Assembly (NCBI GenBank): GCA_039801885.1
Contig: JBDRVN010000002.1
Coordinates: 2,057-66,056, forward strand
Length of the DNA stretch: 64,000 nt
Source of the DNA: a candidate division WOR-3 bacterium
GTDB lineage: Bacteria; Hydrothermota; Tepidihabitantia; Tepidihabitantales; DTDR01
Reading direction: 5' to 3'
Shown: positions 1 through 64,000 of the stretch, piece after piece
Layout: each line of letters opens with the position of its first letter
Position numbering within the stretch: position 1 is the first letter of the stretch
Position numbers and translations under genes: made by a program
The notes under the pieces: generated by a model
What the model was told of the DNA's origin: nothing
The model's input: the letters and a program-made list of their open reading frames with translations, nothing else
Databases searched by the model: none

Positions 1-793
1 TTACACTATAAGATAATAGATTGTGAACCAATAAGGAGAATTTTTTGGGAGGAATTGGTAAATTATTCTTTTTTGCCACTTCTTCACAGAAAGGAAGTTT
101 TTCCTTAATAATCATTTCTAAGAATTTCAAGATGTTGTCAGAATATTTTTTAGGACCTTCTTTGGTGATAATTTCATATAGGATAATTCCTAAGGAATAA
201 AAATCTGTTCGTGGATCAATATAAGTTCCTTTTAATAATTCCGGTGCGCAATAACCAATTGTTCCACCAATTTCTAAAGAAAGAGGCGCTATTTTTTCGG
301 TAAATCCAAAATCTAATAATTTAACAATTGGTTCCTTCTCACCATATTTATCAATTTTCATTGAAACAAGAATATGTTCAGGTTTTAAATCTCCATGGAT
401 TGCCGAAAAAGAATGGATAAAATCCAGAGCCTTTAAAATTTCCACCAGAACCAAAAGTAAGTCATCGTTATAGCCATTAGAGAAAAATTTATCAATTGGC
501 AAACCTTCAAAATATTCCATTGTAAAAAATGGTAAAGAATCCTCGGAATAATTGAAATCTAAAACAGTAATAATATTAGGATGATTAAAATGAGTAAGGA
601 AATAAAACTCTTTGGAAAGTCTTGAGAAATATTCAGGTTTTTCTTTATATTCAGGTTTTAATATCTTTAAAGAGATAATCCGGTCACTAATCAAATCTTT
701 TGCCTTATATACTTCACTAAATAGTCCATCTCCTAAAAAAGATAAAACTTGATATCTATCCTTTATTAAACTTCCGTCCTTAAAACCTGGCAT
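1..793 (-). CDS. Ser/Thr protein kinase, N-terminal kinase domain (partial, C-terminus beyond window start)
   Basis: Own translation of the minus strand from the ATG at 793 gives MPGFKDGSLIKDRYQ... It contains the catalytic loop HGDLKPEHIL, a DFG motif (LLDFGF) and an APE-like GYCAPE. It is missing from the ORF track because it runs off the window edge without a stop. Confidence 0.75.
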   Translation of the reverse strand, partial: MPGFKDGSLIKDRYQVLSFLGDGLFSEVYKAKDLISDRIISLKILKPEYKEKPEYFSRLSKEFYFLTHFNHPNIITVLDFNYSEDSLPFFTMEYFEGLPIDKFFSNGYNDDLLLVLVEILKALDFIHSFSAIHGDLKPEHILVSMKIDKYGEKEPIVKLLDFGFTEKIAPLSLEIGGTIGYCAPELLKGTYIDPRTDFYSLGIILYEIITKEGPKKYSDNILKFLEMIIKEKLPFCEEVAKKNNLPIPPKKFSLLVHNLLSYSV

Positions 794-837
794 ATATTTA
801 AATTATAACAAAAAAAATTAATAAGTCAAGAATAAAA

Positions 838-859
838 TGCGACAAATTTAATTGTCGCA
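838..859. promoter_or_regulatory. Perfect inverted repeat TGCGACA-N8-TGTCGCA in a divergent promoter region
   Basis: Read directly as tgcgacaaatttaattgtcgca, between the kinase start at 793 (minus strand) and the CN-hydrolase start at 939 (plus strand). This is an operator-like palindrome. Confidence 0.5.
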
Positions 860-938
860 AAATTTTTATAAGTTGTGTAAAATCAAATAATTATCAAAAT
901 GAATTGATTTTTATTAAATTTTTATTATAATAAATCCT

Positions 939-1742
939 ATGGAAGTATCTCTTGGTTTTTGTCAGTTTGATATCCATTGGGGGGATAAAGAGAAGAATTT
1001 TAAAAAGGTAGAGAAGATTTTTGAGGGGTTAAAAAAAGAGGATAAATCTTTGAAAATAATTGCTTTACCTGAGCTTTTCTCTACTGGCTATCTTTTTTTA
1101 GATAAAAAAGAAATTTCTAAACTATCAGAAAAAGTAGAAGGAGAGACTTATTATTTTTTAAGGGATTTAGCAGAAAATTATAATTCAATAGTCGCTGGCG
1201 GGCTTTTAGAAAAAGAAAATAATAATTTTTATAATTCGGCTTTGATTGTCGCACCTGATGGAAGCTATTTGTTATATAGAAAAATCCATCTTTTCAAAGA
1301 TGAGAAAGATTTATTTGAAAAAGGAGATTTAAAATTAAATGTTTTTAATTATAATAATTTAAAAATTGGAGTTTTAATCTGTTTTGATTATTTTTTCCCA
1401 GAAGCAGCAAGAACATTGGCGATAAAAGGAGCAGAAATTATCTGTCATCCTGCGAATTTGATTTTACCTTATGCTCCTTTGATAACTCAAGTAAGAGCAT
1501 TAGAGAATCGTATATTTTGGATATTAGCGAATAGAATCGGAATAGAAAAAAGGGGAGATAAAGAACTGAAATTTTTAGGGAAAAGTCAAATTATTTCGCC
1601 AAAGGGTGAAATTTTAATAAAAGCAGAAGATGAGGAAACATTAAAACTTGTGGAAGTTAATATTAATGAGGCTAAAGATAAAAAAGTAACCGATAAAAAT
1701 GACCTACTTCTTGATAGAAGAACCGAGTTTTATGAGATTTAA
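939..1742 (+). CDS. Carbon-nitrogen hydrolase (nitrilase superfamily) amidohydrolase
   Basis: 267 aa. The Glu-Lys-Cys catalytic triad is in its usual context (PELF...; RKIHLF; LICFDYFFPE). An N-carbamoylputrescine amidase-like function is possible but cannot be resolved from sequence alone. Confidence 0.8.
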   Translation: MEVSLGFCQFDIHWGDKEKNFKKVEKIFEGLKKEDKSLKIIALPELFSTGYLFLDKKEISKLSEKVEGETYYFLRDLAENYNSIVAGGLLEKENNNFYNSALIVAPDGSYLLYRKIHLFKDEKDLFEKGDLKLNVFNYNNLKIGVLICFDYFFPEAARTLAIKGAEIICHPANLILPYAPLITQVRALENRIFWILANRIGIEKRGDKELKFLGKSQIISPKGEILIKAEDEETLKLVEVNINEAKDKKVTDKNDLLLDRRTEFYEI

Positions 1743-2633
1743 AAGATATAAGATTAATGCCCTTTGGATATGGAGACGATTTTCTGCCTGATCTAAGACG
1801 ATAGAATTTTCGCTATCTAATACTTCATCGGTGATCTCTTCTCCACGGTGAGCAGGCAGGCAGTGCATAATTTTATAATCTTTTTTAGTCAATTTTAATA
1901 ATTCGAAGTTTATTTGAAATCTTTGGAAATCTTTAATTCTTTTCTCTTTTTCGCTTTCCTGTCCCATAGAAATCCAAACATCCGTATAAATATAATTACA
2001 TTCTTTTACTACTTCTTTCGGATCATCGGTTAAAATAACTTTATCTTTTGAGAATTCAATTATTTCTTTATTAGGCTCGTATCCCTTAGGTGTCGCAACC
2101 ATCATATTAACACCGAGGATTTGAGCACCAAGCATTAAGGAGTGACAAACATTATTACCATCGCCAATAAAACCAAGTTTTATTCTTTTTATATCCTTTT
2201 CTCTTTCCCAGATAGTATAGTAATCAGCAAGTGCCTGACAAGGATGTTCATAATCATCCAAAGCATTGATTACCGGTATCTTGCTGTATTCTTTCAATTC
2301 TTTTGTGATATTGTGAGAGAAAGTTCGGAGAATGATTAAATCAACCCATCGTGATAGATTTTGAGCAATATCCTTTATACTTTCCCTTTTCCCCATTTGG
2401 ACATCATTAGGACTTAAATAGATAGCATCACCACCAAGTTGTTTTAATGCGGTCTCAAAGGTCACCCGAGTTCTTAAAGAAGGTTTTTCAAATAAAAGCA
2501 CACCAATCCTTCCTTTGAGTAAGTTCAAAACCTTCTTTTTCTTAAAGATTTTCTTTAAATCTTTCGTCTTTTTAAATAAAAAGATAATTTCTCTCTTATT
2601 TAAATCTCTTAATGAAATTAAATCTCTTTTCAT
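1704..2633 (-). CDS. Ornithine carbamoyltransferase family (OTCase or putrescine carbamoyltransferase-like)
   Basis: 309 aa. It carries STRTR (SLRTRVTFE), HPCQ, the OTCase-type DxxxSMG (DVWISMGQE) and HCLP motifs. Its 3' end overlaps the preceding gene convergently by 39 nt. Confidence 0.8.
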   Translation of the reverse strand: MKRDLISLRDLNKREIIFLFKKTKDLKKIFKKKKVLNLLKGRIGVLLFEKPSLRTRVTFETALKQLGGDAIYLSPNDVQMGKRESIKDIAQNLSRWVDLIILRTFSHNITKELKEYSKIPVINALDDYEHPCQALADYYTIWEREKDIKRIKLGFIGDGNNVCHSLMLGAQILGVNMMVATPKGYEPNKEIIEFSKDKVILTDDPKEVVKECNYIYTDVWISMGQESEKEKRIKDFQRFQINFELLKLTKKDYKIMHCLPAHRGEEITDEVLDSENSIVLDQAENRLHIQRALILYLLNLIKLGSSIKK

Positions 2634-2669
2634 AAAGGAATTATAAAAAATTATTAAATATTTTCAAAT

Positions 2670-3782
2670 TTACGGTTCGATGTGGATATTCACCTTTTTT
2701 ATAAAATCTAAACTTTTTAATTCTTTTTCAATATTATGGATTATTTCGTGGGTTTTCGGTAAAGGATAGTGTTTCTTAATTTTAATTTCTAAGTCTACTT
2801 GGTATTCGTCATAAAAAGGGAAAACAGATATCTTTTTTATTTCTTTTATTTCTTTAATCTTTTTTAATTTTTGATAGATAAGTTTTTCTAAATCTTCTTT
2901 TTTTGTTAATTCTTCCTTTGGTTCCAAATGGATAAAAACTTCTTCCACATTTTCTATTTTATCTTTGATTTCTTTCTCCAAATTTTCGGTAAGGTCGTGA
3001 GCAGAAAAAAGATTATGTTCTTTATCTAAGCTTAAATGAAAATCAATAAAAATTTTACCACCGCTTCTTCTTGTTCGGATATTATGGGCATATTTACCGC
3101 CTTCGCTTTCTTTAATAATCTTTTCAATTTTTCCCCTTTCTTTTTCTTCTATTTGAGTGTCGATTAAAATCTTACCTTCTTTGATAAAGATTTTTATACC
3201 AGTAATTAAAATAATGATTATTAAAACAAAACTTATGATTGGGTCTAATAAAAGATATTCTTTTCCTAAAATGATTGCTAAAGAAACACCAATTGTTGTT
3301 GCAATAGAAGAGAAAACATCAGAACGATGGTGATAGGCATTAGCAACCAAAAGGGAGTTATTTAGTCTTTCACCAATTACTTTTGTTATTCTAAAAAGGA
3401 TTTCTTTTGAGATAATTGTTAAAATTGAACCAATTAATACATAAGAAGAGATTTCTTTTATAATCTTTCTGTTTAAGATATTTAAAAAGGTGATAAAAGA
3501 ATTGAAACCTAAATAAACAGATGTGGCAATTAAAATTATCGCGAGAAGTAAGGCAGAAAGATTCTCTACCCGATAATGGCCGTAGGGATGGCTGAGATCT
3601 TTTTCTTTTTGAGAAAGAGAAAGAGAGAAGAGGACACCAAAATCCGTGATTAAATCAGAAAGGGAATGAATACCATCAGCAACGATTGCCTGACTTCTTC
3701 CCAATATTCCTAAAAAGATTTTTAAAAAGGATAAAAGAATATTAAAAAAAATACTAATTGTGGTTATTCTTTTAGCACTCAT
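2670..3782 (-). CDS. Cation diffusion facilitator (CDF) family metal efflux transporter
   Basis: 370 aa. It has an N-terminal block of six TM segments with the HSLSDLITD and HHRSD motifs, followed by a C-terminal cytoplasmic domain. Confidence 0.75.
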   Translation of the reverse strand: MSAKRITTISIFFNILLSFLKIFLGILGRSQAIVADGIHSLSDLITDFGVLFSLSLSQKEKDLSHPYGHYRVENLSALLLAIILIATSVYLGFNSFITFLNILNRKIIKEISSYVLIGSILTIISKEILFRITKVIGERLNNSLLVANAYHHRSDVFSSIATTIGVSLAIILGKEYLLLDPIISFVLIIIILITGIKIFIKEGKILIDTQIEEKERGKIEKIIKESEGGKYAHNIRTRRSGGKIFIDFHLSLDKEHNLFSAHDLTENLEKEIKDKIENVEEVFIHLEPKEELTKKEDLEKLIYQKLKKIKEIKEIKKISVFPFYDEYQVDLEIKIKKHYPLPKTHEIIHNIEKELKSLDFIKKVNIHIEP

Positions 3783-3785
3783 ATT

Positions 3786-4754
3786 TTAATTGGCAAAGGC
3801 TTCAACATTAAAATCAGAAGCACCTTCCTTTTGATATTGATAATAGGCAGCACAAGCAATCATTGCACCATTATCTAAGCATAATTCTTTTTTGGGGATA
3901 AAAATCCGATAATTCTTATCTCTTGTCAAAAGAGAAAGTCTTTCTTTTAATCTTTCATTTACGGCTACGCCACCCACAATGCCGATATTTTTGATATTAA
4001 ACTCTTCGGATGCCTTATTGATTGCCAATATTAGATAGTCAATAACTGTCTCTTGGAAGGAATGGGCAACATCATTTTCATTATAATGTTGGTTTTCTTT
4101 TAGATAATATAAAACAGCGGTTTTTAATCCAGAAAAAGAGAAGTTGTAATTTTTTATTAAAGGAATTGGGAAATTAATATTTCTCTTCCCTTTTTTAGCT
4201 AATCTTTCAATATAAGGACCACCCGGATATGGTTTTTTAAGCATTTTGGCAACCTTATCAAAGGCTTCGCCACAAGCATCATCCATTGTCTGTCCCAAAA
4301 GTTCATATCTCCAATTTTCTTTTAAGATATATAACTCCGTATGACCGCCAGAAATTAATAGGACAATCATTGGCAATGGTAAATTTTCATATTCCAAAAC
4401 TAAGGAATAGATATGACCAACCAAGTGATTTATAGCACAAAAAGGAATATTTAAGGAAAAAGCAAGGGACTTAGCAAAAGATAAGCCACAAAGTAAAGAA
4501 CCCATTAATCCAGGCCCATTAGTAACACCAATTAAATTAATATCTTTTAATGAGACATCTGCTGCCTTTAAGGCAATTTCGGTAATTGGTAAAATAGTTT
4601 GGATATGTACCCTGGCTGCTGCTTCCGGAATTACACCGCCATATTTGGAATGGATAACTTGCGAAGCAATAATATTGCTTAAAATCTCTCTGCCATTTTT
4701 TATCACACCAACCGCTGTTTCATCACAACTGGTATCAATACCTAATATCAACAT
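3786..4754 (-). CDS. tsaD: tRNA N6-adenosine threonylcarbamoyltransferase TsaD
   Basis: 322 aa. It starts MLILGIDTSCDETAVGV and has the Kae1/YgjD-type His motifs (HLVGH, SGGH). Confidence 0.9.
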   Translation of the reverse strand: MLILGIDTSCDETAVGVIKNGREILSNIIASQVIHSKYGGVIPEAAARVHIQTILPITEIALKAADVSLKDINLIGVTNGPGLMGSLLCGLSFAKSLAFSLNIPFCAINHLVGHIYSLVLEYENLPLPMIVLLISGGHTELYILKENWRYELLGQTMDDACGEAFDKVAKMLKKPYPGGPYIERLAKKGKRNINFPIPLIKNYNFSFSGLKTAVLYYLKENQHYNENDVAHSFQETVIDYLILAINKASEEFNIKNIGIVGGVAVNERLKERLSLLTRDKNYRIFIPKKELCLDNGAMIACAAYYQYQKEGASDFNVEAFAN

Positions 4755-5693
4755 TTAAAAAACCTCCAATTCAAATTTTTCCGGATTGCATTTTTTAAAA
4801 GATACCTGTTTTGGCAAAATAATTTCTGCCGGTAGTTTGTATTTTCCCTTTTTTAAATTCACTGCGTTAACTATTACTTTAATATTTTTTATTTGTAATG
4901 TATCTAAAATATTTTCTGGACCACGGACAACAATCTGACAGGTTTTTGGTTCTAATTTTATTTTTAGATTACCAATAATATTTATCGGAACATTTTTAAA
5001 CTCTTTTTCAATTATCTTGACAAAATAAAATTGTAATTTAATTTCTTCTTTTTCTGGTTGGAAATAATTTTGATTGGGATTTATAAGATAAACATTTCCT
5101 TCGGCATAATATTGATTTCTTATAGAATCAAAAAGGATTTTAAATTTCTTTAGATTTAATGATTCCGTAGAAATTTCCTTTAAAAAATCTAATTCACTTT
5201 TTGGTCCTTTTACTTTTATTTTTTCTTCAGAAGTTTTTACTAAGAAATAATCGTCTCTTTCTTCTTTAAAAACAGGGTTTATTTTTAACTCTTTTTCAAC
5301 AATTTTATCAATCTCAATTTCTAAATAATTAGGGAAGTAAGAAATTAATTGTAAATCTTTAATATTTCTAATCTGTTCTAAATCAATATATAAGCGAAAA
5401 CGATAAGGAAATTTTTCTATCGGTGTTTTTAAAATCTGGTTAAAATCTAATTTATATTCTCTTAGATGTTTTTGGTTATTTAAAAAATTCCTTCCTTTAC
5501 TTCTTATTTCACAAGTAATTTCTTGCGGTGATTGTTTTAATATAAAAATCTCTTGGGTAATTTTATTTATCTTTATCTTTATCTTTATCTGTAAGTTATG
5601 TTCCTTTTCCAAAACCGCTAAAAACCAAAGAAAAAGGGCAAAGAAAATACTGATAATTGTTATTGTCGGGAATCTTTTTGGCATATCAAACAA
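4755..5693 (-). CDS. Membrane-anchored hypothetical protein (possibly YbbR-like repeat protein)
   Basis: 312 aa with an N-terminal TM segment. Its composition is low-complexity and rich in K, I and E. I recognise no confident family. Confidence 0.4.
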   Translation of the reverse strand: MFDMPKRFPTITIISIFFALFLWFLAVLEKEHNLQIKIKIKINKITQEIFILKQSPQEITCEIRSKGRNFLNNQKHLREYKLDFNQILKTPIEKFPYRFRLYIDLEQIRNIKDLQLISYFPNYLEIEIDKIVEKELKINPVFKEERDDYFLVKTSEEKIKVKGPKSELDFLKEISTESLNLKKFKILFDSIRNQYYAEGNVYLINPNQNYFQPEKEEIKLQFYFVKIIEKEFKNVPINIIGNLKIKLEPKTCQIVVRGPENILDTLQIKNIKVIVNAVNLKKGKYKLPAEIILPKQVSFKKCNPEKFELEVF

Positions 5694-6031
5694 AAGGCAA
5701 TAGCATAATCTTTAATATGAGAAATTGAAGAATATACCTCTTTATCTTTTAAAAACTCCTTTACCTTTCCTTTACCAAAGATTTTTGGAATTTTATTAAT
5801 ATTTTTTATCTCAATATCTTTCAAAGGAAAAATCTTTTTTGCTGCCTTGATAAAACTCTCTTTTAAAGCAAACCTGCCCGCATAATGAAGATACTTCTTT
5901 TCTTTAAATTTCTCACAATATTTAATCTCTCTTTCGGAAAAGACCTTTTTTAAACTTTTTTTCTTTTTATTCCTAACCATTTTCTTAACTCTTTTTACAT
6001 CAATAATATCAATACCAATTCCGTAAATCAT
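5660..6031 (-). CDS. acpS: Holo-[acyl-carrier-protein] synthase AcpS
   Basis: 123 aa. It starts MIYGIGIDIIDVKRV and has the AcpS length and motifs. Confidence 0.85.
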   Translation of the reverse strand: MIYGIGIDIIDVKRVKKMVRNKKKKSLKKVFSEREIKYCEKFKEKKYLHYAGRFALKESFIKAAKKIFPLKDIEIKNINKIPKIFGKGKVKEFLKDKEVYSSISHIKDYAIAFCLICQKDSRQ

Positions 6032-6717
6032 CTATCTTTCCGGTTAAGTTCATCAACAATCTTAATAATTTCAATAATATCATTTAACTCATAATCCGCA
6101 TTACTCTCTTTCGTATTAAAAGTATCACCATATCTGGCAAAAGCAGTTTTCATGCCAACTAATTTAGCACCAATAATATCCCTTTCCCGCCAATCGCCAA
6201 CCATTATCACCTCTTCTGGTTTTAAATTTAATATTTTTAATACCAAAAAAAAGGGCTCTTTGTCAGGTTTTTTCTTTTTGGTATCTTCATAGGCAACAAC
6301 ACAATCAAAATAGTTTAAAAATCCCAAATAGCATAATCTTAAATAGGCTTGCAGTTTAGGTGCATCAGAAACAACCGCCAATTTTAACCCCCTTTTAATT
6401 AACTCTAAAAGAGTATATTCCGTATGGGGATAAGGAACCAAACTAAAATCTTTTGCCCGACGATAACCAACAATACCAGCCGCAAGAATTTTATAATCAA
6501 TATTACCAAACTTTTTAGAAAGGAAATCTTGAAAAACTTCTTGGTATTCAATCCCTTTTTCTTCATAGATTTTATAAATCTCTTTTTTTACTTCTTCTTT
6601 ATCCATATTAAGACCAGCATCGATCATATAATTGACCGCTTCCTCAATAGCCAAATCCTTCATTTTGACAAAATCAATCAAGGTATTATCCAAATCAAAA
6701 ACAACGCCTTTGATCAT
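6028..6717 (-). CDS. HAD-superfamily hydrolase
   Basis: Motif I is VVFDLDNTLIDF and motif IV is MVGDWRERD. The ORF-track N-terminal extension (to 6819) is probably not translated. An ATG at 6717 gives MIKGVVFDLD and makes a 4-nt overlap with the upstream HIT gene. Confidence 0.75.
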   Translation of the reverse strand: MIKGVVFDLDNTLIDFVKMKDLAIEEAVNYMIDAGLNMDKEEVKKEIYKIYEEKGIEYQEVFQDFLSKKFGNIDYKILAAGIVGYRRAKDFSLVPYPHTEYTLLELIKRGLKLAVVSDAPKLQAYLRLCYLGFLNYFDCVVAYEDTKKKKPDKEPFFLVLKILNLKPEEVIMVGDWRERDIIGAKLVGMKTAFARYGDTFNTKESNADYELNDIIEIIKIVDELNRKDR

Positions 6718-7193
6718 TTTTGAAAATGGGAAAGGAGTTTTTTGTAAGTAGTTCTTAAATGTTCGGAAATAACTTTGGTTTCGGCTAAGAGGGGCATAAA
6801 ATTGGTATCGCCTTGCCAACGGGGGACAATGTGGATATGAAAATGATCCTTGACACCAGCGCCAGCAACTTCTCCTAAATTTGCTCCAATATTAAAACCT
6901 TGGGGTGAAAAAGTTTTCTTTAATGCTTCAATTGCCTTTTCCAACAAATTAAAAATATCCAAAATTTCTTCTTTTCCAAAATCCTTTAACTCTTTTTTGT
7001 GAAGATTACAAACAACCATTAAGTGGCCATTATTATAGGGGTAACGATTTAAGAGTAAAAAAGAATGGGTTGAGCGGAAAAGAACAAAATTCTTTTCATC
7101 ATTATTCTCTTTAAAAATCTCACAAAAAATACAGCCTTCTTTTTTATTTTTGTCAATATATTCCATTCGCCAAGGAGCAAAAAGGTTCTCCAT
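6714..7193 (-). CDS. HIT-family (histidine triad) nucleotide hydrolase/transferase
   Basis: 159 aa. The histidine triad is present as HFHIHIVPR, and there is an N-terminal CIFCEI cysteine pair. Confidence 0.75.
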   Translation of the reverse strand: MENLFAPWRMEYIDKNKKEGCIFCEIFKENNDEKNFVLFRSTHSFLLLNRYPYNNGHLMVVCNLHKKELKDFGKEEILDIFNLLEKAIEALKKTFSPQGFNIGANLGEVAGAGVKDHFHIHIVPRWQGDTNFMPLLAETKVISEHLRTTYKKLLSHFQK

Positions 7194-7342
7194 ATCTTAA
7201 ATTTAATGAAATTTCTTTTAAAATCAATAAAGTAACTGACTAAGAAAATCTTTGATTTAAAAATGTCAGCGTTTGAATATAATATATTGACATTATTAAA
7301 AATTTTTAGTATATTTAAAGTGATAATTAAAAAGGAGAGAGA

Positions 7343-7576
7343 ATGATGAGGAAAGGCATTATTATCTTTGGTCATTTTTGTATATTATTGGGTTGTTTTT
7401 TGTTTACTTTGGGAATATATCTTTTACCAGCAAATAAACCGACTTTAATTGGAATTTTAACAAAACCATTGTTTGTTGGGTTGGTTTTAATATTTGGTGG
7501 AATCTGTGCCAATGTAAATGCCTGTTGTCGAAGTCTTCAAAAGAAAGAAGATTTAAATATTAATAAAGATAGATAA
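7343..7576 (+). CDS. Small two-TM membrane protein with C-terminal Cys cluster
   Basis: 77 aa. There is a strong SD (aaaggagag) 6 nt upstream. A sigma70-like promoter has ttgaca at about 7289 and tatatt at about 7312. The C-terminus reads CANVNACCRS. Confidence 0.5.
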   Translation: MMRKGIIIFGHFCILLGCFLFTLGIYLLPANKPTLIGILTKPLFVGLVLIFGGICANVNACCRSLQKKEDLNINKDR

Positions 7577-8057
7577 AAAATTAATTGGGTTAAAAAATAT
7601 TTTTGACAACTTTCAATAAATTTTAGATAACATCTATCAATTTACATTATAATTATCTTTTCTGTTTCGCCAAATATCAATCAGTGGATTGATGACCTTA
7701 AAGAGCAGAAAAGAATAGTGATATAGGTAGCTCTCTCTAACAGAACTAATAATGATTTTAAGGGTATTTAGTAGTAATGAAATTAAGAATATGATGAATG
7801 AATAATCTTAAATAATGATTATTGATGATTTTTCTATTTATTGTGTTAATGAATTTTATACTAAGATTGATTTAGGTTGGTATTTTGCCTATTTCCCGAT
7901 TTTCGGTTTTAAAGGTTATATAGTTTTATTTTAATAAGAAGTAATATTTCGCTTATGAGCAGAGTATGAATTTTTTAAGTTTTACTGTTAAAAATTTTTT
8001 CTTAAATCGCTTGACGAATAAAAAAATTTTGTTAAAATTTTACATAAAATGAAGGCC

Positions 8058-8130
8058 GGGGCAGTAGTTCAGTGGGAGAACGCCTCGTTCGCAACGAGGA
8101 GGTCGGCGGTTCAAATCCGCTCTGCTCCAA
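8058..8130 (+). tRNA. tRNA-Ala (anticodon CGC)
   Basis: Cloverleaf read by hand. Acceptor ggggcag pairs with ctgctcc, with the G3:U70 Ala identity pair. The anticodon loop is ttCGCaa. The T-loop is ggttcaaatcc. Confidence 0.8.
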
Positions 8131-8151
8131 AATTTTTGAAAAATAAAGTAA

Positions 8152-8694
8152 ATGGTTCCCAAGAGAGTTTTTTTTACTAAGGGTGTTGGTAAACATCGTG
8201 ACCGCCTTTCGTCTTTTGAGGCGGCTTTGCGCGATGCGAGCATTGCCCAGTTTAATATTGTCCAAGTATCAAGTATTTTACCACCAGCTTGTAGAATTAT
8301 TTCTAAGCATCAAGGATTAAGATATGTTGTCCCTGGAGAAATTATTTTTTGTGTAATGAGTAGTAATGCCACTAATGAGCCTCATCGGTTAATTGCTGCT
8401 TCGGTAGGTGTGGCAATCCCACGGGATAAAAATCAGTATGGTTATCTTTCGGAATATCATTCTTTTGGTGAATCAGAAGTAAAGGCAGGAGAATATGCCG
8501 AAGATTTGGCAGCCCAAATGTTGGCAACTACCTTGGGAGTAGAATTTGATCCAAATACCAGTTATGATGAAAGGAAAGAGATTTGGAAGATTTCTGGGAA
8601 AATATATCGGACAATGAATATTACCCAAACAGCAATTGGTGATAAAAATGGGCTTTGGACAACGGTTGTTGCTTGTGCAGTTTTGATACCATGA
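8152..8694 (+). CDS. pdaD: Pyruvoyl-dependent arginine decarboxylase (PdaD family)
   Basis: 180 aa. It has the N-terminal FFTKGVGKH signature and an internal Ser-Ser (VSSILPP) at the expected self-cleavage site. GC content is noticeably higher than in the flanking genes. Confidence 0.8.
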
Positions 8695-9710
8695 AAGAGG
8701 AATTTTTAAAAGAACCAACAAAGCCTTTCGAAGTAAATCCCAATGATTCAGTGTCTGATGTTTTGAAAAAGATGGAAAAGATTTCTTTTCAAGGAAGGAC
8801 ATTGGCGCTGGCGTTAAATGTCTGGGAGAAAATGCTTTCGGACGATGTGATAATCTTTTTAGGTTTAGCCGGTGCAATGATTCCAGCTGGAATGAGGAAG
8901 ATAATTGTCTATTTAATAAAAGAACGGTTGATTGATTGTCTTGTTTCTACCGGTGCCAATCTTTTTCACGATATTCACGAAATAAGGGGAAAATATCATT
9001 ATCTGGGAAACCCTAATGTGGATGATACTTTATTAAGAAAATGTAAGATTGATAGAATTTACGATACCTTTGCTAGTGAAGACGAGTTTATTGATACTGA
9101 TAATTTTATTATTGCCCTTTGTGAAAAATTTGACCAGAAAAGGTTTTATTCTACAAGAGAGTTTTTATATCTTTTAGGTAAAGAATTAACCGAATTTCAA
9201 GAAGAGGGGATTGTGAATACTGCTTATAAATTCAATTTTCCGATTTATTGTCCAGCAATTGGTGATTCTTCCATCGGTATTGCTTTAACGGAGGGCAAAA
9301 GAAAGGGAAAGATTGATATTAAGTTTGATATTATAAAAGATGTTTACGAGACTGCTTATTTAACTTCTTTGAAAAAATCTGGAGTTATATATATTGGTGG
9401 CGGAGTGCCGAAAAATTTTATCCAGCAAACTGAGGTAACTGCTCCTTTCTTGGGATTTAAAACTCACGGTCATTCCTATGCTATTCAATTTACTATGGAT
9501 GCACCTCATTGGGGAGGTCTTTCTGGTTGTACCTTTTCCGAAGCACAATCTTGGGGGAAAATTGCCTTAGATGCCAAGATGGTTACTTGCTATTGTGATG
9601 CGACAATTGCTTTGCCAATAGTTGTTTCTGCCTTGGCACAAAAAAAAATAAAAAGAGAGAAAGTTATTCAATTTAAAGATTTAGATAAAGAGAATTTTAA
9701 GATAATTTAA
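8691..9710 (+). CDS. Deoxyhypusine synthase-like protein (DHS family; possibly homospermidine synthase-like)
   Basis: It aligns by eye with eukaryotic and archaeal DHS: [38 protein letters not shown] and [10 protein letters not shown]. An ATG at 8691 forms an ATGA overlap with the pdaD stop. Confidence 0.8.
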
Positions 9711-9723
9711 AAAGGAGGCAGAT

Positions 9724-10017
9724 ATGGCAATTGTTGATATGAGTGTTGTGCCAATTGGCACTAACACACCTAGTGTTAGTAAGTTTGTAAAAGAAGCGGT
9801 TGAAATTATCAAAAAATCCGGTCTAAAATATCAGGTAAATCCAATGGGAACAACAATTGAAGGCGATTTAGTTAAAATCTTTGATTTGGTAAAAGTAATT
9901 CATCAACATTTCTTCGTTCTTGGTGCCCAAAGAGTATTAACAACTATTAAGATCGACGAGCGAATTGATAAATATCAAACAATGGAAGATAAAGTAAAAA
10001 AAGCCTTAGGTGAATAG
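9724..10017 (+). CDS. MTH1187/YkoF-family small protein (DUF77)
   Basis: 97 aa. It reads MAIVDMSVVPIG...NPMGTTIEGD, which is the ferredoxin-like MTH1187/YkoF signature. SD aaaaggagg lies upstream. Confidence 0.7.
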   Translation: MAIVDMSVVPIGTNTPSVSKFVKEAVEIIKKSGLKYQVNPMGTTIEGDLVKIFDLVKVIHQHFFVLGAQRVLTTIKIDERIDKYQTMEDKVKKALGE

Positions 10018-10025
10018 GAGGATTT

Positions 10026-10313
10026 ATGCCTTCTTTATGGGAAAAAGTAAAAAATTGGCTAGAAGATACTACTAAGCAAGTATTAAAAGAAACCGAAGAT
10101 TTATCAAAAAAAGGAAGAATAAAAATACAGATTAGCTCTTTAAATCGGGAAATCGATAAAAAATTCTCTTACTTGGGCGGTTTAATTTATCAAATGATAA
10201 ATGAGGGTAAAATGAATATCGCTGAAGATGAGAATGTGAGAGAAGTGATAAACGAAATAAAGAGATTAGAAGAAGAATTAAAATTGAAAGAGGAGGAATA
10301 TAAAAAAGTTTAA
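10026..10313 (+). CDS. Hypothetical coiled-coil protein
   Basis: 95 aa, charged and helical. The SD is ggagg. Confidence 0.4.
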   Translation: MPSLWEKVKNWLEDTTKQVLKETEDLSKKGRIKIQISSLNREIDKKFSYLGGLIYQMINEGKMNIAEDENVREVINEIKRLEEELKLKEEEYKKV

Positions 10314-10390
10314 TTAATGAATAAAAAAAGAATATCAAGATTAAAAGAAGAAAAATTTTAATTTTTCTTTATCAAATATATAAAGAAAAA

Positions 10391-11167
10391 TTGTTTAAAA
10401 GGATTATCAATAAAAAAATGAAATCTATGAAGAAAATATTGGTAACTAATGATGATGGTATTCATTCTCCTTCTTTAAATTATCTTTATGAAAAATTAAA
10501 AAATTTAGGAGAGATTTATGTGTGTGCTTCTGATGAAAATCGCTCAGCCGCTAGTCATTCTTTTACTTTAAGAAAACCAATAAAAATTTGTGAGATAAAA
10601 AAGAACTGGTATAGCGTTTCCGGCACCCCAACGGATGCTGTTCTACTTTTTTATCATGCTATTTCTAATAAAAGTGTAGATCTGTTAATTGCCGGAATAA
10701 ATGATAGCCCTAATTTAGGAGAAGATATTTTATATTCGGGAACAGTTGCCTGTGCTTTAGAAGGCACAATTTTGGGGATTAATTCCTTTGCGGTCTCTTT
10801 TGTGGAGAATAATAAGAATTTAGAAATTGCCTTACATTTGATTTATAATCTGGCAAAAAATATCTTGAAATACGGTTTGCCAAAAAAGACCTTTTTAAAT
10901 ATTAATATTCCTAATAAAGAGATAAAAGGAATAAAGATAACGAAATTAGGAAAAAGAATATATAAAGATATGGCTATTCCGGTTAAAAAAGAGAATGATT
11001 TATGTTATATTATCGACGGTGAGATGGATTTTATTAAGAAAAGCGGGACTGATTTTGAGGCAATAGAAAAAGGTTATATCTCTATAACTCCCCTCCATTT
11101 AGATATGACCAATTACCAAGTAATAAAAAAATTGGAAAAAAGATTTAAAAATCTTTTAAAAATTTAA
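10391..11167 (+). CDS. surE: 5'/3'-nucleotidase SurE
   Basis: It has the KKILVTNDDGIHSPSL N-terminal motif. The true start is probably one of the internal Met codons (about 10418-10427). Confidence 0.85.
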   Translation: MFKRIINKKMKSMKKILVTNDDGIHSPSLNYLYEKLKNLGEIYVCASDENRSAASHSFTLRKPIKICEIKKNWYSVSGTPTDAVLLFYHAISNKSVDLLIAGINDSPNLGEDILYSGTVACALEGTILGINSFAVSFVENNKNLEIALHLIYNLAKNILKYGLPKKTFLNINIPNKEIKGIKITKLGKRIYKDMAIPVKKENDLCYIIDGEMDFIKKSGTDFEAIEKGYISITPLHLDMTNYQVIKKLEKRFKNLLKI

Positions 11168-11168
11168 A

Positions 11169-11648
11169 ATGGTTATTAAAAAAATAGTAATTACGGTATC
11201 TTTAAGTTTATTATTTATTTTCCTTTCTTTTTTTATTAGCAAGTTAGTAAGAAGAATTCTGCAAGAAAAGAGAATCGAAAGACGGATAGTTAAATTAATA
11301 GATAATTTTATATTCTACTCAATTTTATTTATTGGTTTATTAGTTATTTTGGGATATTTAAAAGTAAACATAGCCGGTTTGATAGCTGGTGCTGGAATTA
11401 TTGGTTTGACAATCAGTTGGGCATTAAGCGATATAATGAGGAATATTATTGCTGGTTTACTTTTACTAATTATGCGACCTTTTAAAATCGGAGATAGAAT
11501 TAGTATTCAAGGATTTGAAGGTATCGTGAGAAGCATAAGTTTAAGATATACCTTAATTGAAAAAGATGATGGGGAGAAAGTTTTAATTCCCAATGTAAAC
11601 ACCCTAACCAATCCAGTAATTATAAAAGAAATTAAAGACCCAATTTGA
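11169..11648 (+). CDS. Small mechanosensitive-channel (MscS-like) family membrane protein
   Basis: 159 aa with TM helices and a channel-domain-like segment (RPFKIGDRISIQGFEG). Confidence 0.6.
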   Translation: MVIKKIVITVSLSLLFIFLSFFISKLVRRILQEKRIERRIVKLIDNFIFYSILFIGLLVILGYLKVNIAGLIAGAGIIGLTISWALSDIMRNIIAGLLLLIMRPFKIGDRISIQGFEGIVRSISLRYTLIEKDDGEKVLIPNVNTLTNPVIIKEIKDPI

Positions 11649-11687
11649 TTGACTTTAAATAATAATTTAAATATAATAATTAAATAA

Positions 11688-11758
11688 GCGGGTATAGTGT
11701 AATGGTAGCACGAAGCCTTCCCAAGGCTTTAGTGGGGGTTCGAATCCCCTTACCCGCT
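11688..11758 (+). tRNA. tRNA-Gly (anticodon CCC)
   Basis: Acceptor gcgggta pairs with tacccgc. The anticodon loop is ttCCCaa. The T-arm is ggggg ttcgaat ccccc. The discriminator is U. Confidence 0.8.
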
Positions 11759-11772
11759 TTTGAATTAATTTT

Positions 11773-12603
11773 ATGAGGAAATTAAGTGTATTTTTTTTAG
11801 TTTTTTTACAAAGTTTAGCCTTTAAAATTTATTTTGATTATGATAATTGGGAAACAAGATTTATAAGAGAACCCTCGGATACATTAAAAATACAAGATTT
11901 AAATTATCAGATAAAAAGTTATTTACGTTCACTGATTTATGATGACGAGAAAACCTTAGATGAATTTTTATTTTTAAATCCTCGAATTGAAAGACGATTT
12001 AATCATTTATCTTTAAATTATCGGGAAGAAAAAAGAAATTTTCTTTCTGATGGTAGCCAAATAATTGAATACTCATTGCCTCTTAAATCAAATATTTTAA
12101 TGATAGTAACTAAGAAAACCGGTGAAGGTATGCCAATCGGGGAGCTTGCTTGTCCATTATGTAAAAGACCTTGGCCAAAAGATTTACCAATTCCGGAAGG
12201 TGTAAAACTTATTCCTTATGAGGAACCAAACATTATAAAAGAAAATTATACGGGAATAATTATTGATTGTCGTCATCTATCTTTAAAACCAGCAATTTTC
12301 CCAAAAATTTATAATGAGGATTTAAAAGAGGTTTATTCTGTTAATTTTTGCGATTCCTTAAGTTTGATAAATAATGGACTTGTTTCGTATGTTAAAACTT
12401 TAGATGAGGCTTATCACCATAAAAAAGCTGGTTCTTTTCCTCTATACATCTCAGCATTAAAAACCTTTGGAAAAAACAAATGTGATATTGTTATTTCTAA
12501 TAGCGATGCCTTAACTCTTCATAACTCTTTAAATAACCTTAAATTATTAGAAAAAGCTCGGGTAATAATTGTGTATAAAGATGCCAATATCTTTGAAAAA
12601 TAA
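11773..12603 (+). CDS. Hypothetical secreted protein
   Basis: 276 aa with an N-terminal signal-like segment and a CPLCKRPWP motif. I recognise no family. Confidence 0.4.
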   Translation: MRKLSVFFLVFLQSLAFKIYFDYDNWETRFIREPSDTLKIQDLNYQIKSYLRSLIYDDEKTLDEFLFLNPRIERRFNHLSLNYREEKRNFLSDGSQIIEYSLPLKSNILMIVTKKTGEGMPIGELACPLCKRPWPKDLPIPEGVKLIPYEEPNIIKENYTGIIIDCRHLSLKPAIFPKIYNEDLKEVYSVNFCDSLSLINNGLVSYVKTLDEAYHHKKAGSFPLYISALKTFGKNKCDIVISNSDALTLHNSLNNLKLLEKARVIIVYKDANIFEK

Positions 12604-13369
12604 TATTATTTATGGTCCGGTAAATAGTAAAAGGCTCGGTCGTTCATTGGGAATTAATATTTTATCAACCATGGAAAAGATTTGTAGTTTTAATTGTATT
12701 TATTGTCAATATGGAATAACAAAAAATAGGAAAGGTTCTTTTATTTCTGTTGAAGAAGTGGAGGAGGCTTTATATAATTTTTTTGCTAATCCGGTAAGAA
12801 TTGATTATTTAACATTTTCCGGAAATGGTGAGCCAACCTTGCATCCAGAATTTGAAAAGATTGTTAAAAAGGTAAAAAACATAAGAGATAAATATGCTCC
12901 TGCCGTACCAATTGCTTTACTTTCTAATTCTTCTAATATTAACTCTCTTCCTTACGAAACCTTAAAAATGATTGATATAAAAATCTTTAAGTTAGACTCC
13001 GGTAATGAGGAACTGTTTTTAAAGATTAATCGGCCGGTAGGGAATATTAGTTTAAAAGAAATTGTTCACGGTTTAAAGAAGGTTTCCCAAAAATTTCCCA
13101 TAACTATTCAGACAATCTTTATTTCTTTTGGTGATGAAAATAATTACGATAAAGAGGCATTAAAAGATTATCTTTTAAGGATAAAAGAAATAAAGCCGGC
13201 GTTTATTCAAATCTACTCTTGCGACCGGCCGGTAGCGCAAAATAATGTTAATTTGATAAGCAATGAAAAACTAAAAGAATTAGAAAAAGTAATCAATAAA
13301 AAAACAAAAACTTTAGTAAGGGCTTATTTAAATGTACCCTTAGAAATAAGATTTAGTAGAGTTAAATGA
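12581..13369 (+). CDS. Radical SAM domain protein (unknown substrate)
   Basis: It has the CSFNCIYC CxxxCxxC cluster near the N-terminus and a SGNGEPTL SAM-binding motif. It is small, about 260 aa. Confidence 0.7.
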   Translation: MPISLKNNIIYGPVNSKRLGRSLGINILSTMEKICSFNCIYCQYGITKNRKGSFISVEEVEEALYNFFANPVRIDYLTFSGNGEPTLHPEFEKIVKKVKNIRDKYAPAVPIALLSNSSNINSLPYETLKMIDIKIFKLDSGNEELFLKINRPVGNISLKEIVHGLKKVSQKFPITIQTIFISFGDENNYDKEALKDYLLRIKEIKPAFIQIYSCDRPVAQNNVNLISNEKLKELEKVINKKTKTLVRAYLNVPLEIRFSRVK

Positions 13370-13731
13370 TTATCGTTCACAGTTTATTAGAAATTTTTGT
13401 TTTAATATTTGGAATTTTTTATCTTCAATTGGCAATAAAAAAATCCGGCATATGGACATATCCTTTTAAAAGATATCGACAATATTCCTATTTATTATTT
13501 ATCCTTCCTTTAATCGGTTTTATCTTTGGTAAACTTGCAAAAAATATTAAAAAGATACCAGGTCATTTTGTTTTAGGAATTATTATTTTGCTCCTTTTCC
13601 TTTTGAATTTAATCTGGGAAGAGAGAAATTACCGAAAAAGATTGCTACCTTCTCAGACCCTTCAACCCTATTTGGCTTTATTAGCTTTATCCTTGATTAT
13701 CGCCCAAATCTTTTTGGCAATATTTTCTTAA
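13366..13731 (+). CDS. Hypothetical membrane protein
   Basis: 121 aa with 3-4 predicted TM helices. It is translationally coupled to the flanking genes. Confidence 0.4.
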   Translation: MIIVHSLLEIFVLIFGIFYLQLAIKKSGIWTYPFKRYRQYSYLLFILPLIGFIFGKLAKNIKKIPGHFVLGIIILLLFLLNLIWEERNYRKRLLPSQTLQPYLALLALSLIIAQIFLAIFS

Positions 13732-14825
13732 TGAAACTTTTTCTTTATGCCGACAAGAAGATAAAAAATTTCTTACCCTTAACTTATTTAAGAAGTTTTT
13801 CTTCTTTAAGACTCGGTTTTTTTAAGATTAAAGATTACTTTAAATTTTTATATCCCGATTGGGAAATTATTGAGATTGATAAATTACCCAAAAATTTAGA
13901 AAAAGGATTTTATTTTCTTTTAAGATTTTTGCCAAAAGAAAAAATTAAAGACTTGAAGGATAATTTTGTATTCAAATATCAGGACCAAATAGTTGGTTTT
14001 TATATTAAAGATGATAAAAAAAAGAAAGAGATGAATATTGAAGGTTTTTTATTAGATAATCTGTGGGATTTAATTAAATGCCAAAAGGAATTTCGTCCTA
14101 TGTGGCAACCTCCTTTTGAAAACAAGGAATTTATTTATGAAATTCCTTTTAAGGTCTATGGTAAGAAAGATTTAGTTTTTTTAAGTAAAAAAGCAAAAAT
14201 TTTTGGTGAGTTGATTTTAAACACGGAAAAAGGTCCAATAGTAATTGAAGATGAGGTTGTTTTGAAAGGCTTTAACTACTTTGAAGGACCTTGTTATCTT
14301 GATAAAAAGACCGTTGTTGATAATTGTAAAATTCGTCCTTTTACTACTATTGGTTACGCTTGTCGCATTAGCGGTGAGATAGAAGCAAGTGTTTTTTTAG
14401 ACTTTGTAAATAAACATCACGAAGGTTTTATTGGTCATTCTTATATCGGTAGTTGGGTAAATTTTGGCGCTTACACAACAAATTCGGATTTAAAAAATAA
14501 CTATTCTTCGGTGAAAATAAAGATAAAGAATAACGTCTATGATACCAAGATGTTAAAATTTGGTTGTGTTATTGGTGACCACACAAAAACCGCAATTGGT
14601 AGTTTAATTCCAACGGGTGCAATTTTTGGGATTTGTGTAAATATTAAAAAAGGCGGTCCTTGCGAAAGGTTTTATCCTTCTTTTTATTGGGATAAAAATA
14701 AAAAATGGGCGTTTAATAAATTAATAGCAACAATCGAAAAAGTTATGGCAAGAAGAGGGGAGAAATTAAATAAGGAATATCGAGAGTTATTAAAAAGGAT
14801 TTATGAAAAGAAAAGATCAATATAA
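13731..14825 (+). CDS. Hexapeptide-repeat (left-handed beta-helix) protein, sugar-nucleotidyltransferase-like
   Basis: 364 aa. The C-terminal half has an [LIV]G-rich hexapeptide periodicity (IGHSYIGSWVNFGAYT...VIGDHTKTAIGSLIP). The N-terminus lacks a clear GxGxR nucleotidyltransferase motif. Confidence 0.5.
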   Translation: MKLFLYADKKIKNFLPLTYLRSFSSLRLGFFKIKDYFKFLYPDWEIIEIDKLPKNLEKGFYFLLRFLPKEKIKDLKDNFVFKYQDQIVGFYIKDDKKKKEMNIEGFLLDNLWDLIKCQKEFRPMWQPPFENKEFIYEIPFKVYGKKDLVFLSKKAKIFGELILNTEKGPIVIEDEVVLKGFNYFEGPCYLDKKTVVDNCKIRPFTTIGYACRISGEIEASVFLDFVNKHHEGFIGHSYIGSWVNFGAYTTNSDLKNNYSSVKIKIKNNVYDTKMLKFGCVIGDHTKTAIGSLIPTGAIFGICVNIKKGGPCERFYPSFYWDKNKKWAFNKLIATIEKVMARRGEKLNKEYRELLKRIYEKKRSI

Positions 14826-15702
14826 AATTTCTTTAGGAATAGATATCGGTGGTACAAATCTTAAAATCGGCTTAGTAAAAAATAATAAAATTATAAAGAA
14901 AGGAATTTTTAAAACTGAAAAAAATTTTGATAATCAAAGATTTGGTGATTATTTAATTAAAATTATGGAGAAGTTTATAAAAGGTTATAAAATAGATAAA
15001 ATTGGTATCGGTATTGCTGGTTATGTTTTTTATGAAAAAGGGATATTAAAATTTTCGCCCAATTTACCGAGATTAAAAAATTTTCCTTTAAAAAAGATTA
15101 TTGAAAAATATTTTCAAGTTGAAACTTCTGTTTTAAATGATGCCGATGCAATGGTAATTGGTGAATATTTTTATCATAATAAAAGATATAAAAACTTGAT
15201 AACAATAACTTTAGGAACCGGTGTGGGTAGTGGAATTATTTTAAATAATAAATTACTTTTTAATAGTGAGTTTGGTCATACGATATTAATTCCTAATGGT
15301 TATTTATGTTCTTGTGGCAAAAAGGGTTGCGTGGAAAGCTATTTAGGAAGTTATGGAATGTTAAGGATAGCAAAAGATTTTTATAAAAAAGAAACAAAAG
15401 ATTTAACACCCCAAAAAATTTATGAGATGGCAAAGAAAAAAGATAAAAAAGCGTTAAAAACAATTGAGAGATATTCTTATTATTTGGCGATTGCTTTAAG
15501 TAATTTAACAAACTTATTTAATCCGGAAATAATTATATTAAATGGCGGAATAAGTAATATGGGAAGTTTATTGTTAAAATTTATAAAACCAATATTAAAA
15601 GAAAATATTTTTTATTTACCAAAAATAAAAATTTCCAATTTAAAAGATATTGCGGGAATTATTGGTGCGGTTAATTTTTTAAGGTTTGGCGGAGGTGGGT
15701 AG
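14803..15702 (+). CDS. ROK-family sugar kinase (glucokinase-like)
   Basis: It has the LGIDIGGTNLKIG ATP-binding motif and the ROK zinc motif CSCGKKGCVESY. The last about 16 nt overlap tRNA-Sec on the opposite strand. Confidence 0.8.
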   Translation: MKRKDQYKISLGIDIGGTNLKIGLVKNNKIIKKGIFKTEKNFDNQRFGDYLIKIMEKFIKGYKIDKIGIGIAGYVFYEKGILKFSPNLPRLKNFPLKKIIEKYFQVETSVLNDADAMVIGEYFYHNKRYKNLITITLGTGVGSGIILNNKLLFNSEFGHTILIPNGYLCSCGKKGCVESYLGSYGMLRIAKDFYKKETKDLTPQKIYEMAKKKDKKALKTIERYSYYLAIALSNLTNLFNPEIIILNGGISNMGSLLLKFIKPILKENIFYLPKIKISNLKDIAGIIGAVNFLRFGGGG

Positions 15703-15781
15703 GAATCGAACCTACCACAAGCCTTTTGGGCTTGCGAGCGGGTTTGAAGCCCGTCAGGCACACCAGCACCCATCCACCTCC
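15687..15781 (-). tRNA. selC: tRNA-Sec (selC), anticodon UCA
   Basis: The minus-strand read is 95 nt. The 8-bp acceptor GGAGGTGG pairs with CCACCTCC. The anticodon loop is CTTCAAA, which is UCA. The long variable arm has a 6-bp stem, caagcc with ggcttg. The T-arm is GGTTCGATTCC. The discriminator is G and a CCA is encoded. The architecture matches E. coli selC. Confidence 0.8.
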
Positions 15782-15863
15782 GATAAAAAAGTATATTAAA
15801 TTCTATCAAAAAATCAATCTTTCTTAAAACTTGACAATATTAAAAATATTGTTATAATTATTT

Positions 15864-16577
15864 ATGCCAAAAACTTTAATTATTTTCCCTACTTATAACG
15901 AAGCAGAAAACATTAAAGATATTATTAATACGGTATTAGATATTTCTTCCGATATCGATGTTTTGGTAATAGATGATAATTCACCGGATAAAACTTATGA
16001 AATAGTAGAGAGTATGGCAAAAGAAAACAAAAGAATAAATTTAATAAAAAGAGAAAAAAAATTGGGTTTAGGTACAGCTTATGTCCTTGGGTTTAAATAT
16101 GCGATTGAGAAAGGTTATGATTATTGTTTTGAAATGGACGCCGATTTTTCCCATAGTCCTCACGATATTCCGAGATTTTTAGCATTGATGAATGAATATG
16201 ATTTAGTTATTGGTTCCCGTTATATTTCCGGAATTTCGGTGGTTAATTGGCCATTAAAAAGATTATTATTAAGTTATTTTGCTAATATTTATGCCCAAGT
16301 TTTTACCGGCTGTCCCATAAAAGATTTAACCAGTGGTTTTAAATGTTATAAGGTCTCAGCATTAAAGAAGATTAATTTGGATAAGTTAAAGATGGATGGT
16401 TATGCTTTTCAAATTGAAATCCATTGGCATTTTTGGAGAAATAATTTTAAGATAAAAGAAATTCCGATTATCTTTGTGGAAAGACGTTCGGGTGAAAGTA
16501 AAATGTCAAAAAGAATTATTTGGCAGGCCTTTATCTTCGTTTTGAAACTCTTCTTCCGACGCCTTCTCAATCTTTAA
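15864..16577 (+). CDS. GT2-family polyprenyl-phosphate glycosyltransferase (dolichyl-phosphate mannose synthase-like)
   Basis: 237 aa with Dpm1/ArnC-like motifs: FPTYNE, VIDDNSPD, DADFSH. Confidence 0.8.
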   Translation: MPKTLIIFPTYNEAENIKDIINTVLDISSDIDVLVIDDNSPDKTYEIVESMAKENKRINLIKREKKLGLGTAYVLGFKYAIEKGYDYCFEMDADFSHSPHDIPRFLALMNEYDLVIGSRYISGISVVNWPLKRLLLSYFANIYAQVFTGCPIKDLTSGFKCYKVSALKKINLDKLKMDGYAFQIEIHWHFWRNNFKIKEIPIIFVERRSGESKMSKRIIWQAFIFVLKLFFRRLLNL

Positions 16578-17990
16578 AATTTCGTATCGCTCGTTGTTAA
16601 ATTCAACAATTTCACCAACTTTTTTATTGAGAAATTTTTCACCAAAGGGAGCGCAATAAGAAATAATATGCTCTTTTCCTTTTAAATCAAGAAAACGGAT
16701 ATCAAAGGGACCTACTAAAAAATAGTCAAATTCCTTATTAGTTTTTAATTCTTTTATCTTGATTTTTGTTCCCGGCTCAACAAATTCACCGGTAATTTTG
16801 GAAAAATCAATTGGTTGAGAAACTTTTAATTCTTCGGTTAACTGTTTTAGCCAACTCAAAAGTCTTTGGCGTTCTTCCTTGGCAATCTTATACTCATAAT
16901 TTTCACTTAAATCACCATGACTTCTTGCTCTTTGTAAATCTTCGGCATTCTTCTTTAATTTTTCATTCAAAATTCTTAACTCTTCTTTTGCCTTTTCAAT
17001 TCCCTGTTTAGTATGGTAAATAACCTTCCTCTCTTTTTTCTTAAAAAAACTTTTTAAGGCTTCTTTTTCGTGGGGTTTGAAGAGGGATAAAGAAAGTATT
17101 CGTTCTTTAATATTGGTTAATTCTTCTTCATCAATATTTCCTTCTTCCAAAATTTTAAACATCATCTTTTTTAAAAAGGCAAAGTACTCTTTTTTTTCTT
17201 TTAAGGAAAGCAGGTCAGCAATTCTCAATAAGATTTGATAGGTTTTAAATTTATCTTTTAAAAGGTTAAGTTTATTTTTTAAAAGATAAACAAATTCATC
17301 GATTTTTTCTAAGTAAGAATAAAAGATTTCTTCAATTTCTTCATCAGCTACTTCAATTTTATTTTTAATTTTCTTTTCAATCTTTTGAGTTGGTTGTTTT
17401 TTAAACTCCTTTTCTTTAGGTAATTTATTTGTTAATGAAAAATTGTTGAAAACAAAATTTATTGGATACTTTACAATTTTATCTTCGTTAATTTTTTTAA
17501 GTTCTATTTGGTCAAAGAGAAAATCATAAGAAATTATTTGGTAAGGAAAATTTTGATAATAAACTATTTTACCACAAGTAAAATTGTATAAAAAATTTTC
17601 TAATCTATTTAAGGCTTTTAAGAAATTATTTATATCGGTATAAAAAATCTCAGATTTTTCTAAAAACTTTTTTTCCTCTTCAGTTTGATAAACTGATTTC
17701 AAAAAGTTAATAATCTCCTTTTTTAACTCTTCCCTTGGTTGTAATTCAAATATTCTTTTTAAAACTTTTAATAAATCTTCTTTTTTATTAAGAAAATAAA
17801 AATGATCCTTGGCTAATTTTAAGAAAGTTAATTTTAAATCAATTTTTGATTTGGGTAGAGAGTCAGTTATCGTTAAAATAAGTTCACCAGAAACATCTTT
17901 CTCCTCACTAAAAATATTTAGCAAAAGATTTTCCAACTCAGAAAAATTCTTTTGTTTTATTAAATTTTTGATTTCTTCAAGAATTTTCAT
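16506..17990 (-). CDS. GreA/GreB-family transcription elongation factor with long N-terminal extension
   Basis: The C-terminal roughly 150 aa carry the Gre coiled-coil and FKBP-like domains (DLSENYEYKIAKEE...VGPFD...YCAPFGEKFLNKKVGE). The N-terminal roughly 330 aa are K/E/L-rich and not recognised. Confidence 0.65.
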   Translation of the reverse strand: MKILEEIKNLIKQKNFSELENLLLNIFSEEKDVSGELILTITDSLPKSKIDLKLTFLKLAKDHFYFLNKKEDLLKVLKRIFELQPREELKKEIINFLKSVYQTEEEKKFLEKSEIFYTDINNFLKALNRLENFLYNFTCGKIVYYQNFPYQIISYDFLFDQIELKKINEDKIVKYPINFVFNNFSLTNKLPKEKEFKKQPTQKIEKKIKNKIEVADEEIEEIFYSYLEKIDEFVYLLKNKLNLLKDKFKTYQILLRIADLLSLKEKKEYFAFLKKMMFKILEEGNIDEEELTNIKERILSLSLFKPHEKEALKSFFKKKERKVIYHTKQGIEKAKEELRILNEKLKKNAEDLQRARSHGDLSENYEYKIAKEERQRLLSWLKQLTEELKVSQPIDFSKITGEFVEPGTKIKIKELKTNKEFDYFLVGPFDIRFLDLKGKEHIISYCAPFGEKFLNKKVGEIVEFNNERYEILKIEKASEEEFQNEDKGLPNNSF

Positions 17991-18094
17991 TTAAAAATTA
18001 TATTAATAATCTCTTGATTTGTCAAGAAGGGAACTAAATATTTTGAGATAATTACTGGTTTATAAAAAGCAAAAAGATGTTATCAAAATAAAAG

Positions 18095-18174
18095 GGCGTT
18101 TCTGGGCTTTATCCTATTTGAAGGGATGCCAGGCGAAAGGAGGAAGGATTTATGGAAGGAAGCCCAGAAACGCC
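18095..18174 (-). terminator. Long-range GC-rich hairpin followed by a T-tract on the minus strand; putative terminator or structured RNA
   Basis: The 15-bp perfect stem is ggcgtttctgggctt with aagcccagaaacgcc, enclosing a loop of about 50 nt. It lies 8 nt past the stop of the 18182..20830 gene. On the minus strand it is followed by CTTTTATTTTG. Confidence 0.5.
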
Positions 18175-18181
18175 ATCCTTG

Positions 18182-20830
18182 TTAGTAGAGGATTATCTTT
18201 TTTACTTTTTTACCTTCTTCGATAAGGAAATAGACCCCTCTTTTAATTTTCCTTTCTGCTTTGCTACCGGTGGCATTATAAATAGAGATATTTTTTTGTT
18301 TTAGTTCTTTTAAAGAGAGGGTATTCAAAGAGGTAATACCTTTTTTCTCTTCGCCTTTCTTTATAGAATAAAGTTCTTGAGGTGGAATATAAAGCCAGAG
18401 TTCTAAGGTTTTATTCCCTTTTAAGGCATAAATCCAGCCGTTTACATAAGATAAGGCACCACCATCTTTTACTTTTTTATTGAAAGGTTCGGTGGGAATT
18501 TGGTCTAAAGGTAGCCATTCGTTATTTTCAATATTGTAGATATAAAATTCATTAGTATTATTTCCTTTCAAGGCATAAATATATTTTTCATTATCCGTTG
18601 TTAAAGAAGCACCGGGTCCGACTGTCTTTTTCTTTTGAGCGCTTGGCGTAAAGAAGAGAGGCATTGGTTCTTTTACTTCCCAAGAATCGAGAGCAGGATT
18701 ATAAACATAAAATTCATTACTCTTTCCTTTCAAGAAATAGAGGTATCGGTTTTGGAAATTAATTAAGGCACTTCCTTTTACTGCTCCTTTATTAAGAGTT
18801 CCTTTAGGAATACTCTTTAAGAAAACAAAGGTATCCTTTTCAATATCGTAACAAAGGAACTTATCAGAACCGCCGCCAATAGTAAAGTAGAGTAATTTCC
18901 CATTTTCATTTTCTAAATAAGCAATAGAAGCACCTTCCTTTATTTTGGCAACAGGAATATCTTTTAGTTTTTCCCAAATTTTGGTTTCTAAATTATAGAA
19001 ATAAAATTCATTAGTTTTATTTCCTTTTAAGAGATAGATTTTATTATTACCACTTGTTAAAGCACCACCTTTTACGCCTTTGTTTTTCTCTCCCTTTGGA
19101 ATATCTGCTTCTTGGTACCATTTATCTAAACGAGGGTTATATCGATAAAACTCAATACTATTATTTCCTTTAGTCGCATAGATATAATTATTGATAAATG
19201 TTAAAGCACCTCCGGAACCAATTCGGTATGGACTATATTCTAAGATAGGCATATCTCTTCTTAATACCCAACCGGAAAATCCAGGTGGTGGAACATAGGG
19301 TTTTTTACCGCCGAAAGTACCAACTAAAGTATCATTAGCAGGATTTTGGTCATAAATGTTATTAAGATAGGTTAAGACATTAAAATCACCTTCTTCAATT
19401 CTAAACATTGGGAAAAAGATAGTCCTTTCTTCACCTTCACCTAAGGCATAGACCATTTTATCCTGAAAATAGATTAATTCATCTTTGCTGTTTTTGATAA
19501 GGAAAGTAATTTTGAATGTTTCGGTATGATAACTATAATTCTTTACTTTTACTTGAGGTGAAATAAGAATATCGGTTTCATACTCGCCAATTGGTTGTAA
19601 GATTTCAACCAAACCAACATCACGGAAACTTAATGAGAAATCGTTATCAGAATAGAAATAATCAAACTTTTCATTGTTACTTAAATCCATATCATTTTCC
19701 AATATTGCCTTCATCACAATCTTATATTCATTTTCGCCTACATTAAAGGGAACAAAGGAAATCTCTCTTTCACTAAATCTTTCCATTGTTATTGATAGGG
19801 TATCACCATAAACAATTTGGTCATCTAAATAGATTTCACAAATTGCAAGAAATTCTTCGTCACAATTGCCACAGTTTTCAAAAAGTCCTACTGGAATAAC
19901 TTCTCCTTGTGGTACATAACCAACCGGATAGATAATTTCTTTTATTCCAACATCGTGATATTCACCTTCGTAGACTAAAACATTTTTTGTTAACTCATCA
20001 TTATAAGGGTTTTTATCTAAAGAAAATAAAGTTTTGGCAATAGCAACATATTCACCAGTCGAAGCATTCCAAGGATTAGATGCTTGAATAGTTAAAGTTT
20101 CTTCCGGTGCCAAATAGAGGTTATCAATTATTGTATAATAAACTAATTGGTTATTATTATTTTTAATGCTAATTTCTAAACTAAAATTGTTAGCCGCTTC
20201 CGTGCCGAAATTCTTAATGGTTACTTTTGGATAAATTAAAGAAGGAACTTCTATCTTTCTTGGTCTAAGAATATTGATTACACCAACATCATAAGGAGTT
20301 AATCTAATACCGGAAACATCATCAATATAACAGGAGTTAACACCAAAAAGTCCAACATTTCTAAAAGCAATAAAGATGGGAATTGAGTCAAATTGGGTTA
20401 AAGGGATTACTCTTAAAGAATATTCTTTGCCCTTAAAACCAAAGGCATCAACTCGGGTATAGAAATTCTCCGGTTTATTACCAGTAATTGATACCCAGAC
20501 TTCTAAAGATTCTCGGAAATTTTTATTATGTGCCCGATAATAGAATTTTAATGTATCGTTACCCGGAACTGGGAAAAGTTGTTTTGTTACAAGCCAATCA
20601 TCATTTCTTATATTCTTCTTTTCAAATCTGCTTCGGGCACAAGCCGGTGGTGAATAGTTTTTTGCCGGTGAGCGTCGCCAACAGACAATACCATTATCCA
20701 TATTGTATATCTGCCACCCCTCCGGCGGAAATTTTTTGTCAGAAAAGCTTTCATTAAGAATATTAGAAAAGACGAAAGAGAATATAATAATACTTAAAAC
20801 TAATACATTTTTATTTTTAAGATAAAACAT
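18182..20830 (-). CDS. Large secreted beta-propeller (Kelch-like repeat) protein with T9SS-type C-terminal sorting-like domain
   Basis: It has an N-terminal signal peptide. There are about six repeats of G(G)AL....IY.LKGN.T.EFY.YN in the 500-780 region. The C-terminus is ISIYNATGSK...GVYFLIEEGKKVKKIILY. The likely start is the ATG at 20830, after SD ggaggtg. The ORF-track GTG at 20836 is 2 codons upstream. Confidence 0.6.
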   Translation of the reverse strand: MFYLKNKNVLVLSIIIFSFVFSNILNESFSDKKFPPEGWQIYNMDNGIVCWRRSPAKNYSPPACARSRFEKKNIRNDDWLVTKQLFPVPGNDTLKFYYRAHNKNFRESLEVWVSITGNKPENFYTRVDAFGFKGKEYSLRVIPLTQFDSIPIFIAFRNVGLFGVNSCYIDDVSGIRLTPYDVGVINILRPRKIEVPSLIYPKVTIKNFGTEAANNFSLEISIKNNNNQLVYYTIIDNLYLAPEETLTIQASNPWNASTGEYVAIAKTLFSLDKNPYNDELTKNVLVYEGEYHDVGIKEIIYPVGYVPQGEVIPVGLFENCGNCDEEFLAICEIYLDDQIVYGDTLSITMERFSEREISFVPFNVGENEYKIVMKAILENDMDLSNNEKFDYFYSDNDFSLSFRDVGLVEILQPIGEYETDILISPQVKVKNYSYHTETFKITFLIKNSKDELIYFQDKMVYALGEGEERTIFFPMFRIEEGDFNVLTYLNNIYDQNPANDTLVGTFGGKKPYVPPPGFSGWVLRRDMPILEYSPYRIGSGGALTFINNYIYATKGNNSIEFYRYNPRLDKWYQEADIPKGEKNKGVKGGALTSGNNKIYLLKGNKTNEFYFYNLETKIWEKLKDIPVAKIKEGASIAYLENENGKLLYFTIGGGSDKFLCYDIEKDTFVFLKSIPKGTLNKGAVKGSALINFQNRYLYFLKGKSNEFYVYNPALDSWEVKEPMPLFFTPSAQKKKTVGPGASLTTDNEKYIYALKGNNTNEFYIYNIENNEWLPLDQIPTEPFNKKVKDGGALSYVNGWIYALKGNKTLELWLYIPPQELYSIKKGEEKKGITSLNTLSLKELKQKNISIYNATGSKAERKIKRGVYFLIEEGKKVKKIILY

Positions 20831-21019
20831 ACACACCTCCTGCTAAGTTTATTTCAATTATAAAAATACATTTTTAATGCCATAATTTAGAGAAATATTT
20901 TTAATAAGTTTATAGTTTTTAATGGCTTAAAAATATTACAAAATTAAAATTTAATTATGATGCGACATATATTTAATTAAATTGTAACTTTTTAAAATTG
21001 AAGGACTTTTTATATGCGA

Positions 21020-22156
21020 CTATGGTCCGACACTTACTTTAACCATATTTTCTTTTGTTAATAATTCTTTTGTTAAATTTAAAGCTTCTTCTTTATCTAT
21101 TTTCTTCACTTTTTCTATCATTTCTTTAAAATCTTTATATTTTAGAAAAGGATTAAAAGAGATAAATCTTAAAACTCCTTTTTCGCCCTCTTCTTTCATT
21201 TTAATTATTTCAATATTTATTATCTTTTTTACTAAATCTAACTTTTTCTTATCTATTTCTAAATTCCTTAAAGTTATCCACAGATTTTTATCAACTTCTT
21301 TAATATATTTTGGAGATGAGATGCCAAGATAGATAAAAAGTCCGCCCTGAGTATTAGTCCATCTCAATTTTAAATCTATCATATAAGTATATTTTCCCAA
21401 TTTATCTTCTAAATAATCGTAAAGGATAGTTTTTAAAACTTCCCAGCAAATATCATACTTTTTAATTTCAAATCCATAAACAGTCTCAACATTCCTTATA
21501 TCTTTCTTTTTAATATAAATCTCCTTTTTATTATGATTTACATAATAAGGCAAAGGTTTTTCACCCTTTTTTGGAATATTAGCATTTTTAATCAATCTTT
21601 CAATTTCTTTTTCTTTTATATCTCCATAAATTAAAATAAAACTATTCCCTTCCCAGTAATATTTTTTATGCCATAAAATTAAATCTTCTTTTGTGATAGA
21701 TTCTATATCTTTTTTAGTTCCCAAACTGGTTTTAAATTGCCAATTGAATATCAAATTTTCTGCCCATTCTTCTGCTAAATCCCAAGGTGGATAATCGGCT
21801 TCGTTTATTATTGCTGTAATTATCTTCTCTTTTTTCTCCTTTTCTAATTTTACATCATCAGATTCCGGATGGAAAATTATTGATAGGAACATATTTAATA
21901 TCTTAGAAAAATCTTTTTTAAGAGAGGTGAAATAAAACAAAGTCTTTTCCGGAAGGGTCATTCCTTCAATTTCTACTCCATATTTTTCTGCTTCTTTATC
22001 TGGCTCAGGATAAAATTTATTGCCAAAGAATATAGAATGTTCTAATAAATGGGTAATTCCTCTTTTACCAGGTTTCTCATGTCGCCAGCCTTGATTAATG
22101 CCGATAATACAATGGACAAGTTCTTTAGAAGGCTCTTTAATAATTATCTTTTCCAT
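21020..22156 (-). CDS. M16-family (pitrilysin/insulinase-like) zinc metallopeptidase
   Basis: It carries the inverted zinc motif HxxEH (HLLEH). The start is placed at the internal Met (MEKIIIKEP). The longer ORF-track N-terminus (to 22354) is likely untranslated. Confidence 0.7.
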   Translation of the reverse strand: MEKIIIKEPSKELVHCIIGINQGWRHEKPGKRGITHLLEHSIFFGNKFYPEPDKEAEKYGVEIEGMTLPEKTLFYFTSLKKDFSKILNMFLSIIFHPESDDVKLEKEKKEKIITAIINEADYPPWDLAEEWAENLIFNWQFKTSLGTKKDIESITKEDLILWHKKYYWEGNSFILIYGDIKEKEIERLIKNANIPKKGEKPLPYYVNHNKKEIYIKKKDIRNVETVYGFEIKKYDICWEVLKTILYDYLEDKLGKYTYMIDLKLRWTNTQGGLFIYLGISSPKYIKEVDKNLWITLRNLEIDKKKLDLVKKIINIEIIKMKEEGEKGVLRFISFNPFLKYKDFKEMIEKVKKIDKEEALNLTKELLTKENMVKVSVGP

Positions 22157-22258
22157 AAAAAATAATATAATCATATAATCAAAGATAAAAAAGTCAATAT
22201 TAAAATTTATGGTAACCTTTTTGGCTCTTTTTTCGTTATATATATAAAGGGAGGAAAT

Positions 22259-22606
22259 ATGAGAAAGTATGAGGAAAGGATAAAAAGATATGAGAAGAAA
22301 CTTGATATTTATTTTCCTAATCGTCTTAAAGAAAAGATGGTGAAGAACTATCAAAAAGAGGCGAAAATATTAGCTGAGATTGATGGTTTAGTTAGTAAAA
22401 TCCTTAATGATTACCAAATTCCTACCGAATATATCTCTTACTATTCTTTTGCTCGGGAATTATATGGGTTAAAAAGGAGATACATAAGTAAGCGGTTAGA
22501 AAAAGAAACGGGGGTATGTTTCCATAAGTGGTTAATGCGCGGATTAGAGAAGAAGGTAATGTTAAAGATAAAGAAAGAGATGGGCAGGTTGCCGTTGGGG
22601 GAATAG
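22259..22606 (+). CDS. Small uncharacterised protein, paralog family member A
   Basis: 115 aa with SD aagggagga. It shares MRK..R..+Y and IPT.Y..Y.SFA.E....+..Y blocks with the ORFs at 47133..47495 and 46819..47136. Confidence 0.5.
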   Translation: MRKYEERIKRYEKKLDIYFPNRLKEKMVKNYQKEAKILAEIDGLVSKILNDYQIPTEYISYYSFARELYGLKRRYISKRLEKETGVCFHKWLMRGLEKKVMLKIKKEMGRLPLGE

Positions 22607-23008
22607 TATAGGAGATAGTATAAGGTTAGGATTTAGATAAATAATCTTTAATTTTCTTAACTTTTGATTATATTTCTATTAAAAGCCCTTTTAAATACTC
22701 TAATTCTTTATTTTTCTTATTAAGTAAATTATGGATTAATTGTTGAAATTTGGAAGGAGCAAGTTTGGATTCCTCTGAGAAACTTTCCGAGCAATCTGAA
22801 AAGTTGAAATAAGATACTTTAATCCCTTCTTTTTACTGAATCATATATTGAGATTTCTAAATTTAATGATAAGGTAGTCACTAAATTTTTACTTCTATTC
22901 TTATCTTAAATAGTTTTATTTCGCCTTCTCTTACAAAGGAGATTGTTCTCTTTCGGCAATAAAAGTAGCTTCCCCTACAAGATAAAGTAATCCTCTTTAT
23001 ATTAATAT

Positions 23009-24100
23009 TTAATGATTTAAACTCTTCATATATCTCTTTCCTGGCAATTCTTTTACTACTCCTTTCATTTCTAACATCAATAAGATTTCTGATATCTCGT
23101 TAATTGGTCTATTCAGTCTTTCAGCAATTTCATCAATATATATTGGATTTTCATTTAAGATTGCTATTATCTCTTTCTCTTCTTCATTTAATTCTATTTC
23201 AATTCCAATCTTTTTTAGTTCCTTTTTTAATGGTAAAGAAAGTTCTTCTAAGATATCTTCTGTTTTTGTTACTATTTTTGCGCCATCTTTTATTAATTTA
23301 TTTGTCCCTTCATACTCTTTTTTAAATAATGGACCTGGGCAGGCAAAGACTTCTATTCCATAATCAATTGCCCATTCACAGGTATTTAAAACACCAGAAG
23401 CAATTGGACAAGCAACCGCAATAACTCCTAAAGAAAGAGCAGCAATTATTCTATTCCTTTGGGGAAAATTATAACTTTCCGGCGGAGTTGAGATGTTAAA
23501 TTCGGAAATTACTGCTCCCTTTGTAGCAATCTCTTCCATTAATCTTTTATTTTCTGGTGGATAGCAAATATCAATACCACAACCTAAAACAGCAATTGTT
23601 CTTCCATCATTTTCAATTGCTCCTTTATGGGCAGAAGAATCTATTCCCCTTGCCAAACCACTAACAATTGTTATTCCGTAATTATTCAATTCCTTTGCTA
23701 ACCGATAAGCAATCATTTGGGAGTATTCACTTGCCCTTCTTGTGCCAATTATTGCTAATGCCAAACTATCTTCCTCTTTGATTTCGCCACGAATAAATAA
23801 GAGTGGTGGAAAGTCAGAAAACCTTAAAAGATTTTTTGGATACCCCTCATCTAAAAAAGATACTATCTTTACATTTAAACTCTCAGCAATTTTAATCTTT
23901 TCTTCTATCTCTTTGTTAATCCCTTCTTTTAAAAAGTTATATATCTCCTCGTCAATTCCGTCAACCTTTAATATCTCTTCTTTATCAGCCTGAAAGATTT
24001 TATCTATATCTTTAAAATAGTTTAGAAGATTTCTTATTTTTCTTTCGGTCATCTTCGGAAGGGAATAGAGCAAAAGATATTTTATTTCTTTTTCTTCCAT
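23009..24100 (-). CDS. dprA: DNA-processing protein DprA (Smf)
   Basis: Rossmann-like motifs are present: LAIIGTRRAS, GLARGIDSSAH. Confidence 0.85.
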   Translation of the reverse strand: MEEKEIKYLLLYSLPKMTERKIRNLLNYFKDIDKIFQADKEEILKVDGIDEEIYNFLKEGINKEIEEKIKIAESLNVKIVSFLDEGYPKNLLRFSDFPPLLFIRGEIKEEDSLALAIIGTRRASEYSQMIAYRLAKELNNYGITIVSGLARGIDSSAHKGAIENDGRTIAVLGCGIDICYPPENKRLMEEIATKGAVISEFNISTPPESYNFPQRNRIIAALSLGVIAVACPIASGVLNTCEWAIDYGIEVFACPGPLFKKEYEGTNKLIKDGAKIVTKTEDILEELSLPLKKELKKIGIEIELNEEEKEIIAILNENPIYIDEIAERLNRPINEISEILLMLEMKGVVKELPGKRYMKSLNH

Positions 24101-25078
24101 TTATTTTAGATTTTCCTTGATGAATTCTATTAGTTTATGGATATTAATCCCTTTTAATGCGGAAATATAAACAGTCGGCAGAGAAAAAGAGAAATTAGGG
24201 ATTTCGGAAACCAAATCAATTTTATTGATTATAATTCCTAAACTTTTTTCTAAAATCTCTTTATTATATTTTTCAATTTCCGAATAGAGAGTTTGAAAAT
24301 CTTCTATTGGATTGCTGGTAATATCTAAGATAAAAAGAATCATTTTACATCTTTCAATATGTCTTAAAAATCTTAAACCCAAGCCTTTTCCTTCGCTTGC
24401 TCCTTTAATTATTCCCGGCATATCACAGGCGGTTATTTTTAAATGGTCAATTTCTAAAACTCCTAAATTTGGTGTTAAAGTAGTGAAGGGGTAGGGAGCA
24501 ATTTTTGGTCGGGCATTAGAGATTGCTCTTAACAATGTTGATTTACCGGCATTAGGTAAACCAACAAAGCCGATATCAGCAAGGAGTCTCAATACCAATT
24601 TTAATTTTACCTTTTCACCTATTTCACCTTTTTCAGCATATCTCGGTCTTTGATTGGTTGGTGATTTGAAATGGGTATTTCCTCTGCCACCTTTGCCACC
24701 TTTGGCAACTAAAAGAACTTCTTTATTTTTTAAGATCGAACCAAAATAGATATATTCTTTTTTCTCTTCATCAAATTTATAAATATCGGTTCCCAAAGGA
24801 ACTTCTAAAAAAATATCTTTTCCTTTTTTCCCGTGTTGATTTTTCCCCTTCCCATTTTCTCCCCTCTTTGCTTTATAATGATATTGATATTGAAAATCGG
24901 CTAAGGTGATTAATCTTTCATCGCCAATAAGATAAACTGAACCACCATCACCGCCATCGCCACCCGCGGGTCCACCTTTGGGTAAAAACTTCTCCCTTAA
25001 AAAAGCAACACAACCATCGCCACCTTTACCACCTTCACAAAGGATTTCAACTTCGTCAACAAATTTTACCCTTTTCAT
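24101..25078 (-). CDS. obg: GTPase Obg/CgtA
   Basis: It has the Gly-rich Obg fold N-terminus (GGKGGDG, GGDGGDGG) and a G domain (GLPNAGKST). Confidence 0.9.
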   Translation of the reverse strand: MKRVKFVDEVEILCEGGKGGDGCVAFLREKFLPKGGPAGGDGGDGGSVYLIGDERLITLADFQYQYHYKAKRGENGKGKNQHGKKGKDIFLEVPLGTDIYKFDEEKKEYIYFGSILKNKEVLLVAKGGKGGRGNTHFKSPTNQRPRYAEKGEIGEKVKLKLVLRLLADIGFVGLPNAGKSTLLRAISNARPKIAPYPFTTLTPNLGVLEIDHLKITACDMPGIIKGASEGKGLGLRFLRHIERCKMILFILDITSNPIEDFQTLYSEIEKYNKEILEKSLGIIINKIDLVSEIPNFSFSLPTVYISALKGINIHKLIEFIKENLK

Positions 25079-25569
25079 TTAGAAAATTTATTTCTTAGCG
25101 CCTTTTCTACACAATTAGGCACAAATTTTTTAAGACAACCACCATATTTGGCAATCTCTTTTACTAGGGAGGCAGAAAGAAAGATATATTCCGGCGAAGG
25201 AACAAAGAAAATTGTTTCAATTTCTGGCGATAATTTTCGATTAGTCAGAGCCATCTGAAATTCATAATCAAAATCGGCTACTGCCCTTAATCCCCGTAAA
25301 ATAGCAAAAATATTTTTCTTTTTACAGAAGTCAATTAATAAAGAATCGTAGCCTTCAATAGTAACATTTTTTAGCTCTAATTCCTGAATTGCTTTTTTTA
25401 CTAAGTCAATTCTTTCGTCCCAACTAAATAACGGTCCTTTCTCTTCTCTTTTAGCAACCGCAACAATTACTTCGTCAAAGATGGCTAATGCCCTTTTTAT
25501 TAAATCCAAATGGCCATTAGTAACGGGGTCAAAACTTCCCGGATAAATTATCTTTCTTCTCTCTTCCAT
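25075..25569 (-). CDS. coaD: Phosphopantetheine adenylyltransferase CoaD
   Basis: It has the IYPGSFDPVTNGHLD HxGH-type motif and is 164 aa. Confidence 0.9.
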   Translation of the reverse strand: MEERRKIIYPGSFDPVTNGHLDLIKRALAIFDEVIVAVAKREEKGPLFSWDERIDLVKKAIQELELKNVTIEGYDSLLIDFCKKKNIFAILRGLRAVADFDYEFQMALTNRKLSPEIETIFFVPSPEYIFLSASLVKEIAKYGGCLKKFVPNCVEKALRNKFSK

Positions 25570-25570
25570 T

Positions 25571-26116
25571 TTAACCTCCTAAAATAATGATTTTGGTATC
25601 CCCATAAATTTTTTCTTTTAAAATATTAAAATCTAAATTTGAGAAACTAATTTTTTTATGACTTTCAACAATTATTATTCCTTTTTCAGATAGTAAATCA
25701 TTTTCTTTTATCAATTTTAAAGTCTTTTCATAGTAGTTTTTAAAATAAGGTGGATCAAGGAAGATGATATCAAATCTTTTCTTTATCTTTTTTAAGAAAA
25801 TAAAGGCATCCATTAAATAAAGATGGCAATTTACTAATTGGTTAAGATTTCTTTTTAAATATTGGAAAATTTTTTTATTCTTTTCAACAAAATAGACTTC
25901 CTGAGCACCAAAAGAAACGGCAGTAATGCCGAAACTTCCGCTACCGGCAAATAAATCTAAAACAATTTTATCTTTTATTTCTTTGCTAACTATATCAAAA
26001 ATTGCCTTTCTTATTTTATCTTGAGTAACCCTTAATTTTCCTTTTGGGAAAAAGATTTTCTTACCCTTTAATATTCCTGCGTGAATTTTTACCATTTTAA
26101 AAATTATAAAAAACAA
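25571..26116 (-). CDS. rsmD: 16S rRNA (guanine966-N2)-methyltransferase RsmD
   Basis: It has LDLFAGSGSFG and the DPPY motif and is 181 aa. Confidence 0.85.
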   Translation of the reverse strand: MFFIIFKMVKIHAGILKGKKIFFPKGKLRVTQDKIRKAIFDIVSKEIKDKIVLDLFAGSGSFGITAVSFGAQEVYFVEKNKKIFQYLKRNLNQLVNCHLYLMDAFIFLKKIKKRFDIIFLDPPYFKNYYEKTLKLIKENDLLSEKGIIIVESHKKISFSNLDFNILKEKIYGDTKIIILGG

Positions 26117-26158
26117 TAAAGTAATTGCAATTAGTTAATTATTGAATTTGACTTTTGA

Positions 26159-28490
<2,332 letters not shown>

Positions 28491-28512
<22 letters not shown>

Positions 28513-29009
28513 AGATTATTTTTTTGTTATTAATAATTCTTTCCTGCCAGAAGAAAAATGAAGAAGTTATTGAAAAGAAAAGATTCCCTTCTCAAATAAC
28601 CACCAATTTTGAACTTTTAGAAAGCGCCACCGGTAAACGACTTTTTAAGTTGTTTGCTAAAAAGGCATTACTTTTTGATGAGGAGAAATTAATTTATATT
28701 TATAAGCCAATCATTTATTTTTTTGATGAAGAAAATAAAATTTCAGCAATTTTAGAATGTGATTCGGGTATTGTTGACCAGAAAAATTATAATCTTTTTG
28801 GTTTTGGCTCAATAGTGGTGAGAACTAATGATTCTACCTATCTTTTTTGTGATTCTTTAAGATGGGATAATCAAAAGCAGATGGTTTTTACCAATTCCTT
28901 TGTCCGTCTTAAAAATGAGAGTGGTGAGATAGAAGGAATTGGTTTAGAAAGCGATGCTGGTTTATCAAAAGTAAAAATTTTAAAAGAGGTAAGTGGAAAA
29001 GCCAAATGA
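28491..29009 (+). CDS. lptC: LptC-like LPS export protein (lipoprotein variant)
   Basis: 172 aa with an ILSCQ lipobox after the signal peptide. Its position is immediately upstream of lptA and lptB, as in kdsC-lptC-lptA-lptB-rpoN. Confidence 0.55.
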
Positions 29010-29812
29010 TTTTTTTAATTTTTTTTCTTTTTAATTTTGAATTGAAAGCACCGACTACGGAGTTTGTTAACCGTGATGGCAAAAGAATAACTATTTTTCC
29101 TTTAGGAATTGAGATTTATGAAAAAGAGACAAAAATTTTAGCTAATTATGCTGAGTTTGACCCTCAAGAAAGAATTTTTTTCTTAAAAGATTCCGTTAAA
29201 ATTTTTATAAATAAGGATACTTGCTATACCAATTTAGCAATTTATAATTTACAATCAAAAAATTGGGAAATGCCGGAAAAAATTTTTCTGATTGCTAATT
29301 TGAAAAATAAAGGAAAAATAACAATCCTTGGAGAAAATTCTCAATATGATTTAGAAAAAGAGATATTATTTTTAGAAAAAGGAGAAATAAAATTAAAAGA
29401 AAAAGTAAAATTATTGGGGGGAAAGATTAAAATTGACAATAAGAATAGTTTTCTTTATTCTTATTTAGAAACAAAAATTATGAACTACGATGAGAAAGAG
29501 AAAATAATAAACTCTTTACACTGTGATACCCTTTTTTATGATTTTAAAAGTGATACCGGACTGGCAAAAGGCAATGTTAATTATATTGATAGTTTGGGAA
29601 GAGTGGCAGGTGAATTTGCCTCTTTTCTTTTACAAGAGGAGATGATTAAAGAAGCAACTTTTGGTGATAAGGTTTTTCTTTCTTTTGAGAGAGAGAATAA
29701 TAAAATTGAATTAGAATGTAAAAAGGTGTGGTTTGATTTTGATAAAAATGACTTGAAAGTTGCCTACGGAGAAGATATATTTTCGGGCAAGACATATTTT
29801 AAAAAAAAATGA
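29006..29812 (+). CDS. lptA: LptA/OstA-N-like periplasmic LPS transport protein
   Basis: 268 aa, beta-rich. The call rests on the conserved position between lptC and lptB. Confidence 0.5.
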   Translation: MIFLIFFLFNFELKAPTTEFVNRDGKRITIFPLGIEIYEKETKILANYAEFDPQERIFFLKDSVKIFINKDTCYTNLAIYNLQSKNWEMPEKIFLIANLKNKGKITILGENSQYDLEKEILFLEKGEIKLKEKVKLLGGKIKIDNKNSFLYSYLETKIMNYDEKEKIINSLHCDTLFYDFKSDTGLAKGNVNYIDSLGRVAGEFASFLLQEEMIKEATFGDKVFLSFERENNKIELECKKVWFDFDKNDLKVAYGEDIFSGKTYFKKK

Positions 29813-30528
29813 GTTTATTAGTGAAAAATATTTCTAAAAAATATGGCAAACGTTTTGTGTTAAAAGATGTTAGTTTGAAAATTGAAAAAGGAGAGATTGT
29901 TGGTCTTTTAGGACCAAATGGTGCGGGCAAGACGACCACCTTCCATATCATTATGGGATTTGTGAAGCCCGACGATGGTAAGATTAGTTTTTTTGAGAAA
30001 GATATCACCTTTTTACCTTCTTATCAACGGGCAAAATTGGGAATTAGTTATCTTACTCAAGAGCCTTCGGTTTTTTTAAAGTTAAGTGTGGAAGATAATC
30101 TAAAAGGAATAATGGAATTATTAGGTTATAAAAAAGAGGAGATTGAAGAGCGGGTTTCTTTTTTGTTAAATAAATTAGGATTAAATTATTTGAGAAAAGA
30201 AAAGACAAAAAATCTGTCGGGTGGTGAGAGAAGAAAAGTAGAGATTGCTCGGGCATTAACAATTCGTCCCTATTTTCTTTTATTAGACGAGCCCTTTACT
30301 GGTATCGACCCGATTTTTCGTAGTGAAATCCAAGAGATAATTTTAAATTTAAAAGAAGAAAATATCGGTATTTTAATTACCGACCATAATGTCCGAGAAA
30401 CTTTAGAGATTACAGACTATTCTTATCTTATTTATTCGGGCGAAATTCTTTTTTCCGGAATCAAAGAGGAATTGATTAATGATGAAAAGGTTAGGAAAGT
30501 TTATTTGGGAGAGAAATTTCGACCATGA
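29809..30528 (+). CDS. lptB: LPS export ABC transporter ATP-binding protein LptB
   Basis: It has Walker A LLGPNGAGKTT, the LSGGERRK signature and LLLDEP, and it is adjacent to rpoN. Confidence 0.85.
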   Translation: MSLLVKNISKKYGKRFVLKDVSLKIEKGEIVGLLGPNGAGKTTTFHIIMGFVKPDDGKISFFEKDITFLPSYQRAKLGISYLTQEPSVFLKLSVEDNLKGIMELLGYKKEEIEERVSFLLNKLGLNYLRKEKTKNLSGGERRKVEIARALTIRPYFLLLDEPFTGIDPIFRSEIQEIILNLKEENIGILITDHNVRETLEITDYSYLIYSGEILFSGIKEELINDEKVRKVYLGEKFRP

Positions 30529-31874
30529 AACAGGAATTTAGATTAGAACAGAGATTGATTTTGACACCTCAATTACTTTTAAATTTAAAACTCTTGGCTT
30601 TACCAATTTTAGATTTAGAAATGGTGATTGAACAAGAACTCGCTATTAATCCTTGTTTGGAGATTGAAGAAGAGAAAGGGCTTGAAGAGCCTTCAGAAGA
30701 GATAAAAACGGAAAACGAAGACGAATTCTCGGTGAGTGATTTGATGCCAGAAGAAAATTATTCTATCCCTACCCCCAGGGAGACAGAAGAGTTTGATATT
30801 TTTGACATTGCTAATCCTGCTCCTGTTACTTCAATCGATGAGCTTCTTACTAAATTGAGACAAAAGATTGATAAGGAAGATTATTCTCTTGCTGAGTTTA
30901 TTTGTAACAGTTTAGATGAAAATGGATTTTTAGAATTTTCGATAGAAGAGATTGCGCAAAGTTTGGGTGTGGAAGAAGAAAGGGTAAATAAGATTATTGA
31001 GATAATGAAAAAAATTGAGCCAGGAGGAATTGGCTCCCGGACTCTTCGCGAGGCATTGCTAGCCCAATTAGAGTTAAAAGGTTTTAGTAAAGATTCAATA
31101 GAGGTAAAGATATTAGAAGAGTGTGAGGAATTGATAAAAACTAAGAACTATAAGAGAATTGCGGCGAAATTAAAAACTAATGAAGCAAGAATAAAGGAAG
31201 CCTTTAATAACCTTACTAATTTAGAGCCCAGACCGTTAAGAAAGTATGGCTCGGCAAGGGCAGATTATGTAGTTCCTGATTTTAAAATTAAGATTGAAGA
31301 AGAAAAGATTAGTTTTGAATTTAATGAAGAAAATTTACCCCGGTTAAGAATTACGAATTATTATAAAGAAATTTTATTAAACCCTAATAGTTACGAAAAA
31401 GAGCAAGTAGATTTTGTGAAAAAGAAATTTAAAAATGCGGTGATGTTTATAAAAGCGTTAGATCAGAGGAGAGAGACTTTGAAAAAAATAATGGAATATA
31501 TTATTGAAAATCAGAAAGATTTCTTTTTAGTAAGTAGAGAAATTATTAAACCTCTTTCGATTAAAGAATGTGGCGAAAGGTTGGGAATCCATCCTTCTAA
31601 CATTTCGCGGGCAATAGCCGGTAAATATATTGAGACCCCTTTTGGGATTTTTGCGCTTCGTTCTTTTTTCTCTTCGGGCATGGGAGAAATTTCCAAATCC
31701 ACCATCAAAGCAAAAATAAAAAGTTTAATTGATAATGAAGATAAAAATAATCCGTTAACTGATGAAGAAATTGTTGATAAGCTTAAAGAAATGGGGATAA
31801 ATATTAAAAGAAGGACGGTTGCTAAATATCGCCAAGAGTTAAACATTCCTAAAACCAGTGAAAGAAAAAAATAA
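30525..31874 (+). CDS. rpoN: RNA polymerase sigma-54 factor RpoN
   Basis: It has the sigma-54 core-binding and DNA-binding regions, an HTH and the RpoN box ARRTVAKYR. Confidence 0.9.
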   Translation: MKQEFRLEQRLILTPQLLLNLKLLALPILDLEMVIEQELAINPCLEIEEEKGLEEPSEEIKTENEDEFSVSDLMPEENYSIPTPRETEEFDIFDIANPAPVTSIDELLTKLRQKIDKEDYSLAEFICNSLDENGFLEFSIEEIAQSLGVEEERVNKIIEIMKKIEPGGIGSRTLREALLAQLELKGFSKDSIEVKILEECEELIKTKNYKRIAAKLKTNEARIKEAFNNLTNLEPRPLRKYGSARADYVVPDFKIKIEEEKISFEFNEENLPRLRITNYYKEILLNPNSYEKEQVDFVKKKFKNAVMFIKALDQRRETLKKIMEYIIENQKDFFLVSREIIKPLSIKECGERLGIHPSNISRAIAGKYIETPFGIFALRSFFSSGMGEISKSTIKAKIKSLIDNEDKNNPLTDEEIVDKLKEMGINIKRRTVAKYRQELNIPKTSERKK

Positions 31875-31877
31875 ATA

Positions 31878-33749
31878 ATGGTTATTGGTACTGCTGGACA
31901 TATCGATCATGGTAAATCTGCTTTAGTAAAAGCCCTTACCGGTTACGACCCCGACCGATTGAAAGAGGAGAAAGAAAGAGGAATGACTACTGATTTGGGT
32001 TTTGCTTTTTATGGTGATAAAGCTACAATAATTGATGTTCCTGGTCACGAAAAATTCATTCGCCATATGGTTGCTGGTGCTTACACAATAGATTTAATAA
32101 TCTTGGTAATTGCTGCTGATGAAGGGATAAAACCGCAGACAATTGAACACCTTAATATTGCTAAATTATTAGGAATTGATGAAGGTATTGTTGTTTTAAC
32201 TAAAAAAGATTTGGTTGATGAAGAAACAATAAAGAATTTAACAAGAGAGATTAGAGAATTTTTAAATGGGGAGGATTATCTAAAAACTGCTCCTATTGTT
32301 TCTTTTTCGGCGATTACTAAAGAAGGATTAGAAGATTTAAAAAGATTGATTGATGAAAAAATTGAAAAAGTTAAATTACGAAAAAAAGAAAGAGGAATAT
32401 TTTTTATGCCGATCGACCGAATATTTACAATTAAAGGATTCGGAACAATTGTTGCTGGTACAATTCTTTCCGGCAAGGCAAAGGTGGGCGATAATTTAGA
32501 ACTTCTTCCTCACAAAATAATAGTAAAGATTCGCGGTATTGAAAGGCACAAAAAACAAGTTTCCGAAGCGAAAATTGGCGAACGGGCAGCATTAAATCTT
32601 TTAGGAATTGAAAAAGAGATAATTGAGAGGGGTAATGTTTTGGCAACCCCCAATATTTTTGAGCCGACATTAAGATTAATTGGTTATCTTAAAATTTTAA
32701 AAAACTCACCAATTTCTTTAAAGAAAAGAGGTGTAATGAAATTTCATATCGGCACAAAAGAGACAATGGCAAAAATTTATCTTTTAGAAAAAGAAGAGAT
32801 GAATCCAAAAGAAGAAGGATTAGCAATTTTTCATTTAGAAGAACCGGTAGTTTGTAGTCCTTATGATCCGTTTATTATAAGAAATTTTAGTTTAAATATT
32901 ACTGTTGGCGGTGGTTTTGTTTTGTTTCCGGAAATACCTTTTGAAAAAATTGATAAAAAATATATAGAAATTTTTAAAAAAATATCTTCAGAAAATGATA
33001 AAAATAAAATTTTTGGGTTTGTTCAATTGAAAAATTTTAACGGTATTGGAATAGAGACTTTGCAGTTATTCACTGGAATTAACCAAGAAAAAATATTAAT
33101 TATTCTTGAAGAGTTAATAAAAGAAAATAAAATAATTAAAATCAAAGAAAATTATTATTCTCAAGAAGAATATAACAATTTAAAAAATAAATTATTAAAA
33201 ATTTTAGAAGAATATCATACAAATTTTCCTTATAAGAAAGGGATTAAAGAAGAAGAATTAAAAAATCGGTTAAATTATCTAAATAAAGATTTATTTGAAA
33301 AAATTATAAATGATTTGATTAGAGAAAAGAAAATAAAAAAAGACAAAGTTTTTCTAAGTCTCTTTGATTATCAGATAAAATTAAATGAAAAAGAAGAAAG
33401 TTATTTAAAAATAATTGAAGAAGAATTTTTAAAAAGAATTTTTTCGCCGCCGGATTTTGAGGAGATAAAAAATCTGTTAAAGATTGAAGAAAGGGAGTTA
33501 AAAAAACTACTCACAATTTTGTTAGAAAATGAAATTCTTTTTAAAGCAGATGAAATTTATTTTCATTATAAAAGTATTGAAAAGGCTTCTCAATTATTAA
33601 AAAACAATTTTCTTAAAAAACCGATTACCGTAAGTGAATTCCGGCAACTTCTGAATACAACAAGAAAATATGCTTTGCCTTTACTTCATTATTTTGATAA
33701 TAAAGGAATTACCGAAAGAAAAGGGGAGTTTCGTTATTTAAAATTGTGA
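31878..33749 (+). CDS. selB: Selenocysteine-specific translation elongation factor SelB
   Basis: 623 aa. The N-terminus MVIGTAGHIDHGKSAL and the DVPGHEKF and TKKD GTPase motifs are present. The long C-terminal winged-helix extension is typical of SelB. It starts 4 nt after the rpoN stop. Confidence 0.85.
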   Translation: MVIGTAGHIDHGKSALVKALTGYDPDRLKEEKERGMTTDLGFAFYGDKATIIDVPGHEKFIRHMVAGAYTIDLIILVIAADEGIKPQTIEHLNIAKLLGIDEGIVVLTKKDLVDEETIKNLTREIREFLNGEDYLKTAPIVSFSAITKEGLEDLKRLIDEKIEKVKLRKKERGIFFMPIDRIFTIKGFGTIVAGTILSGKAKVGDNLELLPHKIIVKIRGIERHKKQVSEAKIGERAALNLLGIEKEIIERGNVLATPNIFEPTLRLIGYLKILKNSPISLKKRGVMKFHIGTKETMAKIYLLEKEEMNPKEEGLAIFHLEEPVVCSPYDPFIIRNFSLNITVGGGFVLFPEIPFEKIDKKYIEIFKKISSENDKNKIFGFVQLKNFNGIGIETLQLFTGINQEKILIILEELIKENKIIKIKENYYSQEEYNNLKNKLLKILEEYHTNFPYKKGIKEEELKNRLNYLNKDLFEKIINDLIREKKIKKDKVFLSLFDYQIKLNEKEESYLKIIEEEFLKRIFSPPDFEEIKNLLKIEERELKKLLTILLENEILFKADEIYFHYKSIEKASQLLKNNFLKKPITVSEFRQLLNTTRKYALPLLHYFDNKGITERKGEFRYLKL

Positions 33750-34021
33750 AAAAAAGAGTTCATATTTTTGTCAGTGGTAAAGTTCAAGGAGTTTTTTATC
33801 GGGATTTTACCAGGAGACAAGCCAAGAGACTTAATATTACTGGTTGGGTAAGAAATCTTTTAAACGGAAAAGTAGAAGTTGTAGCTGAAGGAGAAGAAGA
33901 AGATATTAAGAAATTCATTGAAGAATTAAAAAAAGGACCGCCAGCCGCCCGCGTAGAAAATTTGGGAATCAAAGAAGAAGAACCTGCTTCGGAATTTGAT
34001 GATTTTGAGATAATTTATTAA
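33746..34021 (+). CDS. acyP: Acylphosphatase
   Basis: 91 aa with VHIFVSGKVQGVFYR and GWVRN motifs. Confidence 0.85.
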   Translation: MKKRVHIFVSGKVQGVFYRDFTRRQAKRLNITGWVRNLLNGKVEVVAEGEEEDIKKFIEELKKGPPAARVENLGIKEEEPASEFDDFEIIY

Positions 34022-34032
34022 ATCTAAGATAT

Positions 34033-34061
34033 TTGACTTTTTAATAAACTCCGTCTATAAT
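34033..34061 (+). promoter_or_regulatory. Sigma70-type promoter (ttgact-17-tataat)
   Basis: ttgact is at 34033-38 and tataat at 34056-61. The 17-mer tttgactttttaataaa recurs at 34435. Confidence 0.5.
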
Positions 34062-34409
34062 TTGGGTATGAAAGAAAAAAAGAGTTTAGAATATATTTTT
34101 AGCGGTTTAATTCTGATCGTTATTGGTCTAACATTTTCATTAAGGTATTCAGGAATAATTTCTTGGAATGATTGGTGGGCTTATTTGCTTTTAGGATTAG
34201 GAATAGTATTTTTTATTGATGCCTTATTGCGAGGGTTGATTCTTAAAAAAGGAATTGCTGGCAGAATTATAGCAGGCGCTGTCTTGTTTATTATTGGCGC
34301 AGGGAAAATTATTTCCTTAAAAGATTGGTTTTCCTATTTTCTTTTAATTTTTGGTTTAATATTAGTAATTCTTGGCATAGTTCACCTATTAAAAAAAGAA
34401 AATAAATGA
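34062..34409 (+). CDS. Small membrane protein (4 TM)
   Basis: 115 aa and hydrophobic. The likely start is the ATG at 34068, only about 7 nt after the -10, so the mRNA may be leaderless. Confidence 0.5.
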   Translation: MGMKEKKSLEYIFSGLILIVIGLTFSLRYSGIISWNDWWAYLLLGLGIVFFIDALLRGLILKKGIAGRIIAGAVLFIIGAGKIISLKDWFSYFLLIFGLILVILGIVHLLKKENK

Positions 34410-34435
34410 ACATATTAAATTCGATAATGATAAAA

Positions 34436-34543
34436 TTTGACTTTTTAATAAATTTTATTAATATTAAAATAAGTAAAAGCAAGGATCTTTAAAATTTTGG
34501 TAAAAAATTTTCGCTTGACATTTCAGAAAATTTTTGCTATATT
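34436..34543 (+). promoter_or_regulatory. Tandem rRNA promoters P1 (ttgact...aatatt) and P2 (ttgaca-17-tatatt) plus conserved leader
   Basis: P1 is at 34436-34464 and P2 at 34515-34543. The leader element ttgctctttgaaaatttgg at 34559-34577 is repeated upstream of the 23S gene. Confidence 0.6.
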
Positions 34544-34621
34544 ATATATAAGATAAAATTGCTCTTTGAAAATTTGGGAAGTGTGCCTTGAATGAAAAAT
34601 AGTCCCTTATAATTTTTCGCA

Positions 34622-36183
<1,562 letters not shown>

Positions 36184-36335
36184 TTACGAGTTATCTTTCA
36201 TTCAAGGCACGCTTCTTTTTTTATTTTTTATAAATATTTTTTTCTTTTTATCTCAAAATTAAACCCCACCTTTTAAAAGTCTTTTAAAAAATTATTTTTA
36301 TAAATTGACTTCTTTGGAAATATCTTTTAAAATTA

Positions 36336-37316
36336 TTGATTATGGAAAAAATTTTTGAAAGGGAAGTTTCTTATAAAATGAAAGGATTAAGATTGGATAA
36401 ATATTTAATTTTGTCAGGAATAGGACTTTCTCGTTCACAGGTAAGTAAATTAATAAAAGAAGGCAAAGCGTTGGTTAATGAAATGAAAGTAAAACCAAGT
36501 TATCAGGTTCAACCTAATGATAAAATTAAAGTTTTTTATGAAGTTAAAGAGGAATTAAAAATAGAGCCAGAAAATATTCCTTTAATGATTATTTATGAGG
36601 ATGACGAGATTATTGTGATTGATAAGCCACCAGAAATTATTGTTCATCCAGCCCGGGGACATAATTCAGGAACTTTAGTAAATGCTCTTTTGTATCATTG
36701 TCGAAAATTACCGGAGAGTAAAAGTTCAAAAATTCGGCCAGGAGTTATTCACCGGTTGGATAAAGATACCACCGGACTTTTAGTTTTTGCTAAAACGGAT
36801 ACGGCTCTTTCTTTTTTGGGTAAAGAATTAGAGAAAAGAAATTTTAATAGAGAATATTATGCTTTGGTTTGGGGGAAAATGCCTTTTAAAAACGGAGTAA
36901 TTGAGGCACCAATTGGTCGAGACACAATTGATCGGAAAAAGATGGCTGTTACTCCTATTAATTCCAAGAAAGCAATCACCCGTTTCTCAGTAGTTAAAGA
37001 ATATTCTTTAGTTTCCTTATTAAAATTGAAACTTTTAACCGGTAGGACCCATCAGATTCGTGTTCATTTAGACCATTATGGCCATCCTGTGGTTGGTGAC
37101 CCTGATTACGGAAAAAATTACTATCAAAGGTTTATTGAAGATGAAAAAGATTATCAATTAGCAAAAGATATAATGAAAAGAGCAAAAAGACAGATGCTTC
37201 ATGCTTATTTATTAGGTTTTACTCATCCAAAAACAAGAAAATACATTGAATTTATTTCTGATTTGCCACAGGATTTTAAAGAATTACTTTTGTTTTTAGA
37301 AGATTATGAAAGTTAA
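36336..37316 (+). CDS. RluA-family 23S rRNA pseudouridine synthase (RluD-like, with S4 domain)
   Basis: It has the catalytic-Asp motif HRLDKDTTGLLVFAKT and an N-terminal S4-like RLDKYL. Confidence 0.85.
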   Translation: MIMEKIFEREVSYKMKGLRLDKYLILSGIGLSRSQVSKLIKEGKALVNEMKVKPSYQVQPNDKIKVFYEVKEELKIEPENIPLMIIYEDDEIIVIDKPPEIIVHPARGHNSGTLVNALLYHCRKLPESKSSKIRPGVIHRLDKDTTGLLVFAKTDTALSFLGKELEKRNFNREYYALVWGKMPFKNGVIEAPIGRDTIDRKKMAVTPINSKKAITRFSVVKEYSLVSLLKLKLLTGRTHQIRVHLDHYGHPVVGDPDYGKNYYQRFIEDEKDYQLAKDIMKRAKRQMLHAYLLGFTHPKTRKYIEFISDLPQDFKELLLFLEDYES

Positions 37317-39288
37317 AGATTTAATAATTGTTGAATCACCAACAAAGGCAGAAACAATCAAAAGAATTTTGAAAGGTGAGTATCAAGTTATTGCTTCCAA
37401 AGGACATATTAAAGACCTGCCCAAGAGCAAATTGGGAATTGATCTAACCAATTCTTTTGAACCAAATTTTATTTTGATAAAAGGGAAAGGTAAAATAGTT
37501 GAAGAACTTAAAAAATCAGCCAAAAAGGCTAAAAGGATTTATTTAGGTTGTGATCCGGATCGGGAAGGCGAGGCGATTGCTTATCATATCTTTTCGATAA
37601 TTAATAAAGAAAATAACAAAGATGTTAAGCGAATTCTTATTTATGAGATAACAAAAAATGGAATTGAGAAGGCTTTAGCTAATCCCCAAGAAATTGATAT
37701 GAATAAAGTATCTTCTCATAAGGCAAGAAGAGTTTTGGATCGGTTAGTGGGTTATTTAGTAAGTCCTTTACTTTGGAAAATTTTTGGGCAAAAAAATCTT
37801 TCGGCTGGTCGGGTTCAGACAGTGGCTTTAAGAATCCTTTGTGAAAGAGAAAAAGAGATTGAAGAGTTTGTTCCTCAAGAATATTGGTTAATCTTTGGTA
37901 ATTTTGAAAATAAAGATAAAAAATTAATAAAGGGTTTATTAAAAAAGATAGCCGACAAGGAAATTGAAATAAAAAATGAAAAAGAAGCTGAAGAAATAAT
38001 TAAGGAAATAGAAAAGATTAACCAATTTATTGTTAAGAAAAGAATAGAAAAAATAAGACATTATGAGCCACCGCCACCTTTTATTACCGCCACTTTACAG
38101 CAAGAGGCAGCAAAGATATTAGGTTTTTCTTCTAAAAGGACAATGGTAATTGCCCAAAGATTGTTTGAAGGTGTTAAATTAAAAGACGAGATGGTCGGTC
38201 TTATTACCTATCCTCGAACCGATTCTTTTCGAATTAATGATGACTTTTTAAATAAAATCAGAAATTATATAAAAGAAAATTATGGTGAGGAATATTTAAA
38301 TAAAGAAGTAAGAAAGTTTAAAGAAAAGAAATTTACCCAAGGTGCTCACGAGGCAATCCGACCAACCGATTTAAATAAAAATCCGGAAAAAATAAAAAAA
38401 TATTTGACCAAGGATGAATATGAGTTATATAAATTAATTTATCTTCGCACTCTGGCAACCCAGATATCTCCGGCAGTTTATCGGGACATAAAAATTGAAA
38501 TCCAAGGAGAAAAAGATAAGGTTTATTCTTTTGTAAGTGAGGGACTTTTAAGAGTTTTTGATGGTTATGAAAAGATATATTATGAAGAGAGAAAGGAAAA
38601 GCCAATTATTGAAGTAAAAGAAGGCGAGATTTTAGATTTGAAAGAACTTATTAAGGAACAGCATTTTACCCAACCGCCACCTCGTTATACTGAAGCCAGT
38701 CTTATAAAAAAATTAGAAAAACACGGAATTGGTCGACCTTCTACTTATGCGGTAATTGTTAGCACTCTTTTTGAGAGAAAATATGTGAAAAAAGAAAACA
38801 AAACTCTCTATCCCACAGAATTGGGGAAATTGGTAAATGAAATTTTAATTCCTCGTTTTCCGGATATATTTGATATTAATTTTACTAAATTAATGGAAGA
38901 AGATTTAGATAAAATTGAAGAAGGAAAAGAAGAGTGGGTAAGGGTGATTAAAAAATTTTATGAGCCTTTTACCAATGATTTAACAAATTTTGAAAAGGAT
39001 ATTGAGAGCTTAAAGAAAGAGATTTTAAAAGAGATTGATGAGACCTGTCCCCAATGTGGTAAAAAATTACAGATTCGTTACGGAAGATTTGGAAAATTTA
39101 TTGCCTGCCTTGACTATCCTAAATGTTCTTATGTAAAAAAGGAATTAAATTATTTGGATGAAATTTGTCCCCTTTGTGGTAAAAAATTGGTTTATCGAAA
39201 ATCCCGTTTTGGAGTTTTTGTTGCCTGCTCCGGATTTCCGGAATGTAATTATATTAAAAAAGAGAATGGCGCTAATAATAATTCTTAA
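37306..39288 (+). CDS. topA: DNA topoisomerase I
   Basis: It has the Toprim N-terminus (LIIVESPTKAETI), the catalytic region, and two C-terminal CxxC...CxxC zinc ribbons. Confidence 0.9.
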   Translation: MKVKDLIIVESPTKAETIKRILKGEYQVIASKGHIKDLPKSKLGIDLTNSFEPNFILIKGKGKIVEELKKSAKKAKRIYLGCDPDREGEAIAYHIFSIINKENNKDVKRILIYEITKNGIEKALANPQEIDMNKVSSHKARRVLDRLVGYLVSPLLWKIFGQKNLSAGRVQTVALRILCEREKEIEEFVPQEYWLIFGNFENKDKKLIKGLLKKIADKEIEIKNEKEAEEIIKEIEKINQFIVKKRIEKIRHYEPPPPFITATLQQEAAKILGFSSKRTMVIAQRLFEGVKLKDEMVGLITYPRTDSFRINDDFLNKIRNYIKENYGEEYLNKEVRKFKEKKFTQGAHEAIRPTDLNKNPEKIKKYLTKDEYELYKLIYLRTLATQISPAVYRDIKIEIQGEKDKVYSFVSEGLLRVFDGYEKIYYEERKEKPIIEVKEGEILDLKELIKEQHFTQPPPRYTEASLIKKLEKHGIGRPSTYAVIVSTLFERKYVKKENKTLYPTELGKLVNEILIPRFPDIFDINFTKLMEEDLDKIEEGKEEWVRVIKKFYEPFTNDLTNFEKDIESLKKEILKEIDETCPQCGKKLQIRYGRFGKFIACLDYPKCSYVKKELNYLDEICPLCGKKLVYRKSRFGVFVACSGFPECNYIKKENGANNNS

Positions 39289-40891
39289 TCTCTTTTTCTT
39301 ACCAATTGAAAAAATAGTTTTTTACGGCAATAAGAGTTTTAAAAGTAAAAGACTATCGGAAATTCTACCTTATAAAATAAAAAATGAATACGAAAAAGAA
39401 ATAGTTATTGAAGGAGAAGAAAGATTAAAAAGATTTTATTATTCCAAGGGATTTATTTTTGCCCAAATTGAAACAAAAATTGATAGCACCAAAAAAGGAA
39501 TAATTGTTAAATATCTTATTCAAGAAGGAGAACGACCAAAGATTGGCGAGATAAATTTTTCAGGCGTTGAAAAAATAGAGATAATAAATTTATTTCCTTT
39601 TCCTAAATATTATGAGCCAGAGAAAATTGAAGAGTTAAAAATTAAATTATTAAAATACTTTAAGGAAAAGGGATATTATTATGCCACAGTTGATTATGAT
39701 ACTTTATTAAGGGATAAAGAGTTAATTCTTAATTTTAATATAAATAAAAAAGAAGTTTGTTATTTTAAAAATATTGAACTTAAAGGAATAAATAATATCC
39801 GACCAAAAACTATTTTTCGTCTCTTAGAAGTAAAAAAAGGAGATAGATTTTCCGAAAGAAAGATTGAGAAATCTTTAACCAATCTTTATCAGAGCAATCT
39901 TTTTAGTAAAATCTATTATCTTTTAATTCCGGATAGTATCTATCAAGAAAGTTTAAATTTGGTATTTTATTTCTCCACTCAAAAGACAAGAAGTCTTGGT
40001 TTAGGTTTTGGTTATGGTTTTCCACCTTCTCGGCTACTTTTTTCATTGGAGAGCGGTTATTTCAATTTTCTTAATCGGGGTCAGGAGTTAAAACTTATTC
40101 AAGAGTTTAGTCCAACAATAAATTTTAAAGAGAGTGAATTAAATCTCCGTTTATCTTATTTAGTTCCCTTTTTTGGTATGAGAAAGATAAATTTCTTTTT
40201 CTATCCCTTTTTAATCTACGAAAAAAAGGAAAAAGAGAAGAAGTTGGCAATTGGTGAAGAAATCGGCTTTTATTATGATTTAAGTAAAAATTGGCAGATA
40301 AGTATTTATAACCGAATGAAAAAAAGTTATTTCTTAGAAGAAGGTAAGATAACCAATTCTTTTATTATAAAAAATATCTTTGATACTCGCGATGATTATT
40401 TTTCACCCGAAAAAGGTATCTACTTCTCACCGGTAATAGAAATAGCCGGTGGTTTGTTAAAAGGTGACAATGATTTTGCTCGGCTTTATGGCGAATTTCG
40501 CAGTTTTTTAAAACTATTTTCTTTTGTTATCTTTGCTCAAAGAAGTTTTTTAGGGAAAATAATTCCTTACGGAAGAACTTACGAAGTTCCTCTTTATGAA
40601 AAATTTCTCTTTGGCGGTCGCTATTCTTTGCGCGGTTATTTGGATAAAGAGTTTTCTTTAGATGAGATTTTTTATCAAAATTTAGAACTACGTTTCAAAG
40701 TGACAAAAATCTTTGGTTTTCTCTTATTTTTTGATTGGGGAATAGTTGATAAGAATATCAAGAAAAGTTGCGGTTTAGGGATAAGAATTGCAACACCGAT
40801 CGGTCCTTTGCGGATAGATTACGGAAATAAAACTGAAGAAATTTTTAAAAGTTTTGGTAAAATCTATTTGGGTTTAGGTAATGTTTTTTAA
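39266..40891 (+). CDS. BamA/TamA-family outer-membrane protein (Omp85 superfamily)
   Basis: It has POTRA-like N-terminal segments and a C-terminal beta-barrel ending in an aromatic residue. The start is set at the internal ATG (MALIIILN), because the upstream part of the ORF overlaps topA. Confidence 0.65.
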   Translation: MALIIILNLFFLPIEKIVFYGNKSFKSKRLSEILPYKIKNEYEKEIVIEGEERLKRFYYSKGFIFAQIETKIDSTKKGIIVKYLIQEGERPKIGEINFSGVEKIEIINLFPFPKYYEPEKIEELKIKLLKYFKEKGYYYATVDYDTLLRDKELILNFNINKKEVCYFKNIELKGINNIRPKTIFRLLEVKKGDRFSERKIEKSLTNLYQSNLFSKIYYLLIPDSIYQESLNLVFYFSTQKTRSLGLGFGYGFPPSRLLFSLESGYFNFLNRGQELKLIQEFSPTINFKESELNLRLSYLVPFFGMRKINFFFYPFLIYEKKEKEKKLAIGEEIGFYYDLSKNWQISIYNRMKKSYFLEEGKITNSFIIKNIFDTRDDYFSPEKGIYFSPVIEIAGGLLKGDNDFARLYGEFRSFLKLFSFVIFAQRSFLGKIIPYGRTYEVPLYEKFLFGGRYSLRGYLDKEFSLDEIFYQNLELRFKVTKIFGFLLFFDWGIVDKNIKKSCGLGIRIATPIGPLRIDYGNKTEEIFKSFGKIYLGLGNVF

Positions 40892-43800
40892 AAAGGGTTA
40901 TTTTATTTTTATTTTAATAATTATCTTTCTTTTAATTATTTATTTTGCCCTTTTTTTTACTACTAAAAATTACCTATTACCTAAATTGCTAAAAGGAATT
41001 GGAATAAAAGAGATTAAAAAACTGGAATTGTCCCCCCTTTTTAATCAAATTTTACTTACGGAAGGTAAAGGCGATTTTTTAAATTTTCAAAAAGCCGAAA
41101 TGAAATTTTATCCCCTGGCGATTTTTCAAAGAAAAATTATTATTGAAAAATTTGTTTTAGAAAAATTAGCGATTAAAATTGGAGAAAAAAGAGAAGGAAT
41201 AAAAGAAGAGAAGGAAACCAAAAAAGAGATTACCTTTATTTTACCCTTATTTTTAAAAGAGATTGAAATAAGAGATATAATTTTTCAAGATTTTAATTTT
41301 AAAAGAGAGAAATTGGAATTAAGAAATTTGAAAATTAATCTTTTCGGAATTTTCAAGGATGGTAAAATAAATGGCAAAATAAAAGAAATCGCTGGCGAAG
41401 TTTTTTATGATAAATATAATTATCCTTTTTCTCTTTTAAAAACCGATTTAGAATTAAATAATGAAAAATTTTTACTTACTAATTTAAATTTAATAGTAAA
41501 AAATTCTTTTCTTTTTGGAGAGGTTAGTTATAATTGGAAAGATAGCGAGTGGCGGATAAAGATTGATAGCTCCTTTTTAAATCTCCAAGATTTCGCTTTT
41601 TACGAAGGAGAAGGGAAAATTAAAGGAAGTTTATTAATCAAAGATAGTAAATATAATGGTGAGATAGGTATTTTCTTTAAAAAGGTAAAAATTGTTAAAG
41701 AGATTGAAGATATTGAAGGAAAATTTAGTTTTTTAGACCAAATAGTTTCTTATCAATTAAGAGGGAAAATATTTGGCTCTTCTTTTAGAACCAAAGGAAA
41801 ATTTAATATCCAGGACTTTTCTTATGATTTGATTATGGAAATTTTTAATTTAAAAAATCTATTGCCCTTTGAACTAAAAAAAGGAAAATTAGAAATTAGT
41901 GGTAAGAAATTTATTTTAGTTAACTTCAAATTGGATTTAACTTTTCTTGATGAGAAGATTGATTTCTTAAAAGGTGAAGGAGTTTATCAAGATAGAAAGG
42001 TTTTTATCAAAAATCTGATCGGTGAAGGGAAAGGGGTTTCTTTTTCTTTGCAAGGAGAGTTAAGTAAAGAAAAAATATTAATCACCGCCGAGATAACCAA
42101 ATTACCCTTAACAATTGTTAATGTTTTCTTTTCCAAAGAACTTAAGGGAATAGTAAAAGGAAAGGGAGATTTTGTTTATGAGAAAAAAATTTTTTCAGTA
42201 AAGGGTGATTGGCGGATAACAGATTTTTCTTTTAAAGAGGCAAATCTATCCTTTAAAGATTTTAAATTTTTAGGTAATTTTTCTTTAAAAGAGAGAATAG
42301 ATTTAGAAGGAGAAATAAATTTAAAAGAACTAAAAACCGCTTATTTATCTTTTGATACCTTAAAAATCAATTCTTTCTTTAAAGATTTTCAGTTAATAGC
42401 ATTTCTTAATAGTTCCTTTTTGAAGATTAATGGTAATTTCCTTAGTAATCTCAAAGATAGTCTATTATTTTCTTTAACAGATGTTGAATTTGTTTTTAAT
42501 GGCAATCGTTTTCTGAATACAAAACCAGTAATTATTGAAATAAAAAAGAATAGTTTTAAGTTAGAAAATTTCAATCTAAAATATGGCGAAGGCGAATTGG
42601 TTTTTAATTTAGAAAAGGAAAAGGATATTTTAAAATTAGAAAGTGAGATTAAAGCCTTTGCTTTGGAGAATTTCTTTTTAATTAGCAAAAAGAAAAAGGA
42701 AATTTTTGGTAAAGTAAATAGTCAAATTCTTTTAACTTATGATTTGAAAAAGAAGTATTTAAACAATTTTCTTTTAAATACAAAAATTTTTGATTGCCAA
42801 TTTCAGAAATTATCCTTTGATTCTCTTATCGGCAATTTCTCTTTGGCAGGCGAAACAATTATTTTAAAAAACCTCTCTCTTTTTAAAGAAGATAAGGACT
42901 CAAAGATATATGGTTTCTTAATCTACGATTTTGAAAAAAAGGAATTGGTTAGTGAAGATCTAACAATTGAATTAGAAAATTTTCCCAGCGATATTATCTT
43001 TTTCATTCCCGATATCTTGATTGCCCAAGGAGGAAGGATTAATGGTAAAATAAGTTTAGGGGGAAATTTAAGAAACCCAAGAATGAGAGGAAGGGCAAGT
43101 TTAACTGGCGGTGAGATAATCTTGAAAATTCCTGAAGCCAAGATAAAAGATGTTTCGGCAACAATTATCTTTTCCGAAAGGGAGATTATTTTTCACCAAA
43201 TCTCAGGAAAAGTAAAAGAAGGCGAAGTTTTTGCTAATGGTTTTATTAGATTGGGTGAATTTTTCCAGATTGATACCTTACATAAAGATATTAAATTTAC
43301 TAATCTACCAATAACTTACGAGAAAGATTTCATTGGTGTTATTAGTGGTGATGCTTTTCTTTCTTTAAATAAAAATAATTATTTAAAGGTTGTTGGTAAT
43401 GCCGAAATTAAAGAGGCTTTAATTACCATTCCCTTTGGAGCAAAAAGGGAAGGAGAAATAAAAGAAGTGGATACTTTATTAGAATTGGACCTAACTTTCA
43501 AAGGAGAGCGAAATATCTGGTTAAGGAATAAAAATGCTGATGTCGAATTGGGTGTTGATTTTAATCTCAAATTAAAAAAGGGTAAATTTATTTATAGTGG
43601 TAAGATAAATACGAGGCAGGGATATCTTTATTATTTAGGAAGGAGTTTGGAATTAAAGGAAGGGGAGATTGTTTTTGAAAACATTGCCCATTTTGACCCA
43701 AGGGTTTATTTAGTTGGTTCTTTAACCACCAAGCCGATAACCTATCAAAATAGAAAAGAAAGATTTAAAATCTTTTTGGAAGTTAATGGTTATCTCTCTC

Positions 43801-44225
43801 TTCCCAACTTTAATCTATCTTCTGAGCCACCTTATTTAAGTCAGGAAGAGATAATCAGTTATTTAGGCTTATCTTTCACACCGGAAGAGTTAAAAAATTG
43901 GGAAGAGAAAGATCTCTTTTTAGATATCTTACAGGATAGAATATTATCCTATTTTGAAAAAGAGACTTCCGAAAGGTTAAGGAAGTATATTGGTCTTGAC
44001 TATTTCCGATTAGAGAGTAGTTTTCGGGGAGAGCCCTATTTAAGGCTTTCGGTTGGTAAATATCTTGGTGAGAAATTATATTTCAGTTATACCCATAGTT
44101 TCATTGAAGAGAAACAGGATGTCTTTCGGGCAGAATATTATCTAAATAAAAATAATCAGATAATTGGTGAGCGAAATGAGTTTGGCAAAACAGTAATAAA
44201 ATATCTCTTTTATTTCCGATTTTAA
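40881..44225 (+). CDS. TamB/AsmA-like translocation-and-assembly module protein
   Basis: 1114 aa. It has an N-terminal TM anchor, a long beta-rich repetitive body and a DUF490-like C-terminus. It is paired with the upstream Omp85-family gene. Confidence 0.6.
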   Translation: MFFKKGYFIFILIIIFLLIIYFALFFTTKNYLLPKLLKGIGIKEIKKLELSPLFNQILLTEGKGDFLNFQKAEMKFYPLAIFQRKIIIEKFVLEKLAIKIGEKREGIKEEKETKKEITFILPLFLKEIEIRDIIFQDFNFKREKLELRNLKINLFGIFKDGKINGKIKEIAGEVFYDKYNYPFSLLKTDLELNNEKFLLTNLNLIVKNSFLFGEVSYNWKDSEWRIKIDSSFLNLQDFAFYEGEGKIKGSLLIKDSKYNGEIGIFFKKVKIVKEIEDIEGKFSFLDQIVSYQLRGKIFGSSFRTKGKFNIQDFSYDLIMEIFNLKNLLPFELKKGKLEISGKKFILVNFKLDLTFLDEKIDFLKGEGVYQDRKVFIKNLIGEGKGVSFSLQGELSKEKILITAEITKLPLTIVNVFFSKELKGIVKGKGDFVYEKKIFSVKGDWRITDFSFKEANLSFKDFKFLGNFSLKERIDLEGEINLKELKTAYLSFDTLKINSFFKDFQLIAFLNSSFLKINGNFLSNLKDSLLFSLTDVEFVFNGNRFLNTKPVIIEIKKNSFKLENFNLKYGEGELVFNLEKEKDILKLESEIKAFALENFFLISKKKKEIFGKVNSQILLTYDLKKKYLNNFLLNTKIFDCQFQKLSFDSLIGNFSLAGETIILKNLSLFKEDKDSKIYGFLIYDFEKKELVSEDLTIELENFPSDIIFFIPDILIAQGGRINGKISLGGNLRNPRMRGRASLTGGEIILKIPEAKIKDVSATIIFSEREIIFHQISGKVKEGEVFANGFIRLGEFFQIDTLHKDIKFTNLPITYEKDFIGVISGDAFLSLNKNNYLKVVGNAEIKEALITIPFGAKREGEIKEVDTLLELDLTFKGERNIWLRNKNADVELGVDFNLKLKKGKFIYSGKINTRQGYLYYLGRSLELKEGEIVFENIAHFDPRVYLVGSLTTKPITYQNRKERFKIFLEVNGYLSLPNFNLSSEPPYLSQEEIISYLGLSFTPEELKNWEEKDLFLDILQDRILSYFEKETSERLRKYIGLDYFRLESSFRGEPYLRLSVGKYLGEKLYFSYTHSFIEEKQDVFRAEYYLNKNNQIIGERNEFGKTVIKYLFYFRF

Positions 44226-46046
44226 ATGGTTGGTAAAATAGCAATTTATGGGCTTTCCTTAAAGCCCTTGGATTATCTTTTGCCCGAAAGGTTTCTAAAA
44301 GAAGTTAGTTTAGGTTCTTTGGTAAAGGTTCCCTTAAAAGAAAAGGAATATTATGGTGTCCTTCTTGATTTTAAAGAAGAAAGCAAAGAGAAAGAATTGA
44401 AAGAGATTAAAGAAGTTATTATAAAAGATTTTCTACCAAAAAAGTTATTGCGATTAATAAAAACAACTGCTCGTTATTATTTTTTAGAGATTAGTGATTT
44501 ATTAAATTACATCTTACCAAAGAATTTAATTAAAAATTTGGTTAAGGAAAAAGAAGAATTTCCGATAACCGAAGAAGAAAAAGAAAATAAAAAGATAACT
44601 CCTTATTTCTTTTGGCAATATCCCGATTTTAAACTTTTCAAAAAGTTTTTTCCCTTTATTGAAAAACTAATTAAAAATAATAAAAGCATCTTACTAATCT
44701 TTCCCACCTTTGAGATTTTAAATAATTATTATCAATTCTTTTCGGAGAATTTTCCCAACAAAGATATCAATCTTTATCAATACCATTATCAAATCAAAAG
44801 AAAAGAAGAGATAAATATTTGGAAAGAGATAAGAAAAGGTAAGAGTTGTGTTCTATTTTCTATCAGGCAGGGAATATTTTTGCCCTTTTTAAATTTGGGT
44901 GCTATCTTTCTTTTCTTTGAAGATATTCCCATTTACAAAGAATGGGAAAGGAAAATCCATTTTGATGTTAGAAAGGTTTCGCTTTTTCGTGCTTATTTAG
45001 AAGATATCCCTTTATTTATCTTTACACCCACTCCCAGTTTAGAACTTTTCTATCAGACTCTCAAAAAAAAGATAAAAGTAATAAAAAAAGATAAAAATTT
45101 TTTAGAGAGAAAAAGGATAATAATTATAAAGAAAAGGGAAGATAAGATTTTGAGTGAAGAGTTAAGAAAATTTCTTTTTTATCAAAAAGAGAAGGAGAAT
45201 TCTTTTTTATTAATTCCCGAAAAGAGTTATAGTAAAATTGTCTATTGTGAAGATTGTGGCTATTTTCCCAAATGTCCAACTTGTGAGATTGCTCTTTCCT
45301 ATTTCAAAAATCCGCCACGTTTTGAATGTCCCTATTGTCGTTATCAAATAATCTTTGATACCTGTCCCAAATGTGAAAGTGAGAATTTCTATTATAAATA
45401 TTTTGGCAAAGAGAAACTTTTAGAAGAGTTAGCAAAAGAAGGCTTTATTAACAAAGAGAATATTAAGATTGGTGGTTTCTTTGATGCTCTCTCTTTAACT
45501 TCTTACTTAGATTTTTCGGCAATTTTAGATTACGAAAGACTTTTCTCTTATTTTGGCTATTTAAGTGAAGAAAGGGTTTTACAGATAATTATCTATCTTC
45601 TTTCTAAAACAAAAGAAGATGGTTTTCTTCTTATTCAGAAAAGGGATAAGAAAGAAGATGAGCTTATCAGAATTTTGAAAACAAAAAAGTTAGAAGGAGC
45701 TTACTTATCTATTCTGAGAAAAAGAAAACAACTGTTATATCCACCTTTTTCCAAATTATTATTAATAAAAGTGATTGGTGAAAAAGAGAAACTAATAAAA
45801 TCAGTCTATAAGATAAAAGAAAATATTGAAAAACTTTTAGAAGAGAAAGTAAAAGATTTTAATAAAATTAAGATTTTAGGTCCTTTAAAAAAAATAAAAA
45901 GGAAAAGGAAAAAAAGGGTATATCAATTTCTTTTAAAGATTCCTAAAAATATAAAAATCTATAACTTTTTAAGTTTAGAAGATTTTAAAAATTTAAGGGT
46001 TAAAAATTTAGAAATAGAAATTGACTTTGAGCCGATTGATATTTAA
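44226..46046 (+). CDS. priA: Primosomal protein N' (PriA) homolog with degenerate ATPase motifs
   Basis: The N-terminal 3'-DNA-binding-like region matches (LDYLLPE...GSLVKVPL). The PriA Cys-rich zinc module is CEDCGYFPKCPTCE...CPYCRY...CPKCES. Walker A is absent and DEEH is replaced by FFED. Confidence 0.6.
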   Translation: MVGKIAIYGLSLKPLDYLLPERFLKEVSLGSLVKVPLKEKEYYGVLLDFKEESKEKELKEIKEVIIKDFLPKKLLRLIKTTARYYFLEISDLLNYILPKNLIKNLVKEKEEFPITEEEKENKKITPYFFWQYPDFKLFKKFFPFIEKLIKNNKSILLIFPTFEILNNYYQFFSENFPNKDINLYQYHYQIKRKEEINIWKEIRKGKSCVLFSIRQGIFLPFLNLGAIFLFFEDIPIYKEWERKIHFDVRKVSLFRAYLEDIPLFIFTPTPSLELFYQTLKKKIKVIKKDKNFLERKRIIIIKKREDKILSEELRKFLFYQKEKENSFLLIPEKSYSKIVYCEDCGYFPKCPTCEIALSYFKNPPRFECPYCRYQIIFDTCPKCESENFYYKYFGKEKLLEELAKEGFINKENIKIGGFFDALSLTSYLDFSAILDYERLFSYFGYLSEERVLQIIIYLLSKTKEDGFLLIQKRDKKEDELIRILKTKKLEGAYLSILRKRKQLLYPPFSKLLLIKVIGEKEKLIKSVYKIKENIEKLLEEKVKDFNKIKILGPLKKIKRKRKKRVYQFLLKIPKNIKIYNFLSLEDFKNLRVKNLEIEIDFEPIDI

Positions 46047-46047
46047 A

Positions 46048-46671
46048 TTATGGGTCGGCTGGCGGCTCTAATTTATCAATATCATCGGTATAATCCCCAA
46101 TATCAATCGTAAAATAGCCTTCTACTTCCAAATCTTTTTCCGAAAGCAAATCTTTTCCTTTAAATCTTATCTTGGCACTCAATACCCGAAATTCTTCTAA
46201 TTCACTTAAATACATTTCAATATAAGAAACCGGCATTATTTTTACTTTTGCTTCCACACTTTTCTTACCTTCTGGGTCGCTCGGTATTAAAATATTACAT
46301 TTTCCTTTTACCTTCTCACCTTTAAATTTATCTTCCGAAGCCATACCCGGAGTTATATCTTCAAAAGTTATTTCGTAATCAGTTAACAAGGCAGTATAAG
46401 TTCCGGGAGCAGTTGGTAAACCAATACCGATTTCCGTATAAACAAATTCAAAAGGAGCATATTGGTCCCACATTGCTTCATCATAAACCTTTTCACCTTC
46501 TTCTGTATAGGAATAAACATCAATCACATCAATTTTTACTGGTGCGTCTTCATTTATACTTTTTATCCTTAAGGCATTCTTATGTTGGATATCACAACTA
46601 ATTAAAAGAAACAATAATAAAAAAAGTTTAAGATATTTCATTACTCCTCCTTTTAAAATTTTATCTTTCAT
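46048..46671 (-). CDS. Hypothetical lipoprotein
   Basis: It has a signal peptide with lipobox LLISC. It is 207 aa and acidic. Confidence 0.5.
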   Translation of the reverse strand: MKDKILKGGVMKYLKLFLLLFLLISCDIQHKNALRIKSINEDAPVKIDVIDVYSYTEEGEKVYDEAMWDQYAPFEFVYTEIGIGLPTAPGTYTALLTDYEITFEDITPGMASEDKFKGEKVKGKCNILIPSDPEGKKSVEAKVKIMPVSYIEMYLSELEEFRVLSAKIRFKGKDLLSEKDLEVEGYFTIDIGDYTDDIDKLEPPADP

Positions 46672-46818
46672 AATAAAAATAATAACTAAAAAAAATATTT
46701 ATGTCAATAAGATAAAAACAAAATCCTATAATATCTCCTATACTGCCCCTTTTATAATAGAAAGTAAATCCCTCCTGTCTTATCAAAGTAGTGCTAAAAA
46801 GATATTTAAAAGGACTAA

Positions 46819-47136
46819 TTATTTACCTTTTAACAGAAGAAAATACAACTCCTTTAATACCTCCTTTTCCAATTTATTTCTTACCATTTCTTTCTTAATG
46901 AGATTTTCAACTTCTTGTAATCTTCTTTTCTTTATCAATTTGTATGCCCTTCTTAGAAAGTTAAGATAACCCAAATAAAAGGTTTCTTGAATAGGATAAT
47001 TCTTCAAAATTTCCTTCAACTTCTCTTCGTATTTTAAGAGCTCTTTCATTTGGTAATAATATTTATAAGTTGATTTTGGGTATTCACAACCGAAATTAAA
47101 ATAGTATTTACTCACCCTTTTCTTTAGTTTTCTCAT
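46819..47136 (-). CDS. Small uncharacterised protein, paralog family member C
   Basis: 105 aa. It reads MRK..+R.+KYY...EYP...FYLGYLNFLRRAYKL. It overlaps the upstream paralog B by 4 nt (ATGA). Confidence 0.5.
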   Translation of the reverse strand: MRKLKKRVSKYYFNFGCEYPKSTYKYYYQMKELLKYEEKLKEILKNYPIQETFYLGYLNFLRRAYKLIKKRRLQEVENLIKKEMVRNKLEKEVLKELYFLLLKGK

Positions 47137-47495
47137 AAGATAATACCAAACAAATCAATCCTTAATTTTTCCATAATCTCTTTATTCAAGCCCTTTGCTT
47201 CCCATTTACTTTCACTAATCGCAACAAGTTTATAAAGCATAATCCCCGAATATTTATTAGTAAGCCGCCAGATTTCCTTCGCATAAGAGAAATAAAATAC
47301 ATATTGGGTAGGTATTGTTTCCGGATGGGTGTCTAAGATAGTCTTTATCTTGGTATCCAGTGCCGCAAGTTCACCATATTTTTCAACAATATTCTCAATC
47401 ATCTGCTCTTTTAGACTTTCATATCTTTTCTTATTAATTTCTGGGTCTAATTTTGCGATATACTTATTAACTCTTTGATAAGCGTTTCTTACCAT
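47133..47495 (-). CDS. Small uncharacterised protein, paralog family member B
   Basis: 120 aa. The block RVNKYIAKLD...IPTQYVFYFSYAKEIWRLTNKY is clearly homologous to ORF 22259..22606. Confidence 0.5.
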   Translation of the reverse strand: MVRNAYQRVNKYIAKLDPEINKKRYESLKEQMIENIVEKYGELAALDTKIKTILDTHPETIPTQYVFYFSYAKEIWRLTNKYSGIMLYKLVAISESKWEAKGLNKEIMEKLRIDLFGIIL

Positions 47496-47650
47496 AATAT
47501 CCTCCTTTTTATTTATTTTCCCTTACATATATATAACGAAAAAGAAGGGCAAAAGGTTACCACTTTTTTTAATATTGACTTTTATCAATTTAATTTTATA
47601 ATTTATGATATTGAGGGAAAAATTTTTGCTCTTTGGCAATTGGGTTAAGA

Positions 47651-47769
47651 CTTTTTTGATTAAAAAGAAATTGCGACATTATTAGAATATATAGAGAAGG
47701 GAAAAAACCGCGATGTTTATTCTGAATAGTCAAAATCTATTCCCTGATTAAAAAGGGATTGCGACATAG
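47651..47769 (+). repeat. Direct repeats gattaaaaag(a/g)(a/g)attgcgacat (x2) upstream of the RHH gene; a third partial copy is downstream at about 48058-48090
   Basis: Read directly. The first copy is gattaaaaagaaattgcgacat at about 47651-47675. The second is gattaaaaagggattgcgacat at about 47745-47768. The downstream copy is agtcaaaacttttcccctaattaaaaagggat, about 26 of 32 identical to the second upstream copy. Confidence 0.6.
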
Positions 47770-47803
47770 AATTAACAGATTTGATTTTAAAATGGAGGTG
47801 AAA

Positions 47804-48016
47804 ATGGCAAGAAAGTTATTTAGTTTATATTTTGATGAGGATATTTATAATAAAATAGTTGAGTGGGCAGAAGGGATAGGGATTTCACGAGCGAGATTGA
47901 TTAATGTAGTTTTCAACTTCATATTCGGACGGGCAGGAATAAAAAATGTAATTAATGATAAAATATATGAATTATGTAAAAAGGCAATTGAAGAATATGA
48001 AAAAATACAGAAATAA
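47804..48016 (+). CDS. Ribbon-helix-helix (CopG/Arc-like) small DNA-binding protein
   Basis: The predicted pattern is a beta strand followed by two helices (KLFSLYFDEDIYNKIVEWAEGIGISRARLINVVFNFIF). The strong SD ggaggtg precedes the ATG at 47804. The ORF-track start at 47759 lacks an SD. Confidence 0.55.
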   Translation: MARKLFSLYFDEDIYNKIVEWAEGIGISRARLINVVFNFIFGRAGIKNVINDKIYELCKKAIEEYEKIQK

Positions 48017-48229
48017 GGAGAAATGATGCAGCAAGGTGTGGTTCTCCATCAGTCAAAACTTTTCCCCTAATTAAAAAGGGATCGGTGGTTTAAATCGAAA
48101 TTTGGAATGTGAAAAAAGAGAAAAATTATTAATTCTTATTTCCACATTTGCTAAACTTTTCCTGATAAAAAGGTTTAATTTTCTTGCTATTGATATTTTC
48201 TAAAAATTGATTATATTTTAATCTAAAGG

Positions 48230-48316
48230 AGAGGTGTCCGAGTGGACGAAGGAGCACGACTGGAAATCGTGTGCACACCCAAAAGGTGTGCCGTGGGTTC
48301 GAATCCCACCCTCTCC
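48230..48316 (+). tRNA. tRNA-Ser (anticodon GGA)
   Basis: The acceptor ggagagg pairs with cctctcc. The anticodon loop is ctGGAaa. The long variable arm is gcacacc caaaa ggtgtgc. The T-arm is gtggg ttcgaat cccac. Confidence 0.8.
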
Positions 48317-48335
48317 GTAAATTTTTATTTATTAA

Positions 48336-49472
48336 ATGGAAGCCTTTGCTAAAAGAGTAACCCTTTTACCACCTTACCTCTTTAAAAAATTAGACGATTT
48401 GAAAAGGGAATATAAAGAAAATCTGATTGATTTTGGTGAAGGAAATCCTGACCTGCCACCTTCCCAAAATATTATTAAGGCTTTTAAGAATGCCTTAAAT
48501 AAATTGGAAAATCATCGGTACCCAAAATACCGCGGCGAATTGGAATTAAGAGAGGCAATTTGTGAATGGTATGATAAAAGGTTTGGTGTAAAATTAGACC
48601 CAGAAAAAGAGGTTGCTGTTCTTATCGGTAGTAAAGAAGGAATTGCTCATTTTATTTGGGGAGTATGCGATAAAGATGATGTCTATGTTACTACCGACCC
48701 TATCTTTCCTCCTTATCATAATAATCCCTTATTAGTTGGGGCAAAAATTTTTACCCTGCCATTAAAAGAAGAGAATAATTTTTTACCCGATTTGGATGAC
48801 CTTAAAAAAATAAGAAAGATAAAATTGTTAGCCATTAATTTCCCTAATAATCCAACAACCGCTTTTGCTAATTTAGATTTTTATAAAGATTTGGTTGCTC
48901 TTGCCCAAAAATACGGATTTTTTATCTCTAACGATAATGCCTATTCGGAAATCTATTTTGAAGAAAAACCACCAAGTATTTTACAAGTAAAAGGAGCAAA
49001 GGAATTTTGTTGTGAGTTCCATTCTTTTTCTAAAAGTTTTAACCTCTGTGGCTGGCGACTTGGTTTTATCTGTGGTAATAAAGATTTGATAAACGCAATG
49101 ATGAAGATAAAAGAGAATGTTGATACCGGTCCTTTTAAGGCAATCCAAGAAGCCGGTATTTATGCTTTAAGATATGAATATAATTTTCCAGAAAAGTTAA
49201 GAAGGATTTATTTAAAAAGACAAAATTTGTTATTACCGGCTTTATTAGAATATGGTTTTGAAATTAAAAAACCAAAGGCAACATTTTATTTGTGGGCAAA
49301 AATACCAAAGAAGGAAAAATCTTCATTAAGATTTGCCTTAAAACTTCTCAAAGAGAAAAGAATTTTAGTAGCACCTGGTAGCGGTTTTGGTAAGTATGGA
49401 GAAGGTTATTTAAGATTTTCTTTAACGGTTAATGAGAAGTTGATAAAGGAGGCTATTTCTCGTTTAAAATGA
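48336..49472 (+). CDS. Class I/II PLP-dependent aminotransferase (AspC/DapL-like)
   Basis: The PLP-lysine context is SFSKSFNLCGWRLGF, and an NPTT-like motif is present. It is 378 aa and translationally coupled to lysC. Confidence 0.75.
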   Translation: MEAFAKRVTLLPPYLFKKLDDLKREYKENLIDFGEGNPDLPPSQNIIKAFKNALNKLENHRYPKYRGELELREAICEWYDKRFGVKLDPEKEVAVLIGSKEGIAHFIWGVCDKDDVYVTTDPIFPPYHNNPLLVGAKIFTLPLKEENNFLPDLDDLKKIRKIKLLAINFPNNPTTAFANLDFYKDLVALAQKYGFFISNDNAYSEIYFEEKPPSILQVKGAKEFCCEFHSFSKSFNLCGWRLGFICGNKDLINAMMKIKENVDTGPFKAIQEAGIYALRYEYNFPEKLRRIYLKRQNLLLPALLEYGFEIKKPKATFYLWAKIPKKEKSSLRFALKLLKEKRILVAPGSGFGKYGEGYLRFSLTVNEKLIKEAISRLK

Positions 49473-50683
49473 AGATTATTGTCCAGAAATTTGGTGGTTC
49501 TTCTTTAGCAAATCTATCAAGAATAAGAAAAGTTGTTAAGATTATAAAGAATACCTTAGAAGAAGGTTATCTGCCTTGTGTGGTTGTTTCGGCAATGGGC
49601 GATACGACCGATGATTTATTAAGTTTGGCAAAAAGATTAAACCCTTTACCACCAGAAAGGGAATTGGCAATGCTTCTTTCTTGTGGTGAAAGGATATCAG
49701 CCTCTCTTTTGGCAATAACTTTACATAGGATGGGAATAAAAGCAGTTTCTTTTACTGGTTCACAAATTGGGATAATTACTGATAATAATTTTACTTCTGC
49801 CCGCATTAGAATGGTAAATGGCGAACGATTAAAGAAGGCATTGGAAGAAAAAAAGGTGCCGATTGTGATGGGTTTTCAAGGTGTCTCTTTTGATAAAGAG
49901 ATAACCCTTTTAGGAAGAGGCGGTTCGGATATTACTGCTGTGGCATTAGCAATTGCTTTAAATGCCCAAAAATGTGAGATATATAGCGATGTCTGTGGTG
50001 TTTATACCGAAGACCCTTACCTATTTAGAAAAGTAAAATTGATAAAGACATTAACTTATGATGAGATGTTTGAAATGAGTAGTTTTGGTGCTGAGGTTTT
50101 ACATCCTCGGGCTTGTGCCCTGGCACAAAAATATAATTTGAAACTGATTTTAAAATCCTCTTTTGATAAAAAAGGAGAGACAATGATTACTAAAGATTTA
50201 GAATTTGAGGAGATAAAAGTAAAAGGAATAACCCACCAGAAAGATTTAGTTTTATTTAGTTTAATAAATATTCCTAAAAAACCAAAATGTTTACACCAGG
50301 TAATTAGTTATTTGGCAGAAAATAGAATAAAACCAATCTTTTTCTCCCATGGTTTACCGGATAATCAGTTATTTGACCTGCTCTTTATTGTTAAAGAAGA
50401 AGAGAAACTAAATTGTGAGAAATTGTTAAAGAAAATTGCTAAGGAAATTGGCTGGAAAAAAGTTTTGAAAAAAGAGAAGATGGCTTCCTTTTCATTAGTG
50501 GGGAATGAGGTTGGTCAGAGTAATGAGATTTTAGAAAAATTGTTTGCTACTTTGACAAAGAACCAAATTCATATTGACGGATTTTCTCTTACGCCTAATC
50601 GGATAACCTGTTTTCTACCGGAAAAGAGTTTTAAAAAGGCAATAAGGATTTTGTTAAAAACCTTTCGGTTGACAAATGAATAA
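49469..50683 (+). CDS. lysC: Aspartate kinase
   Basis: It starts MKIIVQKFGGSSLAN and has C-terminal ACT domains. Confidence 0.9.
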   Translation: MKIIVQKFGGSSLANLSRIRKVVKIIKNTLEEGYLPCVVVSAMGDTTDDLLSLAKRLNPLPPERELAMLLSCGERISASLLAITLHRMGIKAVSFTGSQIGIITDNNFTSARIRMVNGERLKKALEEKKVPIVMGFQGVSFDKEITLLGRGGSDITAVALAIALNAQKCEIYSDVCGVYTEDPYLFRKVKLIKTLTYDEMFEMSSFGAEVLHPRACALAQKYNLKLILKSSFDKKGETMITKDLEFEEIKVKGITHQKDLVLFSLINIPKKPKCLHQVISYLAENRIKPIFFSHGLPDNQLFDLLFIVKEEEKLNCEKLLKKIAKEIGWKKVLKKEKMASFSLVGNEVGQSNEILEKLFATLTKNQIHIDGFSLTPNRITCFLPEKSFKKAIRILLKTFRLTNE

Positions 50684-51302
50684 TTTTTATCCCCTTCAAT
50701 TAAAGAAAGATTTTGAAGAATTTTCTAATCATTTTAAATTTAATGGTTTTAAAGGAATAATTGAGGCGATTCTTTTTGTGAGTAATGAGCCAATTAGTGA
50801 AAAGAGGTTAAGGGAATTTCTTTTAATTTCCGAAAAGGAGATTGAGGAGATAATTTCTTTCCTTAATGAAGAATATGAGAAGAGTAATCGGGCTTTTCGC
50901 ATCCGCAAGATTGCCAAAGGTTATCAATTATTTACCTTACCCGAATATAGCGAATACTTAACTAAATTCTATACTGAGAAGAAAAAGAAAAGATTATCAC
51001 CCGCCGCCTTAGAAGTTTTGGCAATCATTGCCTATCATCAACCAATCACTAAACAGGAGATTGAGAAAATTCGGGGAGTGGATTCAACCTATATTTTAAG
51101 TATCCTTTTAGAAAAAAGACTTATTAAAATTGAAGGCAGGGCAAAAAAGCCCGGTGCGCCCTTTTTGTATGTCTTAACCAAAGAATTTCTTAAATATTTT
51201 GGACTTAATTCCTTTGAAGATTTACCCAAAAAAGAGGAGATCGAAAGTTTTCTTGCTGTTTGTGAAGGATATGGGAGAGATCAGAACTCCCCAGAAAGTT
51301 AA
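50676..51302 (+). CDS. scpB: Segregation and condensation protein B (ScpB)
   Basis: Its tandem winged-helix pattern (IEAILFVSNEPISEKRL...LEVLAIIAYHQPITK) is typical of ScpB. Confidence 0.75.
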   Translation: MNNFYPLQLKKDFEEFSNHFKFNGFKGIIEAILFVSNEPISEKRLREFLLISEKEIEEIISFLNEEYEKSNRAFRIRKIAKGYQLFTLPEYSEYLTKFYTEKKKKRLSPAALEVLAIIAYHQPITKQEIEKIRGVDSTYILSILLEKRLIKIEGRAKKPGAPFLYVLTKEFLKYFGLNSFEDLPKKEEIESFLAVCEGYGRDQNSPES

Positions 51303-51834
51303 AGTAGTGGTTGGCTATATTACTCAGGATGTTAATCTGATAGAAGAAGTAGATAAAATCTTATTACCCTTTTTGGGAGAAGGAGATTTAAAAAGCGAAG
51401 TTATTGATTTTAATTTTACTGCCTATTACAAAGAGGAAATGGGTGAAAATTTAAAAAGGCAATGGGTTTCTTATAAAAATTTAGTTATGCCCGATTTTTT
51501 ACCCGATTTAAAAATCAAGACAAATGAAATTGAAGATAAATTTAAAGAGAATGGAAAAAGAAGGATAAATATTGACCCAGGCATCTTGACATTAAACAAT
51601 TTTATTTTAGCCACCACCAAAAATTATGCCCACCGAATTTATTTGAGAAAGGGAATTTATGCGGAAGTTACTTTGATTTATCAAAATAAGAAATTTAATA
51701 ATCTCCCTTGGACCTATCCTGATTACCAAAAAGATTTTTTTCACAATTTTCTTTTAAAGGTAAGAAAGATTTATATTGAAGATTTGAAAAAAATTTGTTA
51801 TAGTAAAGAAGGAGATGAAGACGAGATTTATTAA
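51271..51834 (+). CDS. Conserved hypothetical protein
   Basis: About 187 aa from the internal Met (MGEIRTPQKVKVVVGY). The upstream part of the ORF overlaps scpB. Confidence 0.4.
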   Translation: MGEIRTPQKVKVVVGYITQDVNLIEEVDKILLPFLGEGDLKSEVIDFNFTAYYKEEMGENLKRQWVSYKNLVMPDFLPDLKIKTNEIEDKFKENGKRRINIDPGILTLNNFILATTKNYAHRIYLRKGIYAEVTLIYQNKKFNNLPWTYPDYQKDFFHNFLLKVRKIYIEDLKKICYSKEGDEDEIY

Positions 51835-52369
51835 AGAAGAACTAACTTTTACCGGCGAACAATTACGTTCTCTCTTTGCTTATGATACTTATAATATCCT
51901 TGGTGATTCTCTTATTGCTTTTATCGGTGCCTGTGATATCTCTTTAAAGGAAGCGGTTGATTTAGAGAGCCAGAAGGTTCGGCGATATTCTTATGTTCCT
52001 AAGATGTTACATTTCTTGGCAGAGCATTTTGAAATGGATGTGGAAAAGGCGATATTAAGAAGTTATTTACTTTTAGATATTGTCAAAGATATTTTAAACG
52101 AAAAGTTAGGCACTCTCCAAATAAAAAGAGTGGGTAACGAACTTTATGATGGCGAGAGTCGGGTAGCTATTTCGATGGCTGCTTCTTCACCGATTTCTTC
52201 TTTGGTTTATGTTGGTATAAATGTTGTTCCTCCTACCGAAACTCCCGCAAAAGGATTGGAGGATTATCAGATCGATATTATGGAATTTGGTAACCTTGTT
52301 TTGGAAAGATACGCAAAAGATTCGGAACGGATAAACCAAATGCGGTATCGGACTCGCTGGGTTGAATAG
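51815..52369 (+). CDS. Conserved hypothetical protein
   Basis: 184 aa. I recognise no family with confidence. Confidence 0.4.
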   Translation: MKTRFIKEELTFTGEQLRSLFAYDTYNILGDSLIAFIGACDISLKEAVDLESQKVRRYSYVPKMLHFLAEHFEMDVEKAILRSYLLLDIVKDILNEKLGTLQIKRVGNELYDGESRVAISMAASSPISSLVYVGINVVPPTETPAKGLEDYQIDIMEFGNLVLERYAKDSERINQMRYRTRWVE

Positions 52370-52371
52370 AA

Positions 52372-52989
52372 GTGAAAACTCTTCGCCGGTATTTTATTGC
52401 AGGATTAGTTCTTATTATTCCCTTAGGATTAACAATTTTTATTTTTTGGTTTTTGATTACCAAATTAGGCGGCTTTCTAACACCCCTATTTAAAATTTTT
52501 TCCTTTTTAAAAGAATTACCAGAAGAGATATTAACTATTTTAGGTTTTATTCTTTTTTTACTTTTGGTTTTATTAATCGGTGCTTTAACAAGTGGCTTTT
52601 TAGGAAAATGGCTTTTTGGTCTCTTAGAAGATTTGATTTTAAGACTTCCCTTAGTAAGGGAAATTTATAATTCCGCAAGACAACTAACCAATGCGGTATT
52701 TGTTGATCGGAAATCTTTGAAAAAAGTTGTAGCAATAGAATATCCCCGCAAAGGGATTTTTACTATCGGTTTTATTATGAATGAAGAAAAGATTCTTTCC
52801 CAAGATAAAAAAAGAGAATTTTACTTAATCTATTTGCCCACTACTCCTAATCCTACTTCTGGTTGGTTAATTATGGTTTCCCAAGAAGAAATTCACCAGT
52901 TAAACTTAACAATTGATGAAGGTTTAAAATTAATTGTTTCTGGTGGAATTGTTATCAGCAAAGATACTTTAGAAAAACTAAAGATTTAA
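52372..52989 (+). CDS. DUF502-family membrane protein
   Basis: 205 aa with two N-terminal TM helices and a conserved soluble domain. Confidence 0.5.
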   Translation: MKTLRRYFIAGLVLIIPLGLTIFIFWFLITKLGGFLTPLFKIFSFLKELPEEILTILGFILFLLLVLLIGALTSGFLGKWLFGLLEDLILRLPLVREIYNSARQLTNAVFVDRKSLKKVVAIEYPRKGIFTIGFIMNEEKILSQDKKREFYLIYLPTTPNPTSGWLIMVSQEEIHQLNLTIDEGLKLIVSGGIVISKDTLEKLKI

Positions 52990-54152
52990 GGCTTCATTTT
53001 TTCTTTGATTTTTTCTACCAATTCTTTTAATAAAAGAAAATCTTGTTTTTTAGGATATCCTTTTATTAATACCGGTGGTAATAGTTCCGCATTCAAATTG
53101 GTTGTTAAACTTTTGATAATTTCTAAAGTTCTTCCGCCCCAGCCGTAGGAGCCAAAAATTCCTAAATATTTTGTTTTTGGTTTTAGGATATTTAAAAGAT
53201 AGATAACAAACAGGGCAGCTGGATGGGGACCGGTTAAAACTGTTGGGGTGCCAACTAAAATCGTAGCAGCATCAACCAGAGCAATTGCCAATTCACCAAT
53301 ATCGGTTTTTGTCAAATTAAAAGGAATTACTTTAATTCCAGAATTTATCAGTTCACTAATCAAAAACTCCGCCATTACCTTTGTGCTATTATGCATTGAA
53401 ACATAAGCTAAAATAACTTCGTTTTTCCCTTTATCGCTAACCCAATCTTCATAGGCATCGATAATAAAAGCGGGTTCCAAATAGACCGGTCCGTGACTAG
53501 GAGCAATCATTTTAATTTCTAAATTTCTTATTTTATCTAAATGATTTTTTATTTGCTTTCTAAAAGGCATCATAATTTCCGCATAATATCTTTTGGCAGC
53601 AAAGTAAACCTTTTCTTTATCTTGGGCAAATAAGTCACTGGTGGCTAAATGGGAACCAAATAAATCACAAGTAAAAAGAATTTTATCTTCTAAGAGATAA
53701 GTAACCATTGTTTCTGGCCAATGAACCCAAGGAGTAAAAATAAATTGTAATGTTTTATTTCCCAAAGAGATTTTCTCATTATCTTCCACGGTAATAAATT
53801 TTTCTTCCGGAATTAATAATAAATCTATTAAAAATTCTTTACCTTTTTTATTGGTAATGAGTTTTGCTTCTGGATAAAGTTCTAATACCTTAGGGATAGT
53901 ACCCGAATGGTCTTGTTCGGCATGCAGAGAGATTAAATAGTCAATTTTTAAGTTAAGAGATTTTAGATTTTCAACTAACTCTTTTTCTTTTGTTGGGTCG
54001 ACAGTATCAATTAAAACATTTTTTTCACTCCCCTTTATTAAATAGGCATTATAACTTGTGCCATCGGGTAAGGGGATTAATTCGTCAAATAATCTTCTAT
54101 CCCAATCAATAGCACCTACTGTCCAAATATTTTTTGTTATTTCTCTTACCAT
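52986..54152 (-). CDS. Flavodiiron protein (rubredoxin:oxygen/NO oxidoreductase, FprA/ROO-like)
   Basis: 388 aa. It has an N-terminal metallo-beta-lactamase-like diiron domain (HAEQDHSG) and a C-terminal flavodoxin domain. It is adjacent to rubredoxin. Confidence 0.8.
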   Translation of the reverse strand: MVREITKNIWTVGAIDWDRRLFDELIPLPDGTSYNAYLIKGSEKNVLIDTVDPTKEKELVENLKSLNLKIDYLISLHAEQDHSGTIPKVLELYPEAKLITNKKGKEFLIDLLLIPEEKFITVEDNEKISLGNKTLQFIFTPWVHWPETMVTYLLEDKILFTCDLFGSHLATSDLFAQDKEKVYFAAKRYYAEIMMPFRKQIKNHLDKIRNLEIKMIAPSHGPVYLEPAFIIDAYEDWVSDKGKNEVILAYVSMHNSTKVMAEFLISELINSGIKVIPFNLTKTDIGELAIALVDAATILVGTPTVLTGPHPAALFVIYLLNILKPKTKYLGIFGSYGWGGRTLEIIKSLTTNLNAELLPPVLIKGYPKKQDFLLLKELVEKIKEKMKP

Positions 54153-54161
54153 TTTTATCTC

Positions 54162-54326
54162 CTAATCTTCAATTGGTTCAAAGTAACTTTTATCAGCACT
54201 ACAAATTGGACAAACCCAATCATCGGGTAATTCCTCAAAAGGTGTGTTAGGTGGAATATCTCTTTCATTATCGCCCAATTTTGGGTCATAGATATAACCA
54301 CAAATAGTGCAACGGTATTTTTTCAT
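54162..54326 (-). CDS. Rubredoxin
   Basis: Own translation gives [54 protein letters not shown], 54 aa. It has two CxxCG knuckles and the SD aaggagg. It is absent from the ORF track because it is under 60 aa. Coordinates are accurate to about 2 nt. Confidence 0.85.
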
Positions 54327-54384
54327 TTTTCCTCCTTGATTTTTTTAAAAAAATTATTATAATATTTTTTTATAAAATTTCAAT

Positions 54385-54470
54385 CAACCACGGGGCTCAA
54401 GCCTCTCATATAATGCCTCCTTTCAATCTATCTAAAATAGAGCCCTCCTAAAATATAAGAGCCCCGTGGT
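54385..54470. promoter_or_regulatory. 13-bp perfect inverted repeat (aaccacggggctc / gagccccgtggtt) with a spacer of about 60 nt, in the rubredoxin-htrA divergent intergenic region
   Basis: Read directly. The arms are GC-rich against an AT-rich background. The right arm is followed by a T-run. The loop contains cctcct and ccctcc. Confidence 0.5.
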
Positions 54471-54492
54471 TTTTATATTTGTATTAAAATTG

Positions 54493-54521
54493 ACTTATTT
54501 TATTTTTTAGATATAATTTTT
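54493..54521 (+). promoter_or_regulatory. Sigma70-type promoter upstream of htrA (ttgact-16-tataat)
   Basis: The sequence is ttgacttattttattttttagatataat, ending 4 nt before the ATG region. Confidence 0.45.
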
Positions 54522-54524
54522 TTT

Positions 54525-55976
54525 ATGAGAAGAGAGATTATTTTAATAATTGGTTTTTGTGTTTTGTCTTTTGCGTTGGGGTTTATTATTTCTCCCCTTA
54601 AAGGAAAAGAAAAAACCCCCCTCTATGCTCAAAATGTTTCTCAACCAATTTTAGAAGGAAAATCAAGCTTGCCGACAAATAACATTTCCTTTGTTGAAAT
54701 TGCTGAAAAAATAATTCCAACGGTAGTAAATATTTCAGCAGAAAAGTCGATTAAAATTAGAACTCCTGGTTTTGAATTTTTTTCTCCCTTTGAGGACTTT
54801 TTTAGAGAATTTTTTAAAGATTTTCCTTTACCAAGAGAATTTAGTGAGAAGATAAGAACATTAGGAAGTGGTGTAATAATTTCAGAAGACGGTTATGTAA
54901 TTACTAATAATCATGTAATTGAAGGATATGATAAAGTAATCATTACTCTTTCTGACGGCACAAAATTTAAAGAAAAAGAAGTAAAAATTATCGGCCGTGA
55001 TGTAAAAACTGATATTGCTCTGTTAAAAATTGAAACGAAAAAGAAACTACCCTATGCATCCTTAGGTAATTCTGATGAAGTAAGAATTGGCGAATGGGTA
55101 CTGGCCGTAGGTAACCCTTTTGGTTTATCCGGTACCGTTACTGTTGGGGTAATATCTGCTAAACATCGGACCGGTATCGACCTTTATGGTGGACCGACTT
55201 ATCAAGATTTTATCCAAACTGATGCCGCAATTAATCCAGGAAATTCGGGAGGTCCTCTGGTAAATCTTAGGGGAGAAGTCATTGGAATTAATACTGCCAT
55301 CAAAACCACTACCGGCGGAAACATCGGAATTGGTTTTGCAATACCCATTAATTTGGTAAAAAAAGTGAGAGATGATTTGTTGAAAAAAGGAAAAGTTGTT
55401 CGTGGTTATCTTGGCATCTATCTACAAGAGCTGACTGAAGAATTAAGAGAATCAATGGATTTGCCAAAAGATATGGAGGGAGTAGTGATAAGAGATATTA
55501 TTCCTAACTCACCAGCAAGTAAGGCTGATTTGAAATCCGGAGATATTATTTTAAAATTTCAAGGGAAAAAAGTGAAATCAGTTGACGAACTGAGATTTAT
55601 GGTGGCAGAAACTCCGCCAAAAACTAAAGTAGAGTTAGAAATTTATCGAGATGGCAAGACCCGAAAAGTGGAAGTGGTTTTGGGTGAAATGCCGGAAGAG
55701 GTTTCCCAAGCAAAAAGAGAAGAAGTTTTAGAAGTAGGTTTGAAAGTAAAAGAAGAAAAAGAAGGTGTAGTAGTTGAAGAGGTTGCGCCTAATTCTCCAG
55801 CGGAAGAAGCAGGAATTCAACCGGGCGATATTATTTTAGAAATTCAGAAAGAAAAAATTAAAAATTTAGACGATTATTATCGGATTTTAGAAAAGTTAAA
55901 AGAGCGCAAATCTATTCTTTTTAAAATAAAAAGAGGAAATGAGATTTATCTTATCCCTCTTCGCCTTAAAGAATAA
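54525..55976 (+). CDS. HtrA/DegP-family serine protease with two PDZ domains
   Basis: The catalytic triad is in its usual context (HV..., D, GNSGGPLVN), and two PDZ segments follow. Confidence 0.9.
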   Translation: MRREIILIIGFCVLSFALGFIISPLKGKEKTPLYAQNVSQPILEGKSSLPTNNISFVEIAEKIIPTVVNISAEKSIKIRTPGFEFFSPFEDFFREFFKDFPLPREFSEKIRTLGSGVIISEDGYVITNNHVIEGYDKVIITLSDGTKFKEKEVKIIGRDVKTDIALLKIETKKKLPYASLGNSDEVRIGEWVLAVGNPFGLSGTVTVGVISAKHRTGIDLYGGPTYQDFIQTDAAINPGNSGGPLVNLRGEVIGINTAIKTTTGGNIGIGFAIPINLVKKVRDDLLKKGKVVRGYLGIYLQELTEELRESMDLPKDMEGVVIRDIIPNSPASKADLKSGDIILKFQGKKVKSVDELRFMVAETPPKTKVELEIYRDGKTRKVEVVLGEMPEEVSQAKREEVLEVGLKVKEEKEGVVVEEVAPNSPAEEAGIQPGDIILEIQKEKIKNLDDYYRILEKLKERKSILFKIKRGNEIYLIPLRLKE

Positions 55977-56770
55977 TGGCCAAAACAGTTTCCTCTTATT
56001 ATTCTCTGTTATCTCAGAAATATCCCGATTTAACAAAAGATGAAGAAAGAGATTTAATTGAAGAGGCAAAGAAAAATAATTATCAAGCTCTTTCTAAATT
56101 AATTTTATCCCATTTAAAATTGGTGGTAAAAATTGCTCAAAAATACCATTCAAAAAACCTATCTTTAGATGACTTGATTGGCGAAGGGATTACTGGTTTA
56201 ATGGAAGCAATTTACAAATTTGATGAAAATAAAAAGGTTCGGTTAGCCACTTACGCCGCCAAAAGGATTAGATACCGAATAAGAGAAGCAATATTCAATG
56301 AAGAAATTTTTCGTTTCCCTCCCAAAATCCAAAAATTAGCAAAAAAGATTAAAAAGGAACCTTCGCCGATGCTTTTACAGCCGGTAAAATTAGCAAAGAA
56401 ATTTAAAGTAAGGTTAAGTGAAGTTAAACAAGCACTTATTTTTTTAAATTTAGCCCGTTTTAATTTAGAAAACGAAGAAACTTCAGAAGAAAATCCAATA
56501 ATTACTGAAGATACCCAAAATGATCAGTTTGAAAAAATTGGTTTAAAAAAAATTATTGACGAATGTCTGTCACAACTTTCGGAAAAGGAAAAGACAGTAA
56601 TTAAAAAGGCTTTTGGTTTGGCTCCTTACAAGGAACCAGAAAGTTTGACAAAAATTGGCAAGGACTTAAAACTTTCCCGAGAAAGAATTCGCCAGATTCG
56701 CAATGAAGCACTTAAAAAATTGCGACGATTTTTAAATAAACGTTTAGACCTTATTTCACCTTTCTTGTGA
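55976..56770 (+). CDS. Sigma-70 family RNA polymerase sigma factor (group 3-like)
   Basis: Region 2 is DLIGEGITGLMEAIYKFD. The region 4 HTH is LTKIGKDLKLSRERIRQIRNEALKKLR. Confidence 0.8.
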   Translation: MAKTVSSYYSLLSQKYPDLTKDEERDLIEEAKKNNYQALSKLILSHLKLVVKIAQKYHSKNLSLDDLIGEGITGLMEAIYKFDENKKVRLATYAAKRIRYRIREAIFNEEIFRFPPKIQKLAKKIKKEPSPMLLQPVKLAKKFKVRLSEVKQALIFLNLARFNLENEETSEENPIITEDTQNDQFEKIGLKKIIDECLSQLSEKEKTVIKKAFGLAPYKEPESLTKIGKDLKLSRERIRQIRNEALKKLRRFLNKRLDLISPFL

Positions 56771-57762
56771 TTTTTTTATTATTCTTTTTTCTCACTTCGC
56801 AGATAATTCCAATCAGCACCCGATTAAATATTGTTGGAAGAGATTTTTTAGCCCTTTTACCTGATTCGGAAACAGATCATTTTTTTAATCCTGCTAATAC
56901 TTTTTTCTTAAATAAAATATTTCTCTTTTCGCTCTCTTCTTATCATAACTATCTTTTCTTAAATGAAAATTCTCCAATATCCTTTCAGACTCTTTTGAAT
57001 GTTAAAATTGGCCAAGAAAATTATTTTTTGAATATAGCTTATCATTATCTTTTTAGTGATGAAAAAAGGGATAAAAAATTTATTTTTTTTAATTATCATA
57101 ATTTACCTTTTAGTATCGGTTATAACTTTGGCGAAACAAAAATTGGTTTGGGAATCAGTTATCAAAGATTTTATTTTAAAAAAACCGATACCTCAAAGCA
57201 AAATTTTATTGAGAAAAGAAGATACTTGCCTTTTAAAATTGGTTTTTTAAAAGGAGAAGAAGAAAAATTTGAAATTATAACCGAATTTATTCCTTTTGAT
57301 AGCAATAATTTTAGTGGTTATCAATTTAATTTTGCTATTAAAAAAATATTTGGCGAAACTAATAACCACATCTTTCTTTTGGCAACTAATTATCAAAAAG
57401 AAAATATTAGAAAGAATTGGCAATTTATCAGTGGCTATTGCTTATCTTCCCCTTATAATTTTTATGGTTTTATTTTTAATAACTTTTTTTCTATAAAACC
57501 AATTATTTTTATTAATGAAAAAGAACATCTTAAAATGAAAATCATTTTTCCTTACGGAATCACTTGTTCCTTTGGAAAGATGAAATTTCTTTTTGGTCTA
57601 AAAAAAGAGTTGATTTTTGACAAAGAAAATATTTATTCTTCCGATTATGAATATAATTTTGGTTTAGATTATCGGCTTTCCGATAATTTTGAATTTTATC
57701 TTTTCAATCTTCTTGTTAATAATTTTCGGAAATGGTTTTTCGGTTTTAAAATTTCTTTTTAA
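56767..57762 (+). CDS. Putative outer-membrane beta-barrel protein
   Basis: It has alternating hydrophobic beta-strand patterning and a C-terminal ...FGFKISF aromatic terminus. Confidence 0.4.
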   Translation: MIFLLFFFLTSQIIPISTRLNIVGRDFLALLPDSETDHFFNPANTFFLNKIFLFSLSSYHNYLFLNENSPISFQTLLNVKIGQENYFLNIAYHYLFSDEKRDKKFIFFNYHNLPFSIGYNFGETKIGLGISYQRFYFKKTDTSKQNFIEKRRYLPFKIGFLKGEEEKFEIITEFIPFDSNNFSGYQFNFAIKKIFGETNNHIFLLATNYQKENIRKNWQFISGYCLSSPYNFYGFIFNNFFSIKPIIFINEKEHLKMKIIFPYGITCSFGKMKFLFGLKKELIFDKENIYSSDYEYNFGLDYRLSDNFEFYLFNLLVNNFRKWFFGFKISF

Positions 57763-57803
57763 TTTTTGAGAACCCCCTTTCCTTTCCCGGTATCTAAAAA
57801 TAT

Positions 57804-58007
57804 ATGAAAGAAGAAATTTTGGCATTGATAAAAAAATTATATAAAAACGAGGAACAAAATCTACCTTTTAGAAGACCAGTTCTTCTTACTTTTTTAAATA
57901 TTGAAGAAATTGTTAAAGATTTTCAAAGTGAAAATTATAATATAATTTGGGATGAAATTACAATGATTTTTAAAAAAATAAATAATTTAAGAAAATCCTC
58001 TGAATAA
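57804..58007 (+). CDS. Hypothetical small protein
   Basis: 67 aa with no recognisable motif. Confidence 0.3.
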   Translation: MKEEILALIKKLYKNEEQNLPFRRPVLLTFLNIEEIVKDFQSENYNIIWDEITMIFKKINNLRKSSE

Positions 58008-58034
58008 TTTCCTATTAATTTAAGATAAATTCTT

Positions 58035-58098
58035 CTTGACTTTTCAAAAAATTTAACTATATTTATATATAGATAAGTTTTGCTCTTTGAAAATTTGG
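58035..58098 (+). promoter_or_regulatory. rRNA promoter (ttgact-16-tatatt) and conserved leader element upstream of the 23S gene
   Basis: It is nearly identical to the 16S P2 and leader module: cttgacNttNcaNaaaatt...ctatat...gataaNttttgctctttgaaaatttgg. Confidence 0.6.
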
Positions 58099-58115
58099 TA
58101 AAAGAAGCGGCGCCT

Positions 58116-61124
<3,009 letters not shown>

Positions 61125-61150
61125 TCCGCTTCTTTTATAAAATTCTTAAC

Positions 61151-61267
<117 letters not shown>

Positions 61268-61367
61268 AGTTTTTGTTTTTTAACCTTAATTAATTTAAAA
61301 TTAAGTAAAATTTTTAAAATTTATAAATCATTGAAAAATAAGAAATTAAATTAATAAAAAAATTTTT

Positions 61368-61396
61368 AAAATACTCTTGACTTTTTTTTGATTTTT
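61368..61396 (+). promoter_or_regulatory. Strong sigma70-type promoter upstream of pilin gene (ttgact-16/17-tataat)
   Basis: The sequence is ttgacttttttttgatttttattataatt. It is followed by SD ggaggtg 6 nt before the ATG at 61459. Confidence 0.5.
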
Positions 61397-61458
61397 ATTA
61401 TAATTATATTTGGAGAGACCACAATGTGGTTATTTAATAAACAAAATGGAGGTGAACT

Positions 61459-62094
61459 ATGTTAAATAAAAAGGGCTTTACATTAATTGAATTATTAGTA
61501 GTAATTTTAATTATCGGTATCCTATTAGCACTCATTATCCCCAACTTTGCCCTTTTCCAAGAAAGAGCAAGAAGAACCAGCGTCAGAAATAATATGCACG
61601 TGATCCAGACTGCCTTAGAAGCATGGGCGACTGACCATGGTGGTCAATATCCTTCTACGGATTTAGCAGGAGCATTGGAACCAGATGGATTAATGGCTTA
61701 TTATTTTCCTGGCGGCGACCCAATGATTGAGGATAAATTTGGTAATTTCCCAACTAATCCTTATACCGGTCTTGCTTATAATAGTGACGAATCTCCGGAA
61801 GAAGATCTTTTCTATGGCGAGCTTGAATTTGATGAGCCAGGTTTTAATGCAATGACTTGGGGCGGTGGTGAAGAATGTCCTTATCTTGAGTGGGAAGGCG
61901 AAGCCGCTGTTTCTGGAACAATTCATATTGGAATATATTATGATCCAAATACAGAGATTACCCAAGAGTATGGAATTGCTGGTTGGGGAAGATTGAATGA
62001 GGTAGGCGAAAATTATCCAATGTATGACATTTCTCCTGGCGCTGATGATTTCTTTGATGAAACATATTGGACATTCTTCGTGCTTCATAACTAA
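61459..62094 (+). CDS. Type IV pilin / pseudopilin (prepilin-type N-terminal cleavage/methylation domain)
   Basis: It starts MLNKKGFTLIELLVVILIIGILLALIIP, which is the prepilin peptidase site G|FTLIE. The C-terminal domain is acidic. Confidence 0.85.
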   Translation: MLNKKGFTLIELLVVILIIGILLALIIPNFALFQERARRTSVRNNMHVIQTALEAWATDHGGQYPSTDLAGALEPDGLMAYYFPGGDPMIEDKFGNFPTNPYTGLAYNSDESPEEDLFYGELEFDEPGFNAMTWGGGEECPYLEWEGEAAVSGTIHIGIYYDPNTEITQEYGIAGWGRLNEVGENYPMYDISPGADDFFDETYWTFFVLHN

Positions 62095-62123
62095 TCGCTA
62101 AATCTATCAAAAGGGTGGCTTTT

Positions 62124-62156
62124 GGGGGTGAGCCTTATCACCCCCATTTTTATTTT
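62124..62156 (+). terminator. Rho-independent terminator
   Basis: The stem gggggtga pairs with tcaccccc around the loop gcctta, followed by tttttatttt. It is immediately downstream of the pilin gene. Confidence 0.8.
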
Positions 62157-62191
62157 GTTGACATTTTTTTAATTTTTTTTATTATAGATAT

Positions 62192-64000
62192 ATGTTTTTA
62201 TTTTTTTATCTCTTTAGTTATTTAGCCAATATTGAAAGAAGCAAAGCAATCTTTAATAATCCAAGTGGCTTGGGAATAAATTTTGGTTATGAAATTTATT
62301 TTTCCAAAAAGATAGATCAAGACACCTTTTTAAAAGTTGGAATTTCTTTAAATAATTTTGGTTTTGGTTTTGAAAAGAAAAATGGTTTAAATAATTACCT
62401 TTTTGGCGTTGGTTTACCGATAAACAAAAATTTCTTTTTAGGTTATTGTTACAAATATATTGAAAAATTAAATGAGTCAAATCATTTAGCAGGATTTATT
62501 TTCCGTCCAGCAAATTTTTTATCTTTTTCTTTTAATTATAATTCAGAAAAAGATTTTAATTTTGGTATCGGTTTAAGACCATTTAGTGAAAGGATAAATT
62601 TTTATTTTGATTATTATAAGAATTCTCATTATCTTTTCGGAAGCGAAATTGAGATACTTAATGGATTTTTAATAAAAGGAGAAGTTGATAAAGAGAAAAA
62701 TTTTAATTTGGGGATAAGTTTCTCTTTTCCTAATTTTAAAATCTCTTCAAAATACGGCAAAAAATTAAAAGAGATTGAATTCTTTTTATCAAAAGAAAGA
62801 TATCCAACGATTTTTAAGAGACCAAAAAAATTGATAGAAATCGCTCTTTCCGGTAATTACGAAGAAGATTATTATGAGCAATCTTTATTTTTTAAAAAAC
62901 GAACACCAAGATTTTATCTTTTAATAAAAAACTTAGAAGAGATTTTAAAGAAAGAAGATGTTTGTGGGATTTTTATTCGTCTGAAAGATTATTATCTATC
63001 TTCTGCCCAATATGAAGAATTGAGAGAAATTCTTTTAGAAATGAAAAATAAGGGGAAGAAGATTATTTTTTATACTGATTATTATAAAAGTTTATTAGAG
63101 TACCAAATTGTTTCTCTTGGTGATTATTTGATTTTAAATAAAGGCGGCGAAGTGGTTATTCCTGGTATTTTATTAAAGAAATATTATATAAAGAAATTGT
63201 TAGAAAAAATAGGTGGAGAGATAGAAGTTTTAGCGATTGGCAAATATAAATCAGCAAAAGAATTATTTACAAGAGAAAGCATGTCGGAAGAGGATAAAGA
63301 ACAACTTAATGAAATTCTCGATGTTATTTATTCAAAAATAAAAGAAAATATTAAGGAAACAAGAATAAAAGAAAGAGATTTGGATAGTTTAATAAATTAT
63401 TATGGTTATTTTAATGAAGAATCAGCAAGAGAATTTGGATTGATTGATACGGTTTTATATCCGAAAGATGTTGATGAATTTTTAAAGAAATATACAAAAG
63501 TTAAAAAGATAAAAATAGAAAAATATTTAGGTGAAAAAGAAATAGAGAGAAGTTGGTTAAAAAAGAAAAAGAAGATTGCTTTAGTAATTGCAGAAGGAAC
63601 GATTGTTGACGGTAGAAGTGGTTATGATCCCACACCGTTAATCGGTGGAAAATATATTGGTTCAGAGACAATGGAGGATATTTTTAAGAGATTAAAAAAG
63701 GATAAATCAATAAAAGCCGTTATTTTTAGGATAAATTCCGGTGGCGGTTCAGCAAGTGCTTCGGAAATAATTGCTAATGCGGTAAAGAAATGTGATGAGA
63801 AAAAACCGGTAATTGTTTCAATGGGAAATGTAGCAGCTTCCGGCGGCTATTATATCGCTTGTTTGGCAAGAAAAATCCTTGCTGATAATTCGACAATCAC
63901 TGGTTCGATCGGTATTTTTAGTATCAAATTTGTTGCCAAAAAATTATATGAGGATAAATTGGGAATTACCTTTGACTATTTAAAAAGAGGAGAAATGGTT
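62192..64000 (+). CDS. sppA: Signal peptide peptidase SppA (S49 family), partial, with N-terminal beta-rich extension
   Basis: Own translation is in frame from the ATG at 62192 to the window end. The SppA tandem ClpP-like domains are IALVIAEGTIVDG, VIFRINSGGGSASASE and MGNVAASGGYYIA. The first 200 aa or so are beta-strand-rich, with NFGxG motifs. It is not in the ORF track because there is no stop within the window. Confidence 0.7.
   Translation, partial: MFLFFYLFSYLANIERSKAIFNNPSGLGINFGYEIYFSKKIDQDTFLKVGISLNNFGFGFEKKNGLNNYLFGVGLPINKNFFLGYCYKYIEKLNESNHLAGFIFRPANFLSFSFNYNSEKDFNFGIGLRPFSERINFYFDYYKNSHYLFGSEIEILNGFLIKGEVDKEKNFNLGISFSFPNFKISSKYGKKLKEIEFFLSKERYPTIFKRPKKLIEIALSGNYEEDYYEQSLFFKKRTPRFYLLIKNLEEILKKEDVCGIFIRLKDYYLSSAQYEELREILLEMKNKGKKIIFYTDYYKSLLEYQIVSLGDYLILNKGGEVVIPGILLKKYYIKKLLEKIGGEIEVLAIGKYKSAKELFTRESMSEEDKEQLNEILDVIYSKIKENIKETRIKERDLDSLINYYGYFNEESAREFGLIDTVLYPKDVDEFLKKYTKVKKIKIEKYLGEKEIERSWLKKKKKIALVIAEGTIVDGRSGYDPTPLIGGKYIGSETMEDIFKRLKKDKSIKAVIFRINSGGGSASASEIIANAVKKCDEKKPVIVSMGNVAASGGYYIACLARKILADNSTITGSIGIFSIKFVAKKLYEDKLGITFDYLKRGEMV

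Follow-up and report, generated by a model that had tools for sequence, protein, structure and literature searches.

A pdaD-speY gene pair in a WOR-3 bacterium probably encodes the first two steps of an agmatine-dependent route to homospermidine

The direct coupling, in a bacterial genome, of a gene for a pyruvoyl-dependent arginine decarboxylase to a homologue of deoxyhypusine synthase (DHS) raises two questions, namely upon what substrate the second enzyme acts and whether the genes are of recent archaeal origin. The locus lies in a window of 64,000 nucleotides (the whole stretch of DNA analysed here) from a WOR-3 bacterium and comprises, all on the forward strand, pdaD (8152..8694; 180 aa; PF01862, E 4e-62), the DHS homologue (8691..9710; 339 aa; PF01916, E 4e-95) and an MTH1187/YkoF-family (Thiamine_BP) gene (9724..10017; 97 aa; PF01910, E 7e-35; TIGR00106). 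These identities and boundaries, proposed in an earlier sequence-only reading, are borne out by the Pfam and NCBIfam matches, and the ATGA overlap described there can be read at positions 8691-8694, where the stop codon of pdaD overlaps the start of the DHS homologue. The latter start codon (ATG 8691) is assigned by alignment with homologues; the program-made list of open reading frames opens this frame upstream, at TTG 8655. From the evidence set out below, we consider it probable that the locus supplies the two opening enzymes of the SpeY route, in which homospermidine is made by way of agmatine.

The decarboxylase passes the family models PF01862 (209 bits; cut-off 22.7), NF009064 (216.8; 207) and TIGR00286 (136.3; 107). 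Its Ser-Ser self-cleavage site, VQVS/SILPP (S40/S41), aligns with the 'ISSIMPP' motif of PDB 2qqd, and alignment with PDB 1n2m and 2qqd shows that the Asn and Glu equivalent to M. jannaschii N47 and E109 are kept. PdaD is predicted from these features to turn arginine into agmatine.

In the DHS homologue, the catalytic residues K290 and E284 align with K329 and E323 of human DHS and with K299 and E293 of CdmS, the Thermus thermophilus enzyme that accepts agmatine as its sole substrate and forms G44G, from which SpeB produces homospermidine (PMC10981699); W288 is also kept. Human D243, H288 and D316 are replaced in the window protein by I197, N242 and L277, states that recur in 80 (Ile), 84 (Asn) and 83 (Leu) of the 85 members of its clade (the window and 84 related loci), and the CdmS equivalents of Asp243 and Asp316 (Phe204 and Leu286) are likewise hydrophobic. 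Similarly, human E136/E137 become F92/H93, as in all SpeY-type references. Residues E130 and D137, each kept in 80 of the 85 clade members, correspond to CdmS Glu136 and Asp143, the pair at the pocket entrance whose binding of the second agmatine is a model only (PMC10981699); the corresponding residues are Asn and Glu in human DHS and in the archaeal DHS 7cmc. CdmS Ser67, for which contact with the guanidino group is modelled and is not a demonstrated requirement (PMC10981699), is Ala62 in the window protein, and alanine is found here in all 85 clade members as well as in the Cylindrospermum SpeY. Furthermore, an insertion of ca. 9 aa that follows PKNFIQQ in the window protein is common to SpeY-type proteins only.

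A neighbour-joining tree (200 bootstraps; a distance method only), in which the sequences of CdmS, Cylindrospermum SpeY and human and Arabidopsis DHS are those reconstructed from Supplementary Fig. 1 of PMC10981699, places the window protein in a clade of 100% bootstrap together with CdmS, the ODC-linked SpeY of Sphingomonas, the SpeY-like protein of Trichormus and the SpeY of Cylindrospermum, to the exclusion of human and Arabidopsis DHS and of two solved archaeal DHS proteins. The clade of the window protein is sister to the Cylindrospermum SpeY (75% bootstrap), and characterised enzymes of the pathway therefore flank it on both sides, with the window protein being 37% identical to CdmS and 35% identical to the Cylindrospermum SpeY. 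The WOR-3 proteins and one unclassified MAG (L011) form a 91%-bootstrap group beside Zixibacteria and Ignavibacteria.

The gene neighbourhoods point in the same direction. As counted with tBLASTn across the 85 clade loci, the gene adjacent to the DHS homologue encodes PdaD in 48, a SpeB-like ureohydrolase in 31 and SpeA in 3, with any other recurrent neighbour confined to at most 8; this neighbouring ureohydrolase scores 247 with the agmatinase model TIGR01230, above the cut-off of 174. The earlier view of pdaD and the DHS homologue as a coupled polyamine module is thus supported both by the ATGA overlap and by this recurrent adjacency. As judged from its clade, its active-site states and its neighbours, the DHS homologue is a SpeY-type enzyme.

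The family models taken by themselves would suggest a true DHS, which would take spermidine or agmatine as the donor for modifying a translation factor (EF-P or another protein). The window protein passes two NCBIfam 'deoxyhypusine synthase' models by a narrow margin (NF002006, 439.4 against a cut-off of 434; TIGR00321, 305.4 against 304.25), the catalytic lysine and the NAD-site residues are conserved, and bacterial DHS homologues have, according to a 2026 review (PMC12856214), been neither tied to nor excluded from EF-P activation by experiment. NF002006 is centred on Methanosarcinaceae homologues (Methanolobus, 569), which themselves have SpeY-state residues; one SpeY model is failed by the window protein (266 against a cut-off of 500, with Trichormus at 592 and Sphingomonas at 564), this model spanning a single sub-clade. 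Such a protein-modifying role is nevertheless very unlikely given the SpeY-like replacement of D243, D316 and H288, the fully supported membership of the SpeY clade, and neighbours that are small-molecule enzymes (arginine decarboxylase and ureohydrolase), while no EF-P gene is found in the window or within 10 kb of the 84 related loci. In addition, G44G is made by all SpeY proteins assayed, among them that of Caldilinea aerophila and others from diverse phyla, and not by human or plant DHS (PMC13625781). NCBI currently names the window protein 'deoxyhypusine synthase'.

The suggestion of the sequence-only reading that some bacterial DHS homologues of this kind make homospermidine is right, and the role of this enzyme class, which the same reading took to be settled only in part, has meanwhile been resolved (PMC10981699; PMC13625781). 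The reaction need not follow the plant model, that is, a homospermidine synthase of the plant/eukaryotic kind that moves an aminobutyl group from spermidine (or putrescine) to putrescine, as the sequence-only reading had suggested and as eukaryotic DHS and plant HSS are able to do with putrescine as acceptor (PMC13625781). CdmS uses neither putrescine nor spermidine (PMC10981699), the acidic residues that hold the amino groups of spermidine are lost in the window protein, the gene is translationally coupled to that of an agmatine-producing enzyme, and genes for agmatinase, ODC and spermidine synthase were not found in the window; a plant-like reaction accordingly has little to recommend it and we regard it as highly improbable.

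For the agmatine-dependent route, the enzymatic products that we infer would arise as follows. PdaD would cleave itself to generate its pyruvoyl cofactor and would then decarboxylate arginine to agmatine. The translationally coupled SpeY-type enzyme would oxidise one agmatine with bound NAD, carry the resulting 4-guanidinobutyl group on K290 and pass it on to a second agmatine at its amino group, so that N1,N9-bis(guanidino)homospermidine (diagmatine, G44G, caldomycin) is formed; the enzyme is accordingly predicted to be an agmatine homocoupling enzyme (diagmatine/G44G/caldomycin synthase). A ureohydrolase, or an iminohydrolase together with an amidohydrolase, presumably encoded elsewhere in the genome and not linked to the locus, would strip off the two guanidino groups to yield homospermidine.

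Transcription of the pair would start from a promoter upstream of a tRNA gene, with the genes behind the pair carried along as unrelated passengers. The tRNA-Ala gene (anticodon CGC; 8058..8129, forward strand; ARAGORN, and Rfam RF00005 at 69.3 bits), which was absent from the list of the sequence-only reading, is separated from the pdaD start codon by 22 nt, and in each of the five WOR-3 loci (the window, L001, L003, L007 and L012) a tRNA-Ala(CGC) gene precedes pdaD by 6-35 nt. A consensus scan finds a promoter-like site (8011..8038, forward strand) some 20 nt ahead of the tRNA gene. The site consists of TTGACG, a 16-nt spacer and a TG-extended TAAAAT and has 10 of 12 consensus matches plus the TG extension, a quality that is no commoner here than in shuffled sequence, and its sequence is identical in the alignment with L001, whose DHS homologue is 84% identical. 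It is the only plausible candidate promoter for the tRNA gene and the genes behind it, and an Rfam E-value scan of the 860-nt upstream spacer returned nothing besides the tRNA-Ala. Because there is no room for a promoter between them, we infer that one transcript probably carries the tRNA, as a 5' leader, together with pdaD and the DHS homologue.

The MTH1187 gene, separated from the DHS homologue by 13 nt, is preceded by a GGAGG ribosome-binding site of its own and scores 113 against the TIGR00106 cut-off of 54.7. It is probably co-transcribed with the DHS homologue, and the sequence-only reading had considered it a possible accessory of the pathway; serving as a ligand-binding or regulatory subunit would be one such function. 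Its position on the same strand at such a short distance, the lack of an intervening terminator and the retention of the arrangement in the 84% relative are in keeping with such a role. However, MTH1187 adjoins the DHS homologue in only 2 of the 85 loci, the window and that same relative; neither the flanks of the other three WOR-3 loci nor any of the three-gene clusters contain it, which leaves an accessory function with very little likelihood. None of the papers found that mention MTH1187 deals with its function. Nothing in the comparison links the gene to the pathway, and it appears to be an unrelated downstream passenger. Eight nucleotides beyond it lies a Lys/Glu-rich ORF of 95 aa (10026..10313, forward strand) that has no Pfam or NCBIfam match and is conserved in L001 only (81% identity); this is probably another passenger of the operon.

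Two further genes, 6-7 kb upstream, had been brought into the pathway by the sequence-only reading, and neither assignment survives comparison with the family models. The CN-hydrolase at 939-1742 scores 126 against the AguB model TIGR03381 (cut-off 410), its best model being that of an archaeal-type nitrilase (276; cut-off 500). The OTCase-family gene at 1704-2633 likewise fails the putrescine carbamoyltransferase model TIGR04384 (299; cut-off 500) and passes the ornithine carbamoyltransferase models NF001986 (400.8; 306) and TIGR00658 (378.6; 280.85); on the strength of these matches it is ArgF.

With respect to the origin of the genes, the sequence-only reading had described all three as clearly elevated in GC and as archaeal in type, and had suggested horizontal acquisition. 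The elevation holds mainly for pdaD, which at 39.6% ranks first of the 53 window genes (mean 30.4%, sd 3.7; z 2.5), and less for the DHS homologue (34.0%, rank 7, z 1.0) and the MTH1187 gene (33.0%, rank 13, z 0.7), and the 0.40 peak of the 500-nt GC profile also spans the tRNA-Ala gene, which is itself 61% GC. At third codon positions, the GC contents of pdaD, the DHS homologue and the MTH1187 gene (0.271, 0.276 and 0.245; z 0.7, 0.9 and 0.0) are close to the window mean of 0.244, and their synonymous codon usage, assessed as a synonymous-codon likelihood, is typical of the window. In fact, when the GC content of each gene is calculated from the amino-acid composition of its protein and the window's own synonymous codon usage, the expected values (39.0, 33.5 and 33.6%) are within 0.6 points of those observed (residual z 0.5, 0.4 and -0.5). 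The excess GC thus resides at codon positions 1 and 2 and derives from protein composition; it is no foreign nucleotide signature.

Nor do the affinities of the proteins fit an archaeal type, with the DHS homologue placed inside the bacterial SpeY radiation and PdaD matching the Methanocaldococcus enzyme weakly (38.5 bits, E 9e-9). A recently acquired archaeal island, possibly inserted beside the tRNA gene, would account for the top rank of pdaD in GC, for the adjoining tRNA, for families that are common in archaea and for Methanosarcinaceae homologues that are 52-57% identical. Yet the nucleotide composition is as described above, the tRNA-pdaD-DHS unit is kept across five WOR-3 loci whose DHS proteins are 63-84% identical and whose flanking genes differ, 20 kb of synteny with the window is retained in the closest relative (L001), the WOR-3 proteins group with related bacterial phyla, and the Methanosarcinaceae sequences are themselves nested among bacterial ones, with weak support in the bootstrapped tree; such an island is extremely improbable. 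Ordinary GC and codon usage, and trees that place the genes within the host lineage, were the two outcomes that the sequence-only reading had itself named as speaking against its proposal; both were found, and recent horizontal acquisition is therefore not supported. The pdaD-DHS pair has long been part of WOR-3, where it is inherited vertically, and is no recent archaeal import. The whole bacterial SpeY family is regarded in the literature as being of ancient archaeal origin, which is nothing specific to this genome.

The step that the locus does not account for is the hydrolysis of G44G. The 64-kb window contains no arginase-fold gene, and neither do the 8-10 kb on either side of the module in the four other WOR-3 loci; tBLASTn with E. 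coli SpeB gives no match in the window or the WOR-3 flanks. A profile of the SpeY-linked ureohydrolase, run against six-frame translations, gives a best match of E 2.5 (positive control, 3e-119), and among the 120 matches listed for the same profile in a collection of 5.8 billion proteins (Zixibacteria and similar) there is no WOR-3-named protein and none from the 701-kb or 539-kb WOR-3 contigs. A deiminase family is likewise absent from the Pfam matches of the scanned ORFs, which are most of those in the window; the larger ORFs outside that scan include topoisomerase, BamA-like and TamB-like proteins. The two-gene pdaD-DHS form is also found in many Terriglobia loci, and pdaD-speY-speB is retained in Zixibacteria, Ignavibacteria, Gemmatimonadota and Latescibacterota.

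One explanation would be that diagmatine, or the half-hydrolysed N1-aminobutylagmatine, is itself the end product in WOR-3, the hydrolase having been lost or never present and the two-gene module forming the complete pathway. The consistent lack of a linked ureohydrolase in all five WOR-3 loci, the similar two-gene Terriglobia set beside phyla that keep the third gene, and the profile matches, none of which is attributable to WOR-3 among those listed, would agree with this. On the other hand, absence from 64 kb carries little weight for a much larger genome, hydrolysis of G44G is within the capacity of any SpeB homologue (PMC13625781), and in Thermus rapid hydrolysis keeps G44G below detection in vivo (PMC10981699). 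Taken together, we regard diagmatine or its half-hydrolysed form as an unlikely end product. The fuller proposal, in which WOR-3 and many Terriglobia combine a tRNA-led pdaD-speY pair with a genome devoid of any G44G hydrolase and use diagmatine rather than homospermidine as their working polycation, is a little more doubtful again. We know of no organism in which G44G accumulates as an end product, and if the proposal were true these would be the first organisms known to use this intermediate in that way.

Compared with the systems already described, the locus that we assign to the SpeY route combines familiar elements. T. thermophilus CdmS (TTHA1570) has the same DHS fold, NAD dependence and catalytic Lys and Glu as the window protein, and has in common with it the loss of the Asp243, Asp316 and His288 equivalents, the Glu/Asp pair proposed for the second agmatine and the SpeY insertion; the two differ at the D243 position (Phe in CdmS, Ile here) and at Ser67 (Ala here), and CdmS belongs to a different sub-clade, in which it groups with the NF002699 family. 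The arginine decarboxylases also differ, that of Thermus being the PLP-dependent SpeA and that of the window the pyruvoyl PdaD. The cluster of Caldilinea aerophila (PMC13625781), compared by its described layout, contains the same pairing of an archaeal-type pyruvoyl ADC with SpeY, together with SpeB, a diagmatine ureohydrolase; this linked ureohydrolase is missing from the window and from all WOR-3 loci, and the three-gene layout is found in 31 of the 85 loci of the window's clade.

Among cyanobacterial SpeY proteins, that of Cylindrospermum has in common with the window protein the STGAN-x-HD motif, the Asn at H288 and the Leu at D316, but has Met at the D243 position, where the window protein has Ile, and a longer C-terminus. 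The SpeY of Anabaena PCC 7120 is reported to be genetically required for homospermidine synthesis (cited in PMC13625781). Canonical DHS (eukaryotic, and archaeal in PDB 7cmc and 8put) belongs to the same Pfam family and has the fold, NAD site and catalytic lysine of the window protein, which nonetheless lies outside the DHS clades, is without the spermidine-site residues and has no linked EF-P. The substrate of canonical DHS is eIF5A/aIF5A, and the window organism, a bacterium by the rRNA genes that the window carries, is taken to be without such a substrate. Bacterial HSS, for example that of Blastochloris viridis (PDB 4TVB), resembles the route proposed here in its homospermidine end product and its use of NAD, but its fold is non-homologous to that of the window protein and its reaction is putrescine-dependent and does not involve G44G (PMC13625781).

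The clade of the window protein spans WOR-3, Acidobacteriota, Zixibacteria, Ignavibacteria, Gemmatimonadota, MAGs labelled as Deltaproteobacteria and Dehalococcoidia. By residues, phylogeny and neighbours, this large, phylum-spanning clade belongs to the SpeY pathway of agmatine coupling that was described in 2024-2026, and the practical value of this assignment is one of annotation, in that its members are still named 'deoxyhypusine synthase' in public databases. The two-gene form, which is without a linked hydrolase, conflicts with the suggestion that speY travels with its hydrolase (PMC13625781), and the Methanosarcinaceae homologues with SpeY-state residues bear on the question, raised in the same work, of whether agmatine-dependent DHS-like enzymes exist in archaea. 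The SpeY-type route is already described, and the WOR-3 locus adds ordinary, vertically inherited genes for it. For WOR-3, a group that to our knowledge has no cultured members, these genes predict a putrescine-independent route from arginine to homospermidine.

The window carries bacterial 16S, 23S and 5S rRNA genes and is therefore of bacterial origin, with an overall GC content of 31.6%. Its rRNA operon is unlinked, with ca. 22 kb of protein-coding genes separating the 16S gene (34618-36184) from the 23S and 5S genes (58114-61268) on the same strand. The block of interest lies on the forward strand and comprises a promoter-like site (8011-8038), a tRNA-Ala(CGC) gene (8058-8129), pdaD (8152-8694), a deoxyhypusine synthase (DHS) homologue (8691-9710) and an MTH1187/Thiamine_BP gene (9724-10017), followed on the same strand by a 95-aa ORF without a family match (10026-10313), surE and an MscS-like gene. 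The gene calls of the sequence-only reading are correct for all three central genes, and the ATGA overlap that it described, between the pdaD TGA and the ATG of the DHS homologue, is present; antisense ORFs within the block (e.g. 8473-8877) are without support. Elsewhere, adjacent, overlapping genes of two function-unknown families, DUF4416 (211 aa) and DUF366 (184 aa, 37.5% GC), occupy 51199-52369.

The Thermus thermophilus DHS homologue CdmS accepts agmatine only (Kobayashi et al., 2024; PMC10981699), and diagmatine (G44G) was made by each of the tested SpeY homologues, which come from diverse phyla and are paired with arginine decarboxylases belonging to three folds, but not by human DHS, plant DHS or bacterial HSS; the hydrolases linked to SpeY are G44G-specific, and one tested cluster, from Caldilinea aerophila, combines a pyruvoyl arginine decarboxylase with SpeY and SpeB (Li et al., 2026; PMC13625781). 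The window protein was compared with these enzymes in a bootstrapped neighbor-joining tree that included the sequences of CdmS, human and Arabidopsis DHS and Cylindrospermum SpeY, rebuilt from a supplementary alignment (PMC10981699), together with a Trichormus homologue and a Sphingomonas SpeY whose neighbour, as for the tested Rhizorhabdus enzyme, is an ODC-type decarboxylase. Every SpeY-type protein, the window's clade included, falls into one group (100% bootstrap) that leaves out the eukaryotic DHS and two solved archaeal DHS proteins. Within it, CdmS, the Sphingomonas protein and the Trichormus protein cluster together (100%), and the Cylindrospermum SpeY is the sister of the window's clade (75%).

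Residue mapping is concordant with the tree. The window protein differs from human DHS at D243, H288 and D316, where it has I197, N242 and L277, and F92/H93 stand at human E136/E137; E130 and D137 match E136 and D143 of CdmS, K290, E284 and W288 are kept, and an insertion of about nine residues after PKNFIQQ is common to SpeY-type proteins only. The sole mismatch is Ser67 of CdmS, replaced by Ala as it also is in the Cylindrospermum SpeY. NCBIfam still labels the window's clade 'deoxyhypusine synthase': on that model (NF002006) the window protein, at 439.4, is above the cut-off of 434, which the Zixibacteria and Dehalococcoidia members do not reach, and it scores 266 on the G44G-synthase model (cut-off 500), which spans the CdmS/cyanobacterial-plasmid/sphingomonad sub-clade only.

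A single scan of GTDB species genomes returned 80 related loci; the window and four others bring the total to 85. The 80 span Acidobacteriota, Zixibacteria, Ignavibacteria, Gemmatimonadota, Latescibacterota, Krumholzibacteriota, TA06 and others, as well as Deltaproteobacteria-labelled MAGs, Dehalococcoidia, Nitrospinae and two Methanosarcinaceae. By tBLASTn, PdaD adjoins the DHS homologue in 48 of the 85 loci, a SpeB-like ureohydrolase in 31 (arranged pdaD-speY-speB, speY-speB-pdaD or pdaD-speB-speY), SpeA in three and MTH1187 in two; unbiased neighbour clustering found no further family in more than eight loci, and no EF-P gene was found near any related locus. Given the recurrence of PdaD and the ureohydrolase, which scores above the agmatinase model cut-off, the conserved functional unit is arginine decarboxylase, SpeY and ureohydrolase, i.e. 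the published pathway. In Bryobacterales (L063-L067, L070, L071, L073, L075, L076, L079, L083 and L086) the pathway genes show a third layout: the SpeY-type gene stands alone, with PdaD, SpeA and SpeB all absent within 10 kb.

The Methanosarcinaceae homologues (L077, a MAG, 10001-10951; L090, Methanolobus psychrotolerans, 9986-11020) are 52-57% identical to the window protein and are placed among bacterial sequences in the bootstrapped tree. L090, the one of the two covered by the residue comparison, shows the SpeY-state Ile, Asn and Leu and the insertion, and has the top score on NF002006; the pair bears on whether archaea own agmatine-dependent DHS-like enzymes. Both loci encode, two genes from the SpeY-type gene (L090 8161-8952, minus strand; L077 ca. 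1.8 kb upstream), a CN-hydrolase 28-31% identical to that of the window (939-1742), which lies 7.7 kb upstream of its SpeY-type gene. This proximity is probably coincidence, since the gene is found in only four of the 85 loci with no deiminase nearby. The tentative assignments of the upstream genes in the sequence-only reading do not hold, the CN-hydrolase not being N-carbamoylputrescine amidase (AguB) and the OTCase-family gene, read as possibly putrescine-carbamoyltransferase-like, being ArgF; the window ORFs scanned with Pfam (most were covered) included neither an agmatine deiminase nor an EF-P gene. MTH1187 had been proposed as a possible pathway accessory. It is probably co-transcribed with the module, judging from the 13-nt gap after the DHS homologue and the absence of a terminator between them, and has its own ribosome-binding site, but its tie to the module does not extend beyond the window's immediate relatives.

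On this comparative evidence, PdaD would convert arginine to agmatine and the SpeY-type enzyme would convert agmatine to diagmatine, and we consider it likely that the pair makes G44G from arginine; homospermidine, which would follow, is probably the end product, with somewhat less assurance. WOR-3 loci, like many Terriglobia loci, contain pdaD and speY only, and no arginase-fold gene was found either in the 64 kb of the window or in the 8-10 kb flanking the module at the other WOR-3 loci, as would be expected were diagmatine itself the end product in WOR-3. In a database profile search for such a gene, none of the 120 top matches listed was named WOR-3. However, any SpeB homologue hydrolyses G44G (PMC13625781), so that the simplest reading is a G44G hydrolase encoded at an unlinked site, and diagmatine as end product seems quite improbable.

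The block had also been read as probably horizontally acquired on account of elevated GC in all three genes and the archaeal affinities of their families. GC is indeed elevated in pdaD (39.6%, z 2.5, the highest among 53 protein-coding genes), but values for the DHS homologue (34.0%, rank 7) and for MTH1187 (33.0%, rank 13) lie inside the normal spread. A sliding-window GC peak is present, to which the tRNA gene (61% GC) contributes in part. For each protein, the GC expected after back-translation with synonymous codon frequencies taken from the remaining 52 genes (39.0, 33.5 and 33.6%, respectively) was at most 0.6 points from that observed (r = 0.94 between expected and observed GC over all genes). 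The raised GC thus reflects the amino-acid composition of conserved enzymes in an AT-rich genome and is no sign of foreign DNA. GC3 (0.271, 0.276 and 0.245; window mean 0.244, sd 0.036) and codon usage are normal, and trees place the WOR-3 proteins together, these being the two results that the sequence-only reading had itself named as contrary to acquisition; its evolutionary story was over-read, though its gene calls were right. The WOR-3 proteins and one unclassified MAG form one group (91% bootstrap), with Zixibacteria and Ignavibacteria as closest neighbours in the full tree, and the sequences that best match the DHS homologue carry the name 'candidate division WOR-3 bacterium' (91% and 67% identity, and also locus L012). 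The window PdaD is 78-94% identical to other WOR-3 PdaD and 51-75% to that of other bacterial loci; its match to the Methanocaldococcus enzyme of solved structure is weak (38.5 bits, E 9e-9). An 84%-identical relative (L001, 701-kb contig) retains ca. 20 kb of synteny around the block, including CN-hydrolase, OTCase, tsaD, HIT, HAD, MTH1187 and surE, and in three remoter WOR-3 loci (DHS 63-67% identical) pdaD still adjoins the DHS homologue within wholly different flanks. A tRNA-Sec (anticodon TCA; 15687-15781, minus strand), also kept in L001 (17201-17295), implies selenoprotein synthesis in the lineage.

Each of the five WOR-3 loci has a tRNA-Ala(CGC) 6-35 nt 5' of the pdaD ATG (L001 9376-9449; L003 9376-9450; L007 7418-7490; L012 9311-9385), while the genes further upstream differ. 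As this gap has no space for a separate promoter, the pdaD-DHS transcript probably carries the tRNA as its 5' leader, and the recurrence of the tRNA suggests that a tRNA-mRNA co-transcript is conserved across WOR-3. Between HIT and the tRNA, the window has a spacer of ca. 860 nt (7194-8057), versus ca. 85 nt in L001; the additional DNA is very AT-rich, with ca. 480 nt free of ORFs and one ORF (7343-7576) encoding a hydrophobic 77-aa product without a family match, and an Rfam scan of the spacer returned no match. The locus adds a new, phylum-level member to the known SpeY pathway (agmatine to diagmatine to homospermidine), and its residual value lies in the correction of database names, a two-gene form without the hydrolase, and a conserved tRNA leader.

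Follow-up and report, generated by a model that had tools for sequence, protein, structure and literature searches.

The 64-kb stretch of DNA analysed here (the window) carries selC, the gene for the selenocysteine tRNA (tRNA-Sec), on its minus strand, where it is packed tail to tail against a ROK-family sugar kinase gene. A selB gene, coding for the selenocysteine-specific elongation factor, lies 16 kb from selC; it is intact and of full length, and had been overlooked in the first-pass annotation. The coordinates of these and of the other features discussed below are given in Table 1.

Table 1. Features of the selC locus, of the rest of the window and of related loci. Positions are those of the window unless a locus is named; the parts of tRNA-Sec are written in minus-strand reading.
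Feature	Position	Strand	Sequence, description or basis
selC, tRNA-Sec gene, 95 nt	15687..15781	minus	ARAGORN, Rfam RF01852, minimum-energy fold, conservation
tRNA-Sec, acceptor 5' strand, 8 nt		minus	GGAGGTGG
tRNA-Sec, positions 8-9		minus	AT
tRNA-Sec, D-arm		minus	GGGTGC / TGGT / GTGCCT; 6-bp stem with three G.U pairs, 4-nt loop
tRNA-Sec, anticodon arm		minus	GACGGG / CTTCAAA / CCCGCT; at the base G.U and A.C, then four G-C/C-G pairs
tRNA-Sec, variable arm, 21 nt		minus	CGCAAGCC / CAAAA / GGCTTGTG; 8-bp stem, 5-nt loop
tRNA-Sec, T-arm		minus	GTAGG / TTCGATT / CCTAC; 5-bp stem
tRNA-Sec, acceptor 3' strand		minus	CCACCTCC, then discriminator G (G73), then CCA
Putative sigma-70-type selC promoter	15790..15817	minus	consensus scan and conserved layout
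ROK-family sugar kinase gene, 299 aa	14803..15702	+	Pfam ROK 6.5e-55, residues 11-291
selB, selenocysteine-specific elongation factor, 623 aa	31878..33749	+	Pfam, TIGR00475, structure matches
tRNA-Ala (cgc)	8058-8129		ARAGORN
tRNA-Gly (ccc)	11687-11759		ARAGORN
tRNA-Ser (gga)	48228-48317		ARAGORN
16S rRNA	34618-36184		
23S rRNA	58114-61124		
5S rRNA	61152-61268		
Insert between ROK stop and selC 3' end, L006	L006 4737-5269		144-aa zinc-ribbon + TM2-domain protein
Insert between ROK stop and selC 3' end, L007	L007 2887-4813		626-aa multi-pass membrane protein, no Pfam match
selD of CP070664.1, with in-frame TGA at 4954	L012 (CP070664.1) 4903-5937		TIGR00476, 324 bits when restored to full length
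selA of CP070664.1	L012 (CP070664.1) 8535-9935		TIGR00474, 549 bits
selB of CP070664.1	L012 (CP070664.1) 10001-11944		

Run on the window, ARAGORN called a tRNA-SeC with anticodon tca at exactly the place where the first-pass annotation had put a 95-nt minus-strand tRNA-Sec. The Rfam model of this tRNA, RF01852, matched at 15691..15781 on the same strand with 72.7 bits (E 5.6e-13 for the whole window), compared with a gathering score of 47, and the match took in model positions 1-91 of 91. A covariance-model comparison of Sec with other tRNA types had been proposed as a check, and it came out in favour of Sec: RF01852 ranked first within the tRNA clan at this locus, and the weaker clan matches, the generic tRNA model included, were dropped. 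In addition, a structured tRNA-Sec pattern occurred once in the window and in none of 100 shuffles. Besides tRNA-Sec, ARAGORN found three ordinary tRNAs (Ala-cgc, Gly-ccc and Ser-gga); tRNA-Sec is the only one of the four with an encoded CCA end.

The gene has the 8/5 arrangement, in which GGAGGTGG pairs with CCACCTCC over 8 bp and GTAGG with CCTAC over 5 bp to give a 13-bp acceptor/T coaxial helix. Both the sequence and ARAGORN place the anticodon UCA in the 7-nt loop CUUCAAA, and the SerRS identity elements are present as a long variable arm and G73. The anticodon stem is 6 bp long; its second pair is an A.C mismatch, next to a G.U pair. The 8-bp acceptor stem, the CTTCAAA loop, the GGTTCGATTCC T-arm, the G discriminator and the encoded CCA, all of which had been described earlier, hold in the sequence; the variable-arm stem had been put at 6 bp and is actually 8 bp, closed by a 5-nt loop. 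When the tRNA was folded with ViennaRNA, the minimum-energy and the centroid structures were both the 8/5 cloverleaf, with a fold energy of -47.2 kcal/mol compared with a mean of -33.2 for shuffles (z = -3.9). Because the copies in the window and in the related loci L005, L006 and L007 are identical, the lineage gives no covariation support, and the predicted structure draws on the family model and on thermodynamics.

These features are shared with bacterial tRNA-Sec as known from E. coli selC, Aquifex aeolicus and RF01852: the UCA anticodon, the 8-bp acceptor and 5-bp T-stem, the 6-bp D-stem with its 4-nt D-loop UGGU, the A8-U9 linker, the long variable arm, G73, the GGUUCGAUUCC T-arm and the pairing with a bacterial-type SelB that bears C-terminal winged-helix domains. 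The tRNA of the window departs from them in detail only, through its 8-bp/5-nt variable arm, the three G.U pairs of the D-stem and the A.C mismatch of the anticodon stem. In E. coli tRNA-Sec, binding of EF-Tu is blocked by the pairs C7:G66, G49:U65 and C50:G64, whereas the acceptor/T-stem junction has G-C, G-C and U-A in the window. The genomic setting also differs from that of bacterial selC, as the gene adjoins neither selA nor selB. Archaeal and eukaryotic tRNA-Sec likewise decode UGA and combine a 13-bp acceptor/T helix with a long variable arm and a 6-bp D-stem, but their helix is split 9/4 and not 8/5; moreover, the partner in the window is a bacterial SelB instead of eEFSec or aSelB, and the expected enzyme is SelA, not PSTK/SepSecS. 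Type II tRNA-Ser has a long variable arm and G73 in common with tRNA-Sec, and both are expected SerRS substrates. It differs from the tRNA-Sec of the window, however, in its 7-bp acceptor, its shorter D-stem, its larger D-loop and its delivery by EF-Tu, as can be seen by comparison with the tRNA-Ser(gga) of the window. In every structural respect that could be tested, the tRNA-Sec is a canonical member of the bacterial family. This selC is an already known kind of element, a textbook case that standard tools find at once.

A tRNA-pattern scan with one genome per species returned four loci. One of them, L004, belongs to an unrelated MAG and carries a different tRNA-Sec. The other three are L006 and L007, both titled "candidate division WOR-3 bacterium", and L005, titled "uncultured bacterium", in which the gene order is that of the window. 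The order of genes around selC is conserved in all three. We found that tRNA-Sec was identical to that of the window at 95 of 95 positions in these loci and in L001 and L002, while the identity of the flanks was 76-86% in L005, 89-90% in L006 and 82-84% in L007. An invariant tRNA amid diverged flanks therefore indicates strong constraint. The tRNA-Gly near selC is as invariant in the related assemblies as tRNA-Sec, and thus selC behaves like an essential tRNA. The ROK protein, by comparison, was 70% (L005), 85% (L006) and 82% (L007) identical to that of the window. An identical ROK protein is encoded in GCA_965649235.1, in GCA_039801925.1 and in one Logan assembly, at loci that are 99.3-99.6% identical to the window.

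Upstream of G1 there is a -35 element TTGATT (15817-15812) and, after a 16-nt spacer, a -10 element TATACT (15795-15790) that ends 8 nt before G1. The match found in the consensus scan is not significant alone in AT-rich DNA. The layout TTGATT-16/17-TATA(C/A)T, ending 7-9 nt before G1, is kept in the window and in L005, L006 and L007, in which the spacer and the flanks have diverged, suggesting that the TTGATT/TATACT pair is the putative selC promoter. Good -35/-10 pairs precede the genes for tRNA-Gly and tRNA-Ser as well, the -10 ending 9-10 nt before the mature 5' end, and this placement implies very short leaders; the leader of tRNA-Ala is longer, with ~19 nt after its -10 box. It is conceivable, if rather unlikely, that selC, and maybe tRNA-Gly and tRNA-Ser too, are transcribed with almost no 5' leader in this thermophile-like WOR-3 clade. 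Speculatively, the primary tRNA transcripts would start at the mature end or 1-3 nt before it and so have leaders of 0-3 nt. If this were true, the RNase P step for the 8-bp acceptor stem would be unusual, minimal or dispensable. A short-leader selC would resemble eukaryotic tRNA-Sec, whose transcript has no leader.

On the other strand, the segment 15831-15858 (+) matches the sigma-70 consensus perfectly, at 12/12 positions (TTGACA-16 nt-TATAAT), and has a TG upstream. Its -10 box ends 5 nt before the ATG of a family 2 glycosyltransferase (GT2) gene that starts at 15864, which suggests that this gene has a leaderless mRNA transcribed divergently from selC.

At its 3' end, selC overlaps the ROK kinase gene. 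The antisense overlap of about 16 nt noted in the first-pass annotation is real: it spans 15687-15702 and comprises the last 13 coding nucleotides and the TAG of an ORF that ends ...TTT GGC GGA GGT GGG TAG. These 16 nt are the complement of the CCA, of G73, of the acceptor 3' strand and of the edge of the T-stem. A further suggestion, that the stop of the kinase might be mis-called, did not stand up. No in-frame stop precedes the TAG at 15700-15702, the Pfam ROK domain extends to residue 291 of 299, and the overlap spans only a non-conserved GGGG tail and the stop codon. ROK orthologues in the three related assemblies are 297-299 aa long and are conserved to F295. Where the ORF abuts the tRNA (window and L005) the protein ends in GGGG, and where another gene intervenes before selC (L006 and L007) it ends in FKK or FKDK at the same length. 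Since the orthologues are conserved to F295 and their tails differ at a like length, the stop is correctly called and the overlap incidental. We conclude that the overlap is incidental tight packing of convergent genes and that the ROK kinase, which scored below the cut-off of the NCBIfam ROK glucokinase subfamily, is a neighbour and not part of the Sec system.

Gene content varies at the selC 3' end among the related assemblies, as the inserts of L006 and L007 show (Table 1). In Enterobacteria, selC is an insertion site of genomic islands, for example the LEE island, and the likeness to those islands is that gene content differs exactly at the selC 3' end. In contrast to them, the L006 and L007 inserts come without an integrase, a direct repeat of the tRNA 3' end or a shift in GC. 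We considered a mobile element at this position and rejected it, as there was no integrase and no tRNA repeat of >=11 nt, and the inserts have a genome-like GC content of 27-30%.

The product of selB contains the Pfam domains GTP_EFTU, GTP_EFTU_D2, Beta-barrel_SelB, SelB-wing_2 and SelB-wing_3 and scored 367.1 bits against the NCBIfam equivalog TIGR00475, for which the cut-off is 242.25. Its alignment to two solved structures, Aquifex aeolicus SelB (4zu9; 6e-67, residues 3-620) and ribosome-bound E. coli SelB (5lzb), runs from end to end and includes the SECIS-binding winged-helix domains at the C-terminus. NCBI lists a protein of 100% identity as [quoted passage not shown]. Among the matches listed in the database search, at least about a dozen SelB clusters were 74-91% identical and >100 more were 42-48% identical; the named organisms were mostly WOR-3, with one Stahlbacteria. 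Judged by such sequence matches, SelB is widespread in WOR-3 and Stahlbacteria. An extension of the protein by 35 codons past the selB stop was also considered and found to be unsupported, the SelB-wing_3 profile being complete by residue 621 of 623. The gene directly upstream of selB (30525-31874) encodes sigma-54.

By ORF annotation, in which the longer window ORFs (about 60) were compared with Pfam and some also with NCBIfam, neither selA nor selD turned up in the 64 kb of the window or in the adjoining 10 kb upstream (L008). A search of the window, first strict and then loose, and a like search of loci L005-L008 and L010 returned no single-TGA-interrupted ORFs resembling selenoprotein genes. 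The ORF pairs that were joined by one in-frame TGA were spurious antisense or low-complexity frames, plus the continuation past the selB stop. TGA is the stop codon in 16 of the 53 window genes called, and so UGA is not reassigned genome-wide. The first-pass annotation had taken a bacterial 8/5 tRNA-Sec to imply recoding of UGA to Sec, a claim now backed by two independent tRNA callers, by the fold and by the intact selB 16 kb downstream. Because selC and selB occur in the same window, the organism almost certainly makes selenoproteins by the standard route, and selA, selD and the selenoprotein genes presumably lie elsewhere in this genome. In the literature on WOR-3 with selenocysteine, only an incidental co-mention was found.

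All three protein genes of the pathway were present in the complete WOR-3 genome CP070664.1, a distant relative whose SelB is 44% identical to that of the window. There, selA directly precedes selB and selD lies 3.6 kb upstream of selA, so that the trio falls within 7 kb. An HGD-D/BcrAD activase pair sits amid the selD-selA-selB stretch. This selD is itself a selenoprotein gene: its in-frame TGA falls in the active-site motif KCAG-U-ASKL, a hairpin follows closely, and the gene caller had shortened the product to 312 aa; the truncation of selenoprotein genes by gene callers, which the first-pass annotation had foreseen, can thus be seen in this active-site TGA. The complete Sec trait is demonstrated for the phylum by CP070664.1, and for the genome of the window we infer it.

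Three other readings of the locus were weighed. The lineage may have lost Sec use, with selC and selB persisting as non-functional leftovers, and the finding of no selA, selD or selenoprotein gene in ~74 kb of this genome is what such decay would predict. However, 74 kb covers little of the genome, given that a related near-complete contig measures ~1.5 Mb, and bacteria often have their sel genes dispersed over the genome. Decay also sits poorly with a tRNA that is 95/95 identical while its flanks differ by 10-24% and that matches tRNA-Gly in conservation, with promoter-like elements that are conserved, and with an intact selB of full length, whose product is 74-91% conserved across a dozen or more related clusters. 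We consider this history very unlikely. Even less probable is a tRNA-Sec-like non-canonical tRNA that inserts Ser or Cys at UGA. Allo-tRNAs, which have an 8/4 or 9/3 fold, and selC-like tRNA-Cys exist in uncultured bacteria, and a window in which selA and selD were not found would suit either. The fold of the window tRNA, however, is 8/5 and neither 8/4 nor 9/3; its discriminator is G73, a Ser/Sec-type identity element, and that of tRNA-Cys is U73; the factor encoded nearby is a canonical full-length SelB; and the complete WOR-3 genome has a canonical selA and a Sec-containing selD, which together make this reading hardly credible. Lastly, the idea that the Sec call is wrong and the tRNA is an ordinary type II one, for Ser or Leu, or a UGA suppressor derived from such a tRNA, could appeal to the tRNA-Ser-like variable arm and G73 and to the presence in the window of a true tRNA-Ser(gga) whose variable arm is similar, but it is effectively refuted by the 8/5 stems, 13-bp helix and 6-bp D-stem with 4-nt loop (7/5 and a 3-4-bp D-stem in tRNA-Ser), by the advantage of the tRNA-Sec model over the generic tRNA model at the locus, by the UCA anticodon and by the dedicated SelB encoded nearby. 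Collectively, we are confident that 15687-15781 on the minus strand is a functional selC of an uncultured, low-GC candidate division WOR-3 bacterium, probably a thermophile.

How this selC would act can be outlined by analogy with E. coli and Aquifex. SerRS would charge tRNA-Sec with serine, using the long variable arm and G73, and SelA would turn Ser-tRNA-Sec into Sec-tRNA-Sec with selenophosphate from SelD; both aminoacylation and conversion to Sec are taken from these systems. The 13-bp (8+5) acceptor/T helix would direct the tRNA to SelB and not to EF-Tu. SelB would then bring Sec to the ribosome, bound both to this helix and to a SECIS hairpin that immediately follows an in-frame UGA.

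The GC content is ~28% for the window, 52-56% for the rRNAs and 60% for tRNA-Sec, and a low-GC genome with high-GC rRNA and tRNA is typical of thermophiles. Genes for LptC, BamA, TamB and sigma-54 are also present in the window and speak for a diderm (two-membrane) cell. Its rRNA genes are unlinked, with ~22 kb of protein-coding genes and tRNA-Ser between 16S and 23S-5S and no spacer tRNAs. The promoter and leader before the 16S unit are almost identical to those before the 23S-5S unit (cTTGAC[a/t]-17 nt-TATATT ... ttgctctttgaaaatttgg), and this near-identity suggests that they are transcribed independently from duplicated control regions. The 23S match is 3,011 nt long, compared with a model of 2,925 positions, and contains several insertions in the alignment.

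Several protein genes of the window deserve mention in their own right. A pyruvoyl-dependent arginine decarboxylase gene (8152-8694, +) overlaps a deoxyhypusine-synthase-like gene (8655-9710, +) by 40 nt, a pairing that is more familiar in archaea and that points to an agmatine/homospermidine-type polyamine pathway. Downstream of the GT2 gene, and convergent with it, is a gene for a 494-aa protein (16506-17990, minus) whose 3' end overlaps the GT2 gene by 72 nt. In this protein the GreA/GreB N- and C-terminal domains are found only in the last 170 residues and are preceded by an uncharacterised ~320-aa extension; the protein is conserved in L006 and L007. An 884-aa protein (18182-20836, minus) combines Kelch repeats with a cleaved-adhesin-like N-terminal domain and matches CARDB weakly; this probable surface protein is also conserved in the sister species. 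A pilin is encoded at 61459-62094, and no exact match to it is on record. Off the 5' end of the window runs the gene for a 1,756-aa fusion protein (window 1-801, minus, continuing in L008 4585-9855), which combines Ser/Thr kinase, AAA_16, TPR, GAF and sigma-54-activator domains.

The matching SelB had already been named by the NCBI pipeline, and the finding opens no new question. For annotation, it means that UGA-Sec recoding should be allowed for when this genome is read, as standard callers will shorten selenoprotein genes elsewhere in it; given the 312-aa call in CP070664.1, selD is the first suspect for such truncation. For the biology of the group, the finding adds one lineage, a hot-spring-type, low-GC WOR-3 clade, to the bacteria with canonical Sec.

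Follow-up and report, generated by a model that had tools for sequence, protein, structure and literature searches.

The gene at positions 44226 to 46046 of the 64-kb window (the whole stretch of DNA that was analyzed; all features described here are on the + strand) raises the question of whether a PriA can lose its motor and still be maintained by its host, which is apparently a thermophile. The first-pass annotation read the 606-amino-acid product as a PriA that keeps its fork-binding and zinc modules and has lost the helicase ATPase. Profile alignment, homologues, selection, and fold prediction support this reading, and we consider it probable that the gene encodes a PriA pseudohelicase, descended from the restart helicase and under selection, that would be unable to bind or hydrolyze ATP. 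We infer the loss of ATPase activity from the loss of the motifs.

Retained PriA modules

The reading frame opens with an ATG, ends at a single stop codon, contains no ambiguous bases, and is uninterrupted. Its start codon directly adjoins the stop codon of the upstream gene tamB (positions 40881 to 44225; 1,114 amino acids), a conserved neighbor that marks the orthologous locus. Two Pfam models match the protein above their cutoffs, namely, PriA_3primeBD (PF17764; E = 2.2e-15; 56.7 bits against a cutoff of 22.7; residues 13 to 98) and PriA_C (PF18074; E = 1.4e-9; 39 bits against a cutoff of 26.9; residues 507 to 603). The Pfam Zn_ribbon_PriA model scores slightly below its threshold (21.1 bits; cutoff, 26), and the DEAD, ResIII, and Helicase_C models have no above-threshold match in the 606-residue protein. 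The closest PDB matches are the PriA proteins of E. coli and Klebsiella, with E values of about 1e-28. These matches identify the open reading frame (ORF) as a PriA homologue and, together with the eight cysteines of the insert spanning C341 to C383, bear out the earlier assignment of a 3'-end-binding domain (3'BD) and a Cys-rich insert. The protein scores below the cutoff of TIGR00595, the NCBIfam priA equivalog (190.3 bits; cutoff, 230.35), and far under the cutoffs of all PRK05580 models. Its orthologues are annotated by NCBI as “hypothetical protein,” and because the pipeline names them in this way, such genomes appear to be without priA, which amounts to an annotation gap.

The 3'BD (amino acids 1 to 100; positions 44226 to 44525) was delimited by PF17764 and by alignment to E. 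coli PriA. In E. coli, the residues of the pocket for the 3'-OH are D17, Y18, G37, and K61 (PMC5778457). Three of these four have equivalents in the window protein (D16, Y17, and K59), and G37 has no counterpart in the alignment to E. coli PriA. The aromatic-rich loop (YKEWERKIHF; positions 44934 to 44963), which aligns with E. coli Y327 to Y335, is partly retained: its length is kept, and so in part is its character, with K238 corresponding to K328 and F246 to Y335. Residues K328 to Y335 of the E. coli loop contact the fork junction (PMC5175346), and the E. coli numbering used here was verified against K328 and G332 in that work.

The Cys-rich region (positions 45246 to 45374) is made up of four CxxC pairs, C341/C344, C350/C353, C368/C371, and C380/C383, and its sequence is present as the first-pass annotation quoted it. 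All eight cysteines are invariant across every degenerate and canonical homologue aligned, and they would be enough for two zinc sites. The PriA C-terminal domain (PF18074; amino acids 507 to 606; positions 45744 to 46043) is preceded by a PriA signature that runs from R500 to YPPF (amino acids 505 to 508), in which R500, P506, and P507 are invariant. A further PriA signature, ER (amino acids 449 and 450), is also conserved.

Replacement of the helicase motifs

The helicase motifs were compared by means of a MAFFT alignment that set the window protein beside seven canonical homologues and nine degenerate ones, a HMMER alignment to E. coli PriA, and a profile HMM derived from 89 canonical PriAs, and the loss of the motifs agrees across all three. 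Motifs Ia, II, V, and VI were placed by both the alignments and the canonical HMM, and motifs I, III, and IV were placed by alignment. Alignment to a PriA HMM was the check that had been suggested at the outset, and the 89-sequence model confirmed the positions of the motifs that it could place and the absence of the canonical sequences from them. For motifs I, II, IV, V, and VI of the SF2 core, what has taken their place is for the most part bulky and hydrophobic or rich in lysine.

At motif I (Walker A), the canonical GVTGSGKTE(V/I)Y is replaced by WQYPDFKLFKK (amino acids 130 to 140; positions 44613 to 44645). The HMMER alignment to E. coli PriA begins at Y234, one residue past the Walker A segment G227-S-G-K230-T-E-V233, and the canonical HMM is unalignable over the Walker A and winged-helix stretch, where 84 model positions face 30 residues. 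The earlier statement that Walker A is missing holds in that there is no GxGKT at residues 130 to 140, but the string quoted for it, KLIKNNKSILLIFPTFEIL, is motif Ia, and the true site lies about 20 residues upstream. This misregistration leaves the conclusion unaffected; the real Walker A site is equally motif-less. Motif Ia itself reads IFPTFEIL (positions 44697 to 44720) in place of the canonical LVPEISLT.

The claim that DEEH of motif II has become FFED was confirmed at residues 230 to 233 (positions 44913 to 44924), both by the canonical HMM and by the HMMER alignment, which sets E. coli DEEH (residues 320 to 323) on these four residues. Both this string, quoted as AIFLFFEDIPIYKEW, and the one quoted for Walker A are present in the protein. 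The only motif II residue kept is E232 (E. coli E322). The HMM assigns FFED to DEEH, and IYLLSK to QvaGRagR of motif VI, with high posterior probability. In the motif III region, FTPTPS (positions 45021 to 45038) aligns with the canonical GSATPS, and P270, S271, and E273 are invariant. Motif IV reads PEKSYS (positions 45216 to 45233) in place of NRRGY(S/A), so that the E. coli arginine pair R427/R428, which binds single-stranded DNA (ssDNA) (PMC13594977), is E-K in the window protein. This loss suggests that the handling of ssDNA by the core has changed and, since G37 of the 3'BD is lost as well, core DNA binding may also be altered. Motif V, which follows a deletion of about 30 residues, reads IGGFFDALS (positions 45468 to 45494) in place of LGTQMIAKG, and motif VI reads YLLSKTKE (positions 45594 to 45617) in place of QVAGRAGR, with both arginines lost.

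Might the protein nonetheless be a cryptic enzyme, which hydrolyzes nucleoside triphosphates or translocates by means of noncanonical residues or a second nucleotide site? The sequence around the former P-loop is rich in lysine (DFKLFKK), and a second, weaker nucleotide site has been proposed for E. coli PriA, although it was never located (PMC5778457). However, the P-loop has lost its glycine scaffold, Walker B its Asp-Glu, and motif VI both of its arginines; motif V is missing as well, and the residues that took the place of the lost motifs are conserved within the clade. The single substitution K230R already abolishes the ATPase in E. coli (PMC5778457). We consider a cryptic enzyme very unlikely.

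The length of the protein, 606 amino acids against about 730 for the typical PriA, is as first reported, and two deletions account for the shortfall of about 125 residues, one removing the winged-helix domain and the other taking about 30 residues from lobe 2. The winged-helix domain, of about 90 residues, is seen in the alignment as a gap, and in its place is a short, low-confidence linker (amino acids 101 to 129; positions 44526 to 44612). The deletion in lobe 2 follows the Cys-rich region and precedes motif V. The comparison set includes some canonical PriAs of 640 to 700 amino acids that are just as short, and the winged-helix domain may therefore not be a universal feature.

An AlphaFold2 model built from a 17-sequence alignment has a mean pLDDT of 86.4 and a pTM of 0.84, with disorder confined to the linker in the place of the winged-helix domain (pLDDT of <50 at residues 117 to 121). 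In a Foldseek search of the PDB, ranks 1 to 9 are all PriA chains, with Mfd, RecG, and DEAD-box proteins far behind. The top match is 8fak_H, the fork-bound E. coli PriA (TM score, 0.80; E = 3e-36), followed in order of E value by 6dgd_B and by 6dcr_A, a PriA with an engineered deletion of the winged-helix domain. The model predicts that both RecA-like lobes retain the fold and the packing seen in PriA, and given that the top fold matches are PriA only, the dead lobes are predicted still to form the PriA scaffold.

Conservation, selection, and genomic context

Intact orthologues of 605 to 606 amino acids, with 66 to 91% identity to the window protein, are found in JGI, ENA, NCBI, and Logan assemblies, and their carriers include more than 10 candidate-division WOR-3 metagenome-assembled genomes (MAGs). 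The gene order in them is always rluD-topA-omp85-tamB-priA. The close relatives are all from WOR-3 or unclassified MAGs; a genome scan with an 8-sequence alignment returned five loci, every one of them WOR-3 or unclassified, and a profile search of a set of 5.8 billion proteins returned essentially the same 16 matches and added no taxonomy. The replacement sequences are themselves conserved: every WOR-3 orthologue with an identity of 66% or more keeps WQYPDF, and motif II is embedded in a conserved FLFFE(D/E).

Estimates of dN/dS (Nei-Gojobori) lie between 0.09 and 0.2, with the dead helicase lobes included. The least saturated pair, the window gene and L006 (dS, 0.34), gives a value of 0.134, and a second close pair (L001 and L008) gives a value of 0.094. 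By region, dead lobe 1 has a value of about 0.1 and the 3'BD one of 0.04 to 0.12, and the Cys-rich region has the lowest of all (0.02 to 0.12). The strongest constraint falls on the PriA-specific modules, namely, the pocket of the 3'BD and the Cys-rich region with its eight zinc ligands. The retained part of the aromatic-rich loop and the C-terminal domain also belong to this conserved and most constrained portion of the protein.

These data bear on whether the gene is a decaying pseudogene or the product of an assembly error or frameshift, as the drastic loss of motifs might suggest and as could be argued from one MAG in which the gene is split into pieces of 342 and 306 amino acids. Against this, the frame of 605 to 606 amino acids is uninterrupted in more than 10 independent assemblies, dN/dS is 0.09 to 0.2 in every region, the replacement sequences WQYPDF and FLFFED are conserved, and the predicted fold is confident. 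The other reading frames contain no credible Walker A or DExH motif; the sole match, GKGKS, is in a frame with 70 stops. The only frameshift-prone sites are two A8 runs, both inside the intact frame. The search for a frameshift or assembly error, proposed with the original claim, thus found none. Selection and conservation rule out decay or artifact as far as sequence data can, and we regard either as extremely improbable.

Erosion of glycine-rich motifs driven by AT-rich composition was also considered and was rejected. Two WOR-3 MAGs encode PriAs that are only 30 to 31% identical to the window protein, and both proteins are motif-less. One of the two, L012, whose PriA is 31% identical, has a genome with a GC content of 42%. 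The loss is for these reasons old in the lineage and not AT driven. Composition is also excluded as the cause because P-loop NTPases encoded in the window retain Walker A, namely, Obg (GLPNAGKS) and SelB (GHIDHGKS).

The locus itself also bears on whether the gene is a neofunctionalized paralogue, with a canonical priA elsewhere in the genome and with the degenerate copy serving as a sensor of DNA structure, as a regulator, or in a role linked to tamB. In both of the MAGs with PriAs of 30 to 31% identity, an ORF of about 970 to 985 amino acids lies directly upstream of priA, and the upstream ORF in L012 was confirmed as TamB. tamB and priA thus stay adjacent, stop codon against start codon, even between WOR-3 lineages whose PriAs are only about 30% identical, which would suit a tamB-linked role. 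Downstream synteny with L012 fails, in that the 410-amino-acid ORF found there is unrelated to the aspartokinase-like gene of the window. The score below the equivalog cutoff (190 versus 230 bits) also favors a paralogue, and the survey of this genome for PriA spans the 64-kb window. However, when canonical PriAs were used as tblastn queries, the 64 kb contained one PriA-like locus, and among the matches to this protein, no canonical PriA was traced to a WOR-3 assembly; the only one traced, P0009, leads to an unrelated genome (GCA_947628535.1). That constraint is strongest on the Cys-rich region and on the pocket of the 3'BD is also at odds with a paralogue of new function, and in D. radiodurans there is a precedent for a degenerate PriA that keeps the binding of forks and DnaB (PMC4504706). 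A paralogue of this kind is therefore, in our estimation, unlikely.

A proposed scaffold and the breadth of motorless PriAs

The concept of a PriA pseudohelicase dates from 2015 (Lopper, Boone & Morrow), and the WOR-3 case is not categorically new. The PriA of D. radiodurans is a natural pseudohelicase, without ATPase or helicase activity, that retains binding to its cognate DnaB as well as to ssDNA and fork DNA (PMC4504706). PriAs of the Deinococcus-Thermus group match the consensus of motifs I and II poorly and have an arginine for the lysine of GKT (PMC4504706), and natural helicase-dead PriAs were previously known only in this group. As in those pseudohelicases, the Walker A lysine and the Walker B acidic pair are not conserved in the window protein, and in both cases a PriA-derived protein with nonconsensus Walker A and B motifs has been retained. 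In contrast to the Deinococcus-Thermus proteins, the WOR-3 protein has no recognizable remnant of the P-loop, the erasure extends to motifs II, IV, V, and VI, and deletions have removed the winged-helix domain together with part of lobe 2. It is far more eroded than the Deinococcus pseudohelicase, and it belongs to a different phylum. A PriA of this kind had been described as unusual, which stands in that it is a more extreme variant; it is less unique than that word implies, given the Deinococcus-Thermus precedent (PMC4504706) and the database homologues described below.

Compared with the canonical PriAs of E. coli and K. pneumoniae (4NL4, 6DGD, and 8FAK), the WOR-3 protein has the same domain order and predicted packing: the 3'BD is followed by two RecA-like lobes, of which lobe 2 carries an eight-Cys, two-zinc insert, and the C-terminal domain is S10-like. 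It differs in being about 125 residues shorter, in lacking the ATPase and helicase motifs and the winged-helix domain, and in scoring below the TIGR00595 cutoff. The E. coli priA300 allele (K230R) encodes a protein without ATPase, helicase, or translocase activity and has almost wild-type behavior, and the K230R protein supports restart via the PriA-PriB route both in vivo and in vitro (PMC5778457). Together with the PriA from which the winged-helix domain was deleted (6DCR), it provides laboratory versions of both of the main changes seen in WOR-3. Each of those is one engineered change, made in a proteobacterial protein whose partners are PriB and DnaT, whereas the WOR-3 protein combines both losses naturally. 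Neither PriB nor DnaT is to be expected outside the proteobacteria, and the WOR-3 host presumably has neither. In E. coli, it is these two partners that allow a helicase-dead PriA to suffice. The 64-kb window contains no dnaB, loader, or ssb gene.

By analogy with the K230R and D. radiodurans proteins, the WOR-3 PriA would recognize forks or D-loops through its 3'BD, and its Cys-rich region and dead helicase core could then act as a static platform that recruits DnaB, either directly or via a loader. It would not unwind the lagging-strand arm, so that it would either be limited to forks on which the lagging template is already exposed as a single strand or need a second helicase to expose it. 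The conserved pocket residues of the 3'BD, the partly kept aromatic-rich loop, and the strong constraint on the Cys-rich region lend the retention of fork and DnaB binding indirect support. The suggestion in the first-pass annotation that the protein is a pure loader or scaffold and may indicate a different restart route is plausible by analogy. The scaffold role proposed here is the one held by D. radiodurans PriA. The WOR-3 protein would represent a second, unrelated lineage with a PriA that is under selection although its motor has been completely erased. As a natural minimal construct (606 amino acids, with neither a winged-helix domain nor an ATPase), it could be useful for structures of DnaB recruitment without PriB and DnaT.

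A HMMER search of 1.84 billion cluster representatives yielded 9,899 homologues (E ≤ 1e-3). The best 150 of these were aligned together with the earlier matches, giving a set of 165 sequences that are representatives at 50% identity. The Walker lysine is absent in 73 of the 165 when read from MAFFT columns and in 64 when read from the alignment to the canonical HMM; the overall fraction is uncertain, as a degenerate query favors degenerate relatives. Most of these proteins also lack the Asp-Glu of Walker B and both arginines of motif VI (55 of 73 by MAFFT and 49 of 64 by HMM). With at least 64 of the 165 representatives lacking the Walker lysine, helicase-dead PriAs appear to be more widespread than the literature states. 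It is quite possible, if somewhat short of probable, that the PriA motor has been lost repeatedly and widely among uncultivated bacteria, so that its loss is not a Deinococcus-Thermus oddity. If those PriAs are the sole ones in their genomes, the universal function of PriA would be the structure-specific recognition of forks and the recruitment of the helicase, unwinding would be an optional accessory, and the WOR-3 protein would rank as the most reduced “minimal PriA” so far encountered in nature. The WOR-3 protein and the dozens of motif-less metagenomic clusters strengthen the view that the core task of PriA in restart is scaffolding rather than unwinding.

In a rough neighbor-joining tree, the degenerate proteins form clades of 39 (with the window protein), 16, and 7, with 11 others scattered, and parsimony counts 11 changes; neighbor joining can pull long branches together, and the number of independent losses is uncertain. 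The degenerate proteins are short, with a median length of 622 amino acids compared to 744 for canonical PriAs. Among the 64 representatives without the Walker lysine, 62 have at least four CxxC motifs, which is consistent with an intact zinc module. Of the degenerate proteins that are alignable at the Walker lysine, 16 show the substitution described for the Deinococcus-Thermus group, an arginine in its place.

Walker A substitution and annotation of motif-less PriA proteins

Among the representatives scored for Walker A (the best 150 of 9,899 homologues plus earlier matches), Arg replaces the catalytic Lys in 16 motif-less PriA representatives in which this motif could be aligned, including P0046, P0048, P0045, and P0050. 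The same Lys-to-Arg substitution has likewise been described for the PriA of Deinococcus-Thermus (PMC4504706). On sequence comparison, this shared change hints that loss of the motor may have begun in the same way in these proteins.

The 606-aa orthologues of the window PriA in NCBI metagenome-assembled genomes (MAGs) (P0017 to P0030 and P0003) are labeled “hypothetical protein” by NCBI, and anyone relying on the standard annotation would therefore take these MAGs to lack priA. One of the MAGs has the orthologue broken into neighboring pieces of 342 aa and 306 aa (P0023 and P0026), which is probably the result of a frameshift or an assembly error.

Genomic neighborhood of priA

The tamB and priA open reading frames lie on the forward strand (40881 to 44225 and 44226 to 46046, respectively), with the start codon of priA abutting the stop codon of tamB. 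This close neighborhood persists in WOR-3 MAGs whose proteins have only ~30% identity to the window PriA and TamB: at locus L012, tamB (69 to 2987) is followed by priA (2992 to 4815), and at locus L013, an open reading frame in the tamB position (21 to 2978) is followed by priA (2989 to 4845). The adjacency could reflect co-transcription, or it could be merely a frozen gene order.

A comparison of the orthologous loci reveals a variable spot 3′ of priA. It contains three small open reading frames (105, 120, and 85 aa) in the window (46700 to 48220) and an extra 319-aa gene along with a gene for an 843-aa CHAT/caspase-like peptidase in L004 (11278 to 15674), and it is nearly empty in L001 (12424 to 12825).

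rRNA gene organization and other genes

The rRNA genes are unlinked: ~22 kb separate the upstream 16S rRNA gene (34618 to 36184) from the 23S (58114 to 61124) and 5S (61152 to 61268) genes, and some 15 protein-coding genes, tamB and priA among them, lie in between. Their GC content is 46 to 50%, compared with about 28% in the genome, which is consistent with a thermophile. A tRNA match at 48228 to 48317 (+) is 90 nt long, whereas the model has 71 positions; the additional length may represent an insertion or an extended variable arm.

Selenocysteine machinery is present, as tRNA-Sec (15691 to 15781, −) and a SelB elongation factor with winged-helix domains (31878 to 33749, +). A Gre-factor-like protein (16506 to 17990, −) is, at 494 aa, unusually long: the GreA/GreB domains are confined to residues 324 to 475, and no Pfam family matches the ~320 residues at the N terminus. 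An 884-aa protein (18182 to 20836, −) carries Kelch/beta-propeller repeats in its C-terminal half. This bacterial genome also encodes a deoxyhypusine synthase homologue (8655 to 9710, +; PF01916, E = 5e-95), and the block that holds it has a local GC of 0.36, versus about 0.28.

Follow-up and report, generated by a model that had tools for sequence, protein, structure and literature searches.

Probable chromosomal homologues of the SIRV2-type capsid protein in a WOR-3 bacterium, with a possible role in DNA coating

Introduction

Adnaviria, one of the six virus realms, is defined by the SIRV2-type capsid protein. One paper calls the fold of this protein "exclusive to archaeal filamentous viruses" (PMC9246712). 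In rudiviruses (SIRV2, 3j9x; SSRV1, 6wq0; Pfam family PF12193), one capsid protein of about 120–134 aa is encoded in the linear virus genome of a hyperthermophilic archaeon and forms a homodimer; it is all-helical, with a long N-terminal helix and a C-terminal helical bundle. Enveloped archaeal filamentous viruses carry a pair of capsid proteins, MCP1 and MCP2 (AFV1 ORF132 and ORF140, 3fbl, 3fbz and 5w7g; SFV1 VP4 and VP5, 6d5f), which are encoded by adjacent, strongly diverged paralogues of the same fold and pair as a pseudo-symmetric heterodimer that encloses A-form DNA (PMC6105669).

A viral hallmark fold with relatives outside viruses has a precedent in the double jelly-roll capsid protein, whose non-viral cellular relatives have informed ideas on the origin of capsids (PMC8812541). 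That case concerns a different fold and a different virus realm from the SIRV2 type. Among cellular proteins, the alpha/beta-type small acid-soluble spore proteins of Bacillus and Clostridium are induced through an alternative sigma factor, coat chromosomal DNA, shift it toward the A-form and protect it. They offer a functional analogue, as a hypothesis only, for the role proposed below, and they have an unrelated fold without sequence similarity to the proteins described here; we know of no spore formation in WOR-3 bacteria.

Here, we describe three small proteins, A, B and C, encoded in a 64,000-nucleotide stretch (the window) of a contig from a candidate division WOR-3 (Caldifarciminota) bacterium. 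Like the rudivirus capsid protein, they are of similar size and all-helical, and they align with it collinearly over the full length, including a conserved R..K(Y/W)..K motif near the N-terminus. The lone gene A resembles the one-gene, homodimer pattern of rudiviruses, and the adjacent, strongly diverged genes B and C, which share one fold, resemble the MCP1/MCP2 pairs. Unlike the rudivirus protein, A, B and C are encoded by a bacterial chromosome, surrounded by housekeeping genes and with no virion genes nearby, stand behind an ECF-like promoter and are only about 16–20% identical to viral capsid proteins. Unlike the MCP1/MCP2 pairs, B and C come with no envelope, virion or viral genome, and C is shortened in some relatives.

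Results

Three basic paralogues in the window

A preliminary description of this DNA had proposed a family of small, helical, basic paralogues consisting of a coupled gene pair and a lone copy, and the present analysis supports that view. All three ORFs that it named are present:

ORF A, 22259..22606, forward strand: 115 aa, lone copy, A-type SIRV2-fold capsid-protein homologue; pI 9.8, net charge +13
ORF B, 47133..47495, reverse strand: 120 aa, upstream gene of the coupled pair, B-type SIRV2-fold capsid-protein homologue; pI 9.2
ORF C, 46819..47136, reverse strand: 105 aa, downstream gene of the pair, divergent C-type SIRV2-fold paralogue; pI 9.9, net charge +16

The ATGA at 47133–47136 holds both the end of B and the start of C, an overlap that had been noted, and A is followed by 402 bp without an ORF of at least 40 aa, in line with the roughly 400 bp of noncoding DNA first described. 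An N-terminal MRK had been claimed for all three proteins; B begins MVRNAYQR instead. All three are basic (pI 9.2–9.9, net charge +4 to +16). Small size and basic charge are traits of nucleoid-associated and DNA-protecting proteins, and A, B and C, at 105–120 aa, share both.

The paralogy, at first aligned by eye, remained significant when scored properly. BLASTP aligned A and B at 31% identity across 114 residues (E=2e-16), and the matches of A to C (E=1e-4) and of B to C (E=0.005) were weak as pairwise comparisons. Against a family HMM made without C-type sequences, C scored 33.1 bits (E=4.4e-9 among 1679 ORFs); the best of 1000 composition-preserving shuffles reached 11.1 bits. Profile-profile comparison of the A/B group with the C group using hhalign gave E=4.5e-5 and was collinear over 95 columns. 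A, B and C are paralogues, and they were the only copies in the window when the family HMM was run against all six-frame ORFs. The central block from the by-eye alignment (IPT.Y..Y.SFA.E...L..KY) proved to be the most conserved part of the family.

Sequence relationship to adnavirian capsid proteins

Direct scans of A, B and C against Pfam, NCBIfam, PHROGs and PADLOC gave nothing above threshold, and the match of B to PF12193 (Sulf_coat_C) was sub-threshold at E=0.044. The family had not been recognised at the outset, and it is indeed uncharacterised in bacteria. Word-indexed homologue searches returned close WOR-3 relatives only, and an exhaustive HMM search was needed. A profile made from WOR-3 sequences alone was searched against 1.84 billion proteins with a cut-off of E ≤ 1e-3, and 458 relatives were found. 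PF12193 was matched by 28 of the 118 members scanned (best E=4.6e-12), and PF21660 and PF25647 were each matched by six of them. An A-like relative, P0029, matched PF12193 at E=1.3e-4.

When compared to PDB chains, the family profile matched the capsid proteins of 6wq0 (6e-8), 3j9x (2e-7), 6d5f (5e-7) and 5w7g (A and B, 2e-4), as well as 3f2e; the SSRV1, SIRV2 and AFV1 capsid chains in the PDB were all among the matches. Full-length pairwise alignments connect B to the SSRV1 capsid protein in two steps, from B to the family member P0057 (E=1e-16) and from P0057 to the viral protein (E=2e-13). In the N-terminal helix, a nearly invariant R8 and a K-Y..K motif align with R/K positions in the N-terminal helix of the SIRV2 and SSRV1 proteins. 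The profile made from WOR-3 sequences alone matched no capsid protein among the PDB sequences. Because A, B and C themselves fall below every Pfam threshold and this narrower profile does not reach a PDB capsid, the sequence link to the known SIRV2-type capsid proteins is present but transitive. The preliminary description had considered that profile searches might identify a known housekeeping family. A known family was indeed found, but it is that of a viral capsid protein of the SIRV2 type and not a housekeeping one.

Predicted structures

Foldseek searches with AlphaFold models, which the preliminary description had suggested as a check, were performed for B and C, and adnavirian capsid proteins were the only convincing matches. 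The model of B (pLDDT 96.9) has five helices with an N-terminal helix of 38 residues, and that of C (pLDDT 91.5) also has five helices. The alignments behind the models include family members that match PF12193.

In the case of B, the top four PDB matches were SIRV2 3j9x, SSRV1 6wq0, AFV1 3fbz and SIRV 3f2e, with probabilities of 0.97–1.0 and TM scores of 0.55–0.70, and the next match after these four adnavirian capsids had a probability of 0.13. In the case of C, the top three matches were AFV1 ORF132 3fbl (probability 1.0, rmsd 1.6 Å), SIRV2 3j9x (0.92) and AFV1 5w7g_B (0.69). AFV1 ORF132 is the best match of C, and B matches both ORF140 and the rudiviral proteins. The same adnavirian capsid families ranked top in a search of a viral structure library, and all high-probability matches of both models in the PDB and in that library were adnavirian capsid proteins. 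As expected from bundles of helices of such small size, the Foldseek E-values were modest (2e-3 to 0.4). As modelled, B and C have the SIRV2-type fold, with a long N-terminal helix and a C-terminal helical bundle. We consider A, B and C to be almost certainly homologous to the SIRV2-type major capsid protein of archaeal filamentous viruses.

Shared DNA elements upstream and downstream of the genes

The DNA upstream of A and B is conserved in a shared block of 104 nt with 72% identity, and a second conserved motif lies on the 3' side of A and C. The elements are:

Promoter-like element upstream of A, 22211..22243, forward strand: GGTAAC (22211–22216), 17 nt, CGTTATATAT (CGT at 22234–22236)
Promoter-like element upstream of B, 47529..47561, reverse strand: GGTAAC (47561–47556), 17 nt, CGTTATATAT (CGT at 47538–47536)
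Divergent sigma-70-like promoter at the A locus, 22170..22197, reverse strand: TTGACT-N16-TATGAT, 10 of 12 matches, in the shared block and directed toward the M16 peptidase gene
Divergent sigma-70-like promoter at the B locus, 47575..47602, forward strand: TTGACT-N16-TATAAT, 11 of 12 matches, directed away from B
Conserved 20-nt 3' motif AGTATAGGAGATAGTATAAG, 22605..22624, forward strand: overlaps the stop codon of A
Conserved 20-nt 3' motif AGTATAGGAGATATTATAGG, 46725..46744, reverse strand: about 75 nt past the stop codon of C

The promoter-like element upstream of A and B has columns that are invariant across six loci. AAC-N17-CGT is found upstream of A- and B-type genes in nine of the ten closely related loci examined, with a variant in the remaining one (L010), and TYCGTYATWTAT occurs twice in the window compared to an expected 0.07 occurrences. 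Upstream of B, the element is followed by a strong AAGGAGG ribosome-binding site, the consensus Shine-Dalgarno sequence. The pattern of AAC at -35 and CGT at -10 is presumably of the ECF-sigma type, judging by the ECF consensus in the literature. From these motifs, the A and B-C units appear to share one alternative (ECF-type) sigma-factor promoter. In L015–L017, the homologue stands immediately behind an ECF sigma-factor gene. A tblastn probe for an ECF sigma gene found none in the window. A further match to the promoter motif, at 33710–33737, falls within the coding sequence of SelB and was put down to chance.

The 3' motif, GTATAG-N-AGAT-N2-TATAGG, has two matches in the window compared to 0.01 expected. 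It is kept after A-type and C-type genes in other genomes and, in seven fetched loci, occurs once per B-C locus and always downstream of C. The 3' region of C was also considered as an RNA element; the RNAalifold structure was weak (-6.6 kcal/mol), and the region is therefore not regarded as one. An Rfam scan of both loci gave only sub-threshold noise, and the conserved 5' block contains neither a riboswitch nor a leader.

Genomic setting and conservation

The window carries bacterial 16S, 23S and 5S rRNA genes and tRNA-Sec. The G+C content of the 16S rRNA is 55.6%, a value that does not settle whether the organism is thermophilic. Genes for GreA, an M16 peptidase, DprA, Obg, PyrG, TopA, BamA, TamB, PriA, an aminotransferase and ScpB are neighbours, and a distance of 25 kb, in which the 16S rRNA gene lies, separates the A locus from the B-C locus. 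The order PriA-lipoprotein-C-B is syntenic in other WOR-3 assemblies. Equivalent positions are occupied in several species with protein identities of 62–88%, and orthologues of A were found at 62–73% identity in four other assemblies. A second B-C pair and a copy of A are present at other sites in the genome SKYB26, a B-type gene is carried by a WOR-3 contig of 1.56 Mb, and the ATGA coupling recurs in a distant lineage (L024), which also has an overlapping pair of B-like and C-like genes. More distant family members are likewise found in housekeeping contexts. In three assemblies C is shortened to 81 aa, and B and C thus cannot form an obligate heterodimer in every genome. The dN/dS ratio is 0.17 for A, 0.10–0.25 for B and 0.06 for C; all three genes are under purifying selection.

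No other virus-like gene was found within about 8 kb on either side of the loci. A search of IMG/VR with a narrow family alignment returned no relative, and a tblastn search of GenBank phages with B returned no match. A CRISPR-like "spacer" beside B had no match in any of the loci retrieved, a virus-like contig (L019/L020) included. The loci are not those of a virus with a linear dsDNA genome bearing terminal inverted repeats, an archaeal host and filamentous virions. This setting in a bacterial chromosome with housekeeping neighbours and synteny, together with the lack of viral neighbours and of IMG/VR or phage matches in these searches, indicates that A, B and C are homologues of capsid proteins and not members of a virus. 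They are very probably vertically inherited chromosomal genes of the WOR-3 host.

Discussion

A proposed role in coating DNA

The arrangement of the genes, with a lone A and a coupled B-C pair, matches the viral pattern of one protein forming a homodimer or two paralogues forming a heterodimer. By analogy with archaeal filamentous viruses, the functional unit would be a dimer. A would form a homodimer, like the single rudivirus capsid protein. Translational coupling would yield B and C in equal amounts, and the two would combine into a pseudo-symmetric heterodimer of the kind seen in lipothrixviruses, which have two capsid proteins. Double-stranded DNA would be wrapped by the long N-terminal helices and their conserved Arg/Lys residues, and both units would be driven by one ECF-type sigma-factor promoter. 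A dimer with DNA-wrapping helices and a shared promoter of this type leads us to propose an inducible DNA-coating protein, a nucleoid-associated protein that would compact or protect host DNA under stress and might force it toward the A-form, as the viral proteins do. Dimerisation, DNA binding and induction of the A-form are extrapolated here from viral homologues with 16–20% identity, and the B-C heterodimer is predicted from translational coupling. Two features speak against DNA wrapping of the viral kind: the N-terminal arm of B carries little net charge, and most of the positive charge of A and C is in the C-terminal domain, an arrangement with no obvious counterpart in the viruses.

No homology of A, B or C to HU, IHF, Dps or small acid-soluble spore proteins was seen in Pfam or NCBIfam; a tblastn probe with an approximate HU sequence also had no match in the window, but this result is uninformative. 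DNA coating, taken by itself as the function of A, B and C, is put forward tentatively, with a likelihood that we place somewhat under one half. The reading as a whole, that these are chromosomal SIRV2-type capsid-protein homologues acting as inducible DNA-coating proteins, we judge to be evenly balanced between right and wrong.

Alternative explanations

The helical fold could instead have been reused in a protein filament, a scaffold or an envelope-stress factor, with DNA wrapping lost. The N-terminal arm of B has a low net charge (+2 for residues 1–20 and 0 for residues 21–55), which suits such a role. ECF-type promoters commonly belong to envelope-stress regulons, a conserved lipoprotein gene follows the B-C unit at the PriA locus, and some family members are fused to LamG, DUF2341 or other beta-rich domains. 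However, neither the second B-C locus nor the A locus has the lipoprotein gene, and A, B and C are all basic. The N-terminal arm is also kept at full length with its R/K positions conserved, and DNA wrapping is the only role described for this arm in viruses. A structural role away from DNA is unlikely on present evidence.

Antiviral interference is a further explanation, in which the host's capsid-protein copies would be built into the capsid of an invading adnavirus-like filamentous virus or would poison it. Such dominant-negative decoys would be comparable to the capsid-derived restriction factors of animals. The family does occur on a virus-like 17-kb contig (L019/L020) that carries four paralogues, one of them 32% identical to B (E=8e-13), and has a G+C content of 29%, compared to about 30% in these WOR-3 genomes. 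There are also several diverged copies per genome, and an alternative-sigma promoter would suit an induced response. Against this, there is no known virus of WOR-3, and the characterised adnavirians all infect archaea (PMC12282232). The loci lie outside defence islands and have no PADLOC matches, and dN/dS values of 0.06–0.25 are the mark of steady purifying selection and not of an arms race. We regard an antiviral role as improbable.

The genes might also be what is left of a filamentous virus, integrated or defective, or of another mobile element, and so viral cargo instead of host genes. The fold is otherwise known from viruses only (PMC9246712; PMC12282232), and next to the B locus are a tRNA gene and, between direct repeats, a small insertion specific to this genome. 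In L015–L017, the homologue is followed by Peptidase_M15_3 and HTH_36 genes. Characterised adnavirians, however, are all lytic with linear genomes (PMC12282232). Two loci separated by 25 kb and a 16S rRNA gene, with no other virus-like gene within about 8 kb on each side, the same positions filled in several species at 62–88% protein identity, strong purifying selection and the absence of an IMG/VR match all make a remnant very improbable. The genes already appear to hold fixed chromosomal positions in WOR-3 genomes, with neither att sites nor terminal repeats at their flanks.

The toxin-antitoxin, abortive-infection or other conflict system first suggested for these genes, with B and C as a type II pair and A as an orphan copy, has in its favour two small, overlapping, co-transcribed genes near a tRNA gene and an RHH-like ORF, but we dismiss it as most unlikely, since B and C are paralogues of one fold and not a toxin with an unrelated antitoxin, no toxin, antitoxin or defence domain was found in Pfam, NCBIfam, PHROGs or PADLOC, the housekeeping context, synteny beside PriA and vertical distribution are neither mobile nor patchy, and the supposed RHH regulator, although an ORF is there, has only sub-threshold RHH/Arc matches (E 0.04–0.09) and is a genome-specific insertion not conserved at the B locus in relatives; in L002 and L004, tRNA-Ser lies about 125 nt from B.

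Significance

No report of bacterial or cellular homologues of the SIRV2 fold was found in the literature searched, and A, B and C may be the first cellular kin of the SIRV2-type capsid. Cellular relatives would make the origin of Adnaviria testable, as either the recruitment of a host DNA-binding protein or the domestication of a viral gene. They would also widen the search for adnavirus-like viruses beyond archaea. With DNA coating as the preferred function, these proteins would possibly represent a new class of DNA-coating protein in bacteria, open to direct tests in vitro; they are small, and their expression should be easy.

A bolder form of the same proposal, which we hold to be doubtful, is that a conserved cellular branch of the SIRV2 fold exists in Bacteria, in WOR-3/Caldifarciminota and other uncultured lineages, with homo- and heterodimers that coat cellular DNA to give an inducible chromatin resembling a capsid, possibly in the A-form. 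If true, this branch would be the cellular relative that the adnavirian capsid has lacked, and it could be either its ancestor or a domesticated copy. Such a branch and the low-G+C virus-like contig L019 would, between them, raise the possibility that adnavirus-like viruses infect bacteria.

A, B and C are real members of one family

The three small ORFs recognised by eye in the preliminary description are present as placed, and the stop codon of B and the start codon of C do lie together in an ATGA overlap.

Members of the family in the window
22259-22606, plus strand, ORF A, 115 aa
47133-47495, minus strand, ORF B, 120 aa
46819-47136, minus strand, ORF C, 105 aa

The kinship of A and B holds when properly scored (31% identity over 114 residues, E=2e-16). 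That of C is weaker pairwise, with E=1e-4 against A and only 0.005 against B, and stands instead on profiles. Profile-profile comparison of the A/B group with the C group was collinear over 95 columns (E=4.5e-5), and a family HMM lacking every C-type sequence scored C at 33.1 bits (E=4.4e-9), as compared to 11.1 bits for the best of 1000 composition-preserving shuffles. These sequence comparisons confirm that C is far more diverged than A and B, yet of the same family. No fourth copy was found in the 64-kb window. Orthologues in other assemblies gave dN/dS values of 0.06–0.25 at dS 0.7–2.2, and by this measure A, B and C are therefore real genes under purifying selection.

A protein matching A at 100% identity has been deposited under the label 'candidate division WOR-3 bacterium', a taxon whose current NCBI name is Caldifarciminota. 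The window is bacterial chromosome of low G+C (32%), carrying 16S, 23S and 5S rRNA genes, SelB and four tRNA genes including tRNA-Sec. The selenocysteine machinery consists of tRNA-Sec and a 623-aa SelB. In the split rRNA operon, 22 kb separate the 16S gene from the 23S-5S genes, and the rRNA genes have a G+C of 52–56% as compared to 32% for the window.

Selenocysteine and rRNA genes of the window
15687-15781
31878-33749
34618-36184
58114-61268

Both loci lie amid housekeeping genes and are separated by 25 kb of DNA that includes the 16S rRNA gene. A is flanked on one side by a family 2 glycosyltransferase, a GreA-like factor, a Kelch-repeat protein and an M16 peptidase, and on the other by DprA, Obg, a cytidylyltransferase, RsmD and CTP synthase. 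The B-C pair is flanked by TopA, BamA, TamB, PriA and a lipoprotein on one side, and by a small RHH-like ORF, tRNA-Ser, an aminotransferase, aspartokinase and ScpB on the other. The Kelch-repeat gene (18182-20836, minus strand, 884 aa) contains four diverged 77-nt direct repeats (18387-19213), presumably coding for beta-propeller repeats.

The gene order PriA-lipoprotein-C-B recurs in three other WOR-3 assemblies, and the glycosyltransferase-GreA-Kelch block precedes an A-type gene in another assembly too. The SKYB26 genome has an A-type gene and a further B-C pair, flanked by purH and a porin-like gene. The purH-like frame 3' of that pair (L001 6792-8304, a fetched locus in which no gene was called there) is apparently split into ORFs of 66 and 465 aa, which may reflect a frameshift or an assembly error.

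The family belongs to the SIRV2-fold capsid superfamily

A, B and C had no match in Pfam, NCBIfam, PHROGs or PADLOC, and word-indexed searches with them returned close WOR-3 relatives only. When 1.84 billion representative proteins were searched exhaustively by HMM, with the WOR-3 alignment as query, 458 matched at E<=1e-3, of which 60 reached E<=1e-10. The majority of the matches are 115–130 aa and extend over the full length. When 118 of these were scanned singly against Pfam, 28 matched PF12193 (Sulfolobus virus coat protein; best E=4.6e-12), six matched PF21660 (filamentous archaeal virus coat protein) and six matched PF25647 (SFV1 VP4). The profile search proposed in the preliminary description thus places the family with known viral coat proteins.

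The family profile matched the solved capsids of SSRV1 (6wq0, 6e-8) and SIRV2 (3j9x, 2e-7) and structure 6d5f (5e-7), as well as both AFV1 capsid proteins (5w7g, 2e-4) and the SIRV coat C-terminal domain. The direct sequence link of A, B and C to capsid proteins is sub-threshold; a pairwise chain runs from B to the family member P0057 (full-length, E=1e-16) and from P0057 to SSRV1 residues 8-127 (full-length, E=2e-13). An A-like relative, P0029, matched PF12193 at 1.3e-4.

Structures were predicted for B and C from alignments that include PF12193-matching family members. The B model (pLDDT 96.9) has five helices, the N-terminal one of 38 residues. The Foldseek comparison suggested earlier put adnavirian capsid proteins on top for both. 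The best four PDB matches of B were SIRV2, SSRV1, AFV1 ORF140 and a SIRV coat fragment, with probabilities of 0.97–1.0 and TM up to 0.70, as compared to 0.13 for the next match. For C (pLDDT 91.5), the top match was AFV1 ORF132 (probability 1.0, rmsd 1.6 A over 80 columns), followed by SIRV2 (0.92) and the virion structure of AFV1 (0.69). In a viral structure library, the capsid proteins of rudiviruses and lipothrixviruses again ranked first. Foldseek E-values were modest because the proteins are short and helical. By fold and by sequence, A, B and C belong to the SIRV2-fold capsid superfamily. They are not encoded by an archaeal filamentous virus and are therefore classed as cellular homologues rather than as a virus.

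Other architectures occur among the relatives. P0040 (258 aa, metagenome) has two tandem capsid-like domains in one polypeptide, possibly a single-chain 'dimer', and P0087, P0089, P0133, P0150 and P0166 carry fused LamG, DUF2341, coiled-coil or beta-rich C-terminal domains.

Cellular and virus-like members

The family holds both virus-like and cellular members. The metagenome contigs that carry P0087 (L019/L020; 17 kb, L019 1-17257; 29% G+C) are virus-like, tightly packed with small genes without family match. They encode four paralogues of the capsid-like domain, of which two carry LamG or DUF2341 fusions, together with glycosyltransferase-like and methyltransferase genes, an 827-aa SNase-PEGA protein and fibre-like proteins, and may represent a new adnavirus-like virus. 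Their G+C resembles that of the WOR-3 genomes described here.

Capsid paralogues of L019/L020
100 aa
350 aa, with LamG
442 aa, with DUF2341 and LamG
124 aa

The WOR-3 loci are syntenic across species, with proteins 62–88% identical, and distant members likewise lie in ordinary chromosomal contexts. These members are found near class V FBPase, MoxR, YceD and SppA (L021); purD, IMP dehydrogenase, thioredoxin and clpB (L022); ribosomal protein L27, pyruvate-ferredoxin oxidoreductase and glnA (L023); and purL, feoAB and fur (L024). In L024, B-like and C-like genes overlap by 4 nt, which indicates an old origin of the coupled arrangement. A more distant WOR-3 lineage (L015-L017, 47% G+C) has a single homologue, 43% identical to B, directly 3' of an ECF sigma-factor gene and a 268-aa gene (L015 4262-7084) and followed by Peptidase_M15_3 and HTH_36 genes; in L015 this homologue is accompanied by a CCGTTATTTAT element of its own and by a strong terminator hairpin.

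Named members of the cluster are all labelled WOR-3, and no close relatives were found in IMG/VR or GenBank phages. A 2792-bp contig binned as Candidatus Aenigmatarchaeota (L006, JAWAJM010000123.1) encodes B and C at 86% and 95% identity and carries the WOR-3 promoter motif; it is probably a misbinned WOR-3 contig and not an archaeal occurrence. In three assemblies (L002, 6360-6605; L003; L004) a stop codon ends the C-type gene early, at 81 aa, with B intact, so that the C partner may be dispensable, or decaying, at this locus. A genome with the 81-aa gene keeps a second, intact B-C pair.

Shared non-coding elements

The 104 nt upstream of A and B are 72% identical. An invariant core, GGTAAC, 17 nt, CGT(T/C)ATATATAT and then AAGGAGG, is found at A-type and B-type loci of several genomes, with variants in more distant lineages (L010, L023, L015). 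TYCGTYATWTAT has two sites in the 64 kb, upstream of A and of B, as compared to 0.07 expected. AAC at -35 and CGT at -10, spaced by 16–17 nt, are the signature of ECF sigma-factor promoters; the rRNA and neighbouring genes have ordinary TTGACT/TATAAT promoters. A divergent sigma-70-like promoter lies inside the shared upstream block at both loci.

A motif, (C/A)(A/T)GTATAG(G/T)AGAT..TATA, is conserved at the 3' end of both units, overlapping the A stop codon and lying ~75 nt past the C stop. Each of seven fetched B-C loci contains a single copy of the motif, and no convincing RNA fold of it was found. Two contigs from other assemblies (L005, L012) stop 10–13 nt past the A-type stop codon, exactly at this motif, and another (L013) starts 11 nt ahead of an A-type start codon, suggesting that repeated sequence around the A-type unit breaks assemblies.

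Proposed function

The viral capsomer is a dimer of capsid proteins: a homodimer in rudiviruses with one capsid gene, and a pseudo-symmetric heterodimer in viruses with two adjacent paralogous capsid genes. The lone A and the translationally coupled, diverged B-C pair match this genetic pattern. The bacterial proteins keep the N-terminal arm at full length, its nearly invariant Arg and K-Y..K motif align with the rudiviral R/K positions, and A, B and C are basic. From the gene arrangement, the retained arm and the basic character, we infer by analogy that A would coat double-stranded DNA as homodimers and B with C as heterodimers. Since both units share an alternative-sigma-type promoter, they could form an inducible system that compacts or protects DNA. 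Spore proteins force DNA towards A-form, and the proposed role would be comparable in function.

Some evidence weighs against this proposal. The B arm has low net charge and the charge of A and C is concentrated in the C-terminal domain, which speaks against DNA coating, and the 81-aa C of three assemblies speaks against an obligate B-C heterodimer. A structural role not involving DNA is nevertheless unlikely, given a retained arm that aligns with the viral one. Capsid-decoy immunity against adnavirus-like viruses is a doubtful reading. A viral remnant is highly improbable, as no viral neighbours were found within ~8 kb on either side of the A or B-C loci of the window.

A toxin-antitoxin pair formed by B and C stands very little chance. 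The coupled genes had invited this reading, and the preliminary description cited an RHH regulator as context; that ORF has sub-threshold RHH/Arc matches only and is not conserved. The RHH/repeat block (~650 nt) is missing in relatives, where tRNA-Ser abuts B at ~125 nt. Within 47640-48088, CRISPR-repeat-like direct repeats flank the RHH-like ORF. Against Rfam they gave only weak matches to CRISPR-DR35 and CRISPR-DR8 (E about 0.8), and the 51-nt 'spacer' beside B matched no fetched sequence.

RHH-like ORF and repeats beside B
47640-47677, degenerate repeat copy, 88 nt from the 47729-47765 repeat
47729-47765, CRISPR-like repeat GTCGCAATCCCTTTTTAATCAGGGAATAGATTTTGAC, read on the minus strand
47804 (ATG) to 48016, plus strand, RHH-like ORF
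48051-48082, repeat copy, 84% identical

The SIRV2-type capsid protein has been described as exclusive to archaeal filamentous viruses (PMC9246712), its fold as unique (PMC12282232) and the realm Adnaviria as without connection to viruses of bacteria (PMC10848233). In a 2025 preprint, an unrelated DUF732 protein was needed as outgroup for capsid-protein trees. Literature searches of partial coverage found no bacterial or cellular homologue of this capsid, and an earlier report is possible. In A, B and C, a known viral fold is thus seen in a cellular, bacterial context for which no precedent was found. This has a direct bearing on how a virus realm arose, and points to a possible new kind of bacterial DNA-coating protein, which is testable in vitro.

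Follow-up and report, generated by a model that had tools for sequence, protein, structure and literature searches.

What is a short gene with a strong Shine-Dalgarno (SD) sequence doing between direct repeats, just ahead of a tRNA gene, in a candidate division WOR-3 genome? The stretch in question belongs to a 64-kb window, the whole length of contig DNA that was analysed, the coordinates of which are used here. On its left it borders a conserved WOR-3 gene pair on the minus strand, encoding proteins of 105 and 120 aa (46819..47495), whose function is unassigned and which lies outside the element. On its right stands tRNA-Ser(GGA), on the plus strand like all features described below. An earlier note on this DNA had read the stretch as a ribbon-helix-helix (RHH) autoregulator gene flanked by its operators in a tRNA-linked island cassette. 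Comparison with sister genomes and phage contigs leads to a different answer: the interval ~47575-48183 is very probably the decayed stump of a type III-A CRISPR locus that contains a phage fragment, here named S2, and is most likely a non-functional fossil.

The repeats provide the first line of evidence. Two upstream copies of TGATTAAAAAG(AA/GG)ATTGCGACAT are indeed present, at 47657-47679 and 47745-47767, with 21/23 identical positions; their spacing had been given as 94 bp, whereas the start-to-start distance is 88 nt. The third related copy that had been reported is also found, and alignment of 48051-48082 with 47728-47759 gives 27/32 identities, close to the original estimate of ~26/32. 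A fourth, partial copy at about 48150-48183 had been overlooked. Rather than operators for an RHH protein, as proposed, they are the CRISPR repeats of a type III-A system native to the lineage. The intact 37-nt repeat R2 (47729..47765; GTCAAAATCTATTCCCTGATTAAAAAGGGATTGCGAC) has a CCCT/AGGG hairpin followed by an 8-nt ATTGCGAC handle, with a predicted fold of -7.7 kcal/mol. It is 35/37 identical to every repeat in the arrays of two sister genomes, L143 (21 copies) and L145 (17 copies), and up to 29/37 identical to the repeats of >100 metagenomic arrays. This repeat family is widespread, with repeats of 36-37 nt and array periods of 70-80 nt, and the metagenomic arrays nearest to R2 adjoin Cas10/Csm or Cmr genes. 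Comparison with the Rfam families CRISPR-DR32 and DR35 gives full-length, sub-threshold matches. Within the window, the full 37-nt R2 has no other match at ≤3 mismatches, and 0/100 shuffles matched. The lineage's CRISPR arrays were located through synteny; a scan of representative genomes for the repeat core returned one chance match in a coding region, one solitary copy and no arrays.

The repeats on either side of R2 are degenerate at opposite ends. R1 (47641..47677) is a truncated hybrid whose repeat-derived portion is limited to the 3' ~22 nt (TGATTAAAAAGAAATTGCGAC); the handle is retained and the hairpin is lost (fold -2.4 kcal/mol). Its 5' part copies a local GGTTAnnACTTTTTT motif that is also found at 47555, and an 88-nt periodicity at 47555, 47643 and 47731 marks an extra local duplication around R1 that is not fully reconstructable. 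R3 (48052..48088), the terminal repeat, keeps the hairpin and has lost the handle, and the degeneration of its 3' end (GGGATCGGTGG) is shared with the terminal repeat of the sister arrays (GGGATTGGTTA). At the opposite end of the element, 38 nt upstream of R1, a sigma-70-like site (47575..47602; TTGACT-16-TATAAT, 11/12) occupies the position of a CRISPR leader promoter and may have served as one. In a relative, L128, the single tRNA-Ser promoter also aligns with the surrounding segment, 47573-47606. The sister contigs begin inside the array, so that the ancestral form of R1 and the leader are reconstructed indirectly, and look-ups of homologues of the 120-aa gene gave array-less forms only.

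Measured against what is expected of a CRISPR array, the element has a repeat with multi-copy matches, a hairpin with a handle and a spacer derived from a mobile element. Spacing is irregular: S1 (47678..47728), at 51 nt, lies within the 40-57-nt range of the lineage's spacers, and S2 (47766..48051), at 286 nt, is far outside it. No protospacer was found for S1, the viral collection included, and anti-cas spacers are present neither in S1 nor in S3, the segment that follows R3. Associated cas genes are lacking anywhere in the 64-kb window by tblastn, and are present at the orthologous site of sister genomes.

That site defines the ancestry of the locus. In sister WOR-3 genomes, an array of at least 17-21 repeats with 40-57-nt spacers is followed by cas6-cas10-csm2-csm3-csm4-csm5-csm6 and then by tRNA-Ser, beyond which lie the same aminotransferase, aspartokinase and ScpB genes as in the window. 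The window's flank from 48178 onward is 93.7% identical to L143. Variants that lack both array and cas genes occur in the same population (L132, L137-139, L142 and L144) and also in more distant relatives (L128-130); in the latter, the counterpart of ~47607-48187 is missing and the upstream region of the 120-aa gene joins the tRNA-Ser promoter directly. Solitary R1-like remnants (..AATTCAAATTGCGAC, ..AATTCAGATTGTGGC) are found at the same place in L126, L127, L132 and L137-139. The presence/absence comparison that the earlier note had called for thus reveals a site that is polymorphic among relatives, with three states: none, stump or full CRISPR-Cas locus.

The sequence beyond R3 provides insight into the loss of the cas genes. 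The trailer (S3, 48089..48149) aligns colinearly with the sister-genome stretch that leads from the terminal repeat to cas6, ~100 nt of which it lacks. R4 (about 48150..48183; GCTAAACTTTTCCTGATAAAAAGG...) aligns to the partial repeats that flank the sister cas operon, one before cas6 and the other a degenerate repeat-like sequence behind csm6. Trailer and R4 together align to the pre-cas6 and post-csm6 regions with 59/82 and 61/80 identities, and 0/500 shuffles reach the combined alignment; the trailer by itself scores weakly, a level reached by 27/500 shuffles. R4 is the probable junction of a deletion that removed the cas operon. Type III operons are known to be flanked in some cases by degraded, repeat-like mini-arrays (Shmakov et al., 10.1101/2023.03.03.530964), and orphan arrays that remain after cas loss are likewise known (PMC8616872). 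The trailer also contains an imperfect inverted repeat (AATGTG...CACATT), read by eye and unscored; where it sits, sister genomes carry a 23S_rRNA_IVP-type gene or its remnant.

The unusual part of the stump is a complete phage gene that exactly fills a spacer slot. S2 runs from repeat edge to repeat edge, and its 286 nt compare with a median of 39 nt and a 99th percentile of 50 nt among 2,274 spacers of the repeat family. Positions 47768-48028 are 77% identical by blastn to phage contigs L003, L004 and L005, with an alignment that extends to ~48049; at 77% identity to the closest phage, the boundaries of S2 are good to about 2-3 nt. Its content is 38 nt of upstream sequence, a complete 70-aa ORF and the first 10 codons of a phage endolysin, in sense orientation with respect to the phage genes. 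The donor-type phage contig (42 kb) encodes the endolysin, SNF2 and MCM helicases and a Dam methylase, all co-oriented. A spacer of the sister arrays (L143_sp11, the same as L145_sp10) matches this phage at 33/37 positions, antisense to the phage genes, and the phage is therefore a real target of the lineage's CRISPR system. The comparisons show what the repeats are, that the locus is orthologous to that of the sister genomes, that the insert came from a phage and that it stretches precisely from one repeat to the next. No second phage-like segment is present in the window.

One clean analogue of such a gene-sized spacer was identified in a metagenomic array from another dataset, on an independent contig (L013). 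Here, perfect repeats on both sides enclose a complete 61-aa ORF preceded by an SD, followed by a second ORF that is truncated; everything is in sense orientation. Other long inter-repeat gaps were rejected as analogues, those of L085 and L055 as boundaries between separate arrays and those of L110 and L019 as insertions of 23S_rRNA_IVP-type elements with their own inverted repeats. The viral collection holds no match for the repeat core, for the adjacent repeat 3'-end pair, for the putative RHH protein, for the L013 ORF or for S1, and INPHARED likewise gave none. Within the literature searched, no precedent for giant, oversized or gene-containing spacers was found.

The gene in the insert also belongs to the phage. 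The ORF at 47804..48016 encodes 70 aa behind an SD, GGAGGTG, as had been described. Its assignment as an RHH protein holds in part: the N-terminus follows an RHH-like pattern, with a short β-strand-like KLFSLYF, a helix, a G-I-S turn and a second helix, and gives weak Pfam matches, but none is significant (RHH_3, E=0.049, 14 bits versus a cut-off of 21.6; RHH_5, E=0.12, 12.6 versus 26). The phage orthologue matches no RHH model, an exhaustive phmmer search returned only the phage homologue and low-complexity matches, and neither a PDB profile search nor PHROGs yielded a family. An AF2 monomer model (pLDDT 71.6) is all-helical, with no Foldseek match at E<0.6. Membership in the RHH family is plausible but unproven. 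The protein shares 76% amino acid identity with phage protein P0002, encoded immediately upstream of the phage endolysin gene (Amidase_2 / PHROG endolysin, E=1e-20). The dN/dS of 0.17 and an in-frame codon difference at the start of the amidase indicate that the divergence took place in functional phage genomes. Conservation in bacterial relatives, which had been named as a point on which the earlier reading would turn, is absent, the ORF being found only in this MAG and in the phage. Judging from this distribution, with no other bacterial genome carrying it, the ORF is not a host gene; it came in as part of the insert, and its place between repeats reflects nothing more than the spacer slot that it occupies. 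The mini-ORF that had been noted behind it, MMQQGVVLHQSKLFP with its stop codon, is present at 48023..48070. A designed leader peptide was considered and rejected: codons 1-10 are the start of the phage Amidase_2/endolysin gene (MMWWEGVVIHH... in the phage), cut by R3, which supplies the last 5 codons and the stop.

The geography of the tRNA gene can be reinterpreted in the same light. tRNA-Ser(GGA) is confirmed downstream, at 48228..48317, behind a promoter-like site (48190..48217; TTGATA-16-TATATT) that is conserved in all relatives. The idea of an island-like cassette survives insofar as the block is accessory, being absent in L128-130, and consists in part of foreign phage DNA, but not as a tRNA island of the integrase type. 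The block lies on the 5' (promoter) side of tRNA-Ser instead of the 3' side, the 25-nt 3' end of the tRNA occurs once in the window at ≤3 mismatches rather than as an att-like duplication, and a Pfam scan of six neighbouring ORFs detects no integrase. The tRNA gene is the conserved right-hand neighbour of the CRISPR-Cas site, not an att site.

These footprints point to a probable history. In this WOR-3 lineage, the type III-A locus resides between the conserved 120-aa gene and tRNA-Ser(GGA). Here its ~8-kb cas operon has been lost, most likely via recombination between the flanking partial repeats, and the array has shrunk to R1(truncated)-S1-R2-S2-R3(terminal)-trailer-R4(partial). S2 is a contiguous 286-bp fragment of a phage targeted by the lineage's CRISPR system. 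It may have entered through Cas1-Cas2 integration of an untrimmed long prespacer, or by a double crossover of incoming phage DNA with two neighbouring phage-derived spacers, erasing the repeat or repeats between them; the two routes are inseparable on present evidence. The stump most likely does nothing at present, because local cas genes are lacking, the insert is sense-oriented and its ORF occurs in no other bacterial genome. Any crRNA made from the sense-oriented S2 would be unable to base-pair with phage mRNA, which is what type III systems recognise. The leader-position promoter, if it still fires, would give a read-through transcript with a translatable phage gene (SD and ATG intact), which is treated here as a by-product. 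A second CRISPR-Cas locus with the R2 repeat elsewhere in the MAG could process the stump transcript.

Against the fossil interpretation, the ORF is intact and stands behind a strong SD and a good promoter, as would equally be expected of a gene that is expressed and under selection. The phage gene might have been domesticated as a regulator, with the pre-crRNA from the leader promoter doubling as mRNA and the RHH-like protein blocking related phages independently of CRISPR or regulating the host. The 11/12 promoter lies 200 nt upstream in the same orientation, sense orientation is required for expression, and the structurally identical L013 case sits inside an apparently healthy array. The low dN/dS would also fit, although divergence among phages before capture accounts for it, and sense orientation has a prior of 50% per case. 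The S2 ends, moreover, cut through neighbouring phage genes, as expected of a random fragment, the array around S2 shows visible decay, the 70-aa ORF is confined to one MAG and a DNA-binding family is confirmed neither for it nor for the L013 ORF. Domestication is, on balance, unlikely. A similarly low probability attaches to the broader proposal that arrays occasionally capture whole phage genes as 'spacers', whereupon constitutive pre-crRNA becomes an mRNA that confers Cas-independent, repressor-type protection against or control over related phages; if this were true, the window and L013 would be two instances of an undescribed, recurrent gene-capture route. Insertion driven by the phage itself as a counter-defence, through integration into a repeat or recombination via a phage-borne repeat copy and with most of the phage deleted later, is very unlikely. 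Varble et al. (10.1101/2020.10.09.333658) demonstrated array remodelling by a temperate phage that integrates into CRISPR repeats, and recombination via solitary repeat units of phages has been proposed (PMC8616872). The fragment in the window, however, is one contiguous internal piece of the phage, spanning the regulator-lysin junction, rather than fused prophage ends. Repeat-like sequence is absent from the 18.8 kb examined of the 42-kb phage contig, there is no integrase among its called genes, and the viral-collection scans for the repeat core and for the adjacent repeat 3'-end pair were empty.

The two degenerate repeats around the spacer-sized S1, beside and divergent from a small conserved gene, also resemble a CreTA/CreR-like mini-array, in which a crRNA-like RNA from R1-S1-R2 would guide an effector to repress the 120-aa gene. 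R1-like remnants stay beside this gene in several relatives, and S1 is complementary at 16/19 positions to 47516-47534, upstream of the gene. That complementarity is reached by 24/300 shuffles and leaves the 5' seed of S1 unpaired, and a regulatory pseudo-spacer directed at the 120-aa gene was rejected. R1 has lost its hairpin, the window is devoid of cas genes, the relatives retain one remnant repeat only and known Cre systems are of type I or type V. Mini-arrays bordering type III loci have been judged degraded and non-functional (Shmakov et al., 10.1101/2023.03.03.530964), and a Cre-like function is highly improbable here. As for the original model of an autoregulator with flanking operators, the RHH-like N-terminus counts in its favour, as does an ungapped alignment of the first 33 residues to CopG (pairwise E=0.011). 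RHH proteins bind tandem repeats. Yet the repeats pre-exist without the gene, in 17-21 copies in the sister arrays, and the phage homologue has no such repeats around it; as the sequences stand, the operator model is already contradicted by both observations. The position of the block 5' of the tRNA and the lack of an att duplication in the window and of an integrase among the six scanned ORFs also weigh against this model, which retains hardly any credibility. Equally little can be given to an assembly artefact that would have wrongly placed phage reads between the CRISPR repeats of the MAG contig. Assembly of CRISPR regions is difficult, and phage and host DNA coexist in the sample, but R2 and R3 differ from each other (84% identity), each with unique flanks, and the joins coincide exactly with the edges of the repeats. 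Divergence of the fragment from the only known phage amounts to 23%, and L013, on an independent contig from another dataset, has the same architecture.

Read as a CRISPR stump, the locus bears clear resemblance to orphan or degenerate arrays left after cas loss, such as the E. coli I-F CRISPR4 and the mini-arrays flanking type III loci. Its repeats match the system at the same locus in relatives and are partly degenerate, it lacks cas genes, and partial repeats flank the cas operon of the relatives. Unlike those arrays, it has a spacer slot with 286 bp that includes a complete phage ORF, and no anti-cas spacer was found. Canonical type III-A arrays, processed by Cas6 and carrying the ATTGCGAC handle as in Thermus, have the same repeat length, hairpin position and handle; S1 is of a length usual for the lineage, and the source of spacer content is a phage targeted by the lineage. 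The differences lie in the lack of cas genes and in S2, which is ~6 times as long as the lineage's normal spacers ever are and is sense-oriented, and so useless for recognising transcripts of this gene. Phage DNA between CRISPR repeats in a remodelled array is shared with the phiAP1.1 prophage of S. pyogenes and with spacer-mediated phage-array recombination. In contrast to phiAP1.1, which involves a type II-A system, the insert in the window is an internal piece of phage DNA of 286 bp; it bears neither an att nor an integrase signature, and there is no prophage. CreTA, CreR, crlRNA and viral mini-arrays or solitary repeat units likewise comprise two or three degenerate repeats outside a full array, whereas the stump is host-chromosomal, has no significant target and no effector genes, and its 'spacer' is gene-sized and protein-coding. 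Similarity to the CopG/Arc/MetJ family of RHH repressors extends to the N-terminal pattern of the 70-aa protein and weak Pfam matches; the sub-threshold scores, the all-helical monomer model without a fold match and an extra ~28-aa C-terminal helix set it apart.

The stretch should be annotated as a CRISPR remnant and neither as an RHH/operator cassette nor as a tRNA island. It documents polymorphism within one lineage at a single chromosomal site, at which a full type III-A locus, a stump or nothing may be found, and its sequence footprints suggest a route for excision of the cas operon. The insert and the sister-array spacer together tie the 42-kb phage contig, now binned with an Aenigmatarchaeota MAG, to candidate division WOR-3. 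Gene-sized spacers are probably under-counted because array finders treat such long gaps as array breaks. If they prove recurrent, they would bear on the strictness of the adaptation "ruler", or on how often phage DNA recombines with spacers, and on arrays as entry points for expressed foreign genes.

The region between the minus-strand pair of 120-aa and 105-aa genes (46819-47495) and tRNA-Ser(GGA) (48228-48317), in a window from a candidate division WOR-3 MAG, holds the decayed stump of a type III-A CRISPR array, in which a phage insert the size of a gene fills one spacer slot. The earlier note had recorded repeats, a 70-aa ORF behind GGAGGTG, a 15-codon mini-ORF and the tRNA at 47496-48316, and all are present. 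Its view of an accessory block containing foreign DNA also holds, but the operators and the tRNA-linked island mechanism that it proposed are not supported. Copies of TGATTAAAAAG(AA/GG)ATTGCGACAT start at 47657 and 47745, 88 nt apart, and a 32-nt copy at 48051 shares 27 of 32 positions with 47728-47759. The intact 37-nt repeat, R2 (47729-47765; GTCAAAATCTATTCCCTGATTAAAAAGGGATTGCGAC), consists of a CCCT/AGGG hairpin and then ATTGCGAC. Cas6-processed CRISPR repeats carry a hairpin followed by 8 terminal nt that become the crRNA 5' handle, and the layout of R2 is of this type. Rfam returns full-length but sub-threshold matches to three CRISPR-DR models, and their positions coincide with R1 (47641-47677) and R2 exactly. 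A metagenome scan with two adjacent ...AAAGGGATTGCGAC ends as the query recovered at least 120 genuine arrays. Among the matches listed, family repeats are 36-37 nt long, have the R2 architecture and reach 29/37 identity to R2, and some arrays share the 23-nt CCTGATTAAAAAGGGATTGCGAC with it exactly; the two closest of these arrays with flanking genes adjoin Cas10/Csm1 and RAMP genes or Cmr2/Cmr3. A solitary sequence resembling this repeat family, GTCTTGACCCTTATTAAAAAGGGATTGCGAG, lies at 2548-2579 of a Poribacteria MAG contig (L002; JASMLX010000114.1), with no second copy in the 600 nt inspected nearby.

Decisive evidence for the CRISPR identity of the window repeats comes from synteny with sister genomes, which were picked by an LL-DAP-type aminotransferase at least 90% identical to that of the window. 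The site has two forms. In Form B (sister contigs L143, L145 and L147), an array is followed by cas6-cas10-csm2-csm3-csm4-csm5-csm6 and then by tRNA-Ser, aminotransferase, aspartokinase and ScpB, the same genes as in the window. The repeat of these arrays, CTCAAAATCTCTTCCCTGATTAAAAAGGGATTGCGAC, occurs in 21 copies in L143 and 17 in L145 and is identical to R2 at 35 of 37 positions; the spacers measure 40-57 nt, and the terminal repeat ends in ...GGGATTGGTTA. Because 17-21 copies are found in genomes that lack the 70-aa gene, the flanking repeats are not operators of a ribbon-helix-helix (RHH) repressor, whatever the fold of the protein. Form A (L132, L137-139, L142 and L144) has TamB, PriA and a lipoprotein gene, and after them the 105-aa and 120/128-aa genes. 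A single degenerate remnant of the repeat (GGTTACCACTTTTTTAATTCAGATTGTGGC) comes next and is separated from tRNA-Ser by ~370 nt of different sequence; the site has no array or cas genes.

In more distant relatives (L128-130; ~78% nt identity), the upstream region of the 120-aa gene is joined directly to the tRNA-Ser promoter, and window ~47607-48187 has no counterpart. These relatives carry a 3.6-kb segment between the tRNA-Ser 3' end and the aminotransferase gene (2209-5811 in L128) that is absent from the window and codes for a 319-aa ORF and an 843-aa CHAT/Peptidase_C14 protein; it lies 3' of the tRNA, the classical side for an island, and is a candidate for one. The 120-aa gene, seen outside the window at L126, L127, L131 and L151 as well, occurs twice in GCA_025060715.1, and each copy is followed by a small ORF (81 aa in L130 and 105 aa in L131). 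Elsewhere its neighbours are ParA/ParB or a P-type ATPase. At L126 and L127 a ...ATTGCGAC remnant is still attached upstream of the gene. The proteins of the 120-aa/105-aa pair would be very distant paralogues at best (E=0.005 over 30 aa).

No cas genes were found in the 64-kb window by tblastn with seven sister Cas proteins as queries. The stump is preceded by a promoter-like site at 47575-47602 (TTGACT-16-TATAAT, 11/12). R1 keeps the 3' ~22 nt of the repeat and has lost the hairpin; S1, the 51-nt segment between R1 and R2, is of normal length for the lineage, and S2 (47766-48051) spans 286 nt. R3 (48052-48088) keeps its hairpin and ends in GGGATCGGTGG, and the same kind of 3' degeneration identifies it as the orthologue of the sister terminal repeat. 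The ~60 nt that follow and then R4, a partial repeat at ~48150-48183, show colinearity with the sister stretch from terminal repeat to cas6 promoter, with an alignment score equalled by 0 of 500 shuffles. A second alignment (61/80) pairs R4 and the sequence beyond it with a degenerate repeat-like element immediately after csm6. In L143, a partial CRISPR repeat (1897-1950) adjoins, just upstream, a promoter-like TTGACT...TATAAT in front of cas6, and a second degenerate repeat-like sequence (9815-9850) follows csm6. Such bracketing sequences are likely substrates for operon deletion, and on the simplest reading recombination between the two would have removed cas6 through csm6. Repeat-like sequences are in excess beside type III operons and have been judged degraded repeats (Shmakov et al., 10.1101/2023.03.03.530964). 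On the leader side, an 88-nt periodicity (47555, 47643, 47731) suggests that a further duplication took place locally.

Some arrays with repeats of this family house genes of 23S_rRNA_IVP type (PF05635, four-helix-bundle), either within the array or at its trailer end (L110 4337-4805, recognised by sequence only; L145 1493-1858; L019 minus-strand coordinates 3112-3274). GC-rich inverted repeats mark the ends of the L110 and L019 inserts, and an imperfect inverted repeat is kept at the corresponding site in the window trailer (48104-48149). These elements seem to favour arrays of this family. Elsewhere in the window, ~22 kb separate the 16S rRNA gene (34618-36184) from 23S-5S (58114-61268), which makes this an unlinked rRNA operon; the window also has a tRNA-SeC gene (15687-15781), and several listed ORFs overlapping rRNA genes are spurious.

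The content of S2 is traced through the 70-aa protein (47804-48016), which has exactly one homologue in 5.8 billion clustered proteins, 76% identical and located on a 42-kb contig (L003; JAWAYW010000001.1) and two related contigs. All genes of the 42-kb contig are co-oriented; among their products are an Amidase_2 endolysin (PHROG lysis, E=1e-20), an SNF2 helicase, an MCM helicase and a Dam methylase. The contig was deposited in an Aenigmatarchaeota MAG and bears phage hallmarks, including the peptidoglycan amidase. It is the target of a WOR-3 CRISPR spacer, and part of it sits in a WOR-3 array; it is probably a mis-binned WOR-3 phage. Window 47768 to ~48049 matches it at 77% nt identity, beginning 2-3 nt past the end of R2 and stopping 2-3 nt short of R3. 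This segment takes in the 38 nt leading up to the 70-aa gene, the gene in full and the beginning of the phage gene after it. The mini-ORF (48023-48070; MMQQGVVLHQ...) of the earlier note corresponds to that beginning: it matches the phage amidase (MMWWEGVVIHH...), passes into R3 and stops inside it. No further phage-like sequence occurs in the window outside S2. The window and phage copies of the 70-aa gene show a dN/dS of 0.17 at a dS of ~0.9, and the amidase starts differ by one in-frame codon; the divergence thus arose in working phage genomes, and transfer therefore ran from phage to host. A 47-nt spacer present in both L143 and L145 also matches this contig, at 33/37 (E ~8e-7) and antisense to the phage genes, the orientation that a type III spacer needs in order to work. 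The phage family is therefore a genuine target of the lineage's CRISPR system.

RHH identity of the 70-aa protein is plausible and not established. The N-terminus (KLFSLYFDEDIYNKIVEWAEGIGISRARLINV) fits the RHH pattern noted earlier, and the CopG sequence aligns to it gap-free (pairwise E=0.011). Other results speak against it: Pfam matches are sub-threshold, the phage orthologue matches no RHH model, profile searches of PDB and PHROGs return nothing, and the all-helical monomer model has no fold match.

The size of S2 is unusual. Among arrays in the matches listed, 2,274 spacers have a median of 39 nt and a 99th percentile of 50 nt, and the longest in sister arrays is 57 nt. Most other long inter-repeat gaps proved to be missed repeats, boundaries between arrays, or 23S_rRNA_IVP-type inserts with their own inverted repeats. 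The one true analogue among these arrays is a 7-repeat metagenomic array (L013; Ga0123519_10247272, minus strand, 375-773). One of its spacer slots, with a perfect repeat (GTAGGAAACTTGACCTCATTTAAAAGGGATTGCGAC) on either side, is 362 nt long and contains an SD, a 61-aa ORF that is complete and the beginning of another that is cut short, all sense to the repeats; no relatives of the 61-aa ORF were detected. Full-text literature searches found no description of a gene-sized, gene-holding spacer. The nearest parallels lie in prophage integration into CRISPR repeats (10.1101/2020.10.09.333658), proposed recombination via viral solitary repeats, and orphan arrays after cas loss (PMC8616872).

S2 may have entered as a long untrimmed prespacer integrated by Cas1-Cas2, and the loose spacer length of the lineage hints at a permissive ruler. 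It may instead have arisen by a double crossover between incoming phage DNA and two neighbouring phage-derived spacers, which would have removed the repeat or repeats between them. Both routes leave phage sequence from repeat edge to repeat edge and no old spacer, and the evidence, fitting both alike, cannot separate them. Integration driven by the phage itself has less in its favour, because S2 is one contiguous piece from the phage interior and neither a repeat copy nor an integrase is seen in the 18.8 kb of the phage contig that were retrieved.

With no local cas genes and with R1 and R3 damaged, the stump most likely has no present function. Type III crRNA keeps only the first ~35-45 nt after the handle; in S2 this portion is sense to phage mRNA, so a processed crRNA could not pair with it. 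In protein homology searches the 70-aa ORF is seen in host genomes only in this MAG. Its incidental expression is plausible, as SD and ATG are intact and a promoter lies upstream, and there is a small chance that the host uses the gene. Orphan and degraded arrays are ordinary; a gene-sized spacer with an intact gene is the unusual variant.
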